A stretch of 63,644 nucleotides of DNA, counting the filler, from Folioceros fuciformis (lineage: Eukaryota), in NCBI GenBank assembly GCA_049999805.1. It is 23 parts of 23 records of this genome, joined end to end, with 100 filler letters (N's around TTAATTAATTAA, not from the genome) between each part and the next. Parts side by side here need not be neighbours in the genome. Positions count along the whole stretch, not along the records: positions 18,866 to 20,848 come from JBNGIO010000472.1; 22 more parts are not named here. One strand, 5' to 3'. A model generated the notes under the pieces. The model searched no databases. It had not been told where the DNA came from and saw only the letters and a program-made list of their open reading frames with translations. The translations under genes were made by a program, and so were the position numbers. The stretch's first letter is position 1; every line of letters begins with the position of its first letter. Shown here in pieces: positions 1 through 63,644 of the stretch.

Positions 1-1943
1 CACCGATTCCTGCACCCACAGCCATAGTTTCTGCTAACCCTGTTGTGGATTTTCCTGAGCAGCAGGATGCAGAAGTTGAGCAAGATGATGAGCCAGAATT
101 TGACTCACAACATGTGGACATCCATCCTGATGCTCCTGACCAGCTAGCAGATGAACCTGAGTTGGCAGCCCCTCCATGGCCTGAGCCACAACCAGCTGAG
201 GAGACACTTCCTGAACCTGTAGTTGAGGAACGGAGGTATCCTACAAGGTCTCGTCCTGCACGAGACAGCTGGAATGAAAGACCATATGAACCAGAGGATT
301 TCCGTCTTCCTCGATCTGCAAGGCTCTGTGAAGCCTTCTCCACAAGCACAGCTCATCCAGCAGAACCTCGTACTTATCGAGAGGCCATTAATGGTCCGGA
401 CAAGCATCATTGGATCCCTTCAATTCAAGATGAATATAATTCATTAATCAAGAATGGGACATGGGAGCTATGTCCATTACTTGCTGGGAGGACAACAGTA
501 AGTTGCAAATGGGTTTTCAAACACAAGCTGAATGCTCAGGGAGAAATAGCCCGATATAAGTCACGTCTGGTTGCTCGAGGCTTCTCCCAAGTTGCAGGGG
601 TGGACTTTAATGAGACATTTAGCCCTGTTGTCAAGACACAGACTATTAGGATGCTGCTCGCTCTTGCAGCTTCTAGAGATTGGGATCTTGAGCAGATGGA
701 CGTTTCAACCGCATTCCTGTATGGAGAGCTTGAAGAAGACATCTATATGGATCAGCCTAAAGGCTTCGTGGACCCTGAACATCCAGATTGGGTCTGCAAA
801 TTAAACAAGACCCTATACGGCTTGAAGCAAAGTGCCCGTGAGTGGTACAAGTGTATTGATAAATACCTCAAGTCGATAGGTTTCATCCAAAATCCAGCTG
901 ATGCCAACATATACATCTATTCCAAAGGAGGTCACATGGTCATCCTAGCCCTTTATGTGGATGATGTTATACTAGCATCCAACAATAGAGAATTACTGGA
1001 CTGGGTGAAAGGAATGTTGCACAAGGAGTATGATATGAAGGACATTGGACCACTTACCTTTGTCCTTGGCGTTCAGCTGCTGAGAGATAGACCCAACCGC
1101 ACACTTATTCTACATCAGACTAAATATATTGGTGAGACTCTTAGCCGCTTTAATTTGCAGGACGCTAAACCTGTCACCACACCAGGAAGCCTTGGGGTTA
1201 AGCTCTCTGCTAACCAATGCCCGCAAGATGATTATGAACGAGAGGCTATGAGTCAAGTCCCTTACTGCCATGCCGTGGGCTGCCTTAATTACATCAGCTG
1301 CTGGACTAGGCCTGATATTCAGCACTCTGTTAGTGTTGTTTCCCAATACCTTGAGAACCCAGGCCCCGAACATTGGATGGCAGTTAAGAGGATCCTACGG
1401 TACCTCAAAGGCACATCTACCTTTGGGCTATGTTTCTAGGGCGATGACCGTGCACTCACCATTGAGGGATACGCAGATGCCGATTGGGCTATAGATCCGA
1501 ATTAGCGGAAAAGTATTTCTGCATATTGCTTTTTGCTCTCTGGTGCGGCAGTCAACTGGAGCTTTAAGAAATAGACTTCAATAGCCCTCTCTTCAACTGA
1601 GGCAGAATACAAAGCTCTCACGGACTCCGCCAAGGAGGCTGAGTGGGAGCGCTCTTTCTTAGCCGGATTGGGCTTTCCTCAGTCGATTCCCACCACTATC
1701 TTCTGCGACAATATGTCTACTATTGCCTTGGTTGGGAATCCCCGTTTCCATGCGCGCACCAAGCACATCGAAGTTCACCACCACTATGTTCGGCATTCCG
1801 TGGAGCGCAAGGTGATCAAGATCCAACACATATCCACAGAGCTCAATACAGCCGACGTGCTTACAAAGAGCTTACCAACAAACAAGCATGTTTTTCACAT
1901 GGAGGCTTTGGGCCTCGTTGAGTATTCCTCCTACTTGCCTTGA
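1..1943 (+). mobile_element. Ty1/Copia pol fragment (RT + RNase H), degenerate
   Basis: RT motifs CKWVFKHK, KSRLVARG, QMDVSTAFL, LYGLKQS, LYVDD. The same frame continues past TAG stops at 1437, 1503 and 1572 into RNase H (YADADWA, SSTEAEY, CDN, RTKHIEV, ADVLTK), ending 1943. Confidence 0.97.
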
Positions 1944-2050
1944 CTTGCAAGTGGAGGTGTCGGGTGCTGGATGGATGAAGCTTAATGTTTACCTTATCAT
2001 CCAACACTCAGCTCGTTCTCTATGTCCTTAGTGTAACCAGCGTCGTGGTT

Positions 2051-2220
2051 AAGGGGGTGTGTTAAACCCCATAGTTTATTATAGTAACCACGGTCGCTGG
2101 GTTACCTAGACTAGGGTTAGATATATTACTTAGGGTTTAGTATATAAGACCAACACTTTGTAATCATTTATCAATTAATCATTATTCAAGTTTTGTTGTT
2201 CTCTCTAAGCAATATTGTCA
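2051..2220 (+). repeat. Polypurine tract and 3' LTR of the Copia element
   Basis: AAGGGGGTG (2051-2059) immediately followed by TGTTAAACC at 2060. TATA-like TATATAAG inside. Right boundary approximate. Confidence 0.7.
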
Positions 2221-2947
2221 ACCCTATTCCTCAAAATTATCACTTGTCGATATCTATCTGCATTTTTTAGAAATAGTGGCGAAATAGAACAGTGAACCAG
2301 CGCGGAACAAGCGGGAGTGTGCCGGTAGACCGGCGCACTCTTTAATAAAGTGCGCCAGTTGACCGGCGGACACTGCCAAAGGCACATGTATGTCAAGTGG
2401 AAAACGAAACTTGCCTGGCGCTACACACAAAAATTATCATACCAGTTTGTACTTAACACTTTTATCTAAACGTCTAACAAGTTTCATTTTTTTCAGGTTA
2501 TATCCCCGTTCAAACTTTTGTGGTCGTCATTGAGGTCCGTCTCCCTACGGTATGCCCCCACATACATGTTTCTTCTGGGAATCTCGCGGATGCGTGGATT
2601 GTGAACAACGATTTTGTCTGGTACAGTTACGGGTGCGTTCAATACTTCTGCCGCCTCCCGATTATACCACTGCCAAGGAGAATCAAGGTCTCTATCTACA
2701 CCGGAGTTTATAGAATGCACGATAGCCTCTTGCTTTGCCCAAAACCCATCCCACCACAAGTTCTCGCTTGGTCCTAAGTGTTGTCGTAATCGCATCTCCA
2801 GTTTTGATCTGAATTGTCCCAAGTGATATTCAACGACATTGTCCAGAACTGTCCTTTGTTTCTTGCTCCATCCGAGTGAGCTCCAGTGCGCTAGTCTACC
2901 GGCACACTAGAGCTCTAGCTGGCAGCAGTGCGCCGGTCTACCGGTGC

Positions 2948-3047
2948 NNNNNNNNNNNNNNNNNNNNNNNNNNNNNNNNNNNNNNNNNNNNTTAATTAAT
3001 TAANNNNNNNNNNNNNNNNNNNNNNNNNNNNNNNNNNNNNNNNNNNN
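2948..3047. other. Artificial contig linker N44-TTAATTAATTAA-N44 (first of 22)
   Basis: Identical 100-nt spacers with stops in all six frames start at 2948, 9732, 12995, 15001, 16727, 18766, 20849, 22428, 24888, 27204, 36874, 39689, 44007, 45964, 47125, 48349, 49812, 52757, 54797, 59152, 60264 and 62530. Confidence 0.99.
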
Positions 3048-3249
3048 TGTTTTTTTTGTCCTTTCATTTTAATACTAAAATAAAATTTTAATATTCAATA
3101 GCCTCTTCAAAGCAATAATAGTCAAAATAACATAATTATGTTTCCAAGGGTTCTATTTTATCTAGCTGCAGCATATTTTTATATGACTACTATTATCACA
3201 ATTAAGTTAAGCATTCAACTTAGTATTTTACCTATTTTACATTTTATAT

Positions 3250-5250
3250 AAATAAATTACGGTATAAATTACCGGACCCTTTCATAAGGGGTCAGTAAAG
3301 GTTTTTTTATTACACTTAAATTACAACAAAATACAAGGTTACACCTGTAAAGTTGGTAAAATTACATAGCACGTGTAAATTTACACACCTTCCATAATTT
3401 ACAGTGTATACGTAATATAACTGTAAAATATATAAATATACTAAAAAAAAGCAAACATACGTAATATATTTGTAATATGTAAAATATTCCATACATGCAA
3501 AATATTGTAATTTCAAGTAAAGATCCAAGAAAATTAACATATAAGCTCAAAATGGAGACTCCTTCTTCTTCTTCATTGTTTTTAGTCTCCTCTTGAGATC
3601 TAGATTCTACTTCTTCATTCTCCTCCATTTCACCATGGCGGATGTTTTCTATACCACTTTCTGCAACCACCTGTATGAGTTCAAGACTTTCTAAGTATGC
3701 AATCCAATCCTTCCAATATGTTGCTTCAATAGTAGCATTGTGTGGTTTTAACACTCTACTATTATAGTAAACATAGACAAGCATACCAACCCTATCCACC
3801 ATGGTTCTAGCTTTATTATCACGCCAAACGTGTTTCCAAGCACTCTAGTTTCTTTCCCTTCCTGTTGCAGTTGGAGGAATGCTTAACAACTTCTTTGCTA
3901 TATTTGCAAGTTGTGAACATTCCTTTCCATATGCTTCTCACCACTCCACATTGTTATACATCAACCCTTCTTGAAAATGTAGCTTATTATCTATGCATAA
4001 CTTACCAGGTCTAAGGCGATATTGGTTGAACTACAACAAAACACAATGAGCTTCCCTGGTTTTAGATGCCAATGCTTTCATAATACGCTCACCTTTCAAC
4101 CTATGAGCTGAAGAAATGTCAGGCAGCAATTTCCTATGCTTTGGATCTACCATTGCTGCAGTATTGAAGCAATCATGCCAACCAAACTCCTTCCGCGCAC
4201 TCCACAAATCTTGCAAGTGTAGAACTACTTCAAAAAACATAGTAGAGTTACTCCCCTTTGCCTAGGATCACTGTCTTGTGTTAGCAATTGACCAAAAGTG
4301 ATAGTACTTTGCTCTTTAAAATGCACCTCAAGCTTCTCTAACATCCAATAAGCATCTCCCAAAGAATCATTTCCTCCTCTAGTTGATGTAAGACATCACA
4401 TATAGGTTGAAATACAGAAATCAAGTACTTCACTTCCAGCACTATTTGTTACCTTCCGAGCAATCCCAAAACTTTCATCATCTTGTGGAAATGCCCAATC
4501 ATCCATGACTACGAGAATGGCCTGCTTATTAGCTATCAAGCTATTCATACTTAAAAGGAAGCTAGCAAACCTGGTTTTCACATCCTTCTGTAACTCTCGC
4601 TTTATCTTCAGTCTTCGTCGAGCCTTTTTCAACAAACCATGTGGAGCTGTCTTCGCTGTGAAGAAATGCACCACCTCCTTAGCTCCTACTATTGTTTCTG
4701 CCACTGCCTCCAATGCACCAATATCTTTCAACAATAAGTTCAACACATGTGTTAAACAACCAAATGTTATAAGACTTGGTTGATGTTCTTGCAGATGCTC
4801 CCATGCTGCTTTCATGTTGCTGGCATTATCCGTAACCACTGCAAAAACTTTATTTTATAATCCATGTTTCTTAATAACCTCCACAAATCTCTCCTTAATA
4901 TAAAGGCCAGTAACACTATTTGTCTCCGTACTGACCATTTCTAAGAAAATACTTGCACCAACAAAACATGCTTGAAAATTCAAAATATGCTCAGAACCCC
5001 TCTTGTGTGACCACCCATCACTAGTAAGAGTAACAAACTTACAAGTTTTTATGTGCTTTTCCACATCAGCTAACACTTCCTTATATATTTGTTGCAATTA
5101 TGTGTTTGCTAATAGCCAACAAGATGGTAATTGAAAGTAAGGCCTCAACAACTTAAAAAACTCCTTCCAACTCTCACTTTCCACAATATTAAAAGGCAAT
5201 GCCCATCTCATATAAAGCTTTAGCAAAAGAAACTTGTAACTTGCATTTTC
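3250..5250 (-). mobile_element. hAT DNA transposon relic (transposase pseudogene)
   Basis: LTSDGWS, VVTDNASNMKAAW and CLTHVLNLLLKDI (CxxH) motifs, TRF, and a C-terminal dimerisation region (AKKLLSIPPTATGRERN*S ... LVYVYYN) with acidic tail. Many stops. Subterminal AAATTAC(C)GG-type repeats near 3250-3380. 5' part cut by the Copia LTR at 5291. Confidence 0.9.
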
Positions 5251-5290
5251 CTCTGATAAATTCATATTAGTAGGAAGTGGGGAAACGTTG

Positions 5291-5478
5291 TGTTCTTAAG
5301 CTACATTACTTTATTTAGCACAATGAATGAATAAATACAAGATGAGTGTTTCTTACATAGGTATTAGTCGCACCACTTCGCTAGGGGTGTGATTGTTCGA
5401 GGTAACTCGGAGATTAACCTAACTCGACTGATCGATGACTAGGGTTATGGGTTACTTAATCGAACCCTATTCTTAACA
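5291..5478 (-). repeat. 3' LTR (188 bp) of Copia element
   Basis: On the minus strand the PPT AAGAGGGAG precedes TGTTAAGAA (5478) and the unit ends TTAAGAACA (5291). Confidence 0.8.
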
Positions 5479-8400
5479 CTCCCTCTTAAGTGAGACATAA
5501 CCTACCTTTTCAATTAAGAGCTAAGTAGTAGTCATGCTCCCTCTGTCAGGTGAGTCCTCCCTTGTACTTGGTCGGCAGAGAAGTAGGGTGAGTAATCCAC
5601 AAGTCCCATTCTCTGCATGTGTTGGTAGTGTCTCGACTTGGGCATGCCCTTTGTCAAAAGGTCTGCTAGGTTTTCTTCTGTGGGTACATAACCAGCTTGT
5701 ACCACCTTGCGCTCCACTACGTCACGGATGTAGTGTTGCTGAATCTCTATATGTTTTGTCCTAGCGTGAAATTTGGGGTTGGAGATCAATGCCAAGGCTG
5801 ACATGTTGTCGTAGTGAAGGGGTGTGGGCTGATCTTGCTTCTGGCCTATATAAGATAGAAAAACCCTTTCCCATTCAGCTTCTTTGGAGGCGTCTGTAAG
5901 AGATTTATATTCGGCTTCCGTGGAAGAGAGTGCTATGGAAGTCTGCTTCTTACGGCTCCAGTTCACTGTGGCTGCGGATAAGAGGAAGCAATGTGTGCTC
6001 AAACTTTTCCTTGAGTCTAGATCAAATGCCCAGTCGGCATCCGTATAACCAGTGAGAGAGAGCTTGCCTGTTCCTCCGCTTTGGTATACAAGCCCATATG
6101 TTAGGGTTCCCTACACGTAGCGGAGCACCCTCTTGACGGCAGCCTAGTGTGCCTTGCCAGGTGACTCTAAGAATTGGGATACCGTGGAGACAGAGTATTG
6201 GATGTCACGCCTTGTCCAACCAGTGACGAAGAGGAGGCTACCTACGGCGTGACGATAGGGAATCCCTTGCATCTCTTTGGCTTCCTCCTTAGTTTGTAGG
6301 CACTGATCGGCTGTGAGCTTAGTGCCCACAACGTAGGGAGTGGATACCGGCTTGGCTTGATCCAACTTGAACTTTCGTAGTATCTCATTGATGTACTTCA
6401 GCTGGTGGATGACCAGTCTTCCTTCTGTCTAGTTCCAATGGATTTGTATGCCAAGGCAAAACTTGTTCAACTATGTCCTTCATTTCGAAGCGAGCGCTCA
6501 GGAGTTGCTGCAAGCAACCTCTGCTAGCATTTCAGAGTTGTTTGCTGCAAGAATGAGGTTGTCAACATAGAGAGCAAGGACCACAAAGTGAGGGCCTCGG
6601 GACAGCTTGTATACACTACCGTCGGCCGTACTATGGGCAAAGGAGACGCTCATGAGGTAGGCGTGCATGGTGGTATACCAAACCCGGCCACTTTGCTTAA
6701 GGTCCTAGATACACTTCCGCAGCCTTAGGACTTTACCTGGGTGTTGCTTGCTAGCATAGCCTTCTGGCTGCTCCATATAGAGCTCCTCGTCCAAGTTGCC
6801 GTAAAGAAAAGCAGTCGTTACGTCCATTTGGTGGAGTTCTAGGTCGGCAGGGTCATTTACATGAGATGGGCTTCCTCCCATGAGCCGGGTCGACTAGCTC
6901 CCAAGTTTTGTTCTGAACCAAACTCTGGTATTCATCTTCCACTGCGGGCCGCCACTGGGAGGACTCAGGGCCAGTAAGTGCTTGGGTCAGAGTAGCTTGC
7001 TCCTCAGGTAAAGAGGAGGAAGGGGTTAACGGAGAGGGGTCTGAAGGCAGTTCGAAAATCCATTGATTGATAGGGTGGCTCAGCCCATTGGGACGGCGGT
7101 GGCCAGTGATGGGTGTTGCGGCGAAGGTCAGGAGCTGGTGCAGGATCTGGCATAGGTGGCACAGTAGGCGGCGTCTCACCTACGTCTGACACAAGAGGTG
7201 GAGCAGCTAGTGATGTTCCATTAGGGACATCGACGTCAGGTGCTGGCAGCAAGTTACTAGCAGCATTGTTACCGGCGGGAGGTGGGTCACCGAAAGCACC
7301 AGTATGGTCTTCAGGTGGGAAGGCCTGAAAGAATGGGTAGCCGTCCTCAACATCCGAGTCGGCGTCCACTATGTGAAGAGTGCTGGGGTCACTGTCCTCC
7401 GGAGGGAAGCTTAATAAAGGGTCTGAGTTAGGGGGAACAGGGTCTTCGGTCGAAGCGGCTCCCTCTAAAGCTGGCTTAGCAAGCTCCATGAAGGTAATAG
7501 CCCGTGCAAGGGTGATATTGTAGGTCTCAGGGTCTACGAGTTTGTAGGCCTTGGTGGATTCACTGTAGCCTACAAAAATCAGCTTCCTTGCCCTATCCTC
7601 TAACTTGCGCCGCTTTTGTGCAGGGATGTAGGCAAAGCTTCTGATCCAAAGACCCGCACGTGTTGAATACTTGGCTTCCGTTTCCAAAATACCTCGTATG
7701 GAGTGCGGCTAGATGCAGAGCTTGTGATAATCCGGTTCAAGATGTATGTAGCGGCCACTATGGCTTCAGCCCAAAAGCGCTGCGGAAGACCGGACCACAA
7801 GAGCATGCTTCGAGTCATGGAGAGGAGCGTCTGGTTCTTACGCTCAACAACCCCATTTTGCTGCAGGGTGTAGGGAACACTGAGTTGTCTTTGGATTCCT
7901 TGCTCAAGCAAGAAAGCATCAAACTCATTGTTTACAAACTCACTCCCATTATCGCTTCGCAGGGTTTTCAGCAAGTTTCCCGTCTGACACTCGACAACAA
8001 GTAGCCAGTCCTTAAAATAAGCGAATGTGTCGCTCTTCAGGTGCATGGGGAAGGTCCACGAGTATCTGCTAAAGTCGTCGGTGAGGGTGAGATAGTAGAT
8101 CGCCCCTCCTAGGGATGGAGTGTGAATCCTTCCCGATATATCGGCATGGACCAGCTCTAGCACTAACTCTGCCCTCTGCGCATGTTTGGGAAATGGCGAC
8201 TCCTTATGCTTTGCAAGCACATATGGCTCGCAAACGGGAAGTTGCCGGAAGCATCTTGGCAGAGATTCCTTGTATAGGTCCTGTGATGACATTGAGATCA
8301 ACTTATTCTTGTAAATGTGACCAAGCCTGGCATGCCAAAGGGTAGCCAGACTTGAAGAGGGCTGTTCAGCAGTGAAGACAAGGGGCTCCTGTCTGCTGTC

Positions 8401-9460
8401 CAAGGTGAGCTTATAAAGTCCATCTTGAAGGATGGCTTTTAACACGCACAGGTTGGAGTTAGTTGGCCTGTGACGGCCACACTTGCGGTCTGGCGCAGGC
8501 CAGGCTTTTGTGGCTCTCCGACCTTTTTCTTGCGGCACTCTTGTGCCCAATGACCGGGTGTATCGCACCTATTGCAGTTACCTGCCCGGCGTGGTGGAGC
8601 TGAGGTCAACTCACCCTTGGAGGTAGTGGCCTGCTTCCCCTTGAGTTTCCCAGGCTTAAAACGAACAGCGAGTGCCTTGTCTGCCTTGGGCTTGGACCCT
8701 ACTGCAGAATTGAGGCGGCTTTGTTCGTGCTGGTAAAGGGCACCGATGATTTCCTCCTCCACTGTCACAGAGGAGGTGGATCCAGAGATGCCGCGAGTTG
8801 ACACCAGCATCAGGATAGTGACAAAATGTTGGTAGGAGGCCGGCAAACTCATGAGCAGTTGAGCAGCAGTGTCGGTCTTGGTCATCAGTGACCCAAGGGA
8901 GGCCAACTGCCCTCTAAGCTGTTTGAACTTAGAGGTATGTGCTGCAATTGTGTCCATCTCCTTCATCTTAAGTGCATTGAATTCTTGTCCGATGTTGCAG
9001 AGTGTCTAGACATTGTTCACATCATAAGTGTTGGAGAGTTGGTTCCAAATGGAAGAGGCTTCTATGAGGAACTCGACGCTCGGCACTAAGCTCGAGTCCA
9101 AGCCAGAGATAAGGAACGCCACTGCAATTCCGTTTAAATATTCCCACTTCTCAATGTCAGTTGCAGAAGGAAGAGGGGTTGCAGTGGGGTCTGGTTTGGG
9201 GTGGCTCCCATTGACAATTTTCCAAACACCACGGCCAATCAGAATTGACTTCATTCGCACTCGCCATACTGAATAACGCTGGCCGTTAAAACGGTCATTT
9301 TCCTTTATATGGTCGGTGAATGTTGGCATAGATCCTATGGGTACAAGGACAATTGTGCTGGTGGCCATGGAAGCTGGTAGAATAATTGAAAGCAAATTAA
9401 AATGTTCAAGAAGCTGATTAGCCACGTCTCTGTAAGTTGAGGTCATAAAACTTGTTCTAG
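5291..9460 (-). mobile_element. Near-complete degenerate Ty1/Copia element (gag, integrase, RT, RNase H)
   Basis: gag DRFNGQRYSVWRVRM, UBN2-like region, zinc knuckle CNRCDTPGHWAQEC. Integrase LWHARLGH, VHADI, DDFSR, RSDNGSEF, QQNGVVERKN. RT remnants (QMDVTTAFL) and RNase H at 5532-6050. Frameshifts and stops throughout. Confidence 0.96.
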
Positions 9461-9899
9461 TGTCCTCCTAGCGCAAGTGCCACCAACGTCCTAGTAGTCA
9501 AGGGGCTTGTGAGCAATCTTGGACAGGCTCTACTAGGCGGCAAGGTCGGTAGATCGGATCCACTAAATGCTCGGCGGTGAGTTGGAGCTGGTCCAGGAGT
9601 GCCGAGGTGTGGTTGATGAGAGGCGGGGGTGTCGAGGCATGCTCGATCTTCACACAAGAATTCTCAAGAACTTGCTAGCTGTCAGGCAAGAAGTAGTAGA
9701 AGAAGGGGTCGAGTGTGAACCGGCACCGGGCNNNNNNNNNNNNNNNNNNNNNNNNNNNNNNNNNNNNNNNNNNNNTTAATTAATTAANNNNNNNNNNNNN
9801 NNNNNNNNNNNNNNNNNNNNNNNNNNNNNNNTTCTCGAGCTCGTATTCGATCTTGTTCAGGTAAAGGAGCGGGCTCTTAGCTTTTAGCTCGACCTTGCA

Positions 9900-10640
9900 T
9901 CCAGGTGTTTCGAATCACACCAGCAACTTTCGCCACCGCGATGAGATTTCGCTTAGGTTTGGCCCACCCGTCGGCTTTCTCTCTCTCTACATGCAGTAGT
10001 GGGGTTGCCATTATCGCGACGTACAGGGTCCCATTTGGCACGTTGTCCCGTTGGGGGGCACCGCATTGTCACTCATGATGCAATTCGGGATGTCATGTTC
10101 TCAATGGCCAGTGTGGGTTTCTTGGAAGTATAGGGAGCGTCCATATACTTCGCGCAAGGGGGTTTCACTTAGAGCCGGTCGGACCTTTTCTTCACTAGGG
10201 GAGAACAAGTTTGTGTTGCTGATGTGGTTGTTACGGATCCCACTAGGGGTTCGATTTGTGAGCACATCATCATCAACCCCCCTGGTTGGATGGCAGAGGG
10301 TTGTGCAAGTGCCAAAGTCCATAAGTGTTCTCCCTTGCAAGACGGGCATACTTTCATCCCCCTTGCTCTTGAGACTCATGGAGCTATGGGGCAGGACTTT
10401 TCAGGGTTTATCAAGGAGTGCGCCAAGGTTTATCAGAGCAATAGGAATGGTGTTCTCCCTCTTTCCTCTATGGTGGCCTTCTTTCGACAAAGTGTATTCA
10501 TTGCTTTGCAACGAGCATTGGCAAATGCAGTTTTTAGAACAACAACCAGCGCAGGTCAAACAGCTTCTTCGGCACCGATGGTAGGTAGGCCTTTTGTTAT
10601 TCCACATCATGACATTTTAGGAGAAGTAGGTAGTTTTTGA
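9900..10640 (+). mobile_element. CRE-like non-LTR retrotransposon, 3' fragment (Zn knuckle + restriction-like endonuclease)
   Basis: MRFRLGLAHP, HLARC...THDAIRD, ADVVVTDP, K..K, FIPLALETHGAMG, SVFIALQRALA. Paralogous to 34269-34790. Confidence 0.85.
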
Positions 10641-11952
10641 AAATGATATTCGCAGGGGAGAGTGCCTCTTTTTACCTTTGGTCCTAATGGGGTTGTTCCT
10701 CCAATCTTTGGAGGAGATGGGACTTTTCGTCTCTTTTTCAAGCATGGAAAATACCAATTTCTAATAGAGCTAAGCTTAAGAGGAGAATGACAATGAATGA
10801 ATATGGACAACCATTTGAAGTAGTGTCTTGAGCTAGGTAGTGAAAATGAACTTTTAGCAATCCACTACATCCAAGCTCTTGTTTCTCTGCAAGACTTCAA
10901 TGCCTTGAGGTAGCTAGGGAAAAATCAACCTCAAGCAACCCACCGCAAAGGGCTTGTGTCTCTCTTCAAGACTTGGATTGGGGCTTGGATACAAGCACAT
11001 GCTTAGGAACAAGTCTCTTATTTCAACAAATGAAATGTTGTAGAATCTATACATCTTACCCATCAAAACATTAACATCTAATGAGAGGGTGGAAATACCT
11101 CATGTTTTTATTACATAATACTTTTATCTATCTTAATTTTATTTTTAATATATATAGAATCTTAAAATACTCTCCAATATAGAACAATAGAATCTTCTTG
11201 TAAGCTATCCGTAATCCACGAGAGCAGAAACTAAATAATAGTAAATATGTTATTTTCATGACAACTGCCCTGTAGGCACTGCACACATACATAATGTGGG
11301 AACACCTTATACATCACTTGAACGCTGTGCGTAGTTTCAGTTTGGAATTTCGTAGATTTTACAGGCAGACATAATTCCTTGGCGTATGCAGAGTGAAGAG
11401 CGGCAGGTGCAAAACGAGTGCGTGGGAAGTGCGAGCGCGAGCCAGCGTACCGTTCACCCTTGTTGCTGGCTCTGATTCTAGAGCTTCTCTCTTGACCGTG
11501 CTCGCCATGCCATGCTATGTTATGCCTATCAGGTATGCGGTCTTCACCGTCCGTCTCCCCACCTCTAGGTATGCGGATCGGACTGCTGCGCCTTGTTTCC
11601 AGTTACTTCGGATCTGAATTGCCTTTTATGCCCGTGCCTTTGTGCTTTGTGCGTATTTTGCGCCTTGGTGTGTCCTTCTCTTCCGTGTCTCAGAAGTTGT
11701 GAATTGTGTCTCGATCTTGGCAGCATTTAGCAAGTTTTCATCAAATCAGCAACGACAGGGAAATGCGTCAGGACTCACCCTACAGAGGAGGGTCTTCTGG
11801 CATCTGGCAGTATTGCTAGCCAGTGTGGCCGCGTGAATCCGAAATCTTCGGAGCACTTAGCCATCAGCTGACACTCCTGGCCTTGCTGGCTTGTGACCAT
11901 GTCGGACTTAGGCTGAGACTCTTGCGGTGGAGCGGCCGAGTTCGCTAGGACG

Positions 11953-12994
11953 ATGAGAATTCGAGGTTTTGACTTCAAGTGGTACGTAATCGGGCCCCGG
12001 TCTTGCGGTTCACGATGCTGTTGGATGGTGGATGTTGAACGACGAAGCAAGTTCTTGCACTGCGCTTGAGAGGACTGCAATCAGCAGCCTCAAGCATTTT
12101 ACGGATGCCTTCTCAATCGTCGAATTCTTTTCTCTGTTGTGTCTCAACTAATGAAAGCTGTTCAAATCTTGGTCGAAGGTTTTCTGTCTAAGTTTTGGAT
12201 TTCTGCTTAAGTTTCTTGTTAAGGCTCTTCGGACGGACACGTCGGAGTATTTGTCACCCACAGGACCACGCTTTGAAGTAAGCTGCTGCAATGCAAGCAG
12301 CTGCTTCTGAGCTTGTATTGTTAGCAGTCAGAAATGGAAGATCTAGTTTGCAGACTCTTTCTTCACGCGGTGTGTGCTCCCAGGATCCCATCAGATGGCA
12401 ATATCCTGGTCCAACGTCGCTAGTATGCTTGGAAATGATTTGCATTGTGCTGGATAAGCTTTACTGCCTGTGATGTTATGATGGTGCTGAGCATCTTACC
12501 AATGCTTGTTGAGTGGAACAGAAGTATGCTGATTCTATTGACCAATTTCGTTATCACTATTTTCCAAGAAAACTGCAACAGCATTGGTGGACTGTTACCC
12601 AGCTTGCCTAGCGTTTTTAGAGTGTTCTCTCCGCAACTAGGATCCATTACCACGATCTTGCACATCACTTCAAGTATTTAGACATGCAGAGGAACTGCAT
12701 TGAGGCTCTCGTGGCCAGAATTTCAAAGCCTTGTCTGGCATTTTGTTGCAGGTTTGATGGGTTCTTCTTGTCTATGCTCGCCACAAGTGTGTATCCTTTT
12801 CCTCTTTGATAAGCGGATCGTGCTGCAGTGAAAGGACTGCCCAATTTTGCCTCTGCGACAAGTGTTTTGACAATGATGTCACTAATAGCGCACTTCAGTG
12901 AATGTGCTCTTTCTTAACTACTCTACGAACAGGATCGTGGTGTCATTGAATTGGAACAGATATAACAAATGTACCTATCCGCTGCATATTTGGA
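11953..12994 (+). CDS. SIS3: SIS3-like RING E3 ubiquitin ligase, first three coding exons (11953-11981, 12752-12790, 12933->12994), truncated by gap
   Basis: Spliced translation MRIRGFDFKWFDGFFLSMLATSVIVVSLNWNRYNKCTYPLHIW closely matches the recalled plant SIS3 N-terminus (MAMRGVDFKWYDGFFLSMLATSVIIVAVNWNRY..C.YPLHIW). GT-AG boundaries keep the frame. Confidence 0.92.
12791..12932 (+). other. U12-type (minor spliceosome) GT-AG intron
   Basis: 5' splice site GTATCCTTT, branch-point-like TTCTTAAC at 12911-12918 about 15 nt from the AG, no polypyrimidine tract. Confidence 0.88.
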
Positions 12995-13094
12995 NNNNNN
13001 NNNNNNNNNNNNNNNNNNNNNNNNNNNNNNNNNNNNNNTTAATTAATTAANNNNNNNNNNNNNNNNNNNNNNNNNNNNNNNNNNNNNNNNNNNN

Positions 13095-15000
13095 TGTCAA
13101 TGACGGAGGTGGAGGGCATTGGTATGGCATGGGGCTAAATGGCAAGAAGAGGGGAGGGGGGCTAAGCGCATGAACTTGCATGAGCGTATAGCCGCAGATG
13201 CCTGGCCAATGGGGGAAGGCGTGTGCGTTGGAAGGTAGAAGGCATGTAAAACCCTAAACCCCGAGCAGGAAAGGCAGAGAATGGGCGGCGAGAGATTTGG
13301 CTAGAGTGGTGGCAGTCGAGGAAACATCTTTCAAGTGGCCTCCACACAAGTTTTTTCACATGCATCTGTCAATTGTCTGGTTTGGTTTTGGCTTTCAAAC
13401 TCGCCTACATGCCAAAGGGGATGCATAACCCTTGTGTTTGTAAAAAAACCTAGAGAGAAGGAGCATGTCCCCTTTGGTATGCCATACATAATTGGTGTAG
13501 CTAAATAAATTTTTTCTCCTACATATAATTTTATGTAGTCTCCATGTGGCCCAATTGTAAAAGAAATTTGTAAGTCATTAGAATGTCCCAAACTCACACA
13601 TCCAAATTATGCAATATGAACAATTAGGGTTGGATGGACTTGGGTATGGAATACCGATAAGGTCATATGTTGTGTTACACAAAGTTTTGCCGCTCTGTAT
13701 ACGATCCGAAGTTTTCAACGTAACAATCTTGTCCGCATCGGCGCGATGTGGCCATAAACGTGTCCCGATGGAGACAACAACTGATACACAAAATTCTTTC
13801 TGCCAACTATGGCAGAGTGGCGTGCAATGTAGCCAAGTGTGACTACTTGGGAGGGTGCGGGGCAGGGAGCCGGCGAGTGTTGTAGGCTAAGGGAGCAAGT
13901 GCGCGGGCCTCATTGCTGCAGGCCAAGTGAGTAGGGAGTGGGCATGTTTGGTGCAGGCCAAGTGAGCAAGGAGCGAGCCTGTTTGGTACAAGCCAAGTGA
14001 GCAGGGAGCGAGCCTGTTTGGTACAAGCCAAGTGAGCAGGGAGCGGGCACACCCGAGGTCCCCTCATACAGCACAATGGCCAGGAAATCACTGCCTCTAG
14101 CACGCGTTGTGCACTAGTAGCGTGTGCGCAGCGAGGACAGGAAGAGAATCGGGAAGCTCCCGATTCTCTTCCTGACATGCAGTGCCAGAAACTTAAGAAA
14201 ACCTCTATGTCCCTTTCGGTCCACAAAGAGGTAAGAGATATTTAAAAAAAATTTGCTATATGATGTATACGTAGGGTTGGATGATGTGGCAAGGTAGGGT
14301 ATAGGAATATTCCTTAGATGCCACGAAATATTCGCATATAACATAGATATTCCAACAAAAAAAACATGAGTCCCTATCCGCATCGGTATTCCATACGTGG
14401 GTAAACATGTTGACTTTCTATTGCCACTTTCTCTTGGACCACCTCACAAAACAACCTTGCCCTAACTTAGCTCACGAATGGCATACCAAAGGGGACACTA
14501 TCACACTATACATTTTTTAATGCTTTCCCATGGGGTATCTACCCAAATATTGCCTTTTGATGCCTATATTTTTCCAAACCGACCAAGCCAACCGAATCGG
14601 ACCGAACCGGACTCAGACAAAACACCACAACTCTTCGTTTTCATGTTACACTCTATAAATTTGGCATACAGGTTGATGTTCCCTAGGGTTGGATCTTCAC
14701 AGAATATTCTTTGTGACCCCGTTTGTTTTTTTTCGCGAGGTTGTTAGTGACGAAGGTGGAGGGCATTGGTATGGCATGGGGCTGGATGGCAGGAAGGGGG
14801 GAAGGGGGCGGCTCAGCGCATGAACTTGCATGAGTGTATAGCCGCAAATGCCTGGCTAATAGGGGAAGGCGTGTGCATCGGAAGGTTGAACTTGCATGAG
14901 TGTATAGTCGCAGATGCCTGGCTAATAGGGGAAGGTGTGTGCGTCGGAAGGTAGAAGGCATGCAAAACCCTGAGCTTGCATGAGCATATAACCGCAGATG
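13095..15000. repeat. Composite non-coding repeat (direct flanks, diverged inverted motifs, central ~35-bp tandem array)
   Basis: 13095-13260 recurs at ~14745-14990. ~13466-13485 is the reverse complement of 14478-14497. GCCAAGTGAGCAGGGAGCGAGCCTGTTTGGTACA-type units at ~13915-14050. Confidence 0.7.
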
Positions 15001-15744
15001 NNNNNNNNNNNNNNNNNNNNNNNNNNNNNNNNNNNNNNNNNNNNTTAATTAATTAANNNNNNNNNNNNNNNNNNNNNNNNNNNNNNNNNNNNNNNNNNNN
15101 CTGTCCCGACTCGAGATCAAAACTTGCAGCAGTTCCGATCCTGCAGTGGCGTTGGCAAGCTGCACCCCAACAGCTCACGAGAAGCCTGGCTGAATCTGCA
15201 TCAGTTCATTGTGATCTCCAACACCTGGTGTTGACAGCCTAGCCGGCATCCCTACCTGCAACTTGGATCCAAAGAAGAAACAGGGAGGGGAGATTGAGAA
15301 GGAAGGGAGGAAGAAGAAGAAGGGGGGACAATGGAGGAAAATGGAGGAGGAAGGGAGAAAGGGAGGGAGGAAGAGAGGGAAGGGAGCAGCCACAGGCCGT
15401 GCCCTACCTGCCACAGCCCTTGCCCTAGGTAGGGCACGGCCTGCATGGCTGTTTAGGCCAGCCTGACAATCAGCCAGCCTGACATCGGACCCTGACATAC
15501 CCCAGATTCTCGTTCCTGTGTTCAAACCATTATTTTATTATTTAATGTTATTATGTTATTATTTAATCATTTAATACTATATATCTCTAATTAATAATAA
15601 ACCAATCACCAAGCCTAGATTCAAACTTTCCCAACCCTATGGCCCGGTACCAGACCTAAACCTTCCCAAGTCTGGGACCAAACCTATACCCACTCTAATA
15701 ACCAAACCAACTATTTCTTGGTCAATTAACCTAATTAGTGCAAA

Positions 15745-15876
15745 GAAAAATTGGAAAAATAACCAAAAAATAAAGGAAATTTAGGGAAAATAAGTAGAAA
15801 AAGAAAACCAAACCATACCCCTATTAACCCTTTTTCAACCAAAACAAACCACTACCCCAAATTTTGGAGGTTCACA
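15745..15876. repeat. Terminus of dispersed LTR-like repeat family B (ends ...TTTGGAGGTTCACA)
   Basis: Closely matches ~53210-53332 and, inverted, 18206-18260. All copies end at the same TG/CA boundary with different flanks. Confidence 0.8.
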
Positions 15877-16488
15877 CTTGACAACCACATTAGTGACACA
15901 ACCCTCTTCCTCTCTTGTGAAAAAAATGGCTGGCTCTAAGCAAAAACCGGTGGTGCAAAGTACACAAACCCTCCTTGTATGGAAGAAACCTACACACTTA
16001 GAAATAATAGCAGACCACATTGGTTTCTACATCCATATGGTTAATTAGCTAGACCTAGCAATTAGTGAAGGTGGTTAGCTAGGCTAGTGAAAGGACACAA
16101 TCCTTATGAGACCACCAATAAAAGCTCACCTATGAACACACTTGATTCATATTGGAAAGTTTTGGATCGTAAGATTGTGTTCTATTAGGCGGCAACGCAC
16201 ATGTCTTACGTCACCGCATCATGAACAGTTACAACCGTAGTATTGGCTGTATTAGGTCATGTTCATTAAAACCTACTTAACCTAATGATTGGACCTTAAC
16301 TATACTATACATGTATGTATTGTTTCACTCCCACCCAGGTTAGGTTAGGTATAGTTATATAGTTTTAATAACTATCCTATTGGCAAGCTACCAGACCTAA
16401 GAAATGTATGCTACCTAAAACCTAGCTAAAGAAGCTGAAAAAGGAGCATAAGAAACTTTTCAGTCCTAGCTTGCTGTTTAGTCTAGAG

Positions 16489-16726
16489 TTACTCTTTGTC
16501 TTCGCCTTCGCGTTCACGGAAGTGCACCTCGCGGCTGCTGCTAGTTGCAGCTAGATTTGATTGCCAAATCTGCTTGTCGGATGCCGCCCTAAGTCCCATG
16601 TGCGCATGCCTAGGGATGCCCGAACACCTTGGATCCCCAGCCCTGTGCCCTGGATCCTTACACACTTGACAAAACGGCACAAATCCAAGTTGCCTACGTG
16701 GCTCTGTGCACTCGTTAGCATAGTGT
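16489..16726 (-). mobile_element. Possible retrotransposon gag zinc-knuckle remnant
   Basis: CxxC/CKDPGHRAGDPRC cluster near the contig end. No other domains visible. Confidence 0.35.
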
Positions 16727-17634
16727 NNNNNNNNNNNNNNNNNNNNNNNNNNNNNNNNNNNNNNNNNNNNTTAATTAATTAANNNNNNNNNNNNNNNNNN
16801 NNNNNNNNNNNNNNNNNNNNNNNNNNAAGGATTTATTTTCATTCTCTATAAATCATATTCAGCTCAAAATGCTAAATAAAAAGTATATGAGCAAAGACAA
16901 TATTTTTCTACCTTTTCTTTCATTTTCTTTATACGGACCTCTACTCCAATGTTTATCTAGTTTTCTTTATACCTTTTTCCCCCCCTTTTTGTGCCCTCTC
17001 ATTTTGCATATGTTAGGGATACTCAAGTGTTGCCACATATTTGGAAAGTGATTCCAAGGGTTGAGGCTAAGTAAGTAGGATTCCATAGGGACTTGTTCAA
17101 ACCACCTTAAGAGACTTAAACTTAGGCTTGCATCTTCCACTAATATTGTCTACCTAACCTAATATCATATTTCTCTTATGAAACCATTGATAATTTGGAC
17201 TAACAAGAGGCTTTCTATGTAGTAAAGCAGTAAGCTGTGTAGATATTTGATTGTAGATATCACCATTGTCATAAAGATTATTTGGTTGAAAGCAAAGACA
17301 AATTTGGTAAATCATCCCACATCATATCTTTTTCCTCGCATCTTGTTGATTGCAACTAGTATTCTAACTCTCTCCAGCAAAATCTTACCTCAGTTAGTCC
17401 TCTCCCTAGTGCGAATGTGATAAAGAAAGACTTGCAAGTGTTCTAATAGGTACTCATGCTTGGCCTAAGCTCAGAAGTGCACCCACCACTTTGCTACTTC
17501 TTATAGCATGAGATCTTTAAGCTGCATCTTCTAGTCATGTTATGTTTTGGCAACCTCTTTTCCTATGACACTAAAATCTTGGGTGGTGTGCACATATTGC
17601 CTTTGTCGTGCTTGGGAAAGAACTACTTTTCAGT

Positions 17635-18020
17635 AGGGACTCCCTAAGCCTCTTATACCAAGGACTCCTAGAGTCCCAATTGACCATACCATATGAGAAA
17701 CTCTAGGAGTCCTAACTGAAGATACTACACTTAGGACTCAAGGAGTCCTAATTGAAAATACTACACTCGAGACTTTGGGAGTCTTGATTGAAGACACTAC
17801 ACACAAGACTCTACACTACACTCAAGACTCTAAACGTCCATCAGATGCTACACTCAAGACTCCCTATCAAGACTCCCTAGAGTACCGAGTATGGGATTGC
17901 CACTTGGGACTCCCTTGGTCCCAAGTATGGGATTGCCAATAGGGACTTCCCAGAGTCTCGAAAATGGGATTGCCAGTCAGTACTCCCTGAGTATGGGATT
18001 GCCAATAGAAACTCCCTAAG
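17635..18020. repeat. Degenerate ~35-bp tandem repeats in two opposite-facing blocks
   Basis: GGAGTCCTAATTGAAGATACTACACT-type units at 17635-17880, then GAGTATGGGATTGCCAATAGGGACTCCC-type units at 17885-18020. Confidence 0.6.
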
Positions 18021-18403
18021 TACTTAATTGTGAGGCTTAAGAAAGCTCTTCTATTAAATGGCATGTAAGTGATGAGGACCTCAATACAATTGTCATTTGT
18101 GGTTAGGTAAGACAAATATGCTATGCAAAACAACATATAAATTTCTTCTAAGCATGAGCGTACAAATAGAGTTTTAAAGGTCCATAACTCACTTAGGTAG
18201 AAATATGTAAACCTCCAAAGTTTGGGATAGTGGTTTGTTTTGGTTGAAAAAGGGTTAATTATTAATGGGATTAACCCAACATGGATTATTTAACCAGGCA
18301 CAGGTTAGTTAACCAAGGTTAGTCATAGACCTTTAAAATACCAATTTTGTAATACTTTGATAATTATTCAATTCTAGATTTTCATGCTTCCGCAACTTTA
18401 ACA

Positions 18404-18415
18404 TGGTATCAGAGC
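18404..18415 (+). promoter_or_regulatory. tRNA-iMet primer binding site after an LTR end
   Basis: ...GCTTCCGCAACTTTAACA followed directly by TGGTATCAGAGC, the canonical plant PBS. Confidence 0.9.
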
Positions 18416-18865
18416 TATGGTCTTTTGTTTTTCTTTTTAAGACACAAAAATTCCTTGGACTTTGAAAAATGCTGTTGATTATTGGTGAGGGCTTTTCTAG
18501 TCCTTGGTTATTGATATTTGTGCATATATAAGCTGTGTCTATATATGCTTGGGAATATACATCTCATGGAGATGTTTTTGTGTTTAGTTTCTTTTTGAAT
18601 GAGGAATTCAAGGGAAAATTCACTCTAATGTTTGATGATTCTAAGTTGCTGGTTCAATGGCACGAGGTGGGAGGCAGCCCTATGAGGATTTGCTACCTCA
18701 GCTTTTGTGGAGACAGTGCTGTGATCTCAGTAGGCCGGATCGAGTCAGTAGACAGGGCGGCTACCNNNNNNNNNNNNNNNNNNNNNNNNNNNNNNNNNNN
18801 NNNNNNNNNTTAATTAATTAANNNNNNNNNNNNNNNNNNNNNNNNNNNNNNNNNNNNNNNNNNNN

Positions 18866-19508
18866 CGGCTGTACAGTGTCTGGTAGGATCACAAGGTGTA
18901 ATGACCAGGGTGAAGGGGCTTGCCCCTAGCTCTTGATTGTAAAGGATGTGTCTTTCTCTCGACCTGTCCACTCTTGTTCCCTGTTTGGACTAGTGCTGTA
19001 GGCCGGTCATGTTTCATGGCGTCTAGTAAGGTTGTGGGGAGGAGATATCCGGGAGGGGAGTGTGTTCCTTCCTTTCTTTTCTTTGGGGTTAGTCTAGTGA
19101 CTCTTATCGAGTAAGAGGAGTTAGTAGGGAAGTGTAGAAGGTAGTGGTGTTGTTGTTGGTTGCTAGTGTTGGTGTTGGAGTTGGAGCGAGAGAGTGAGTG
19201 AAGTGAGTGAGGGAAGTCATAGATCTGAGAGGTTAGGGTCATTGTAGTGACTGGAGTGAGTTTGTGGGCACCGAGAGAGGTACAGCTGACCGCTGGACAG
19301 TGAGGCCTGTCCTACGCCTGATCGGAGCTGGAGGGGAGCCCTCGAATCCATCATCGAGTCGATTGAGTTCGACCCTCCATCCACAGCAGCAAAGAACCCC
19401 ATCGCTCCTTCGTGGGAATGAAACCCAATATCTCAACGACAGTGGGATAAGTGTGGCCACTAAAGGTGGAACCTGTCGGCAATCAGTGCCCGGGGTTTTG
19501 CCTCCACA
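18866..19508 (-). repeat. Young LTR-like repeat family A, copy 1, inserted in Gypsy RT
   Basis: Starts TGTGGAGGCAAAACCCCGGGCACTGATTGCC. Highly similar to copies at 26955, 46447, 47566 and 62630. Confidence 0.92.
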
Positions 19509-20040
19509 CCACCCATTCCCACAAACATCTATTACCCCAAAAAGCAATCTTCTTCCTATCCTCCTCCTCAATTTCAATTTGGTTAAAGCCACCCCTAAAA
19601 TCCAATGTTGAAAATATATTACATTCACCAATCGCATAAAAAATCTCCTCTAAAGTTCGCATTGGATATCTATCCATAGGCGTCACCTCATTAAGCAGTC
19701 TATAGTCACCACACATCCTCTTTTCTGTCCAATTACCATGCACATCGTTCTTTGGTGGGAGCACCGTAGTTGCTACATACTCTAATTCCGAAGATCTTAT
19801 CAATCCAGCTTCAAGTAGCTCTTGACATTTCTTGACCACAATCTCATTCTCCAATTTACTCAAACGATATGGCCTTCTAAAAACCTTCATAAGTTTTAAG
19901 CCGAATCTTAAACTTAAGAGGCTTGTGCCTGCCCAATTCCTTATTGGCAAAAGCAAATACCAGCCTGCTACTTTCCAAAATCCTTACAAAATCCTCCTGT
20001 TCTCCAAGGTTATCTCATCAGAAATATCCCACTGAAAATC
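19509..20040 (-). mobile_element. Ty3/Gypsy reverse transcriptase, N-terminal part
   Basis: RRPYRLS...LLEAGLIR..., GNWTEKRMCGDYRLLN, DRYPM, FSTLDFRGGFNQI, KIAFWG. Interrupted after EWV by repeat family A. Confidence 0.95.
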
Positions 20041-20319
20041 CATACACTCTTGTTTCTCACATATGTTAACCTCACAGCTTGAGCTAGCCACATTCCCAGC
20101 TTTTCTTTCCGCATCTACCACCTTTGCCCCATATCTGATTTGCTTGCTCTGCTTGCACTCATCACCTAAAACCTCATTATGCTCTCTCATTCTCTTAGTC
20201 TCCCCCCCAACGTCTAGGCCTTCATCTCTTCTTACTTTACCCAAACTACGTCCTTCCAACCTTGTGCTTAAAATAACTTTCCACTTTCTCTTCCACTCTT
20301 GATAAACTTTTATAGACAT

Positions 20320-20848
20320 CATAAGCCATCTGACTGTATTCAAATCCATAGCTTGTCCGAGTTTTTTTATTCCTCTGCTCAAATGTTATACTCTCCACTT
20401 GAGTAGCATTTGTATCAAAACCCATCGCCCTCTCTCTCTCCATGGGCGATGGCACATCCCACACCTTTCTCTTCGTATCAAATATCATCCCAAGCCCTTC
20501 CCCTTTAAATGCATTGGCGCCCTCAAAACTTACAAATGTTGGTAACGCCCTCCTGAGCTCCCCCTTTTTATTTACACAATAAAAAGGCTGTCTATCATCC
20601 GAAGTCACCTGCCTACTCACTCGCCCCTCATCTAATATCTGATCAACTATTAAATCATCATCCCTTCACCACTGACTCACAAGCATCTGCAACAAATGCC
20701 TAGGCATTATGTTATTCCAAAAACAACGATGCCTATGAGCCCTAGATCCAAACTGCACTGCATCCAACTTTATAGGTTCACCCAAATAATACTTGATCTC
20801 CTCAAAATCTCGCCTCAACGCTACTCTTCTATCCATTTGGGAATCCAC
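20320..20848 (-). pseudogene. DNMT3-like C5-cytosine methyltransferase catalytic domain (C-terminal half) in the Gypsy polyprotein
   Basis: PIKLDAVQFGSRAHRHRCFWNN (motif VIII RxRxFW.N), ALPTF, ERERAMGF..NAT (motif IX), QRNKKLGQAMD (motif X, after a 1-nt frameshift in an A run). One TGA at 20666. 5' half lost at the gap. Confidence 0.85.
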
Positions 20849-20948
20849 NNNNNNNNNNNNNNNNNNNNNNNNNNNNNNNNNNNNNNNNNNNNTTAATTAA
20901 TTAANNNNNNNNNNNNNNNNNNNNNNNNNNNNNNNNNNNNNNNNNNNN

Positions 20949-22227
20949 AAGACGTGGACTTACCTTTTGAAAGAGAAGTCTAAGGTGTTCCAGATTTTTA
21001 AGGATTGGAAGACTTTGGTCGAGACCGAATGTGGTGAATGTCTTAAGATGCTTCGAAGTGACAATGGAGGAGAATATGTTTCTTCTCAGTTCCAAAGTTT
21101 TTGTAAAGAGAATGGCAACTCACGATTCCGCACACCTCGCAACAACATGGAGTCGTGGAGCGGAAGATACGGAGCCTTGTGGAAGCAGCCAAGTGCATGT
21201 TGTTTCATAGCGGCTTGCAGGTCAACTTTTAGGGAAGCAGCCAAGTGCATGTTGTTTCATAGTGGCTTGCAGGTCAACTTTTGGGGAGAGGCTGTCATGA
21301 CAGCAACCTATGTGTTGAACAAAGTTTCGACAAAGGCCGTACCCAGTATGAGACCACAGGACGCTTCGTCTGGTATAAAACCTGATATTCGACATTTGAG
21401 GGTTTTCAGTTCCTTGGTCTACGCTTGTATCCCGAAGAAGAGCAGGACCAAATGGGATACTAATGGAACGAAGTGCCTCTTGCTTGGCTATTCAGATGCA
21501 GTGATGAGGAGTTGTATTCACTGTTCATGATATATATATTTTGTTATGGCAATATATAGGGTATATGGTTTATGGTTATGTTATACATTATTATATGTGT
21601 ATACCCTTTCCCTACTAGCCTCCTTGTAGCGCCCTATGTTGCAAGTCAGCCTTTCGCTTAATCTTGAAAGTCCACTTGGATCCTTTGTATTTTGTTATAT
21701 GTATAATAATGTATAATGTAATAATATATTGGGTTGTATATGGCAGCCTCTGCCGCAACCATGGAAGCTATATGGCTTAGGCGATTGCTCAAGAAATGGG
21801 GTTCAAGCAGCAAGGTGCAACACCCATCTTCAATGACAATCAGGGCTATATTTATCTGGCTAAAAGTGCTATTTTCCATGTAAGGGCTAAGCACATCGAA
21901 GTTAAGCATCACTTCATTAGGGAGAAAGTCCAGCCAAAGGAAATAGTTTTAGTTTATTATCCTACAGAGGACATGCCCGCCGATATACTTACGAAAGGTT
22001 TAGCTTTAGACAAGCATATGAAGTTTAGCAAGATGCTAGGGTTAATCGAGTAAGTCACGTATAGAATAAGTGATAGATGTGTTGAGTGGGAGTGTTAGAA
22101 AACCCATATTGTTTAGAGTTTGTGTGCACTACATCTAGGACTATATATGTAAGCATAGGCTATTGCTCTAAATGCACTAAACTGAGGCTCTTACTTGGGG
22201 CTTATCTGGGATATTGTGTTTCTAACA
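20949..22227 (+). mobile_element. Internally deleted Ty1/Copia (integrase, RNase H end, PPT, 135-bp 3' LTR)
   Basis: LRSDNGGEY, FWGEAVMTATYVLN, then RAKHIEVKHHFIRE...ADILTK (to 22053). RT absent. PPT TGAGTGGGAG, then LTR 22093-22227 with TGTTAGAA...TTCTAACA termini. Confidence 0.9.
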
Positions 22228-22232
22228 TGGCA

Positions 22233-22427
22233 TACGAAGTCTACCAATAGTACTTGGTATACTACGAAGTCTACCAATAGTACTTGGTATACTACGAAGT
22301 CTACCAATAGTACCAAGCACAGAGTCGAAGCAGGGAGTCGGAGTTGGTTTGATCAATCAAGTTGGAGTTGGTTTGATCAGTCAAGTTGGAGTTGGTTTGA
22401 TCAATCAAGTTGGAGTTGGTTTGATCA
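22233..22427. repeat. Two adjacent tandem repeats (30-bp x~2.7, 24-bp x~3.7)
   Basis: TACGAAGTCTACCAATAGTACTTGGTATAC units at 22233-22313. GGAGTTGGTTTGATCAATCAAGTT units at 22340-22427 running into the gap. Confidence 0.95.
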
Positions 22428-22638
22428 NNNNNNNNNNNNNNNNNNNNNNNNNNNNNNNNNNNNNNNNNNNNTTAATTAATTAANNNNNNNNNNNNNNNNN
22501 NNNNNNNNNNNNNNNNNNNNNNNNNNNTTTCTTCTCATTTCATTTCTAGGTATTTTATATTGTATTATATAATATTTATTTAAATAATAACACATTCCTA
22601 AAGTTTTAAAGAAGAAATTAATTAAAAAAAGATAATTC

Positions 22639-23814
22639 ATGTATCTAAGAGGAAATTGGAAGGAAATGGAACCAGCAAATGAGGATAATGATGATTGTAT
22701 TCTATGTACAGAATTGCTTGTAAATGAGTTGTGGGTGTGTTTGCATCCCTGTGGCCATAGTTTCCATGCATCTTGCATAGCTAAGTGGTTTTTTAGTAAG
22801 GTGGAAGTGGATGTAGATGCACCCAAGCCTGAACCAAAATTTGAAAGACGATGTTGCATTTGCCGAGGTAAGTGGAGCTCAAGTGGATCCCCACAACAAG
22901 TTGAGAATGTAAATAATAAAATGGAAGGTACTAACGCAGATGTAGAGCTTGAGCTAAACAAACTTATTGATGCACATAGAAAGAAAGTAATAAAGTTGAT
23001 AGAAGAACAAAAGGAAACAAGTAAACAAATAGCAGTGAACCAAGAATCAAATCCAATCAATGAACATGAAGATGAGTGTCCATTATGCAATGAATCATTT
23101 TCCATGGAGCATTGGTGCAGAATGAATCCTTGCATGCACGGCTTCCATGTGAGTTGCTTGTCAGACTACATCATGAGCTTACCTGCCCATACATTACCCA
23201 CCATTTATTGTCCCTTGGAACAATGCAATCAAATATTCTACTTTCAACAACCAATGAGGTGGTTGGGTTTTGATTTTGCTATCCGCCCACATATTCCTGA
23301 ACATTACACAGAGTTGATCGGAGATGAGGGTGATTCATTAGAAGTGGAAGTGGACAAGTTTTGGGCCATCTTATTTTCTCTTTTTGTGCAGCAAAGAGAT
23401 GTAGAGGTGGATTCCCTGGTGAAGAAAGTACATGATGATCCTGAGGAACTATGGAAAGAGTTCAAAAACATTGGAAAGTTTTCACATCTTGAGCTACAAC
23501 AAATTTGCTTCTCTTGTGGATATCCGTTGGCATGTAATTCATGGATGCAAACTTCGTGTGGTCACTCATTTCATTTGAGATGTCTGAGTCAGATCTTAAG
23601 ACGGGATAGAACATGTCCTGTATGTAATCTAAACCTTATGAATGCTCATGTTCAACCTTGTGAGGCTGTGTGGACACCTTTTACAACGAAGATCAATGGA
23701 AACAAACAAGAAATACGAGCACTCATTTTGTGGTGGTTAGAAGATATATGGAGAATGGAGACGCTTGGAAGGGATGAAGCTTTGATTAGAGGACAACTTC
23801 CAAGGCAAGCATGA
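22639..23814 (+). CDS. Intronless 391-aa protein with three RING-H2-type zinc fingers (putative E3 ligase)
   Basis: CILC..CGHSFHASC..CCIC; CPLC..CMHGFHVSC..CPLEQC; CFSC..CGHSFHLRC..CPVC. Uninterrupted ORF. Confidence 0.85.
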   Translation: MYLRGNWKEMEPANEDNDDCILCTELLVNELWVCLHPCGHSFHASCIAKWFFSKVEVDVDAPKPEPKFERRCCICRGKWSSSGSPQQVENVNNKMEGTNADVELELNKLIDAHRKKVIKLIEEQKETSKQIAVNQESNPINEHEDECPLCNESFSMEHWCRMNPCMHGFHVSCLSDYIMSLPAHTLPTIYCPLEQCNQIFYFQQPMRWLGFDFAIRPHIPEHYTELIGDEGDSLEVEVDKFWAILFSLFVQQRDVEVDSLVKKVHDDPEELWKEFKNIGKFSHLELQQICFSCGYPLACNSWMQTSCGHSFHLRCLSQILRRDRTCPVCNLNLMNAHVQPCEAVWTPFTTKINGNKQEIRALILWWLEDIWRMETLGRDEALIRGQLPRQA

Positions 23815-25742
23815 CAACAGGTTGTTAGGGAATCCTTTCTAGTTGGATAAGTTGAAGTATACTTGGTGTACCTTAATACATGACCTAATGTTTAAAGCAA
23901 CACATATATGTATGCAAGAGTGGAGTGGAATAAGAGTAGGGTTTAGGGATTCATTGTTCCATAATATATTCAAGGAGTTGTGCTAGCCTTGTGCTTGTAG
24001 CAATATTTCACAAAGTGATGCATCCCCTCTCTGTTTTGTCTCTCTCCTCGCCTTCAACTTTGGTACATGACAGGATTTAGAGTATGAATAATGAGAGCTC
24101 AAAGTGATTAGAAGGCATGTGGGAACTTCTGCACACATAGTGCTTTCTTCACGCTGGCCCCCAAGTCCATTCACTATGTAAGGTTGCGAGTCTTGGTTTG
24201 CACCAAGCTATTGCTGTATCAGAAATGTCATAAAACTTCCATTCAAACTTCGTCAATCCACACCTCTTACTCAATGAAGCAAGATGTCTCTTAGCCAAAG
24301 CCTTTCCCAACTTGCTCAAGGTTTCATTTCTTCTCTCTCTTTTTCGTGTGGCCTCAAATTCCTTGTCAAACAACTCCAACACTTCTTTTTGGATCAATCA
24401 TGTCCACTACAAGCAAGGAGATGTAACAAGAAACTATCACCATTTACGTCATTCTCTTGCAAAGTGCAAGCATATAGTTCTTGAGGTCATCCTACCCATA
24501 AGGCTAGCTGCCAACTAGAAACAATCATCAACAACCATTGGATGATGTGAAAGAGATGCACATATGCATCTTCCAAATCTTGTATGTTCAAAGAGATTGA
24601 GCAAATTATTAGTTAAGTACAAGGGAAAATATCACGGCAGCACTAAAGCCGAGTATGAAATTATAATATTGAAACACACATACCTAGGAGCTACCTCTTA
24701 ATAATTTTTATATTGCTCTCTAACTACGAGAAGCCCAAATGTGGCGCCCTTAATGTGACAACTTTCATAGAAGTGTGGAAACAGCCTTGAGAAAGGTGCA
24801 GCTTGGGTCCCTAGGGTCACGAGAGGTACGATACGAAGGGACATCGACTAGGCGGCGCATTATTTGTGGATTCGAGGTATATTAGGTNNNNNNNNNNNNN
24901 NNNNNNNNNNNNNNNNNNNNNNNNNNNNNNNTTAATTAATTAANNNNNNNNNNNNNNNNNNNNNNNNNNNNNNNNNNNNNNNNNNNNACATACTCGTTGC
25001 TGTCTATTGATAATAAATCTTCTTTCATCCAACAAATAATGAACAAGCTTTGAGCATCTCAAGGCTGCTACCCCTTCCTTGTACCTCTTCTGAGTAGGTC
25101 ACGTGTTCCAATTGCCCGCCCATTGCACCTTGCAGGATGCACCTACACTAATGCGGGAGCTATGGCTATTGGCCACGACTGTTGGCCAGCCGTCATGTTT
25201 GGTTCGGTCTGGTTGGTGTTCCACAACATATTATTGCATAATGTTGGATATTGTTGCATACTATGGAAAAAAGAAAGATGTGAACATTATATATGCAAGG
25301 AAAGTCCATTAATTTCTCACTCAGCTGATCATTTGAAGTTCTACAAGGAGTGAATTACTCCAATTATTTTGTAGTCCTCTAAGTTCAAATAATGGTAACT
25401 ATTCCATTAAGGGTTCGTTGTTCGGTTCTTGTACTTTTTCTTGTCTTGTAGGTGATCGAGTTATGACTTGAAACGAGTAATGTATTAGAATATGATTGAA
25501 GATGATGTTTCATTGTAGATGACATCAAAGCGGTTCACGCAAGCAACGGATGCTAAATTGCGAAAGCGAGGTTTTAGGAATTAATTGCATGTTTATAAGG
25601 AACGCATTAAAGGTTCCAAGACTTCTTGGATGCCAAATCCAAAACACAAATCGGCCATCTATATTATCATTATGTGTTGTTTTTGGGCATGATCATATAT
25701 TTTGATTTCTTGCTTTGTTCTCAATTGAATCCATCTTGAAAC

Positions 25743-26954
25743 TGTTTGCGGAAGCATGAAGGTAAAGAGAGACTAGGCCATGAGACAGGAAAAAATGATT
25801 ATATATTATGAAATAACAAAGTACATGCTTCTTAAATTAAAACTCATTAAACTAATCTCGTAGATCAACTAACCCTAGGTATGTTAACTAACACACGGTT
25901 AATCTAACCCTCAACACTCCCTCTTAACTTAACAGGGATAGCTATTAATAGAAACACGTATAGAACGTGCACAAGTTATGACTCAAGCACCAAACAAATC
26001 CCGCTCCAACAACTAAGGACCATGAGCACGTTCTCACGCATGCCCTCATAACGCCTGGAACACACTCACGAAAACTCGTGCCGTTGGTCTGAATTCCAAA
26101 GCGCTCCATATGGAACCTACCATTTTTGAGATCTTAAATTTTCTTGTCACCGGCCTTGCTGCAATAGTCCTCTTAATCACAATTGCTCTTGAGAGGAAGA
26201 TAGCGCACACACACCCCAATGGCAGAATGTCGAGCCAGAGAGGATGGAGGCCACCACCAGCACAACTAGAGAAAAGTTGCATCATAATAGAGCCTGCAAC
26301 AAGCTCCAAGGAAGGGAAGACGCGATCACGCTCCTTAGCAACAAAAGCTCAATCGGTGAAAAATAGGGCAACGCCAGCTTACATCGAACTTCTTCAAAAG
26401 GTTGATCTAGAGCTATTGCGCCACCTCCGTACGATGGCCCTGAAATGTGAAGATGACAAGGAAGCCATGCCGCACAAGCCAAAGTTCTCGAATTCAAAGA
26501 CATGCTCGCCAAGACTCCCGACAACTGTGGTTTCGATCTCCCTCTGACCATGGACAGGCAGACAGATACAATCAAAGAGCTGGAGCAACATGGGTGTGTC
26601 TGATTCTTACCATACTAGGGTATGGTAAGAATCAGACACACCCATGTTTAGATCCTTCGTTTCAACTTCATCCACTAAGTGTGTTCATCTTAACTATCAG
26701 CGCGTGTGTAGGAGAACAATTACAGATTGAATAGAAGGACCCTGAGAACATCCCGAGCTGCCTGAAACTATAAAGGCTGTAGGTAGAACTCTGCACAAAG
26801 CTGGTAGTCTGTAGGCTCAAATTGTTCTTAAAGTTTAGCTCGAGGCAGAGAAAACTCTTTGAGCCCCATGGCTGCCATATGTTGGTAGTGTTTTGATTGT
26901 GGCAAGCACTTCGTAAGAATATCATCAGTGTTTGAATTAGTACTGATATACTGG
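25743..26954 (-). mobile_element. 3' end of a Copia element (RNase H tail, long 3' region, PPT, 174-bp LTR)
   Basis: YISTNSNTDDILTKCLP..MGL ends at 26828. PPT AAGAGGGAG, then LTR TGTTGAGG (25916) ... GCTTCCGCAAACA (25743). Confidence 0.8.
26110..26547 (+). CDS. 145-aa ORF with N-terminal hydrophobic helix, antisense within the Copia 3' region
   Basis: ATG-initiated and intact. ILNFLVTGLAAIVLLITIAL is a plausible signal anchor. No family recognised. Confidence 0.45.
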   Translation: MEPTIFEILNFLVTGLAAIVLLITIALERKIAHTHPNGRMSSQRGWRPPPAQLEKSCIIIEPATSSKEGKTRSRSLATKAQSVKNRATPAYIELLQKVDLELLRHLRTMALKCEDDKEAMPHKPKFSNSKTCSPRLPTTVVSISL

Positions 26955-27203
26955 TGTGGAGGCAAAACCCCGGGCACTGATTGCCGACGGATTCCATCTT
27001 TAGTGGCCACACTTATCCCACTGTCGTTGAGACATTGGGTTTCGTTCCCACGAAGGAGCGATGGGGTTCCTTGCTGCTGTGGATGGAGGGTCGGACTTGA
27101 TCAACTCGATGATGGATTCGAGGGCTCCCCTCCAGCTCCGATCAGGCGTAGGACAGGCCTCGCTGTCCGGCGGTCAGCTGCACCTCTCTCGGTGCCCACA
27201 AAC
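26955..27203 (+). repeat. Repeat family A copy 2, inserted in Copia RNase H
   Basis: Begins TGTGGAGGCAAAACCCCGGG at 26955 and runs into the gap. Confidence 0.92.
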
Positions 27204-27303
27204 NNNNNNNNNNNNNNNNNNNNNNNNNNNNNNNNNNNNNNNNNNNNTTAATTAATTAANNNNNNNNNNNNNNNNNNNNNNNNNNNNNNNNNNNNNNNNN
27301 NNN

Positions 27304-27776
27304 GGGTGAAAGTGCCGGGCACTGGGGGGCAGAATGACTGGCAGGGGGCGTGGAGTCATAGTAGTGTGGAGATAGAATATGGTTTGGTGCAGGGAGATTC
27401 TCCCTTTGGAACATCAGGGGCGGAAGGAAAGTATGTCTTTGAGTTTGCGCGCCCACTGCGGACTGGGGACAGGTTGCAGCAGGATGTGCAATTCAGGATC
27501 GGCGGGGAACATAGATTTGCGATCGCCTTCTGGTATCCTGTGGGAGGAAGCGCGTGGCAGCCTGCGCAGCATTTTTCCGGGAGTTGTGACTGGATTCCGC
27601 TTACTTTGCATCCGGCGGCGCATAAACGCGGGAAGGTTTCCGGAGGGGTAGGGTTCTTCTTAGGGCTGGTGGCTACGCTGCTGGCTCTGGTGGCGCTAGC
27701 TGTCTCCATTGTGCTGGGTCGGTGGTGGTTCCTTTCCAAGGAGAGGGTGAAGTTTACTAGCCTGGATCCTCTGTGA
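27304..27776 (+). CDS. Last coding exon of an At3g62370-like putative heme-binding (ethylbenzene-dehydrogenase/DOMON-like) membrane protein
   Basis: NDWQGAWSHS, YVFEFARPLRTGDRLQQDVQF, AFWYP and CDWIP motifs plus a C-terminal transmembrane helix. 5' part lost at the gap. Confidence 0.85.
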
Positions 27777-28290
27777 ATGGAGACCTACCCGATGATGTGC
27801 TGTGCAGTGATGCCGCTGCCCTCTTTGTTTGTAGTGATGCGCGTTCTCCTGCATCCATGGTGCCTCTCTCGCGTGTGCCTGACCAGGTACATCCAGGAAA
27901 CTCGCTTCTTGTGCCCATGTGATATCCCGGAATTCGCTTCTTGTGCCCTTGAGCATCCCGGAACTTGCTTCTTGTGCCTTTTTGTGATATTCCGAGGCTG
28001 TGTACAGACTAGGAAATGTAGTTAAGGACAAGGAGACATAGCATAGAAAGATTATCCGAATCGGTTAGAGTTGCTGGTCTCTGCAACCTGGACTGCCAAT
28101 CGTAGAACCAATTACCAAGAACGATCATTTGCCTTGTGCCTCTCCGGCACGATTGGAAACACGTAGACCATGTGTTAAAAAATGCGGCCAGCAAAGGCAC
28201 TGAGTTGAGGGACTTACTCGTACCTCCGTGATTCTCAGAGCTGGTTCGCCTCAAGCATACCTTCATGCACTTGGGCAATGAAATCAAATA

Positions 28291-31200
28291 CTACTGCGGT
28301 TGACTGTCAATAGCATCCACGAAAGCAGCTATGTCACCATGCAATTCCCGGTGTAGCAGGGAAGCCATCTCTAGGGACAGTCTTTTGAACGCAGAGCGCG
28401 GTCACCGGCGGTCCAACGAGTTGTCCACCATGAGCTTCAAAGACTTGAGCAGTCCCATGGGAGTATTATCCTCCTCTTCTTTTGGCTTCGGCTCCGAACT
28501 GCTTGCAGCTGCTACTGCTCCTTTCACTTGTGCTGCCGGACATAAAAAGAAAGAGTTTTAACGGAAAGTTTATTCCGTGCGTTCGCAGAGACTTGTTGAA
28601 AGACATCTGCTTACTTTGTCCATGGGTTTCCCGAAAAATGAAGCCATGAACATCCTGCTCATCCTTCTCCAGAATTTTATCAACCGGAGCATCGACATCA
28701 ACCGAAGCATCAACCGGTACAGGCGGACGATGCCGTTTCTGAATGAGACAAGTAAACAGAGGCCCATCAAATAACAATTTCGAGTAAGCATAAACTCCGT
28801 CTGCACACGATCCATGTGTGGCTCCTCCATAGGGAATGCGTGTACCTTTTTCCGGCGCCTGCTCCCTTTTTTCCTGAGGAGCCTGGGGCTGAAAGTGCAG
28901 TGGGCCATTTCCGCTTTCTGGTTATCTTTCCGCATAGCCTCGAGCTTGAGAGCTATTCTCTCCTGGTCAGCTTGCAGCAGCTTGTACCACTGGAGCTGTG
29001 AGCTGCAAAGAGAAACGATGGTCAACATCCAGGTCCGCAGGGAGGTGATCTGAAGGAATCAGCAGATGGAACATAGAAGAACTGTACCTGAACTGTCTCG
29101 TTCGCACAGGCGAGGCCCTCTTCTTTTTAACAGAATCATTTGTTTGAGTGGAACGTTTCCCCTTAATCAGACGATGACAATATGCTATTGAGCCCCACCC
29201 AGGCCTGCGTCTCTGCAAGCACTCAACGACGTAAGACAATAGGTCAAGGAGAAGCTCACATGCTTGGTCCCAGTTTGCAAAGGCAGACGAGTGTGCAAAC
29301 ATAGATATCTGTCCTCTGCTGCTTGCTGCTACCTCTACAACACCTAGGCTAAAGCCTGGACGTCATCTGACACTGAAAACAATTAGAATGGATATTCCAC
29401 TGTAGTAGGCTCAAGAAAAGCGACGTTAACCGAACTGTACCTCAGCTGCCTTAATGACACTAACAAAGTCCTCAAAATGTAGCCGCTGGTCAGCAGCCAA
29501 ATGCTTCACCAAGGTCAAATCTGAGACCACACTGTCATCAAACTTTGCAAGGTCGGCTGTGTCCATGCGCACTACGCCATCCTGCACCACCTCGTATAGA
29601 CTCGACATCAGCAAACCATATTGCTACAAACAGTCTGAAATCGTGCTTTCAATATACTGCAAAGCAGTACCCCGTCCTCATCAAGACAATCGAAGATCTG
29701 GTGATATTTTCGTTCCTTCAGCTTCGCAAGTACTTTTTTGGAGCTGTAGGTAACGTAACCCCACTTGGTAAGGGCATTCTTATGGCTGTCATCCCGGTCC
29801 ATGTGCAGTCTCTTTTTTTTGTTGTAAAGCCACTGGAAATTGTACAACGCCTCCCAGATAACCCCCTGCCGCTGCAATCACAAGCACCAGTCTTAGGATA
29901 CAGACACGGAAGAAATAAGTATAACCCTTGTTGTTCAATGTACAGACACCCAACTTACTTTGGACTTGGGCGAACGTCCTGTGTGAGGTATGAACGGCTT
30001 TTGGCCACCTGTAGCATCAAGTGTCCTCTGTTGCAGCCTCTGCCTTTTGTCCGTCAGCTTAGAAGCATATTGTAACAAGCGGTCTACAACCGAGCCTTCA
30101 TGAGGCAACTCCTTGATCCCCGTAGCGGGATTGATGTGGTGGTTAATCTTTGGGCAGAAAGTGTATACCCTGCACAGGAGACGGTAAAACATGAATAGAC
30201 GACAAGAACCTGGACATGCTGTCCAAGTTCTGTACTTGTGCCAAGAAACGTGCACGAAGAGTCTCTCCGGACTCACTTCCTATCCTGCCAAGCCTGTCCT
30301 TGCTCGCGGCGTGCCCGCCGACTGTCAGCATCCAAGTATAGCTGCTTGAAGCGAGTCATTGTTGTTCTAGGCATATTAGCATCTCGTTCATAGGAATTCA
30401 CACGAGGTTTGAATGTACATTCCATGAACTCTGCCTCAAACATCTGGGCCAGTGGAGGGATACAGAAGACCAACATCAAAATGCCCGGATAAGTAGTCAA
30501 CTGTAGGAGGTGCACTGTCTCCATCAAATGGGAAAGTGTCTGGGTTCTCTCTTTTTACTGCTAGCAAGCAAAATAAAATAGCAAGCTATTACCTCATTCC
30601 GCTGCTCCTGGACTTGCTCGTGGACAGACTTGCTGGGTTCTCCCAATCTCAACCAGAAACGAGTTGGGTTTGTCCTGAGCTGCCGAGCAAACTTGCTTCA
30701 CATCACACCGGCAGAAAGTCAACAGACCTGAGAGAAATGACGTAACTGCCAAACTGCCAACAACTGCCTTGGTGTGGGGAAGACTGAGCACAAGAGCTGC
30801 TTATTGCCCTGTTACCCACAGGTAAGAGGTATTCCCCTTGTGAATAGATTCACTGACAATAGACAAGCTGGCGACACCCAGGACTGGGAGTACAGCGTTC
30901 TTGGAAGCTGGCACAAAGCTGCAGACAGGACTCAACAGGTACCTTATTTCTGGCGAGCCTGTGCAACCAGCCAGCTCCCTAGATTCTGCTTCTTCACGCC
31001 CTACTTGCTCTCGATGTATCATCCGGATCAAGCGATCAATTCCCTCTTCATATAGCATTTCTCCATAGTTCTCAAACTGCATGGCTTTCCGCTCTCGCCT
31101 GGCAGCTAGGTAGATTGAATTCTACACAGTCAGGTGCCATTAATGCTATAGTAGTCAGCCACAACATTAGTTCAAGCATATAGCATCACACAAACAGCAA

Positions 31201-33413
31201 GTGCTACCTCAACGGTTTTACAGACCTTTGAGATTTGTGTCTTAGCTGTAGACAACTTTTGCCTGTAACCCTCCACGGTTGCCTTCTCCAGATCGGCATG
31301 CCTTTTCCTTTGCACCAGGTATCCCTGGTACAAACGCATGTAGACAGCTTTCTGTGCCAAAGAAAGACAGCAAGCAAGGCTTAACAAAATAAGATCACCA
31401 TACCGAAAGCTCAGACGCAACCCGAAATGCAGAAAGCAAGGTCACCCACACCAGCTCTGTTCAGCTGATACAGATTCCTTTTGCATACCGCCTTATCAGA
31501 AAGGTCAAATCTTGCCGGTAGGTTCCGACACCCTTTCCTTCCTTCCTCCATCCAGTTCTTTTGAGCTTCATGTTTTGCTCTACTGGAACTGGTGTGTGAA
31601 AGGACCCGATCAGAAAAGCGGCGCGCTGTTGTTGGAGTCTGAGCTCTCTTAGACTTTGGTGAACCTGGCAATGTGCGCTGTGATTCTGTTGCCTGTGTTG
31701 CTTGGTCATCCTTTTCTTCTGAAAAAGGCTGCTTCGCTTGCATTTTGGGGTAGAAAGAGATGTCTCTATCCTGCTGACTGCAAGATCACCCTCATGTCAT
31801 CCACGACACAGACCACCAGAGCTGGAACATGTTTTCCTAATTTAAGAACAGATTGCTCCTGTTGCAGTATGCACACTTGCTGCGTCGACCGCAGGTCAAC
31901 GAAGAAATATATTTCAGAAAGTACCTGATGCTGATGATGTTGGCGACAATGTGATCAGTAAGTGGTTCGATGAAGTCATCAGGAAGGCCTTGCTCAGCAC
32001 AAAACCTTCTAGCCACTGATTCAGCTGTGTCACCCTCCACCATGGCAATATGATTAACCGCCCCATCTTCAAGCTCCACCGTGATATTCAGAAGCACTTT
32101 GTCTTCATCTTCTGCAAATAAGAATGAGACACAACCGACACACAGACCATGATGAGACCAACCTGTGGCAAAGAAGGCCACCTACAATGTAGGTTGCCTA
32201 CGTCAGAACAAGGACGTAATGTGGTCTGACCACGTTCAGTAACTTCTGACAATTTTAGGACCCGTTTACCAGGATGCATTCTGCAATTTTTTAGCAAACA
32301 GTCCTAGAATCACAGCAGGATTTAGCGCAGTTTCCAAAAATCCTTCAAGCTGGGTGGTCAAGAGAACCTTCTTGGAATTCTCTTTGCGGCATCGCTGAGT
32401 TCTGAGATCTAGAACAACAAGCTGGCAGCATCCGTCTCCCTCCATTCTGCTGGTTTATTCGTGGCAGCGGAAAAACTCTTAGGCATACCTCATGGAAAAT
32501 TTTGTCTTTACTATTAAAGATGGAGGTACAACCAGCCTGTGTTGCCAAAACGCGATACTACTTGCAAAGGAACACTACTTGCGAGGATGCAGGGAAGAAT
32601 ATACATATCAAAGTGTCACAACCTTGGCCATTTTCTGTTACTCTGTAGGCGTCTTTGGTATTTTATCATCGTCTCGGGGAGGTCATCAACACTCCCTGAT
32701 AGAGCTCCACCGCTCCTCATAAATAGGTCGAGTTGATTGCGAAGATTCTTCAGTCACCGTCATAATGCGGCTTTGTTGCTAGTTATTGAAGCTATCAACG
32801 TATAAAACGGCATCCTCTCAACATAACCTGGTCTATCTTTCCGTTCTCCCTCCTCGTCCAACCGAAGTGAAATACCGGCATTTTGATTCCTTGACCTGTC
32901 GGTACATGCAGCCGCTTCCCAATGTATCGTCCAGCTTGCATGCAGCGCTCACCGATCATGGCAAGAACGGTATCACTTTCCCTGCCAGCTTCAACCGCAG
33001 AGAACTCAAACTTCCATCAACACTCCTTCGTAGCACAACCAGCTTTTTCACCGGTTCAAGCCAACGAACGCATTTTGCTCCATAATGAAGGAGCGCAAAT
33101 CTCAAGGCTCCCAACTGCATTCTTTCCCGGACCTCACCGTCTATCGCCAGCAGCAGAACTCATGGTCATCCAGGATTGCCGAGACTGACGAGCAAAACGC
33201 GATGACACATATCCCAAATCTTCCAAAATCGACGCTGCCATGGGCAGAACCGAAATTCTGGCAGACTGTCAAGCGCGCACCTTCCCCCCTCGCTAAAACC
33301 GCACCGCACCTCGCTCCCTTGTCAGAATCGGATCAAAAAACTGGTACAGACGCAGAGGCCTCAGCCACAGGTGCCTGCCCTATCCTTGCTGCCGGCGGCG
33401 CGCGAGATGCCAT
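28291..33413 (-). CDS. Multi-exon gene, uncharacterised protein with repeated xTFxPx[IVL] motifs and an EF-hand-like loop (boundaries approximate)
   Basis: Exon-like peptides bounded by GT/AG: VLLNITVELEDGAVNHIAMVEGDTAESVARRFCAEQGL, YMRLYQ, GEMLYEEG, ECTFKPRVN, FKQLYLDA, YTFCPKIN, VVDRLL, IFDCLDEDG|DGVV, HCTFSPRL. Candidate ATG at 33413; stop at 28402 or 28291. Confidence 0.75.
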
Positions 33414-33959
33414 CTCCACCCGATTCTTCAAGCGCCAAACCCTGTGCACATCGTCGCATGCACATTCCATTCCTCGCTCTTCGCGGCTTGCTGTGATTAC
33501 CGGAGAAATGTGGCCCATCGCGTTAGGTTGAGACTATGGGAATTCTGGAAAGCGGCGACAAAGACTGTCTTAGCCAGCGGGCCTCTGTAGTGTGTCGTGC
33601 CGCGCGGGAGGCCGGCCGGTTCAACCTGTTCGCGCGGCTAGAGTGTGCTTTCCCCTTCGCTGCACTCCCAAGCCGTTATCGTTGTCGTTTAACGTACTGA
33701 AGAGACGTCTCGTCAAGTTCAAGTAGGTTTTCTGTTATGGGGATGCACATGAAGAGAAAGGTGGAGACGTACTGTTAAAGAAGGGATGGAAATCCTTCTC
33801 CTAACACAAAGGAGTAGAAGCCAGTGAAGGCACTTAAACTAGGGGCCTAGTCCCGACAGATCAGGCTGAAGGGAAACCCATTAAACAAAGTTTACGAGAG
33901 CATGCCAAGAGGGACCCTCCAGCTATAGGTTGCATGGAAGTATGCCAAAAGGGATCGTG

Positions 33960-36500
33960 CAGCTTCAACTTGAAACTTATTTATTTATTTCTTTAACTTG
34001 AAACTTATTTATTTAGGGATTTATTTATCCTGAAGACTTTATAGAAAAAAAAAAGATACAAGTTCCATCTACCTTGTCAGATACAAGTTCCATCTACCCT
34101 GTGACAAGGGGAACAACCCACAATGGAGAAAAGCCAAGAATGGGGCTTAACCCCTTGCCCGCCTAGCCTCTAACTCCCTATCATCCCTAAGATGTTACAT
34201 TTAAGTATAACATATGGCCTACATACCATTGGGGCCACTGAAGCCACATCCGCCACACATGATGTTGTCTAAGAAATTGCATTTGCCAAGGGCTTTTGCA
34301 GCACAATCGAAACCCGTTGCCAGAAAAATGCGACCACACCAGATAGGGGAAGCCCTACTTCGCTCCTGCTGACTTGATGGGCCTTCACACATGTCTTCAA
34401 AAACCTGGAAAAATCCTTACCCATGGCCCCATGCATTTCAATAGCAAGGGGGATGAACAAGTGACCCGGCTGCACGGGCCTATACTTGCAAGTCTTCCTT
34501 GTTGTGCTTCCTTCTACCGCCCAACCCAGGAGGTTGATAACGACGTGCTTGCTGATGGTCGTCCAAGTGGGGTTTTTAACCACTACATCCGCTATAGAAA
34601 CCTTGTCCCCCCTGGTTAGGAAAAGGTCTATAATGAGAGAGACGTCATTTAGCAAGGTATATGGGCGCTCTTTGTAAAGGAAGAAGCCACCGTCCTTGGC
34701 CAAAGAAAACATAACGTCCCTCACTGCATTATGGGTTGCTATGTGCTCCCCGCTGATAGGACAACGCGCCGGGTGGCTCTTAGGGTCGTTGAGGGGGACT
34801 TGTCAAGCATGATTGTGTGCTGTTGCATTAAAATAGTAATTTGTTAATAATTAAGTGATATTTATAAATAGCATTAGTAGCAATTAATAACTATATAGTG
34901 AAGATGATTAGAAATTATAATATAATATAAAGTCAACTAGATAGACACACAACTAAATGTGTGGATATGGGTGCAGCAGGTCTCAAGTAGCAGGCATAAA
35001 AGCTTAGCTTAGAGGAGGTCTCAAGTATCAGGCATAAAAGCTTAGCTCAGCGGTGTCCGCTGTAGCTGTAAGCGTATATTCCCTTGCTTTCTGGGAATAG
35101 GCTTTCTCTTGAGGGAGCATTCTCTTGTTGGAAATCTAGTTGAGGTGTGCGTGTGTGCAGTGTGCAAGATCATGTGACCCAATCGAGGATTTGAGAAGCC
35201 AAGTTACAGCTTTGAGAAGTGTGGATGCAGGTGGAGGAGATTTTGTGGTGTTTAAAGGAAGCAAACGCTTCACTCTTATAGAGTTGTAGCTCCATCATGC
35301 AGTGTTTAATGTGTGTGTAATGTGACATGGTGTAAGTATTGTTAACTAATGGACCATGCATAAGTGCGATGTTTAGCGGCACAGCACGACAGACCCCACA
35401 ACTATAAGAAGAGAGAGACGAAGCCAACGGCTGGACCAAGCCAAGGCGGGACCTCATCATGGTAGAGAAAGAAGCTGGTGTGATTCGGAAAGCCTAGATG
35501 CATGGACGGGCCAAGAGGCAAGAGCCAGAACCCTTCCCCGAACAAGATCAAAGGCGTGCCCAAGCTTGCTTGTCAATGGAGAAATCTAGCATAAGGGCCT
35601 ACAGCTCTTGTCCACAATGCTTTTCCATGAGAGTGGCCTGAAGCTCCCTCATACCCCCCAAAAGAAGGAGGAAAAAAAAGGCATAATCAATCGAGCTTGT
35701 GAGGATAAGAGATCGCGGGCACTCATGAGGGACTCCTAGAGGGGGAATGGCCCCTCCTCAGCTCCCGTGACAAAACCCTCTAAAAGGTCTGAGTGTCCGA
35801 TAGAAAAGCGAGTCACCAAAGTTGGGATAGAGAGCGCCCAACTACCAAGAAAAGCAACTCGCATCGACGCCTCCATGGCCAGTAGCCTAATGCCACCCGA
35901 AGCAATGGGTGGGAATGCTTATCTCCTAGCCAAATCACCTGCGGTACAACCGAATCGACGTATGTTAACAATGTCCCCTAATTCCTTCAATACTTGCTTA
36001 TCAAAGTCCCTCAGTTTGCAAAAAAAATCTGGGGATGGAGGCACCGTATGGATGAGGTACCCGAGGCATCGTGTAAAGCAAGTGGAAAGGATGCCGTAGG
36101 CCTGCTGTGGGTCCCCAAGCTGATGAAGGTCCTTAATGTGCACCAAATCCTCTGTTAAAGCTGCATCCACAAATTCATGGATGAAGTCGGGGGGCCAAAA
36201 GGGATCCCCAGGACACAGATCCCCAACGAAGAATTGATGTTCCACTCTAGACATTGTAGAGATGGGGTGATATTAGATGGAGACCAAATCTTACACTTAA
36301 AAATCTTGACTTTTAGGCCCAAGCGTAAGAGCTCCTTTGAGAAAAGCTCAAAGGCTTCCTTAACCTTATCCCTTGGACCTAGGAGATGGGTATCTTCGGC
36401 CACAGATGGAAAGAGACAACCCTCTACCGTAGAAGAGGTAATTGAAAGGGCTCTAGAAATGGAAGAAGCACCCTTGACCTATAGCTCTCAAAGGGTCTGA
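33960..36500 (-). mobile_element. CRE-like non-LTR retrotransposon (RT C-terminal half, Zn knuckle, RLE, 3' tail), degenerate
   Basis: LFPSVAEDTHLLGP, LGLKVKIFKC, VLGIPFG, SGGIRL, MRSRLGL, HPARC..THNAVRD, IADVVV, FIPLAIEMHGAMG. Duplicated AATAAATAAGTTTCAAGTT at the 3' end. Confidence 0.88.
34801..35391. repeat. Solo-LTR-like insertion (591 bp) in the CRE element
   Basis: TGTC...GACA termini with near-TSD GACT/GACC. Removing it restores SCGVPLNDPKSHPARC. Internal ~32-bp direct repeat at ~34978 and ~35016. Confidence 0.75.
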
Positions 36501-36973
36501 TCAAAGTCCTTGTGTGCTTTAACCAAGTAAGACCTGACCTCATAACCCCTTCGAACAAATTGTTGCATACGGGACACAAGGTATTTTTGGCTGGCATAAA
36601 AGAATGAGGTGCCATAAGTGAACAAAATAAAATGTCATAAAGAGACCAATAGTAAACACCCTACCAGCTCCAACCTGCCTGCATAATTCCGGCTTCAAAC
36701 CTTGAATACCAAAACGTAAAAATGCTGTGAAACCAAAGCTCTTTGAAAATCTCCAGGTCAATCAAAAATCGAATTCTAGAAGAAACCATAACACAAGGAA
36801 AATAACAAAAAGGACGAAAGATCCGCCAAACCCAACTCCACCCAGATTGGAGGGTCCCAAACTCGAGTGCGACNNNNNNNNNNNNNNNNNNNNNNNNNNN
36901 NNNNNNNNNNNNNNNNNTTAATTAATTAANNNNNNNNNNNNNNNNNNNNNNNNNNNNNNNNNNNNNNNNNNNN

Positions 36974-37542
36974 GGGGTGGCTGTGGTGCTCTCTTGGTGT
37001 TGCTACTTCGTGGCGCCCCGCGCTGCGAGATGGTGCAGCGGCATCATCTCACTACCCCGCTGCTATTGTGCTGTTGCTACTGCCAGTCTCTGGGGTTTGT
37101 GCACGGCGGAGATGGAGCCCATTCCACCCCCGGCAGCGGGTTGCTGCTCACAGCTCCCACTCACTTCGATGCCTTCCGCACGGAGCACCTGCAACCATCA
37201 CCTATCCTGCTCCATACCCAAGCTCCACAACTTGAGCTCTAATACCACTTGAAGGATCGCTAGAAGGAGCTACATGGTGAAGGAGGAGAGGAGGAGAGGC
37301 AAAGAGAAGGAGAAAAGAGAGGTCACACTCTCACACAGAGTCTCTCTAGCAAAGGAGCTCAAGAGGGTATTTATACCCTCTAGAAGATCTCCCTAGGAAG
37401 CTTCACAAGAAGGGCACAGGTAGCTGCGCAAGAAGCTTCCTACAGATTAGCTTAAGCTAATCTAAACTAATGGTACTTAATTAGACACTAATCTTAGACT
37501 AAACACATTAGTCTAAGCACATTGGGCTTTATTAACCCTACA
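36974..37542 (-). mobile_element. 5' LTR (37250-37542) + PBS (37236-37247) of an LTR element nested in Copia RT
   Basis: Minus strand TGTAGGG...ATCCTTCA, then TGGTATTAGAGC. Interrupts the host RT right after QQMDV. Confidence 0.85.
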
Positions 37543-39688
37543 GACATCCATCTGCTGCACTTCCAGGTCGTATTCAGCTGCCATAGCCAACAAGATGCGG
37601 ATTGAGGGAGGCTTGACGACTGGTGAGAAGGTGTCACCATAGTCTATGCCTGGAATCTGACTAAATCCCCTAGCAACTAACCTAGATTTATACCGAGCAA
37701 TGGTCCCGTCTGCCTTGAGTTTAGTCTTGAAGACTCACTTTCAGCTGATAGGTTTCCGGCCGTCTGGTAAGTCCACAAGTTCCCAAGTATTATTTTTTAT
37801 AAGGGATGCATACTCGTCATCAATAGATGTTCTCCAGTGAGGGCCATCAGGGCCATTAATCGCTTCATCATACGTCTGTGGGTCAGGACAAACTTCAGGC
37901 ATGTTAAAATCAAACACATGTGCTTGTGCTCCTCATCAAAAATCCAGTAGGTAGCTCATCGTCTAAAAAATCTATGGCTTCACCATGATCCGATAGTGAA
38001 CCAGTAGACTCTGCCTGTGCATCATGCACATCAAAGAAGCCTTGATTGACATGTGGGTCTGATGCAGGCTCTTCATCAACGTTATTATTATCCACCACAA
38101 GTAATAAGTACTCGTCATCATAATCAAGATAGTTCACTACTGGTTGTGGAATAACTGATTGAGGTGGACCTGCTGCAGATACAGCTTGTGTAGAAACTTC
38201 AGCCAATGGTTCAGAACCTGGATTGTCCTCCTCGTCAGCCACTTGTCGCTCGCAATCAGCCAAGATGAGTATATTGGTGCCATAGTATGTAGCTATACTC
38301 TCGCGAGGTGATGAAAGTTCATCAAAGGTTACACTGCGAGCTAGTACCACTCTTCTGGTTGCAGGCTCATATAGTTTGTATGCTTTTGACACCTCAGAGT
38401 AACCAAAAAATAATAAGGGCTTGGCCCTGTCATCTAGCTTGCATTGTTTCTGTTTAGGGACATAAGCATACACTATGGAGCCAAATACTCACATGTGCAA
38501 CAGACTTGGTTTCTTCTTCCAAATGACCTCGTAAGGGGGTTTACCAGGTACAGAGGTTGTCAATATTCGATTTAGTATGTAAGCAGCTGTTGCAAGGGCA
38601 TTTGCCCAGTATTGTTTAGGTAGTCCTGCCCATCCTAGCATGCTCCTGGTCATACCCATTAAGGTTTGATTCTTACGTTCGGCCACTCCATTTTGTTGCT
38701 AAATGTACGGGATTGAAAGCTGGTGTATAATTCCATGGGTTTCAACAGCACTTCATATTGGTGACCTATGAACTCTCCACCGTTGTCGGTGCAAAAGTGT
38801 TTCACCAGGTTGCCAGTCTGTCTTTGTACCATAGACATCCAAGATTCAATGCACTCAAAGGCATCACTTTTAAGACGAAGTGGGTACACCCAAGTGTAGC
38901 GCGAGTAGTCATCTATTAAGGTAAGATAATACTCAGGCCCACCTAGTGACTTTACCTGTAGCTTGCCTACAATGTCCGCATGGACAAGTTCTAACACCGA
39001 TTGAGCTATGTGTGCTTGTTTATTTTTGAAGGGAAGCTCCTTCTGCTTCGACATAACACAAGACTGATAGACGGGGAGATGCTTAAAGCATGAGGGCAGT
39101 TTCTCCCTAAAACAGTCCAAGGAGGCCATGAGGTTCAACTTCTCCCTATTAACATGCCCAAGCCTAGCATGCCATAAGTTTGCTTCAAACACAATAGAGG
39201 TAACATTTGCTTTTGGTTCTATAGTCATGTTCAGCTGATAAAGTTTGTTAACAAGCTGACCCCTAGCAATGCATCTACCAGGTCTGGACAAATCATAGAG
39301 ATAGCAGTGGCCTTGCTCGAAATAAAAGCCATATTTTCCAGACTGGGTGGCTGTACGGACTAATAGCAAATTCTTTGACATGGTTGGCTTATACATGACA
39401 TCTTCGAACAAGATTTTAGACGCATCAGACAAGGTAATGGAAACTGAACCTACTCCACGTACATCTACGCCTCTAGAGTCCCCCACGTACATTGACTGTG
39501 GTGCAACCTCTGTTGTTAGTGTGGCAAACAAGTCCTTGTTATTACACACATGAGACGTAGCCTCTGAGTCAATGAACCAGGAGTCAGACAATTCAGTAGA
39601 GGATGACAAACAAACTGTTACTATTAAGACGCTCGAGCTGCTATTGTGTGGAGTGGATCCCTTGTCCTTAGCAGCGAAATGTTGTGGT
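37543..39688 (-). mobile_element. Ty1/Copia pol fragment (protease, integrase, start of RT)
   Basis: WFIDSEATSH, LWHARLGH, VHADI, IDDYSR, TDNGGEF, AERKN, DTFSPVVK..QQMDV. Frameshifts and stops. Confidence 0.96.
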
Positions 39689-41834
39689 NNNNNNNNNNNN
39701 NNNNNNNNNNNNNNNNNNNNNNNNNNNNNNNNTTAATTAATTAANNNNNNNNNNNNNNNNNNNNNNNNNNNNNNNNNNNNNNNNNNNNGTATACAGAGGG
39801 GCAAAACATTCTATCAAACAACCCTTGACCATATCGATATTTCATACATGTGGACCGATACGGACACGTACTATATTTTTTATTTGGGTTCATGCACCAT
39901 CATGAAAAATCAAGATGGCACATAATGTTTTCAGATACACTATATACATATGAAACATGTCGACGGTTCATAGGGGTTAGGGTTTGGTAGTGTTTCAGAG
40001 ATGTATTGATTGACACCGCCGTGACGACTTGTTTACGGTTTCGGGTTTAGGTCTAGTCTAGGACGTGCACACCGACACACTTACAACAGCAACACGGTTC
40101 CTTTATACACCTACCAATTTGACCTCTCCAGTTTCTACTGCATGCCTGATGAAATGGTGATGTACTTCTATGTGCTTAGTACGGGCATGGAAGACTAGGT
40201 TTTGGGCTAGTGCTAGTGCAGACTGATTGTCACAGAATATCATGATTGGGTTCTTCTCTGGCTGACCCATATCTACCAGCAACTTACGTAACCAAATGGC
40301 CTCCTTAGATGCTTGTGTAAGTGCTGAATACTCTGGGCCATAAAGGTATTATGTGTTGCTCCATTGTGTTCGTCTAGGGGAACTGCAGTGGAACAAACGA
40401 GCAATGACATTGTTCGATAACCTAAACATGTAGACCGAAAAGCATGTTTTAAACTTCATATCCAGCCTCCGTGAGGAGGCAGCGACCTCCCATGATATTG
40501 GGGGGTAGAGGATAGAGGCTGGCATGCGGGAACTTAGTGTCTACAATTGGCTCTTGTAGCGATGTTGTGGTGTGTCTTGCATTCCAGACCCTGCGAGGCA
40601 GCTGTACATAAAGTGTTGTTGGAACCCTAAACTAGTGAACGATCTATAGTATGTCCTATCTGCGAGGTTGTCATGGCATGTGGCGCCGCGTGCACATCAC
40701 TGTGTCCTTCGTGTAAACTGCTTTTTTTGTCGTAGACATTCGAATGAGGCTTGTGCTTGGCCTACACCATATTGCAATGGCAAGTATGGATGTATTGGCT
40801 TGCTGGTGAGTCTCAAGATGTCCTTATTGACCTGATGAGCCACCCCCCACCCGTGCGGCTATGTCACGTGTACTTGTAGTTACAGTAATTAGTACGGTAG
40901 CTTGGTAGAGGTGTGTTGATGAACACCTAAGGCTGTTGCTAGGCCATATGGAATTTGCAACAAGTGGATGCATATTCCAATCCCATTTTGCAGTGTATGA
41001 GGGGGCCCATGTCGGGCGGTTGAAAGTATAGTGAGAGCGATGGTGGACTCCAAAGCAACCCGCATGTACGATGCAACCCACAAAAATGTGTTGCAATTGC
41101 ATAAGAAGCTTGTGGCATGCACATGGCACAAATCCAATTCCTAGACACCGGTAGCAAATTGTCAGAAGTGCGGCATGCCTTCAGGGTGTCACTTGGATGC
41201 AATCCGCATTGTTCGTTGGCGTAGGTAGGGTAATTGACGCGATCACCACGTGTTATGTGGAAGACAAGACCAGGAGCGCAGATGCACCTATCTGCGACAT
41301 GTGCCTTTGGAACACGATGTTCAAAGTATGGGCACGAATGCTGTCGGAGCGAGTTGGGGTGATAGGGCGGGAGCCCATTCGTGCACGGACGGAATGAGGT
41401 AGAGGGTGTTGACCCTGGCTGCGACGACGCTAAGCAGCGATTGAGGGCCATGTGTGCAAAGAGTAAGGGACGGGTGCCCCTAGTGTGGTATGCACGTTGG
41501 TAATAGGTGCACACAGTGGCGGTGGTCAGCTTCTATAGGGGGGACAGGGCATTTTGTGGATTGCGATGGACATGGCCTTGGGGGTGCATAGGTTACTGCT
41601 TGACGAGGAGGAAGGTTGGCTAGGGGCCATGCATGCCCTAGTCAACACAGCGGGGGAACCAATTGCCAAGAACCATGTTGCACGCTTCCGGCTGCACATG
41701 GTGGATGGGCCTGAAGATGGTGGACGGGCAAGGGGTGGAGGGGACACCATGGCGAGGGCAAAGGCGATGGGGCTGTCGGTCCTCAGGAGGATGAAGTGGT
41801 CCACGAGCAGGAGGAGGGAGGCGATCGACGGCGG

Positions 41835-43955
41835 ATGCCGAGAACGACCTTGGAGCAGATTGGGCTAAGCCGGCAAGGCCTGTACGAGATGGCAGTGCAG
41901 CATTTGCAAGAAGGACGACCGCTGAAGGAGCTAGCACCGCAGTTGGGTTGCAATATACACACAGTCAGGAGGCTGCTAAATGGACATCCAGTGAGGAGGG
42001 GGGTGTATGGCAGGCTATCCATGGAGGAGATATGGACGATTATTGCAACGCACACTCTAATACGGCGGCACGGTGTGAGTGCATGGATTCGATTTGTGCA
42101 AGCTGAGCTATAGCTGGATGGAATTGAGATACCAAGAAGGTAGGTAGCAGAGGCGTTGCGCTTCATGGAACCAGAGTCTATGGCACGGAGGTCGACTGTT
42201 TGCATACGCCAAGTGCAATACAACAATGTCACACCCATGTTCATTTGGCATATGGATTGTGTGTATGCAATGGGTTGCGGGTGGAATGTTGTGGTTATTA
42301 TGTTGGCTGCAGTGCATGCGGGTGTGTCCTGAGGGGTTGTGGCATGGGCTCGTGTTCTTGAATAGTGGTCGGCGCAGATGCTAACGCTACACAGGGCGTT
42401 GGGGATGTTTGCAGCTTACGACAAATTGTACCAATTCTACTTCTACGTGCACGGAGCGATTGATGGAGCCACGCATCACGTTCCGTGGCTAGTGCTGGAG
42501 GACAACAAGAGAGGCTCCACAATTTACAACGCATATGTGGACGTAGTGCGGAAATTTGGGCACCCACAGCGAATATGCTCAGACGATGCAGCAGAGCACA
42601 ACCTCATAGAGGCTGACATGGACCGTGAACGACCTAGAGCCCAAGGTAGCAACTTCATTCGGGGTCCTTCGGTTCACAATTAGGTGAGTGCAACCCTTTC
42701 CATGCGTATGGCGTTGTGGGCACGAAGCACGGGGCTGGTTTGCCGTATCGTAGCTTCCTGTTTTCTTAGCCTTGATGTGAAATTGGTGTGTACCCTCCTC
42801 TGCGAGAGAAACATTAATGCAGTCATGATGACAACAAATTGAGCACTTTTGGCAAGCATTGGGGGAGAAATGGGCATTCCTATACAAGGGGTACTTGTTG
42901 GACTTGGTAAGGAGCAAGGAATTGGATACAACGAATTCGTTGCACATTCATTCCTTGCATGCTACGTTCATGCCCATCATGAGGGGTGAGCTGGAACGAT
43001 GGAGGCAACTGTGGAATCGGTATCGAGTACGGTACATATGAGGGGCTCGGATTGGGACATCCCATGGCATGTCCCTAGAATCGGTTTCCAAGAGGAAGAG
43101 CGGATGCATGGGTTGGTGCAGCCACCTCCGCATGGTGCAGTGGATGATGATGGAGAGGAGTACGATGCTGGAGGCCCACAATATGTGTAGAATGTGGCTC
43201 CGGAGATGCCCCCGTTGAGGAGGATTGAGCTTCTGGATGGGATGAGCTTCTGCAGTTATGCAAGCGTGGCTGCAAGCTTTTGTTGTTGACCCGTAATTGA
43301 CTTGTGCATGACTGTGCAATGGATGCCTGTCACTACACTGTTCTTGTAGGTTGAGCTGCAATGGTGGAGGAGATGGCAGATATATATTTCCTTGTGCATG
43401 CAATTCAGTTGAATAGGGGAAATTCACGTGACTGTGGCAAGAGATTGGAGACCTAAACCCTGTAGTTGTTATATGTGGCTGAGAAATGTGGTTGCAGCTT
43501 GCATTTCATGATGGTTGTTGGTAATTGAAGGGGGTGCCTGCAAACGCTAGAGCTGTCGGTGTTGTTCGTGCATGTAGGGTGTGTTGTAAGTTGTTGCTTC
43601 GGATGGCCCTGGCCAAGCAGAATATTGCAGTGGTGTTTGGGCATGCTGTCGGCAATTTCCTTTTACCGTTGCACCTTGCAAGCAAACCTACCCTCCAGAT
43701 TGTAGTTGCTTGTTGTGCGTTGTGCTGATTGTAGGTGGTGGTAATTATAACCCACACCCCCTTCTGCGCTTTATGCAGGCATTGCAAGTCGTCTGCGACA
43801 ACACTTATGTGAAAGGCCTAGAGGGTATGGACTATCTGCCTGATATGTACCGCTTGCACTTGGCCTTGACCACATTGTGCAAAGAATGCAAAAGCATAAT
43901 GGAGCCCTTGGATGCCTACTTATATGCTTGGACGCAAGAGGAGGCCACTCCGTAG
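41835..43955 (+). mobile_element. Intron-containing IS3-like/rve-type DDE integrase-transposase pseudogene
   Basis: HTH (LKELAPQLGCNIHTVRR), IWHMD|SYDKL (intron 42259-42414), VHGAIDG, PQRICSD, GPSVHN* |intron from 42684| QIEHFW, LERWRQLWNRYRVR, probable last exon to 43955. Several TAG/TGA stops. Confidence 0.82.
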
Positions 43956-44106
43956 GCGTGGACAAGCATTTGCCTCCTTTGCTCTCTGTAGTAATGGGGG
44001 GAGGGGNNNNNNNNNNNNNNNNNNNNNNNNNNNNNNNNNNNNNNNNNNNNTTAATTAATTAANNNNNNNNNNNNNNNNNNNNNNNNNNNNNNNNNNNNNN
44101 NNNNNN

Positions 44107-45140
44107 CTTGCACTTGGCTGAAACATCGTTGCACTGACTCCGTCATAGGTTCCTGCACCTCCAAAGCCCACACCTACTCTTGCACTTGGCTGAAAGCCGA
44201 CTCCCTCAAAGGTTTTGGGACCGACTCCCTCATAAGGTCCGGAACCGACTCCCTCATAGAATCCGGCACCGACTCCCTCATAGAATCCGGGACCGACTCC
44301 CTCGTAGGTTCCAGCACTGACTCCCTCATAAAGTCCGGGATCGACTCCCTCATCGGGTCCGACACCGACTCCCTCATAAGTTCCGGCACCGACTCCCTCA
44401 TAGGTTCCGGCACCGATACGATCATAGGCTTCGGCATCAACTTCGTCACGGGTTCCGGCATTGACTCCACCATAGATTCCAGCACCGACTTCAGCATAGG
44501 GTCCGGCACCGCCTTCAGCATAGGGTCCGGCACCGACTCCCTCAGAGGATCCAGCATCGACTCCCTCAGAGGATCCAGCATCGACTCCCTCATAGGATCC
44601 GGCATCGACTGCCTCACAGGTTCCGGCACTGACTCCATCAAAGGATCCGGCATCGACTCCCTCATAGGTTCCGGCACCGACTCCCTCATAGGTTCCGGCA
44701 CCGACTCCCTTATACGTTCCAAGCTCAATTCCATTATAGGCTTCGGCATGGACTTCGTCACAGGTTCTGGCACACACTCCATCACAGGTTCCGGCACCGA
44801 TTCTATCATAGGCTTCGACATCGACTCCATCACAGGTTCCGGCAGGTCCTGCCATCTCACCACAAACTTCATCGTAGGTTCCCACACCTTCGCAGCCCGC
44901 ACCTACTCTTGCACTGACCAACGTGCCACAAGGGTGACCAGGTGCCACACGGGGCACAGAACTATCCATGGGAATGTTGTACCCCAATGAAGGGTCTCCC
45001 ACACAGCCACGGTCTATGCCGGCTTGCATCCCTCGGCTACGACCCCTGCACGGAGCTTGTCCTTGACCTCGGTCGTGACCCGAAGGCCGGATGAGGTCTG
45101 CACCCGCATTGCCTCCATCGCCTCTCCCTGAAATGGCCAT
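44107..45140 (-). CDS. ORF with ~25-30 Gly-rich octapeptide repeats (24-bp minisatellite), 3' truncated by gap
   Basis: ATG at 45140, open to the gap. (T/S/P)YEGV(G/D)AG units at ~44170-44850. A second frame (MRESVPEP) is also open. Confidence 0.5.
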
Positions 45141-45723
45141 TGCTCAAGTGTCTATTCTTCGTCGTTGAAATGGAAACCGTTTGAATAGCTACTGTTTGAC
45201 TCAAAACAAATTGCCGGTACTTGTGATATGTGATGCCAAACTTCCTGTCCCTTCCTCGTATTGGACTCTGAGCCAAAAGATATCCCCAGATAAGTAAAGG
45301 AAGTCCAAACGACGCCTTTTATATAGACTAAGAAAACTATGCTAGTAGATACTAAAGCTGGTTTGTGGCCTAAAAAATTATTATACTAAAGCTGGTTTGT
45401 GGACTAAGAAATTAGTATGGTAGGTTTGTGGACCAAGCAAGAAATCATACATAGTAATAAAGTTTACTAAGCACAGGATAAACATCAGCCTTGGTAAGTG
45501 AGTGGTAGTAGATTTTATTTTGGAAATTAAATAAGTAGTTACTAAAGTTATAACTAGAGTATGCATATAGAAGACCTAGCCTAGGGTTAAGCTGTTTTAT
45601 GTAGACTAAGAAAATTATGCTAATATAGGATTATACTTTAACTCTCGAGTCTCCATAGAGCTAAAGCCATACTGCTGTTCCTGTGATGGACTCCTCTTAC
45701 AGGAACCGATCCACGTAAACTAC

Positions 45724-45963
45724 AGACAAGAGCCCGCGCCCAGGTTGAATCAGCTGCTCTGGACCCCGTCTGGCAACCGGGGGAAGACAAGAGCCCACGC
45801 CCAGCTTGAATCAGCTGCTCTGGACCCCGTCTGGCAACCGGGGGAAGACAAGAGTCCACGCCCAGCTTGAATCAGCTGCTCTGGACCCCGTCTGGCAACC
45901 GGGGGAAGACAAGAGTCCACGCCCAGCTTGAATCAGCTGCTCTGGACCCCGTCTGGCAACCGG
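45724..45963. repeat. 61-bp tandem repeat, ~4 copies, runs into gap
   Basis: Unit AGACAAGAGYCCACGCCCAGCTTGAATCAGCTGCTCTGGACCCCGTCTGGCAACCGGGGGA. Confidence 0.95.
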
Positions 45964-46063
45964 NNNNNNNNNNNNNNNNNNNNNNNNNNNNNNNNNNNNN
46001 NNNNNNNTTAATTAATTAANNNNNNNNNNNNNNNNNNNNNNNNNNNNNNNNNNNNNNNNNNNN

Positions 46064-46447
46064 GAGTCAGTAGGGAAGTGTAGAAGGTAGTGGTGTCATT
46101 GTTAGTTGCTGGTGTTGGTGCTGGAGTGAGAGAGTGAGTGAAGTGTGTGAGGGAAGTCGCAGATCTGAGAGGTTAGAGTCGTTGTAGTGACTGGAGTGAG
46201 TTTGTGGGCACCGAGAGAGGTGCAGCTGACCGCTGGACAGCGAGGCTGTTCTACGCCTGATCGGAGCTGGAGGGGAGCCCTCAAATCCATCATCGAGTCG
46301 ATCAAGTCCGACCCTCCATCCACAGTAGCAAGAAACCCCATCGCTCCTTCGTGGGAACGAAACCCAATGTCTCAACGACAGTGGGATAAGTGTGGCCACT
46401 AAAGGTGGAACCCGTTGGCAATCAGTGCCCGGGGTTTCGCCTCCACA
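46064..46447 (-). repeat. Repeat family A copy 3
   Basis: Same TGTGGAGG terminus at 46447, with a unique flank. Confidence 0.92.
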
Positions 46448-47224
46448 CAAGCATGCATGGATCTAAAGCGTGCTGGGAAATGGTAGTAGGGTGTGCCGAA
46501 TCGATCACGGGCTGACCACAGTTGAGGAGTCAAACCCGGTCGCATGTCCATGGCAACTAGTTGTGGTCAATAGGCACAGGGCTTGGTGCATTCTAGTCTA
46601 GGTTTCGGAATCAAGGATTTTTTGTGGGCATTTGGTTTTGCCTGTGTCACTCTGTTTGAGGCTTGGACGAATGTCACTACGTTTGAGGCTTGCCAACTTC
46701 CTTGGTTTTGTCTGTGGTAAATACATGTGCGAGCATATGGACAGCTCGGGTTTCAGGATGTGTTGTGTGGGTGGCAGTGACCTTGTCACGTGTCTTCTAC
46801 TTGCAGTGGTAGGACGTTGGTGTGTATGAGGCGGGCAATAGGCATGAAGTGGGAAAGTTGCTGGCAGTGTCCAAACGACTGGTGACATGTGTTGATACCC
46901 TGCTGATTGTGGGGCAAGACTGATTTATTGGTAGGGTTAGCATAAGTTGCAGGAGGATGACAACTGTAGAGGCGTTTTGGGTCTCGGTATAGGGTTGTTT
47001 GCTCATAGAGGTGTACATGTGTTTAGGTTTGAGGCTAGCCAACTTCAGCATCTAATTCTCATGGAGGTGGAGATGTGCCACCCTACACCAACAATCCAAA
47101 GCGCCACCCCACACCAGCAATCCANNNNNNNNNNNNNNNNNNNNNNNNNNNNNNNNNNNNNNNNNNNNTTAATTAATTAANNNNNNNNNNNNNNNNNNNN
47201 NNNNNNNNNNNNNNNNNNNNNNNN

Positions 47225-47566
47225 TGTTGGTGTTGGTGCTGGAGTAAGAGAGTGAGTGAAGTGAGTGAGGGAAGTCACAGATCTGAGAGGTTAGGGTCGT
47301 TGTAGTGACAAGAGTGAGTTTGTGGGCACCGAGAGAGGTGCAGCAAACCGCCGGACAGCGAGGCCTGTCCTACGCCTGATCGGAGCTGGAGGGGAGCCCT
47401 CGAATCCATCATCGAGTTGATCAAGTCCGACCCTCCATCCACAGCAGCAAGGAACCCCATCGCTCCTTCGTGGGAACGAAACCCAATGTCTCAACGACAG
47501 TGGGATAAGTGTGGCCACTAAAGGTGGAACCCGTCGGCAATCAGTGCCCGGGGTTTTGCCTCCACA
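47225..47566 (-). repeat. Repeat family A copy 4
   Basis: Same TGTGGAGG terminus at 47566, with a unique flank. Confidence 0.92.
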
Positions 47567-47964
47567 AAGGACAAGGACGAGTTCCCGCTCAACCCATTGC
47601 TGCGCCTCCTCCTCCGTCAATTCCTCCAGGACTGCCTCAGAATAGCAGTGAGGTAGTCCCCATACCCGCCAGCAATAGTAGTAGAGGCCCTTGCGGGTCC
47701 TCAGTTGCAGGCTGTAGCCCCGTGTCCCTCCTTTGCCCATGCGTACATACAAAAACAACTTCAGAACTTGGGCTCCTTCCACATAGAGGCCCGGCACATA
47801 GAAGGCTCCTCCTCATACTGCAGCACAACCCGACCCTCTGTCATAAAGGAGGCACTTACCCCTTCCTCCCTTGGGCTACCTCGGGGTGCCTGCCCCCTGC
47901 TCTCCTGGGGTACCTGAGGGTCCTCCATCCCTCCCGCTGCTGCTTCCCCCTGCGGAGATACCTC

Positions 47965-48150
47965 ATGCATCTAGCAAGAAAGGCCAGCATGCAGAGGCAT
48001 GCAAGAGCAATAGAACAAAACGATGTGTATTCAATAATGAGCAGAAAAATGTTATATACAAAAAGTACCCTATTAACCCTAAATAACATAACCTAAAAGT
48101 AAGTAGGGATATTTAACCGTCGGGGTTATTAAACCAACACTCCCACTTAA
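47965..48150 (-). repeat. PPT and 3' LTR of a Copia-type element
   Basis: Minus strand AAGTGGGAG followed by TGTTGGTTTAAT at 48139. Far boundary approximate. Confidence 0.6.
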
Positions 48151-48448
48151 CCTCGACGGGTTAAAACCAGTAAAGTCCACCAAAAATAAGAACACAATTC
48201 TAGTCATCACCCCATCCGGGCACTGATCGGTCCCCGGGCCGCTTAACTGCAGAGTTCTGATCCGGGGCCTGCTACCGGCCTCCCACTTTCCCTTGCGCTA
48301 GGTTCACCAAAATAAGCCATTTATCCAAACGGGCTCTGTTATGACGACNNNNNNNNNNNNNNNNNNNNNNNNNNNNNNNNNNNNNNNNNNNNTTAATTAA
48401 TTAANNNNNNNNNNNNNNNNNNNNNNNNNNNNNNNNNNNNNNNNNNNN

Positions 48449-49811
48449 AGGTATGCCACAATAGTTACAATTACCTAGTCTTTTTACTTTCTGGTTATTT
48501 GACTTTTGTGGAGAACTTCCTAGCTTTGAAGCTCCGCTGTTAGAAGATTGAGAACCACGAAAGCTAGGCCTTGCACCCTTTTTGTTGTTGTTGTTGGATG
48601 TGTACTGGGGCAGTTGTTTTCCTAAACCCTAAACCCTAAACGTCTATGTTGGCCCCTACTTGCCTCCTCTTGCATAAGGGCTCCCACTAGCTCAGCAAAA
48701 GACATGGAAGGTAAAGTTACCCCTGCAAGTCTTTCTAGCTTAGCAACTTGGGTTTGAGCAGCTGTGTGTGATGTCACAAAATGTGACCACGACTATGGCA
48801 AGGATAACATAAGCGCCATACAGAGGTCCTGCTCTTCCATCACCTCGCCAGAGGAACTTTCACACTTTGCAGCCAATGCTCTAAACGCACCAACATGCTT
48901 TTCTATTGAGTCTTCCTCCCTCATCTGGTAGTTTTGAAAATTGCGCATTGCAGCCATAACACTGACCACGTTCTTGGCTGAATACAGGTTCTCCAAACGA
49001 GTGCAGATCTCTGCAGTAGACTTAGCCCCTCCAATCTGCCTTAACATATCTGATGTCAGGCCACTGCGAATAAGGTACAGGGCCTCATCATTTTTTGATT
49101 GACCATGCCTCTACTGCTTCTGAATCCTGATCATCGGGTTTGTCCTCATCACCCTTTGTGATTTTCCAAAGTCGCCGATTATGGAGAGCTCCTTGCATTC
49201 TTAAACAATTTTATGTTTTAGTATTTCACTAATAAATTTAAGTAAAGACTAAAATTCAGCAAATAATGATAAACGAATTTATCATTTCTTACCTTGAGTA
49301 GATTGTTGCTTATTTGCTTAGGATTTTATCCTGAACAACATGAAAGAACAGATTGCAGTTATCATTCTGCAATTTCCTCAATTAATTAATGTATTTCAAA
49401 AAATGCTTATACAACATCTGCTAGCAATAATAATTCCCTTACCAATTCTGATTGGATGGAAATTGACGATACGGCTGACCTTGATTGAAACCCTCCTTCT
49501 GGTGTTCTAAACCCAAGAGAATTTTTCCTTCATAAAATGTCAAAACCAACAAATCTGGCTAGGGATGGGTTCAAGGGGAAGGATCGTTTCAATGGAATAG
49601 ACTATGATACATGCAGTTAAACATTTTATTGAAGATACTATCTAGATTGAAAATCTAGATATAGAATAGAATATTTTGTTCTAGTCTAGAAGGCAGGCTA
49701 GGAATTTATATATTCTAGTATAAATTGCTAGGATATAACTGCTATCTAGGTAGTTGTCCTAGTATATCTGCATTGAATTGTCAAATGACAATTTAATGGA
49801 AATGCACTAGG
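48449..49811 (-). mobile_element. Copia gag region with an inverted 5' segment
   Basis: LRMQGALHNRRLWKI, LENLYS, LMLSLP*SW and GNCNYCG on the minus strand. The gag start DRFNGIDYDT lies on the plus strand at ~49580-49612. Confidence 0.88.
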
Positions 49812-50299
49812 NNNNNNNNNNNNNNNNNNNNNNNNNNNNNNNNNNNNNNNNNNNNTTAATTAATTAANNNNNNNNNNNNNNNNNNNNNNNNNNNNNNNNN
49901 NNNNNNNNNNNGCCTAATGGCTCTACAACCTTGTGCGTGCGGTGAAGGAACCCCAAAACAAACCCTAAATGAGAACACCCTAACCCGTGAAAGCCCGATG
50001 GATGAATATAAAATGACATTCATTGAATGTGCAAGAATTGTTTTTAAGAAAAAAACTTTTGAGAGATTTGTGTGTCTAGTATGGGAGAAAGTTCGTTTTG
50101 GAGTGATGCCCAAATCGGACACTCGCAAAAACAGCGTCTTGAGGTATATGCCCTTAGATATCCGAGGTGAAAAGCATAAAATAGTCCAACCTCCCCTCTA
50201 TCCGGTTTGGTATGCCATTGAAGACACTTAAAGACAAAAGTGAAATAAGGCGAAAGTTAAAAGTTAAAAAATCAAAAATCAAAGTTAATCTAGGGTTGC

Positions 50300-51782
50300 C
50301 TTGATGAAGAAGCCAATTTAGTCCTTGTCTTGAGGTGACAACAAGTGTCCATGCTTCATTATGCCCTACCTTGGGAAATAACCAAACGTCCATGCTTTAT
50401 GATTCCCTACCTTAGGAAACAAGCTTGTGTTGTGTGTTTAAGGCATAAACTCCTAAGAAGATGCAATTGTAGCGACCACCAGTATTTTGAGACGAGTGGT
50501 CTACATGATTCCTAGCTAAACGAGTGGTCTACATGATTCCTAGCTTTAGCTGTAGCTTGGTTGCAAAGTATAAAAGGCTAGGGCAAAAGCTTTGAGGATA
50601 CAGAGAATAGTAATTGTCTCATTACTTGAGAAGGAGCTTAGTTGTGAGCTTACTATAAATGGCTTGAACAACAAGCTTATTAGACAGAGTCTAGGAGAGT
50701 AGCTAGTTGGGTGTAGATCGCCTAACTTTTATTGTAAGTATTCGTGAATAAAGAGTAGCATCTTGAGGAGGTGGTTTATAAGTTATTAGTAGACAGTGGA
50801 CTTCTTGGAGCCTAAGTGTTAAGTCGTATGAGAGTTGAGTGCAATTTATGAGTTGAACGCTACGAAGTAAATGATGAGATATGAGGTCATTGCTTCCTTC
50901 TACACTACGTAAGGAAAGAGGTGTTATTTGGTTGGCATCAAAGCAAAGTTTACTCCTCAAAGAGATAAGAGAGTACCAAGATGGTCAAGTGCTGAAAGAT
51001 GTGATCCTCTACCTCAACTGTTGAAAGAGGAACAAGGTGAGAAGATGCTGCCTACCGGCGAGAGCATTTGGATGAAAGTCAAAATATTGGAAGATGCAAC
51101 TGGTGGTTGCCTTATGACAACGTTTTCCTAAAGTTTTGCTTGAAGTTCTACAAGGGTTGAAAACATGTAGGAAAGAGGCAAAGAGGAATCGAGTGTCCAC
51201 ATATCCGCAAATTAAAGATGTGGAAGGAAATCAAGATATTTCTCAAATCTTCCAAACAATCCCAAGGGCAAACCTAAAATTGGCCATACCAAATAAGTAT
51301 GAAGGAGAAAGAGATCTACAAGCTATTGATTCATGGATCTATTTTATTGAGACATATCTCACCTCATCTCGGTTTGGGCCTTAGCATTACTTGGCTACTA
51401 TTGGCAACTTCCTTAAAGGTTATGATAAGTATTCGTCCTTAAAGGAAGTTGCTAGTAGAACCCAAGTAATGCTTGGCTTAAGACCAGATAAAGCATGATA
51501 ATTCTCAATAGAATAAATGCATGAATCAATAACTTGTAGATCTCTTTCTCCCTCATACTTATTTGGCACGACCAACTTTAGTTTTGCGCTCGGGATTGCT
51601 TCGAAGATGTGATTCTTTTCTACATCTTCAATTTGTGGATATGTGGACTCTAGATTCCTCTTTGCGTTTTTCTTAGATGTTCTTAACTCTTCTAGAACTG
51701 TAGTCTGGAAGAACTTGTCATAAGGCCACCACCATTTTTGTCTTCCAATCTTTTGAGTTTTCTTAAGATGGTCCTGCGGCAA
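50300..51782. mobile_element. Gypsy-type LTR/PBS and two diverged gag N-termini facing each other
   Basis: Degenerate PBS TGGCATCAAAGC at 50933. PNKYEGERDLQ.IDS.IY.IE.Y on + (51136-51420) and on - (51420-51782). Confidence 0.75.
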
Positions 51783-52339
51783 GGCAAATTAGTTGCCTAA
51801 AAATAGCCCGAACATACCATCGATTACAATTATTTGGATCCAATTCAATCTTCTACATTTTCTTCTTTCGCTTAGCATCCCTCGAATATGTATGGGTTGT
51901 CATACTTGCATGAAATTGACATCATAATCAAAATATATCATCCATGCTTCATAATATCAATACCATGTCGGGCACTGCCCTCGTATGTTACGTGGCTATT
52001 CTCGAGAGATCACAAGACTAGTACTAGACTAGCTACTCGTTTTGAGGGGATGTTATTCAGCCCGATACATGCTACGTTTGTTTGCCTTCGAGTAGCATGC
52101 AATCACGAGGAACTAGTGTATGAGTTTAGGGTTGTCCTATATATATACCCTAAACCATATATTGATCATATGAAAGGTTTAAAAAAAAATACTGAATGAA
52201 AATTAAAAAATTAAAAAATACTGAATGAAAATTAAAACATGAATGCCCTAAATGAATTTGAAACCCCAAATGATAGACATAGCAAGTACATGACCATTAT
52301 AAATTAGTCTGAGCACTCTTGGCTAAGCAAGTATGTTGA

Positions 52340-52735
52340 GGTACGTTTTCACTTTTCCTCTCTTCCTTTTTGGTCCCCTCTCTTTTGCTCTCCTTTTTTT
52401 CTCCTCTCCACTTTTTGTTTTTGTTGAATGTATTCTCTCTCTCCTTTGGTTGCGTTTCTCTTTTCATTCCTAATGTATTTCATCGATATTGTGTGTCACA
52501 TGAGTGGAGTGCGTTTGGTTACTTGGATTGTTTCTTTTTTCTCTTGTTGTGTGTGTTTTCTTCTTTTTCTTAGGGTTCTTCATTGTCTCTTCTCTTTGTA
52601 ATATGTTTGACCTAAGTGCTTTTTTCCTTCTTCCGTTGTTTCTATTGTGTTTCCTCTTAGAGTTTTTTTGGTTTTTTTTTCTTTTTGAGCTATTTTTTCT
52701 CTCCTTCTTTTGAGGTTTCATTGTTTTTTGTCGTA
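52340..52735. repeat. Low-complexity T/C-rich tract
   Basis: Long pyrimidine-biased sequence without clear periodicity. Confidence 0.8.
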
Positions 52736-53332
52736 ATCCTAATCTTAGTCTTAGTCNNNNNNNNNNNNNNNNNNNNNNNNNNNNNNNNNNNNNNNNNNNN
52801 TTAATTAATTAANNNNNNNNNNNNNNNNNNNNNNNNNNNNNNNNNNNNNNNNNNNNACACACGCAGCTTGGTGAGTTAGTAAGTTACGCCGTGAACTACA
52901 AAGGCATTGAAAACGTTCTTCATCCTAGCTCCCAATTCCATAGAACACAAAAATAGCGTTTGAGCTACCTTCCCCAAGTTACAGCGCTGCGCGGCGCAAC
53001 TTCAACAACTACCGACTTCTGCCCTGGCTGCCCCTTTTGCCTAGCACCAGCCATCTTCACGATACAGCGTCCAGCTGAGTTGGCTTCACGCTCTTGCATC
53101 AGCACTGCTGCTTCCATGATGCCTTGCTACTGTACCCTAAGTTCTGCTATTTTCCCACGTTGGGCAGCAAGGTTACACCAACAACAAGTTGGGAAATACC
53201 CAATATGTGGAAAAATGACAAGAAAATAAAGGAAAATGGGGGAAAATAAGTAGAAAAAGAAAACCAAACCATACCACTCTTAACCCTTTTTTAACCAAAA
53301 CAAACCACTACCTCAAACTTTGGAGGTTCACA

Positions 53333-53875
53333 AGGTGGCTACGATTGTAGTGGTGCCTAAGAAACAACCTTGGAAGATTCTCGTCTGCCAGGATTGGAGG
53401 GGGCTGAATAAGGATACCAAGAAGGATCATGTCCTATTACCTTTCATTGATAACATCCTAGATCTGGTTGTAGGTAGGATGGTGTATTCCTTTTAGGATG
53501 GGTATTCTGCGTATAATCAGCTACACCTAAGGGAGAGTGGCTGGCCATTGGCAACCTTCACAACGGATTGCGGCACCTATGCTTACAAGCGTAGTGTGTT
53601 CGGATTAACAGGGGCACCATGATCATTCATGTGAGCAATTATCAAGATCTTCAAGGATTTTCTCCAAGACTTTATGGAAGTCTTTCGAGATGACCTCTAC
53701 GTGTTTGAGACGGTGGAAGATCATCTAAAGTATCTATGGAAGTGTTTAGAACAATGTCGGGTGACGCAATTGTGTTTACATCCGAAGTAGTGTTACTTTG
53801 GGATGTCAGAAGGTATTCTACTGGGGCACCAAATCTCAACCATGGGGAAAGAATTGGACCCCTATGAAATGGAAA
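53333..53875 (+). mobile_element. Degenerate Ty3/Gypsy RT fragment, abutting repeat family B
   Basis: Frame from 53335: IVVVPKK..VCQDWRGLNKDTKKDHVLLPFID..SF*DGYSAYNQ..FGLTGAP*..EVFRDD..LHPK*CYF..LLGHQIS. Confidence 0.9.
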
Positions 53876-54329
53876 ATTTTGGTAATCGGTCTAAATTAGT
53901 CTAGGAAAATCTGACTTGGTTTCTTTTTGTTCAGAACAATTCAAAGGGAGGCATGTAGAAGGTAGGTTTTTGGGCAAGCACTCATGGTAGGTAGTGAGCG
54001 GCTGGTGAAGGTTTTTATGGATTTTTTTTAGTTCTATTCTGGTAGGTTAGGATAAGAAGATACCTACATAGTAGGAGGTCTACCTACGTACGTAGAGAGC
54101 CAAAAGTGAAGAGTGGGGCTAGCCCTTGCGAATACTAGTCCCACATGTACCAAAGCCTCTTCGATGTCGTGATTGAAGATAATGAAGGGCTTACCTAGAA
54201 TCAGGGCCAACGATGCAACTAGGCTTGTAGTAGTAATTGACTTGTAAATTGTGCTTGCTAGAGCCCTTTACATAGCAAAGGAAATACGCTACCAAAACAA
54301 AGGCCTCCAATAAAGAATATGAGACCAAG

Positions 54330-54796
54330 GGTCTCTAATTTGTGAGAGGTTCTCGATGTGAGTGAAGTCTTTATTCCAAGCTGCATCTACAAATCAATGG
54401 ACAAAATCAGGTGGACCCACAAGAACCCCCAATACCTGCAATCCCTACGAGGAGGTCATGTGCCTCCTCCCGTTCCCTCATATATGGAAGAAGAGAATGA
54501 TGCCTAAAGGGGACCAAACTCTGCACTTAGACAACTTGACCCTCAATTCCGCTTAGGAGAGCTTTGAGGAGAATAGATGGAAGGTTGCCATTACTTTGTC
54601 CCTTGGCCTAAGAATATGAGTGTTTTGGGCCATGGACGGGAAAAGACATTCTCAAAATGCCTTGGCAATAAAAGATACCACTTGAAAATCTGCCATGGCA
54701 AAGAGGGCACCATTATTGAATTCCCTTGTCTTGTGCCATTGAATTAAAAAGTGAGACACTCTTGATGACAAGATCATGTTGCCATAGGAGAGCTTG
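54330..54796 (-). mobile_element. Third CRE-like RT fragment
   Basis: GTRQG..GALFAMA, CLFPSMAQNTHILRPRDKV, LRVKLSKCRVWSP, GLQVLGVLVGPPDFVH. Paralogous to 36150-36420. Confidence 0.82.
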
Positions 54797-54896
54797 NNNN
54801 NNNNNNNNNNNNNNNNNNNNNNNNNNNNNNNNNNNNNNNNTTAATTAATTAANNNNNNNNNNNNNNNNNNNNNNNNNNNNNNNNNNNNNNNNNNNN

Positions 54897-55290
54897 ATCT
54901 TGACCAGCAAAATCCCAAAAGCTTACTTGCAATCTCATTTCTGGATGGAAGAGGGATTCCACTGCTATGCCTTCAGTTTTTCTCCATGGCTTCCATATAT
55001 ACTCCTTCATCGGCCTACTCCATTCTTTTGATTTTGCTTGAAAATGATGGAATTTGCAGATGTTTTCTCGCAGCATCGTTTTTCCTTCATGAAAAAATGT
55101 TCAAGCACAACTGAGTTACGTGATGACCTGCACATTCAACAACGATAAAAAGAAAGCATTATTACCTGCAGCTGGTGGACCGAGAAGGAAAATTCTACCA
55201 ATAGTTGGAGTAGCAAATTGCAGATTCTGTGCTCGGAATTGAGCGAGATAGGTTGACAACTTTCTATTTCGCTGTAATTTTTCCTCCATC
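54897..55290 (-). CDS. TORNADO1-like ROCO protein, Roc GTPase exons (55290-55166, 55084-<54897), possibly a pseudogene fragment
   Basis: Spliced EEKLQRNRK...GRIFLLGPPAAG|KTML (P-loop across a GT-AG intron), TEGIAV (switch I), FWDFAGQ (Roc G3). Confidence 0.85.
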
Positions 55291-58239
55291 CTGCTTCCTT
55301 TCCTGCTGGAAGGTCGCTAACTATCTTTTCCAAGGATATATTTTTTTTCCAACATATCCATCAGCTGGATGTCCAGCACCTCCTCACACCTACTCCACCA
55401 CCATATTTTTATCCAACATGTCCATCAGCTGGATATCCACCACCTCCTCACGCCTACTCCACCACCACAGACATCGCTACACAACTCAACATCAACTGGA
55501 GTCAGTGAAGCCGTTCGCCCGGCCACAGAATCCCCAGCTCCCAGAGGATTGTCCACAGAATCCCCAGCTCCCAGAGGATTGTCTCTAACGTCTAACCGAT
55601 ACTGCACACACCGCAACCTATTGTAAAAATCCACACCACAATCGCCGGTACAATGCTACACACCCACCTGGCCACATACCATCCATACCACTCTACACAC
55701 ACAGGTTTCATCCGCTCACAATGCACTACAAGGACTGCTTGCTATATCTCGCCGAAACACGAACCTACCCACCTACCATGCAACAACCGTCCACCCCACT
55801 CAACAACCATCCATCATCAGCTCATTCTACACTGCCCACACTGCTACACCTCCCCACTATCCTCGCACGAAGGCCGTTGCCCCTTCCTACTGGGCCTGTT
55901 GGCAAAGTACCTGGGCGTCAGCACGTGACACGACTCACTAGTACTCGCGACCACCCACAACCTTCTTCCGCACGCCGCCCATGGATCCAACACCCAAACT
56001 CATCAAGGCAAGCCCTCGGCCCCAGGCCTGCCAAATCCGACTGCTCGGCTTCGGATGACCACCCTTCGAACCACCCAACACACGTACATGTTATCAACTG
56101 CCACACCCTCCAAGCCTACCAATGCATTCCACACAAGAACACACCAACCTTGCCAGCTACCATGCCACAGGCATCCATATCGATCAACGCAGGATCATTA
56201 GCTCGAACACCATTGCCAGCAATCGCACACCTCCACAAACCACGACGCCCTCTAGCACACTATCTCGCAACAAATGCCATTGCCCACAGCTACTAGGCAG
56301 GTTGCCGGAGTACCTGAGCTCCAACGCATCACAAGACTCACTCGAATCCACCCACAACCTCCATCGGCCCTGCGCCCATCGGTCCCGGATGCCAGATACC
56401 AACGTCGAGAGAGACTCTTTTTCGCTCAGTGTGTTCCACTTTGTAGGCAACCTACAACACGATTCAGAAGCTTCCGACCTCTCTTCCTCCGACCTTCCCA
56501 GCGCTCTCGCCCGCTCCCCTCCCCTGGCCCTGCCACGCATCTTGGCATCTTTTCATCAACTTCCTGGACCCATCCGCCGGTACGGCGCCTGTGCATCTGA
56601 CAGCACATCGAAAACGCCCACGATAGAAAACAATTTTCTGACTTTTTCCACCCGTGGTCGACAAGTGAGCGGGGTGCGGAGAGGGAGAGCTACTCCATCC
56701 CACCACCGTCTTCCATCACAACTTACCATCACCTCACCAGCTTCAGGCTATTAACGCTTGCACAACTCTGTTTCAACTCGAGATCGTCGGTGAATTCACA
56801 GTCATGCACTCACCTTAGCACAGTGCGTGTGAATGACATGGCTACCAAATGATGACGTCTGCAAAACGCTTGCCTGCGCCTGCACCACATGGCCTGAGAC
56901 CCCAGCAACTTCATCCCTCGCCCATAATGTCGGGACCAGTAAGTGCTATTTCACATGGTGGCCTCCATCCACTGCACCACGACTTCGGAATTACCTTCTC
57001 CTCTCGCATACGACAAGTGTACAGGAACAGAAATCTCACAATCATATACAATGCATTGCATGGTTATGACAGCTATTGCTGGCACCACCTTCCTTGCAGC
57101 AGAACAATGCATAATATTATACAAAGACGTGAGTCAAGATCTGGGCCTTGGGAAAAGACCACGCCTATTTCACCGCCCTCATCCGCTTATCCTATTCAAC
57201 GACTGGAACCGAGCTGACTGAAACCGTACGTTTGCCACTGATTGCAAGAGCTCTAGACACAGGACGACAGCCTGGAGGAGCCGTGGACGGAGGACGCCTT
57301 GAAACTCGTGACAACATGGTGGCCTGAACCATTGTGACAAATTATGTCAATGAATGCATATGCATGTCATCTCAGCAGTCTTGCCAACCTTCCGGCCCTG
57401 CGTGAAGCGCATTGCAGACAGAAACATGGAGAGTCAACGTGGTTCATCAGAGAGCCTTGTGTATGCAAGCCCAGGGGAGTTTCTCATTCTCGACTCATGT
57501 CATGACTCAGTGAAACAAAGGAATCATGTGGATGTGTTGACGATTCTACACTACAAGCATGATCGGCAAGCATCATTTTCTTGGAACACTCGCATCCTGC
57601 TGTCGAAGAAACGTATAGGTGCAGACACTCACCTTGTTTTGCATTGCTTTAGCCGTGCAATCAAATGTCTCCTCACCAGTGTCTGCGTTCGTGTCTCAGG
57701 AATGCAGTACGACAGGCCGTCACGCAAAGCAAGAATGCATTTGTCGCTTGTGCTTTTAGAGAGCTGGAAATTACCCAGTTCCTCACAATCTCTCGCTCGC
57801 GCCCACACACGGACCTCAAGATTTGTGCTCTGCATCTATTTGCTCTCGTCCTGCCACAAGAACAGTAACTGCCGTACAGTGTTCGAGGAAGCAAGACGCA
57901 ATCGACTACCACTCATCCCATCACTTGCCTACACTTCGCTCCTGGGACAAATAAATAACAGGTGGAAATAACAGGGGTCACCCTCTGAGCCTACCCCTAA
58001 TTGAGCATTTCTAAGCATCGGCGAGTGGGGGACAGGCAGATGTGAGTTTAGACTCCTGGTCTGTCCAACTAATGCTCTCTGCTAACATAATCCGTGTTTG
58101 TTTGTGGTGGAGATGGTTTCATTTGCCTGTAAGAAAGTAGGGCTTCACTGTGAAACCTCTGGAATCGACTGAGCTCAGCAATAGGCGCGAGCACCAGCGG
58201 GCTTCCTCTTGTTTCCAGTTCTGTTCCGACGGCCGCAGA

Positions 58240-59151
58240 ATGCCACGGCTAAGCTCATTTCCACGACTTATGAGCGTCCCAGAGCTTATCACACCATGCG
58301 TGTTTGGACTTGGATGTGTGATTTTGTTGTGGAGTCTGGCATCAAGAGTGCCAGGTGTGGAACGCTTAAATTGCTGTTGCAGGGTGATCATTGAGGATGA
58401 GATCTGTGTACTTAGGTTCAATGCGCCCTAGCAAACGGAGTCCAATCCTGACTCCGCGCTAGCGCTGGTGTTTTCGATTGGAAGGTCTCCGACGTTGTGC
58501 AAGGACCTCCCTCACCTCAGGAGTGCCAAGCGCTTGGCTACACCACACATTGTTAATGCTGGTTTGGACTGAAATCATGGACGGGGAGGCCACGACTCCT
58601 GAGTCTGCTTACGAGGAGGTGCTCACTGGAGGGCGGGATGGGAGTGTTGTGGTGGAAGCGGCGGAAAAGTACTCCCAGCTGAGCATTCAGGTGTGTTGCT
58701 TAGGGGCTTTGATCTGTTATGGAGGCGTGGATCTTGAAGTCCTCGTCAAGATGCTAATCCAGGTTCCGAATCCAGACCATCTTTCGTCATGATCGAAGTA
58801 TGCTTGTGCTTTGCAGGCAGACAAAAAACAAGGACCTAACTAAGATACCTCTAGTTGGCGGAAGGCAGATGCGGAAGAAGTTGTGGCGTGTTCGTCAGAG
58901 ACATTGCGAGACGGTGGGGTGAGCCAACCAAAACGAGGCTCCGTACGGGCCTTTGCTGTCTTCCTTCTGTGCTTAGCGGAGGTTGGCTTCTGACCTTGAA
59001 GCATGTGCGATTGTGAACTGCTGGAAGCTAAAATGGTCTACAGTGGGCGCGCTAATGTGGAAGTGTTGCCAGCAGCAGCTGTGAAAGGAGAGTCTCTGGC
59101 TTACCTTGTGCGCAGGTACGAGGCGGAGGGAATTTCTCCACGGATTACATT
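58240..59151 (+). pseudogene. SPP: Sucrose-phosphatase (SPP) pseudogene retaining introns
   Basis: MPRLSSFPRLMSVPEL/HTM, LRFNA, LVFSIGRSPTL, TEIMDG, YSQLSIQ|ADKKQGP, KMVYSG..VEVLP...KGESLAYL follow plant SPP in order. The catalytic DLDHT motif is broken, with several stops and frameshifts. Confidence 0.85.
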
Positions 59152-59251
59152 NNNNNNNNNNNNNNNNNNNNNNNNNNNNNNNNNNNNNNNNNNNNTTAAT
59201 TAATTAANNNNNNNNNNNNNNNNNNNNNNNNNNNNNNNNNNNNNNNNNNNN

Positions 59252-60263
59252 GTTAACCAGCCGGGCCGTCCTGGAAGGCTGAACTCGGCACCGCCCTATG
59301 GGCCTCTAGATGCATCCAGCCAACCAGCCCCAGGCGCTCTGCCCCCATATCAGCTAGCCATCCTGCTACGTCCCGATCTACCTCTGTAGCTGGCTAGCGG
59401 CCGCCTAGCCTGAACCTCACTTGCCAGCCAGCAGTGCAAGCACAACCTGGATCAACCCGAGGCTCGCTTGGTCGACTTGGGTCATCCCAGCTGCCTACTT
59501 GGACTCCAGCAGCCGGACATGTCTGGATTTTGCTCTGCCTGACCACCTTCAACTGCAGCCAGGTCGGCCCCAGACCAATCTGCCTGTCTTGCCCAGGCCC
59601 GACCATCCTGGATCCACGTGCAGCTGGCCCTTGCTACTTGCTTGCAGCCAAGTTTCTGCGCGACTGGGGCCGCTGCCCACCCTCAGCAGCCGGGCTGCTT
59701 GCCAGCCCCTGCAAGCCGCCTGCCTACCGCCTGCTTCCGGATCCGGCTAGCTGGCCACACGACACCCTCCTAGCCGCTTAGCCCAGGCCGCCTGCCCACC
59801 ACGATCCCGCCATCCAGCACTGCCAACCCATGCTCGGGATCCTGCAGCCAGGCCGCCGCCCGGCTTCCAAATTTGGTCCCGACCTGCCTGCTCTGCCGAC
59901 CTCCTAGATTTGGCAGCCTTGTCTGGTTGCCTGGCCGGGCTGAGCTGCCTGCTCCTTACGAGCTCCTGCTGGGCAGCCCAGATCTAGCCATCTGCAGCCG
60001 CTGCAGCCCCTGACTGGCCCAACCTCGACCAGCCGACAGCTGCTGGCCCGGCCATCCTCCGGGCCGCCTGCCGGCCGGCCTGGCCTCCCAGATCTAGCCA
60101 GGCAGCCCGCCCCCAGGCTCACCCGCTGTCTGCTCGCAACTGGGGAGCTGCTAGCCTGGCCATCCTCCAGGCCGCCTGCCGGCCGACCTGGCCTCCCAGA
60201 TCTAGCCAGGCAGCCCGCCCACAGGCTCACCTGCTGTCTGCTCGCAGCTGGGGCGGGCTGGGC
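59252..60263. repeat. GC-rich repetitive contig with a 108-bp tandem duplication
   Basis: Units at 60038-60145 and 60146-60253. Recurrent CCAGATCTAGCCA motif. Confidence 0.8.
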
Positions 60264-61416
60264 NNNNNNNNNNNNNNNNNNNNNNNNNNNNNNNNNNNNN
60301 NNNNNNNTTAATTAATTAANNNNNNNNNNNNNNNNNNNNNNNNNNNNNNNNNNNNNNNNNNNNCCCTTGCCCATGCCCTTTTCCTGTCTATCATCACCAT
60401 CACCCGCACCCCCTTTTGCCTCCCCCGCATTCAACGAGTCCCTGACAACAGACCCTAAACAACCCTAAACCCTGACAACAGACTAGAACCCGGGCTTCTG
60501 ACTCTTGCCACTCTCCAAAGGCACGCTGAACGCCACCTTCATCCTCCATGGCATCCTGTTAATTCCAAATCTACCAACACGTCATTTCGATCGGCATCTC
60601 TTCCTCGCTCCAATGCTGAATCAAAGCATAGTGAAGCCCTAAATGGCTCTTCCCATGCAATAAGTCGGCGACAAGCCTGAACGTGGGGCAAATGGATAGC
60701 CCGTGCAACTACGCCGCTTCAAAAGTGACACACACACAAGATGGGACATATAACCCGGCACCCACCGAAGCACAAGGTTTATCCACAGGTATTAAAACAT
60801 CGCCATGACGCAGTATGTAGTCTCCTGCTACAACGTGTCAAACAAAGTGATAATTTCAATCTCAATAAATTGTATTAAAATAAAATAAAAACATTATAAA
60901 AAAAACAATGTTTGTGGTGTGTTCTCATACACGAAGGAAACATTTTACTTTTTGGGGTTGTCTCATAGCCAAAGGGTGCGCTTCCCCAATGACCCCATCA
61001 CACTTTTGATGAAGAGAAGCATAATATGTGATACCCATTCCATAACTAAACTTGTATAATGATTTATTTTCAAAATATATCATATATTATCAAAATTAAA
61101 TAATGCTAAAAAATAATATAATTAAACATAGATTACATTAATACATTACTAGAATGGGGATCTTTATTACTATAGGTGTTGTCATAGAAGCCAACATGCA
61201 TGGTACCTATTAACTTTAGAATCTATTTTTTTTATCATTTTTTTTTTTATGAAACTTTGCAACTTTGTAGGAGGAGGAAACTTGGTGACAGTAGATAATC
61301 TTGGTGAAACTATCTACTATCATAGAAATAACTAGTGTATATAGCACATTAATATTACTCTCCTCTACCTTCTTACAAATATGACTTTTCTTCTTTAGTT
61401 TCAAGCTAAACTTTAA

Positions 61417-61791
61417 TTCATCCTTACATGTGATGAAAACATCGGAGATAACATGACGCATCAACATGTTATCCAATTTATTTTTGTGGTCCTCTTGTCA
61501 TTAGACAAATGGTTGCTAGCAATAATTCTTTCTACTAGAGTCAACAGGGAAAACATTTCGTCATGGGACTTAGTACTTAACAACTTGTAGCAAAATATAT
61601 CTGTTATCCAATTTAGTATATCGTTTAAGTTAAACTTTTGTTCATCCTTACACGTGGCTAAAACATTGGTGATAACATGACATTAACATGTTATCCAATT
61701 TATGTATTTAGTCCTCTTATTATTAGACAAATGATTGCTAGCAATAGTCTTGTCTTTTGGAGTCCACCGAAGAAAGCATCTAGTCATGGGA
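61417..61791. repeat. Diverged direct repeat, period ~225 bp
   Basis: TTCATCCTTACA...GTCATGGGAC at ~61417-61570 and ~61642-61791. Confidence 0.8.
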
Positions 61792-61940
61792 CAGATGGAG
61801 TAGTGTAGGGGAGTTCCTTAGTTGGAAGCCTGTTTTTCAGGAAAGTGGAAGTGAACACAGCTTCTGCCTAGTATGCTTTTGTTAAGCCTACGAGTTTAAG
61901 GAGGGACCTCAAGATTTCCAACAAGGAACGATTCAGTCGT

Positions 61941-62529
61941 TCAGCGAAAGGGTTCTATGAGGGAGTATAAGGTACCTTGGAAACATGAAAGGGCCTCGTC
62001 CTTTCGCTTCAAGAAGTAGACATGGCAGTATCTGCTCCATTTGTCTAGGAACGTAATGAAATAGTTGTGGCCTCCAAAGGAGTCGGTGCTCATGGGTCCA
62101 CATATATCGGAGTGGATTGTCTTAAGCAGTCGTCTGGCACGGGTAGGAGGAGGGTCTTTGAAAGGTGATTGGTTTAACTTGGTATACTGACATATCTTGC
62201 AGAAGAAGTCCTTGTGAACTGTGAGCTTGACAGGATCCTTATACATGGTGGGGTCTGCAAGCATGTTGAGGTATCTAGAGTTCATATGGCTTGCACGGCA
62301 GTGCCGTAACAAGGACTTGTTTGAGGATGTTGGTGGACTGCTATCTACCAAGAGTGATGTACATTGGATGTTCAAGAGGTAAAGATCATTGAAGGGAAGT
62401 CCGTGAGCCAAGGCTATTTTGTCAGGGTCTTTGCTGTGACAGATGGTGCAGTGGTTTCCTTGGAACGTGATGGTGAGGTCATGTTTTGTGGCTAACTTAC
62501 GGACTGCCAGCAAGTTCTTGGTCATTGCA
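61941..62529 (-). mobile_element. Copia integrase N-terminal fragment
   Basis: KNLLAV, HCRASH, CKIC, IHSDICGP, FLDKWSRY. Confidence 0.93.
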
Positions 62530-62629
62530 NNNNNNNNNNNNNNNNNNNNNNNNNNNNNNNNNNNNNNNNNNNNTTAATTAATTAANNNNNNNNNNNNNNN
62601 NNNNNNNNNNNNNNNNNNNNNNNNNNNNN

Positions 62630-63445
62630 GTTGAGACATTGGGTTTCGTTCCCACGAAGGAGCGATGGGGTTCCTTGCTGCTGTGGATGGAGGGTCGGAC
62701 TCAATCAACTTCATGATGGATTCGGGGGCTCCCCTCCAGCTCCGATCAGGCATAGGACAGGCCTCACTGTCCAGCGGTCAGCTGCACCTCTCTCGGTGCC
62801 CACAAACTCACTCCAGTCACTACAGCGACCCTAACTTCTCAGATCTGCGACTTCCCTCACTCATTTCACTCACTCTCCCGCTCCAGCACCAGCACCAGCA
62901 ACCAAAAACGATACCACTACGTTCTACACTTCCCTACTGACTCCTCCTACCCGACAAGAGTCACCAGAGTAACCCCAAAGAAAAGAAAGAAGGGAACACA
63001 CTCCCCTCTCAGATATCTCCTCCCCAGAACCTTACTAGACGCCATGAAACATGGCCGGCCTACAGCACTTGTCCAAACAGGGAACAAGAGTGGACAGGTC
63101 GAGAGAAAGACACATCGTTTACAATCAAGAGCTAGGGGAAGGCTATAAATGTAGCATCCTGTGCACCATAAGTAAGGAACTATGGAGTCCTTCTAAGCCT
63201 GTGGTGCTATTTCAACATGGTATCAGGGCCAGAGAAAGAGTGCCGGTGCCACCGGTGAGAGGAGCAAGAGAGGCGCAGGAGGCGCAATGGCGTAGGCGGC
63301 GTAGGAAGCCGCAACAGGCGCTACAGGCGCAAGAGCGCGTGAGAGGCGCAAGAGGGAGAGAGACTCAGGAGGAGCAGCAACTACTGGAGGCAACCAGGCC
63401 GTGGAACCCACAGCAGGCCCAGGATTTGCGAGGAGGAAGGCCTTA
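62630..63445 (+). mobile_element. Repeat family A copy 5 (62630-63138), then LTR end, PBS (63218-63229) and probable gag start
   Basis: Matches copy 1 up to GAGCTAGGGG, then ...TTCAACA TGGTATCAGGGC followed by E/Q/R-rich coding-like sequence. Confidence 0.8.
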
Positions 63446-63644
63446 ACTTGGCAAACAGTGTTTTGTTTTTTGAAAGCTTGAGCAAAGGCTGTTTTTGCTT
63501 AGCGAAGAGTCAGCTGCACATTCAGGAATTGTTGAGATTTGATTGAGGCTTGTGGAGTGCTGGAGCTCTACAGCAATGCAGGGAGTTGCAGGACAAGTGT
63601 TGGTGCGTAAAGGAGCCTGAATCATGGCTAATGTGCAGGGATCA

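What the first reader, a model, noticed from the sequence alone, without database searches (positions are those of the whole stretch)
19509..20848. Gypsy retrotransposon carrying a DNMT3-like cytosine methyltransferase upstream of RT
Seen: on one contig and strand, DNMT motifs VIII (GSRAHRHRCFWNN), IX (ERERAMGF) and X (LGQAMD) are followed by a ~100-aa linker and Gypsy RT, broken only by scattered stops and frameshifts. Known: retrotransposon-borne DNMTs have been reported in dinoflagellates and the charophyte Klebsormidium but are rare. Inference: a polyprotein with its own methyltransferase, possibly methylating its cDNA or insertion sites. It may be a new lineage or host. This copy is dead.
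Basis: partly seen in the sequence, partly recalled or inferred. Interest (0 to 1): 0.82.

Follow-up and report, generated by a model that had tools for sequence, protein, structure and literature searches.

The report
Dead Gypsy retrotransposon fragment carrying Dnmt3-like methyltransferase
This is a broken piece of a jumping gene whose own protein includes a DNA cytosine methyltransferase placed just before its reverse transcriptase; elements of this kind have been described once before in a green alga, and this copy is a decayed new example rather than a new kind of system.

Summary
On the minus strand of one 1,983-bp contig piece (18866-20848), the C-terminal half of a C5 cytosine methyltransferase (motifs VIII, IX, X) is followed after about 120 codons by the N-terminal part of a Ty3/Gypsy RT. 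One in-frame stop and three frameshifts break it. The contig end cuts the DNMT and a high-copy repeat inserted at about 19510 cuts the RT.

Pfam does not recognise the DNMT fragment. A search of 1.84 billion proteins gave 501 relatives (best E 7e-31). Many are gag-pol polyproteins with conserved catalytic residues.

These relatives have two layouts:
- **Type A:** RT-RNaseH-DNMT-integrase-PHD. Named hosts are Sphaeropleales chlorophytes.
- **Type B:** CCHC-protease-DNMT-RT-RNaseH-integrase. The only named host is Closterium.

The window copy is type B by collinearity, by DNMT and RT trees and by HMM scores, so the fusion is not a chance adjacency.

The family profile and an AlphaFold model match DNMT3A/B best. 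Placement against host DNMT3, DRM and ChloroDNMT clades was not tested.

The closest published system is KnitGypsy-Dnmt3 of Klebsormidium nitens (de Mendoza 2018). I could not see its domain order.

Verdict: a real, dead, new member of a known kind. Methylation of the element's own cDNA is inferred, not shown.

The parts
20366..20848 (-). C-terminal half of a Dnmt3-like C5 cytosine methyltransferase domain. It runs from just after motif VI, through motif VIII (20711-20749) and the short target-recognition region, to motif IX (20417-20440). There is an in-frame TGA at 20666-20668. The N-terminal half is lost at the contig end.
   Evidence: Translation; tblastn to type-B polyproteins at 38-44% identity, E 1e-25 to 4e-36; 501 relatives; motif coordinates; alignment A1.
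20296..20361 (-). Motif X of the methyltransferase (LGQAMDLNTV...), read in the neighbouring frame after a one-base frameshift in a homopolymer at about 20362-20368.
   Evidence: tblastn: P0176 residues 1161-1182 and P0166 residues 1077-1094 at 50% identity, collinear with the preceding piece. Laid contigs of runs X1 and X2 differ in length by one base at 20362 in about half of the depth.
20006..20295 (-). Poorly conserved linker between DNMT and RT. It holds a second frameshift at an unlocated position.
   Evidence: No relative aligns here. In 24 type-B proteins the DNMT-to-RT spacing is 76-233 residues; about 120 in the window.
19507..20005 (-). Pre-RT region (GEQEDFVRILESS...FAFANKELG, 19886-20005), a third frameshift at about 19886-19890, then the N-terminal ~125 residues of a Ty3/Gypsy reverse transcriptase. 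The RT is truncated before the YxDD region.
   Evidence: tblastn at 49-59% identity, E 1e-33 to 2e-43; RVT_1 E 2.8e-5, below cut-off; RT tree; HMM scores.
18866..19510 (.). Unrelated high-copy repeat that ends the RT. This is a nested insertion or recombination break, not part of the element.
   Evidence: Copies at 26948-27203, 46064-46454, 47225-47566 and 62630-63143, 90-98% alike. Summed depth is 45,000-268,000 against 77-476 for 19536-20848. Many contigs run on unlike beyond 19508-19509.

Best explanation
The stretch is a decayed, incomplete copy of a Ty3/Gypsy LTR retrotransposon lineage, here called type B. Its single gag-pol polyprotein reads zinc-knuckle Gag, aspartic protease, Dnmt3-like C5 cytosine methyltransferase, RT, RNase H, integrase, and in some members a C-terminal PHD finger. 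The methyltransferase sits at the protease-RT junction.

Shown: the domain order, the kinship of both halves of the window copy to this lineage, the conservation of catalytic residues across the family, the DNMT3A-like fold of a close relative, and the decay of this copy.

Inferred, about 40% likely: in intact elements the enzyme is made as part of Pol, released by the element's protease and carried in the virus-like particle or pre-integration complex. There it methylates cytosines of the newly made cDNA, or DNA at the insertion site, de novo. A new copy would then enter the genome already carrying a host-like methylation pattern.

This copy can do none of this. It has one in-frame stop and three frameshifts, lacks the assembled N-terminal half of the DNMT, and its RT is cut by another repeat.
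For: - **Collinearity.** P0045 residues 1108-1265, 1274-1288 and 1371-1495 map to 20848-20387, 20361-20317 and 19878-19507. With a type-A protein (P0014) the order is reversed.
- **Layout.** Full type-B layout by Pfam in P0179 and P0182. The same order appears in 40 type-B proteins, 24 of which hold both DNMT and RT.
- **DNMT tree** (59 rows). The window sits in a clade of 18 rows (16 type B, one untyped, the window) with SH-aLRT 100, opposite 41 type-A or untyped rows.
- **RT tree** (41 rows). The window groups with all 9 type-B rows, support 94.
- **HMM scores.** DNMT 207.3 bits (type B) against 178.8 (type A). RT 170.9 against 125.1.
- **Catalytic residues in 175 family DNMT domains.** Motif IV Cys 174, motif VI Glu 174, motif VIII Arg 175 and 174.
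- **Family profile against PDB.** DNMT3A 6.7e-26, DNMT3B/C 1e-23 to 1e-19, tobacco DRM 5e-14, M.HhaI 4e-10, DNMT2 1e-3. No DNMT1 or CMT at E<=0.01 among the 56 matches.
- **Structure.** AlphaFold2 model of P0003 has pLDDT 93.9. Its best Foldseek hit is DNMT3A 6w89_A, E 1e-20, TM 0.71/0.81.
- **Copy number.** The DNMT-RT part is multicopy in runs X1 and X2: 2-19 contigs per listed variable site, 81-90% alike.
- **Precedent.** KnitGypsy-Dnmt3 lies in the Pol ORF of a K. nitens Gypsy element. SymbioDIRS-Dnmt3 domains methylate CG de novo in yeast (PMC5890265, sections 9-11 read).
Against: - No PF00145 hit on the window fragment itself.
- LTRs, primer-binding site, protease, Gag, RNase H and integrase are not on this contig. 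No related locus could be fetched to show LTRs.
- By identity alone, type-A and type-B DNMTs match the window about equally (37-46%). Only the tree, the HMM scores and the domain order separate them.
- The trees used the quick search, whose starred branches are less safe.
- In 122 of 175 family members the proline of the catalytic Pro-Cys dipeptide is glutamate; only 43 keep Pro.
- The only assay of a Gypsy-borne Dnmt3 (K. nitens) showed no methylation, which its authors called inconclusive.
- Nothing here shows activity, substrate or timing.
Confidence: 0.88

Rival explanations
1. A host Dnmt3 gene or pseudogene happens to lie next to an unrelated Gypsy RT fragment, as in a nest of insertions. 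There would then be no fusion.
For: The contig is a nest of repeats; another repeat interrupts the RT at 19510. The linker 20006-20295 matches nothing.
Against: - The same DNMT-then-RT order occurs within single predicted proteins in 24 relatives from independent assemblies.
- The DNMT and RT halves each fall in the same type-B lineage.
- The spacing of about 120 codons lies inside the family's range of 76-233.
- No intron-like interruption is seen.
Confidence: 0.03
2. The junction is an assembly chimera: a short-read assembler joined a DNMT-bearing repeat and an RT-bearing repeat.
For: The assembly is very fragmented, with pieces of 1-10 kb. No single laid record spans the whole stretch.
Against: The order is the one found in Closterium and metagenome polyproteins. 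Contigs of runs X1 and X2 overlap one another across 19513-20809 without a common break (table 8).
Confidence: 0.03
3. The fusion is real, but the domain does not methylate DNA. It might be a pseudo-enzyme with a structural or DNA-binding role, or it might act on RNA.
For: - Pro is replaced by Glu in motif IV in 122 of 175 members.
- KnitGypsy-Dnmt3 showed no activity in yeast.
Against: The catalytic Cys, the ENV Glu and both motif VIII Arg are kept in 174-175 of 175 domains, and the cofactor motif FxG in most. That fits an enzyme under selection. The fold and profile are closest to the DNA enzymes DNMT3A/B, not to DNMT2.
Confidence: 0.15
4. The enzyme is active, but its role is to mark the element for silencing (self-restraint) or to methylate host DNA at or near insertion sites, rather than to disguise cDNA.
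For: The published discussion lists these options as open (PMC5890265, section 11). Some members carry a C-terminal PHD finger after the integrase. Pfam describes that domain only as a PHD finger; the idea that it steers integration by reading histone tails comes from PMC6673714 (passages) and was not tested here.
Against: No data here separate these roles. CpG depletion of the fragment (0.50) is the same as the rest of the window (0.20-0.72).
Confidence: 0.3

Closest known systems
KnitGypsy-Dnmt3 of Klebsormidium nitens (de Mendoza et al. 2018, PMC5890265; sections 6, 9, 10, 11 and 15 read)
   Same: An un-rearranged Dnmt3-type methyltransferase lies inside the Pol polyprotein of a Ty3/Gypsy LTR retrotransposon of a streptophyte-like host. 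Key catalytic residues are conserved across copies.
   Different: I could not see its domain order (the figure is not held and supplements are closed). No K. nitens sequence was at hand, so kinship to type A or type B is untested. The K. nitens element is said to have a DIRS-like repeat arrangement, which cannot be examined on this 2-kb contig.
Type-B polyproteins of Closterium spp. NIES-53/54/65/68 and of unnamed metagenome contigs (e.g. P0179, P0182, P0045, P0047; deposited as 'unnamed protein product')
   Same: Same order, CCHC-protease-DNMT-RT-RNaseH-integrase. Same DNMT and RT clades as the window copy.
   Different: Only 38-44% (DNMT) and 49-59% (RT) identical to the window, so this is a distant member in another host. 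My three searches found no paper describing these elements.
Type-A polyproteins (RT-RNaseH-DNMT-integrase-PHD) of Chromochloris zofingiensis, Monoraphidium neglectum, Scenedesmus sp. PABB004 and many metagenome contigs
   Same: Related DNMT domain (37-46% identity to the window), Gypsy backbone, and a PHD finger after the integrase as in two type-B members.
   Different: The DNMT lies after RNase H, not before RT. Type A forms a separate clade in both trees.
SymbioDIRS-Dnmt3 of Symbiodinium (same paper)
   Same: A Dnmt3-type domain in a Pol polyprotein, with two domain orders coexisting. CG methylation was shown in yeast.
   Different: The backbone is DIRS with a tyrosine recombinase, in a dinoflagellate host, and the capture was independent according to the authors.
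Mammalian DNMT3A/3B catalytic domain (PDB 2qrv, 6w89, 6kda)
   Same: Best sequence-profile and fold match. Collinear motifs I, IV, VI, VIII, IX, X and a short target-recognition region.
   Different: About 23% identity. No PWWP or ADD domains. Motif IV is mostly Glu-Cys instead of Pro-Cys. The domain is embedded in a retrotransposon polyprotein.

Membership tests
C5 cytosine DNA methyltransferase (Pfam PF00145) | Scores above the Pfam gathering cut-off | tested here: not met
   No hit on the four window pieces or on the read-through P0001. Relatives do pass: P0003 scores 63.7 bits against a cut-off of 22. The fragment holds only the C-terminal half.
C5 cytosine DNA methyltransferase (Pfam PF00145) | Motifs VIII (R-x-R), IX and X present and in order | tested here: met
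   AHRHR at 20711-20749, ERERAMGF at 20417-20440 and LGQAMD at 20332-20361. They align to the invariant columns of the family.
C5 cytosine DNA methyltransferase (Pfam PF00145) | Motif I (FxGxG), motif IV catalytic Pro-Cys, motif VI ENV | not testable with these tools
   These lie beyond the contig end at 20848. In 175 relatives, Cys is kept in 174 and Glu of ENV in 174. The Pro of Pro-Cys is kept in only 43 and is Glu in 122.
Dnmt3 clade of eukaryotic DNMTs | Closest solved relatives are DNMT3 enzymes, with un-rearranged motif order | tested here: met
   Family profile: DNMT3A 6.7e-26 against DRM 5e-14, M.HhaI 4e-10 and DNMT2 1e-3. The model of P0003 matches DNMT3A at TM 0.71/0.81. The window fragment alone: 25 of 26 PDB matches at E<=10 are DNMT3A/B/C, best E 0.12.
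Dnmt3 clade of eukaryotic DNMTs | Phylogenetic placement inside DNMT3, apart from DRM, ChloroDNMT and orphan clades | not tested
   No reference sequences of host DNMT3, DRM or ChloroDNMT could be obtained. ChloroDNMT, named in PMC12344493 (passages read), has no solved structure, so it is not excluded.
Ty3/Gypsy LTR retrotransposon | Pol order protease-RT-RNaseH-integrase and a Gypsy-type RT | tested here: met
   The window RT is 49-59% identical to RTs of proteins with RVT_1, RT_RNaseH, Integrase_H2C2 and rve in that order. Only the RT N-terminus is present in the window.
Ty3/Gypsy LTR retrotransposon | Long terminal repeats, primer-binding site, polypurine tract | not testable with these tools
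   The contig ends at 20848 and the element is interrupted at 19510.
KnitGypsy-Dnmt3 | Dnmt3-type domain inside the Pol ORF of a Gypsy element | tested here: met
   Shown in relatives of the window copy. The window itself keeps the order but not the open frame.
KnitGypsy-Dnmt3 | Sequence kinship and the same domain order as the K. nitens copies | not tested
   No K. nitens protein was named among the hits I could look up. The figure and supplements of the paper were not visible.

The most novel reading that the evidence does not exclude
The protease-Dnmt3-RT layout is an undescribed second lineage of methyltransferase-bearing Gypsy elements. It would be old enough to span Closterium, many uncultured algae and the unnamed streptophyte-like host of this window, and would be sister to a much larger RT-RNaseH-Dnmt3-integrase-PHD lineage in chlorophytes. 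Dnmt3-carrying retrotransposons would then be a widespread and long-lived feature of green-lineage genomes rather than a Klebsormidium oddity. With lower odds (about 0.15), the host is a land plant, a group said to lack methylase-encoding transposons (PMC6338049, passages read).
Probability: 0.3. Interest if true: 0.6.

Novelty: new member of a known kind. Interest (0 to 1): 0.4.

Why it matters
Cytosine methylation is the host's main weapon against transposons, so a transposon that carries its own de novo methyltransferase inverts the usual picture. Only one Gypsy case (Klebsormidium) is described in the papers I could read.

This dead copy adds little by itself. Following it showed that relatives form a large family: 501 clusters at 50% identity, with two fixed domain orders and near-invariant catalytic residues. 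Named hosts are Closterium for one order and Sphaeropleales chlorophytes for the other.

That gives natural intact candidates, in culturable algae, for testing what a retrotransposon-borne Dnmt3 does. It also raises a concrete biochemical question: whether the Glu-Cys form of motif IV is active.

Tried and rejected
- **Pfam on the window pieces and read-through.** No DNA_methylase hit; RVT_1 below cut-off.
- **Word-indexed search for longer homologues of P0001.** None at E<=0.01. The exhaustive search succeeded instead.
- **Whole genome of the window.** Not held, so no tblastn for intact copies in the host.
- **Locus scans.**
  - Metagenome contigs with P0079 and P0098 found no relative.
  - Viral contigs with P0179 found nothing.
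  - So no LTRs could be examined.
- **Rfam on the whole window.** Nothing.
- **Sequencing runs.** No RNA holder listed. The best holders share 0.31 and 0.27 of the words, about the share of the stretch (645 of 1,983 bases) that the high-copy repeat takes up. Organism names are coded.
- **Host identification.**
  - The Copia ORF's named hits are land plants at only 39-49% identity. The three best hits (75-89%) are unnamed.
  - An EB_dh-like ORF points to a Streptophyta-rich Atlas cluster, which is a lead only.
- **Earlier notes of this scan.** None for this genome or for look-alike sequence.
- **REM1 paper (PMC1291216).** Not held.
- **CpG depletion as a mark of self-methylation.** Rejected: the fragment (0.50) equals the window background.
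- **Type-A membership.** Rejected by order, trees and HMM scores.
- **The 18866-19510 repeat as the element's own LTR.** Rejected, because it cuts the RT mid-domain and is 100-1000 times more abundant.
Full report
**What the window is.** The 63,644 bases are 23 short contig pieces (1.0-9.6 kb) joined by spacers of 44 N, TTAATTAATTAA and 44 N. The finding lies inside one piece, 18866-20848 (1,983 bp), on the minus strand. No whole genome is held for the window.

**The observation.**
- The minus strand from 20848 gives one frame to about 20366. It holds GSRAHRHRCFWNN (20711-20749), ALPTFVSF (20525-20548) and ERERAMGF (20417-20440), with one in-frame TGA at 20666-20668.
- After a shift in a homopolymer at about 20362-20368, the next frame reads LGQAMDLNTVRWL (from 20361).
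- About 97 codons follow that match nothing.
- A conserved pre-RT stretch follows (20005-19886, back in the first frame). After a third shift comes the RT (19890-19507) with RMCGDYRLLN and FSTLDFRGGFNQI.
- The copy therefore has one stop and three frameshifts. The TAA at 19984-19986 is not in the frame that relatives use.
- The DNMT begins at the contig edge just after motif VI, so motifs I, IV and VI are not assembled.
- The RT ends after about 125 residues at about 19510, before its catalytic centre.

**Is it more than chance?**
- Pfam does not see the methyltransferase. There was no PF00145 hit on the four pieces or on the read-through, and RVT_1 reached only 24.4 bits against a cut-off of 29.6.
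- Against PDB sequences the 200-residue read-through gave 26 matches at E<=10. Twenty-five of them are DNMT3A/B/C, but the best E is only 0.12.
- The exhaustive search of 1.84 billion representatives settled it: 501 proteins at E<=1e-3, 270 at E<=1e-10, and the best at 7e-31 with 43% identity.
- The word-indexed search for longer proteins had found none.

**What the relatives are.**
- Pfam on eight hits showed long polyproteins with RVT_1, RT_RNaseH, DNA_methylase, Integrase_H2C2, rve and PHD. Shorter hits had a protease or zinc knuckle before the DNA_methylase.
Of 244 typed, 141 have the DNMT after RT/RNaseH or directly before integrase (type A). Forty have it after a protease and/or before RT (type B). 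Sixty-three are too short to tell.
- Full type-B layout, P0179 (2,352 aa):

  | Domain | Residues |
  |---|---|
  | zf-CCHC | 399-414 |
  | protease | 764-860 |
  | DNA_methylase | from 1018 |
  | RVT_1 | 1497-1656 |
  | RNase H | 1719-1848 |
  | Integrase_H2C2 | 1967-2023 |
  | rve | 2042-2135 |

- P0182 adds a PHD finger at 2300-2344.
- All 40 type-B proteins keep this order. In the 24 that hold both DNMT and RT, the spacing is 76-233 residues.
- Named sources of type B are four Closterium strains only.
- Named sources of type A are Chromochloris zofingiensis, Monoraphidium neglectum and Scenedesmus sp. PABB004.
- Most members come from unnamed metagenome or run assemblies.

**Where the window copy belongs.**
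- tblastn maps P0045 residues 1108-1265, 1274-1288 and 1371-1495 onto 20848-20387, 20361-20317 and 19878-19507, in that order. A type-A protein matches the two parts in the opposite order.
- DNMT tree, 59 rows: all 16 non-redundant type-B domains, 32 of 80 type-A and 10 of 18 untyped picked at random, plus the window read through with X at the shift. The window lies in a clade of 18 (16 type B, one untyped) with SH-aLRT 100, next to P0176 (support 84). The other 41 rows form the opposite side.
- RT tree, 41 rows: 9 type B, 30 of 59 type A, the window, and an unrelated window RT as outgroup. The window groups with all type B, support 94, best identity 58% to P0181.
- Profile HMMs agree. DNMT: 207.3 bits (type B) against 178.8 (type A). 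RT: 170.9 against 125.1.
- Both trees used the quick search, so stars are less safe. Plain identity of the DNMT to type A and type B is similar.
- The domain order, two trees and two HMM contrasts all point the same way. A host gene lying by chance beside an RT, and an assembly chimera, are therefore unlikely.

**Is it Dnmt3-like, and is it an enzyme?**
- A profile of 32 family members (A1) gave these scores against PDB:

  | PDB match | E-value |
  |---|---|
  | DNMT3A | 6.7e-26 |
  | DNMT3B/3C | 1e-23 to 1e-19 |
  | tobacco DRM | 5e-14 |
  | Arabidopsis DRM2 | 1e-9 |
  | M.HhaI | 4e-10 |
  | DNMT2 | 1e-3 |
  | DNMT1 or CMT | none among the 56 matches at E<=0.01 |

- The three aligned stretches are collinear with DNMT3A, so the domains are not rearranged as in DRM.
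- An AlphaFold2 model of P0003, the best relative, has mean pLDDT 93.9 and pTM 0.92. Its best Foldseek matches are DNMT3A/B/C catalytic domains, top 6w89_A at E 1e-20 and TM 0.71/0.81.
- In 175 complete family domains the motif IV cysteine is kept in 174, the ENV glutamate in 174, and the two motif VIII arginines in 175 and 174. The proline before the cysteine is kept in only 43 and is glutamate in 122.
- This conservation argues for a working enzyme under selection. The Glu-Cys form is unusual (my recollection of canonical motif IV) and untested.
- A true phylogeny against host DNMT3, DRM and the ChloroDNMT clade named in PMC12344493 (passages) could not be made. 'Dnmt3-like' therefore rests on the closest solved structures.

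**The surroundings.**
- From about 19510 to the contig end at 18866 lies a different repeat. It recurs in four other pieces of the window at 90-98% identity.
- In contigs of runs X1 and X2 its summed depth is 45,000-268,000, against 77-476 for 19536-20848. Dozens of contigs run on unlike beyond 19508-19509.
- It is a very abundant element with a sharp end that cut this RT. It is not the LTR of the DNMT element.
- The DNMT-RT part is itself multicopy in those runs: 2-19 contigs per listed variable site, and listed pieces 81-90% alike.
- About half of the depth differs from the window by one base in length at 20362, where the window's frame breaks. One contig in each of X1 and X2 lacks 432 bases between 19973 and 20406.
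- No RNA holder was listed.

**Host.**
- Organism names of the runs are coded.
- A Copia ORF of the window has unnamed best hits at 75-89% identity and named hits only in land plants at 39-49%.
- An EB_dh-like ORF resembles a cluster that is mostly Streptophyta, which is a lead only.
- CpG is depleted in every piece, observed/expected 0.20-0.72.
- The host is thus a repeat-rich, probably CG-methylated, streptophyte-like eukaryote that I cannot name.

**How it most likely works.**
- Shown: the methyltransferase is translated as part of gag-pol between protease and RT in intact relatives, and its catalytic residues are conserved.
- The protease-RT junction is a site where yeast Ty3 carries a spacer.
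- Inferred, following the published discussion (PMC5890265, section 11): the domain is released or stays attached to RT, travels with the replication complex, and methylates new cDNA or the insertion site.
- The published evidence is mixed. SymbioDIRS-Dnmt3 domains methylate CG in yeast, but the K. nitens Gypsy domain gave no signal, as did human DNMT3B in the same system (section 10).
- I put self-methylation of cDNA at about 40%, other active roles (self-restraint, marking of flanks) at about 30%, and a non-catalytic or RNA role at about 15%.

**What is known.**
- de Mendoza et al. 2018 describe Dnmt3 domains in the Pol ORF of a Gypsy element of K. nitens (section 9).
- A 2026 preprint refers to 'streptophytes (Gypsy-DNMT3)' as known (10.64898/2026.05.21.726589, passages).
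- A 2025 paper says some DNMT3 members are embedded in retrotransposons 'as previously reported' (PMC12344493, passages).
- An opinion article states that methylase-encoding transposons are absent from land plants (PMC6338049, passages).
- Searches for Closterium + DNMT3 + retrotransposon (0 papers), for six names of DNMT-retrotransposons (2 papers, both above) and for Zygnematophyceae + DNMT3 (15 of 210 papers listed, none of those on this by title or abstract) found no description of the type-A or type-B families.

**Verdict.** The item is a dead, partial, new member of a known kind. Whether its protease-DNMT-RT order is itself new depends on the K. nitens figure that I could not see. Interest 0.4.

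Noticed in passing
window 18866-19510; also 26948-27203, 46064-46454, 47225-47566, 62630-63143: A very abundant repeat, 90-98% alike between copies, with a sharp end at 19508-19510 and variable flanks. Its summed depth in two runs is 100-1000 times that of the neighbouring DNA. It has no Rfam match and its class is unknown. It occurs in 5 of the 23 contig pieces and may be why the assembly is so fragmented.
   Followed up: partly
family level (175 DNMT domains from public proteins): The proline of the catalytic Pro-Cys dipeptide (motif IV) is glutamate in 122 of 175 retrotransposon-borne DNMT domains and proline in 43. The cysteine itself is kept in 174.
   Followed up: partly
public proteins P0005, P0210, P0145 and about 140 others: A larger sister family of Gypsy polyproteins has the order RT-RNaseH-DNMT-integrase-PHD. 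Its named hosts are the chlorophytes Chromochloris, Monoraphidium and Scenedesmus. PMC12344493 (passage read) says algal groups that lack gene-body methylation also typically lack DNMT3.
   Followed up: partly
window 44101-44928: A tandem array of at least 23 copies of a 24-bp unit, open in several frames on both strands and giving repetitive peptides.
   Followed up: no
window 22636-23814 (+): An intact 392-residue open frame with several RING-type zinc fingers. It stands alone on a 2.4-kb contig piece. Whether it is a host gene or transposon-borne is unknown.
   Followed up: no
window 3-1439, 5532-9467 (-), 20949-22427, 37910-39732 (-), 61941-62573 (-): Several Ty1/Copia fragments, some with long open frames. 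The first has unnamed relatives at 75-89% identity and named land-plant relatives at only 39-49%.
   Followed up: partly
window 53383-53916 (+): A second, unrelated and decayed Gypsy RT fragment with five stops, about 30% identical to the RTs of the DNMT-bearing elements.
   Followed up: partly
all 23 contig pieces: CpG observed/expected is 0.20-0.72 everywhere, with a TpG/CpA excess. This is the signature of a genome with heavy CG methylation.
   Followed up: partly
window 19973-20406, in runs X1 and X2: One contig in each run joins 19973 to 20406, so a copy lacking these 432 bases (motif X and the linker) exists in that sample.
   Followed up: no
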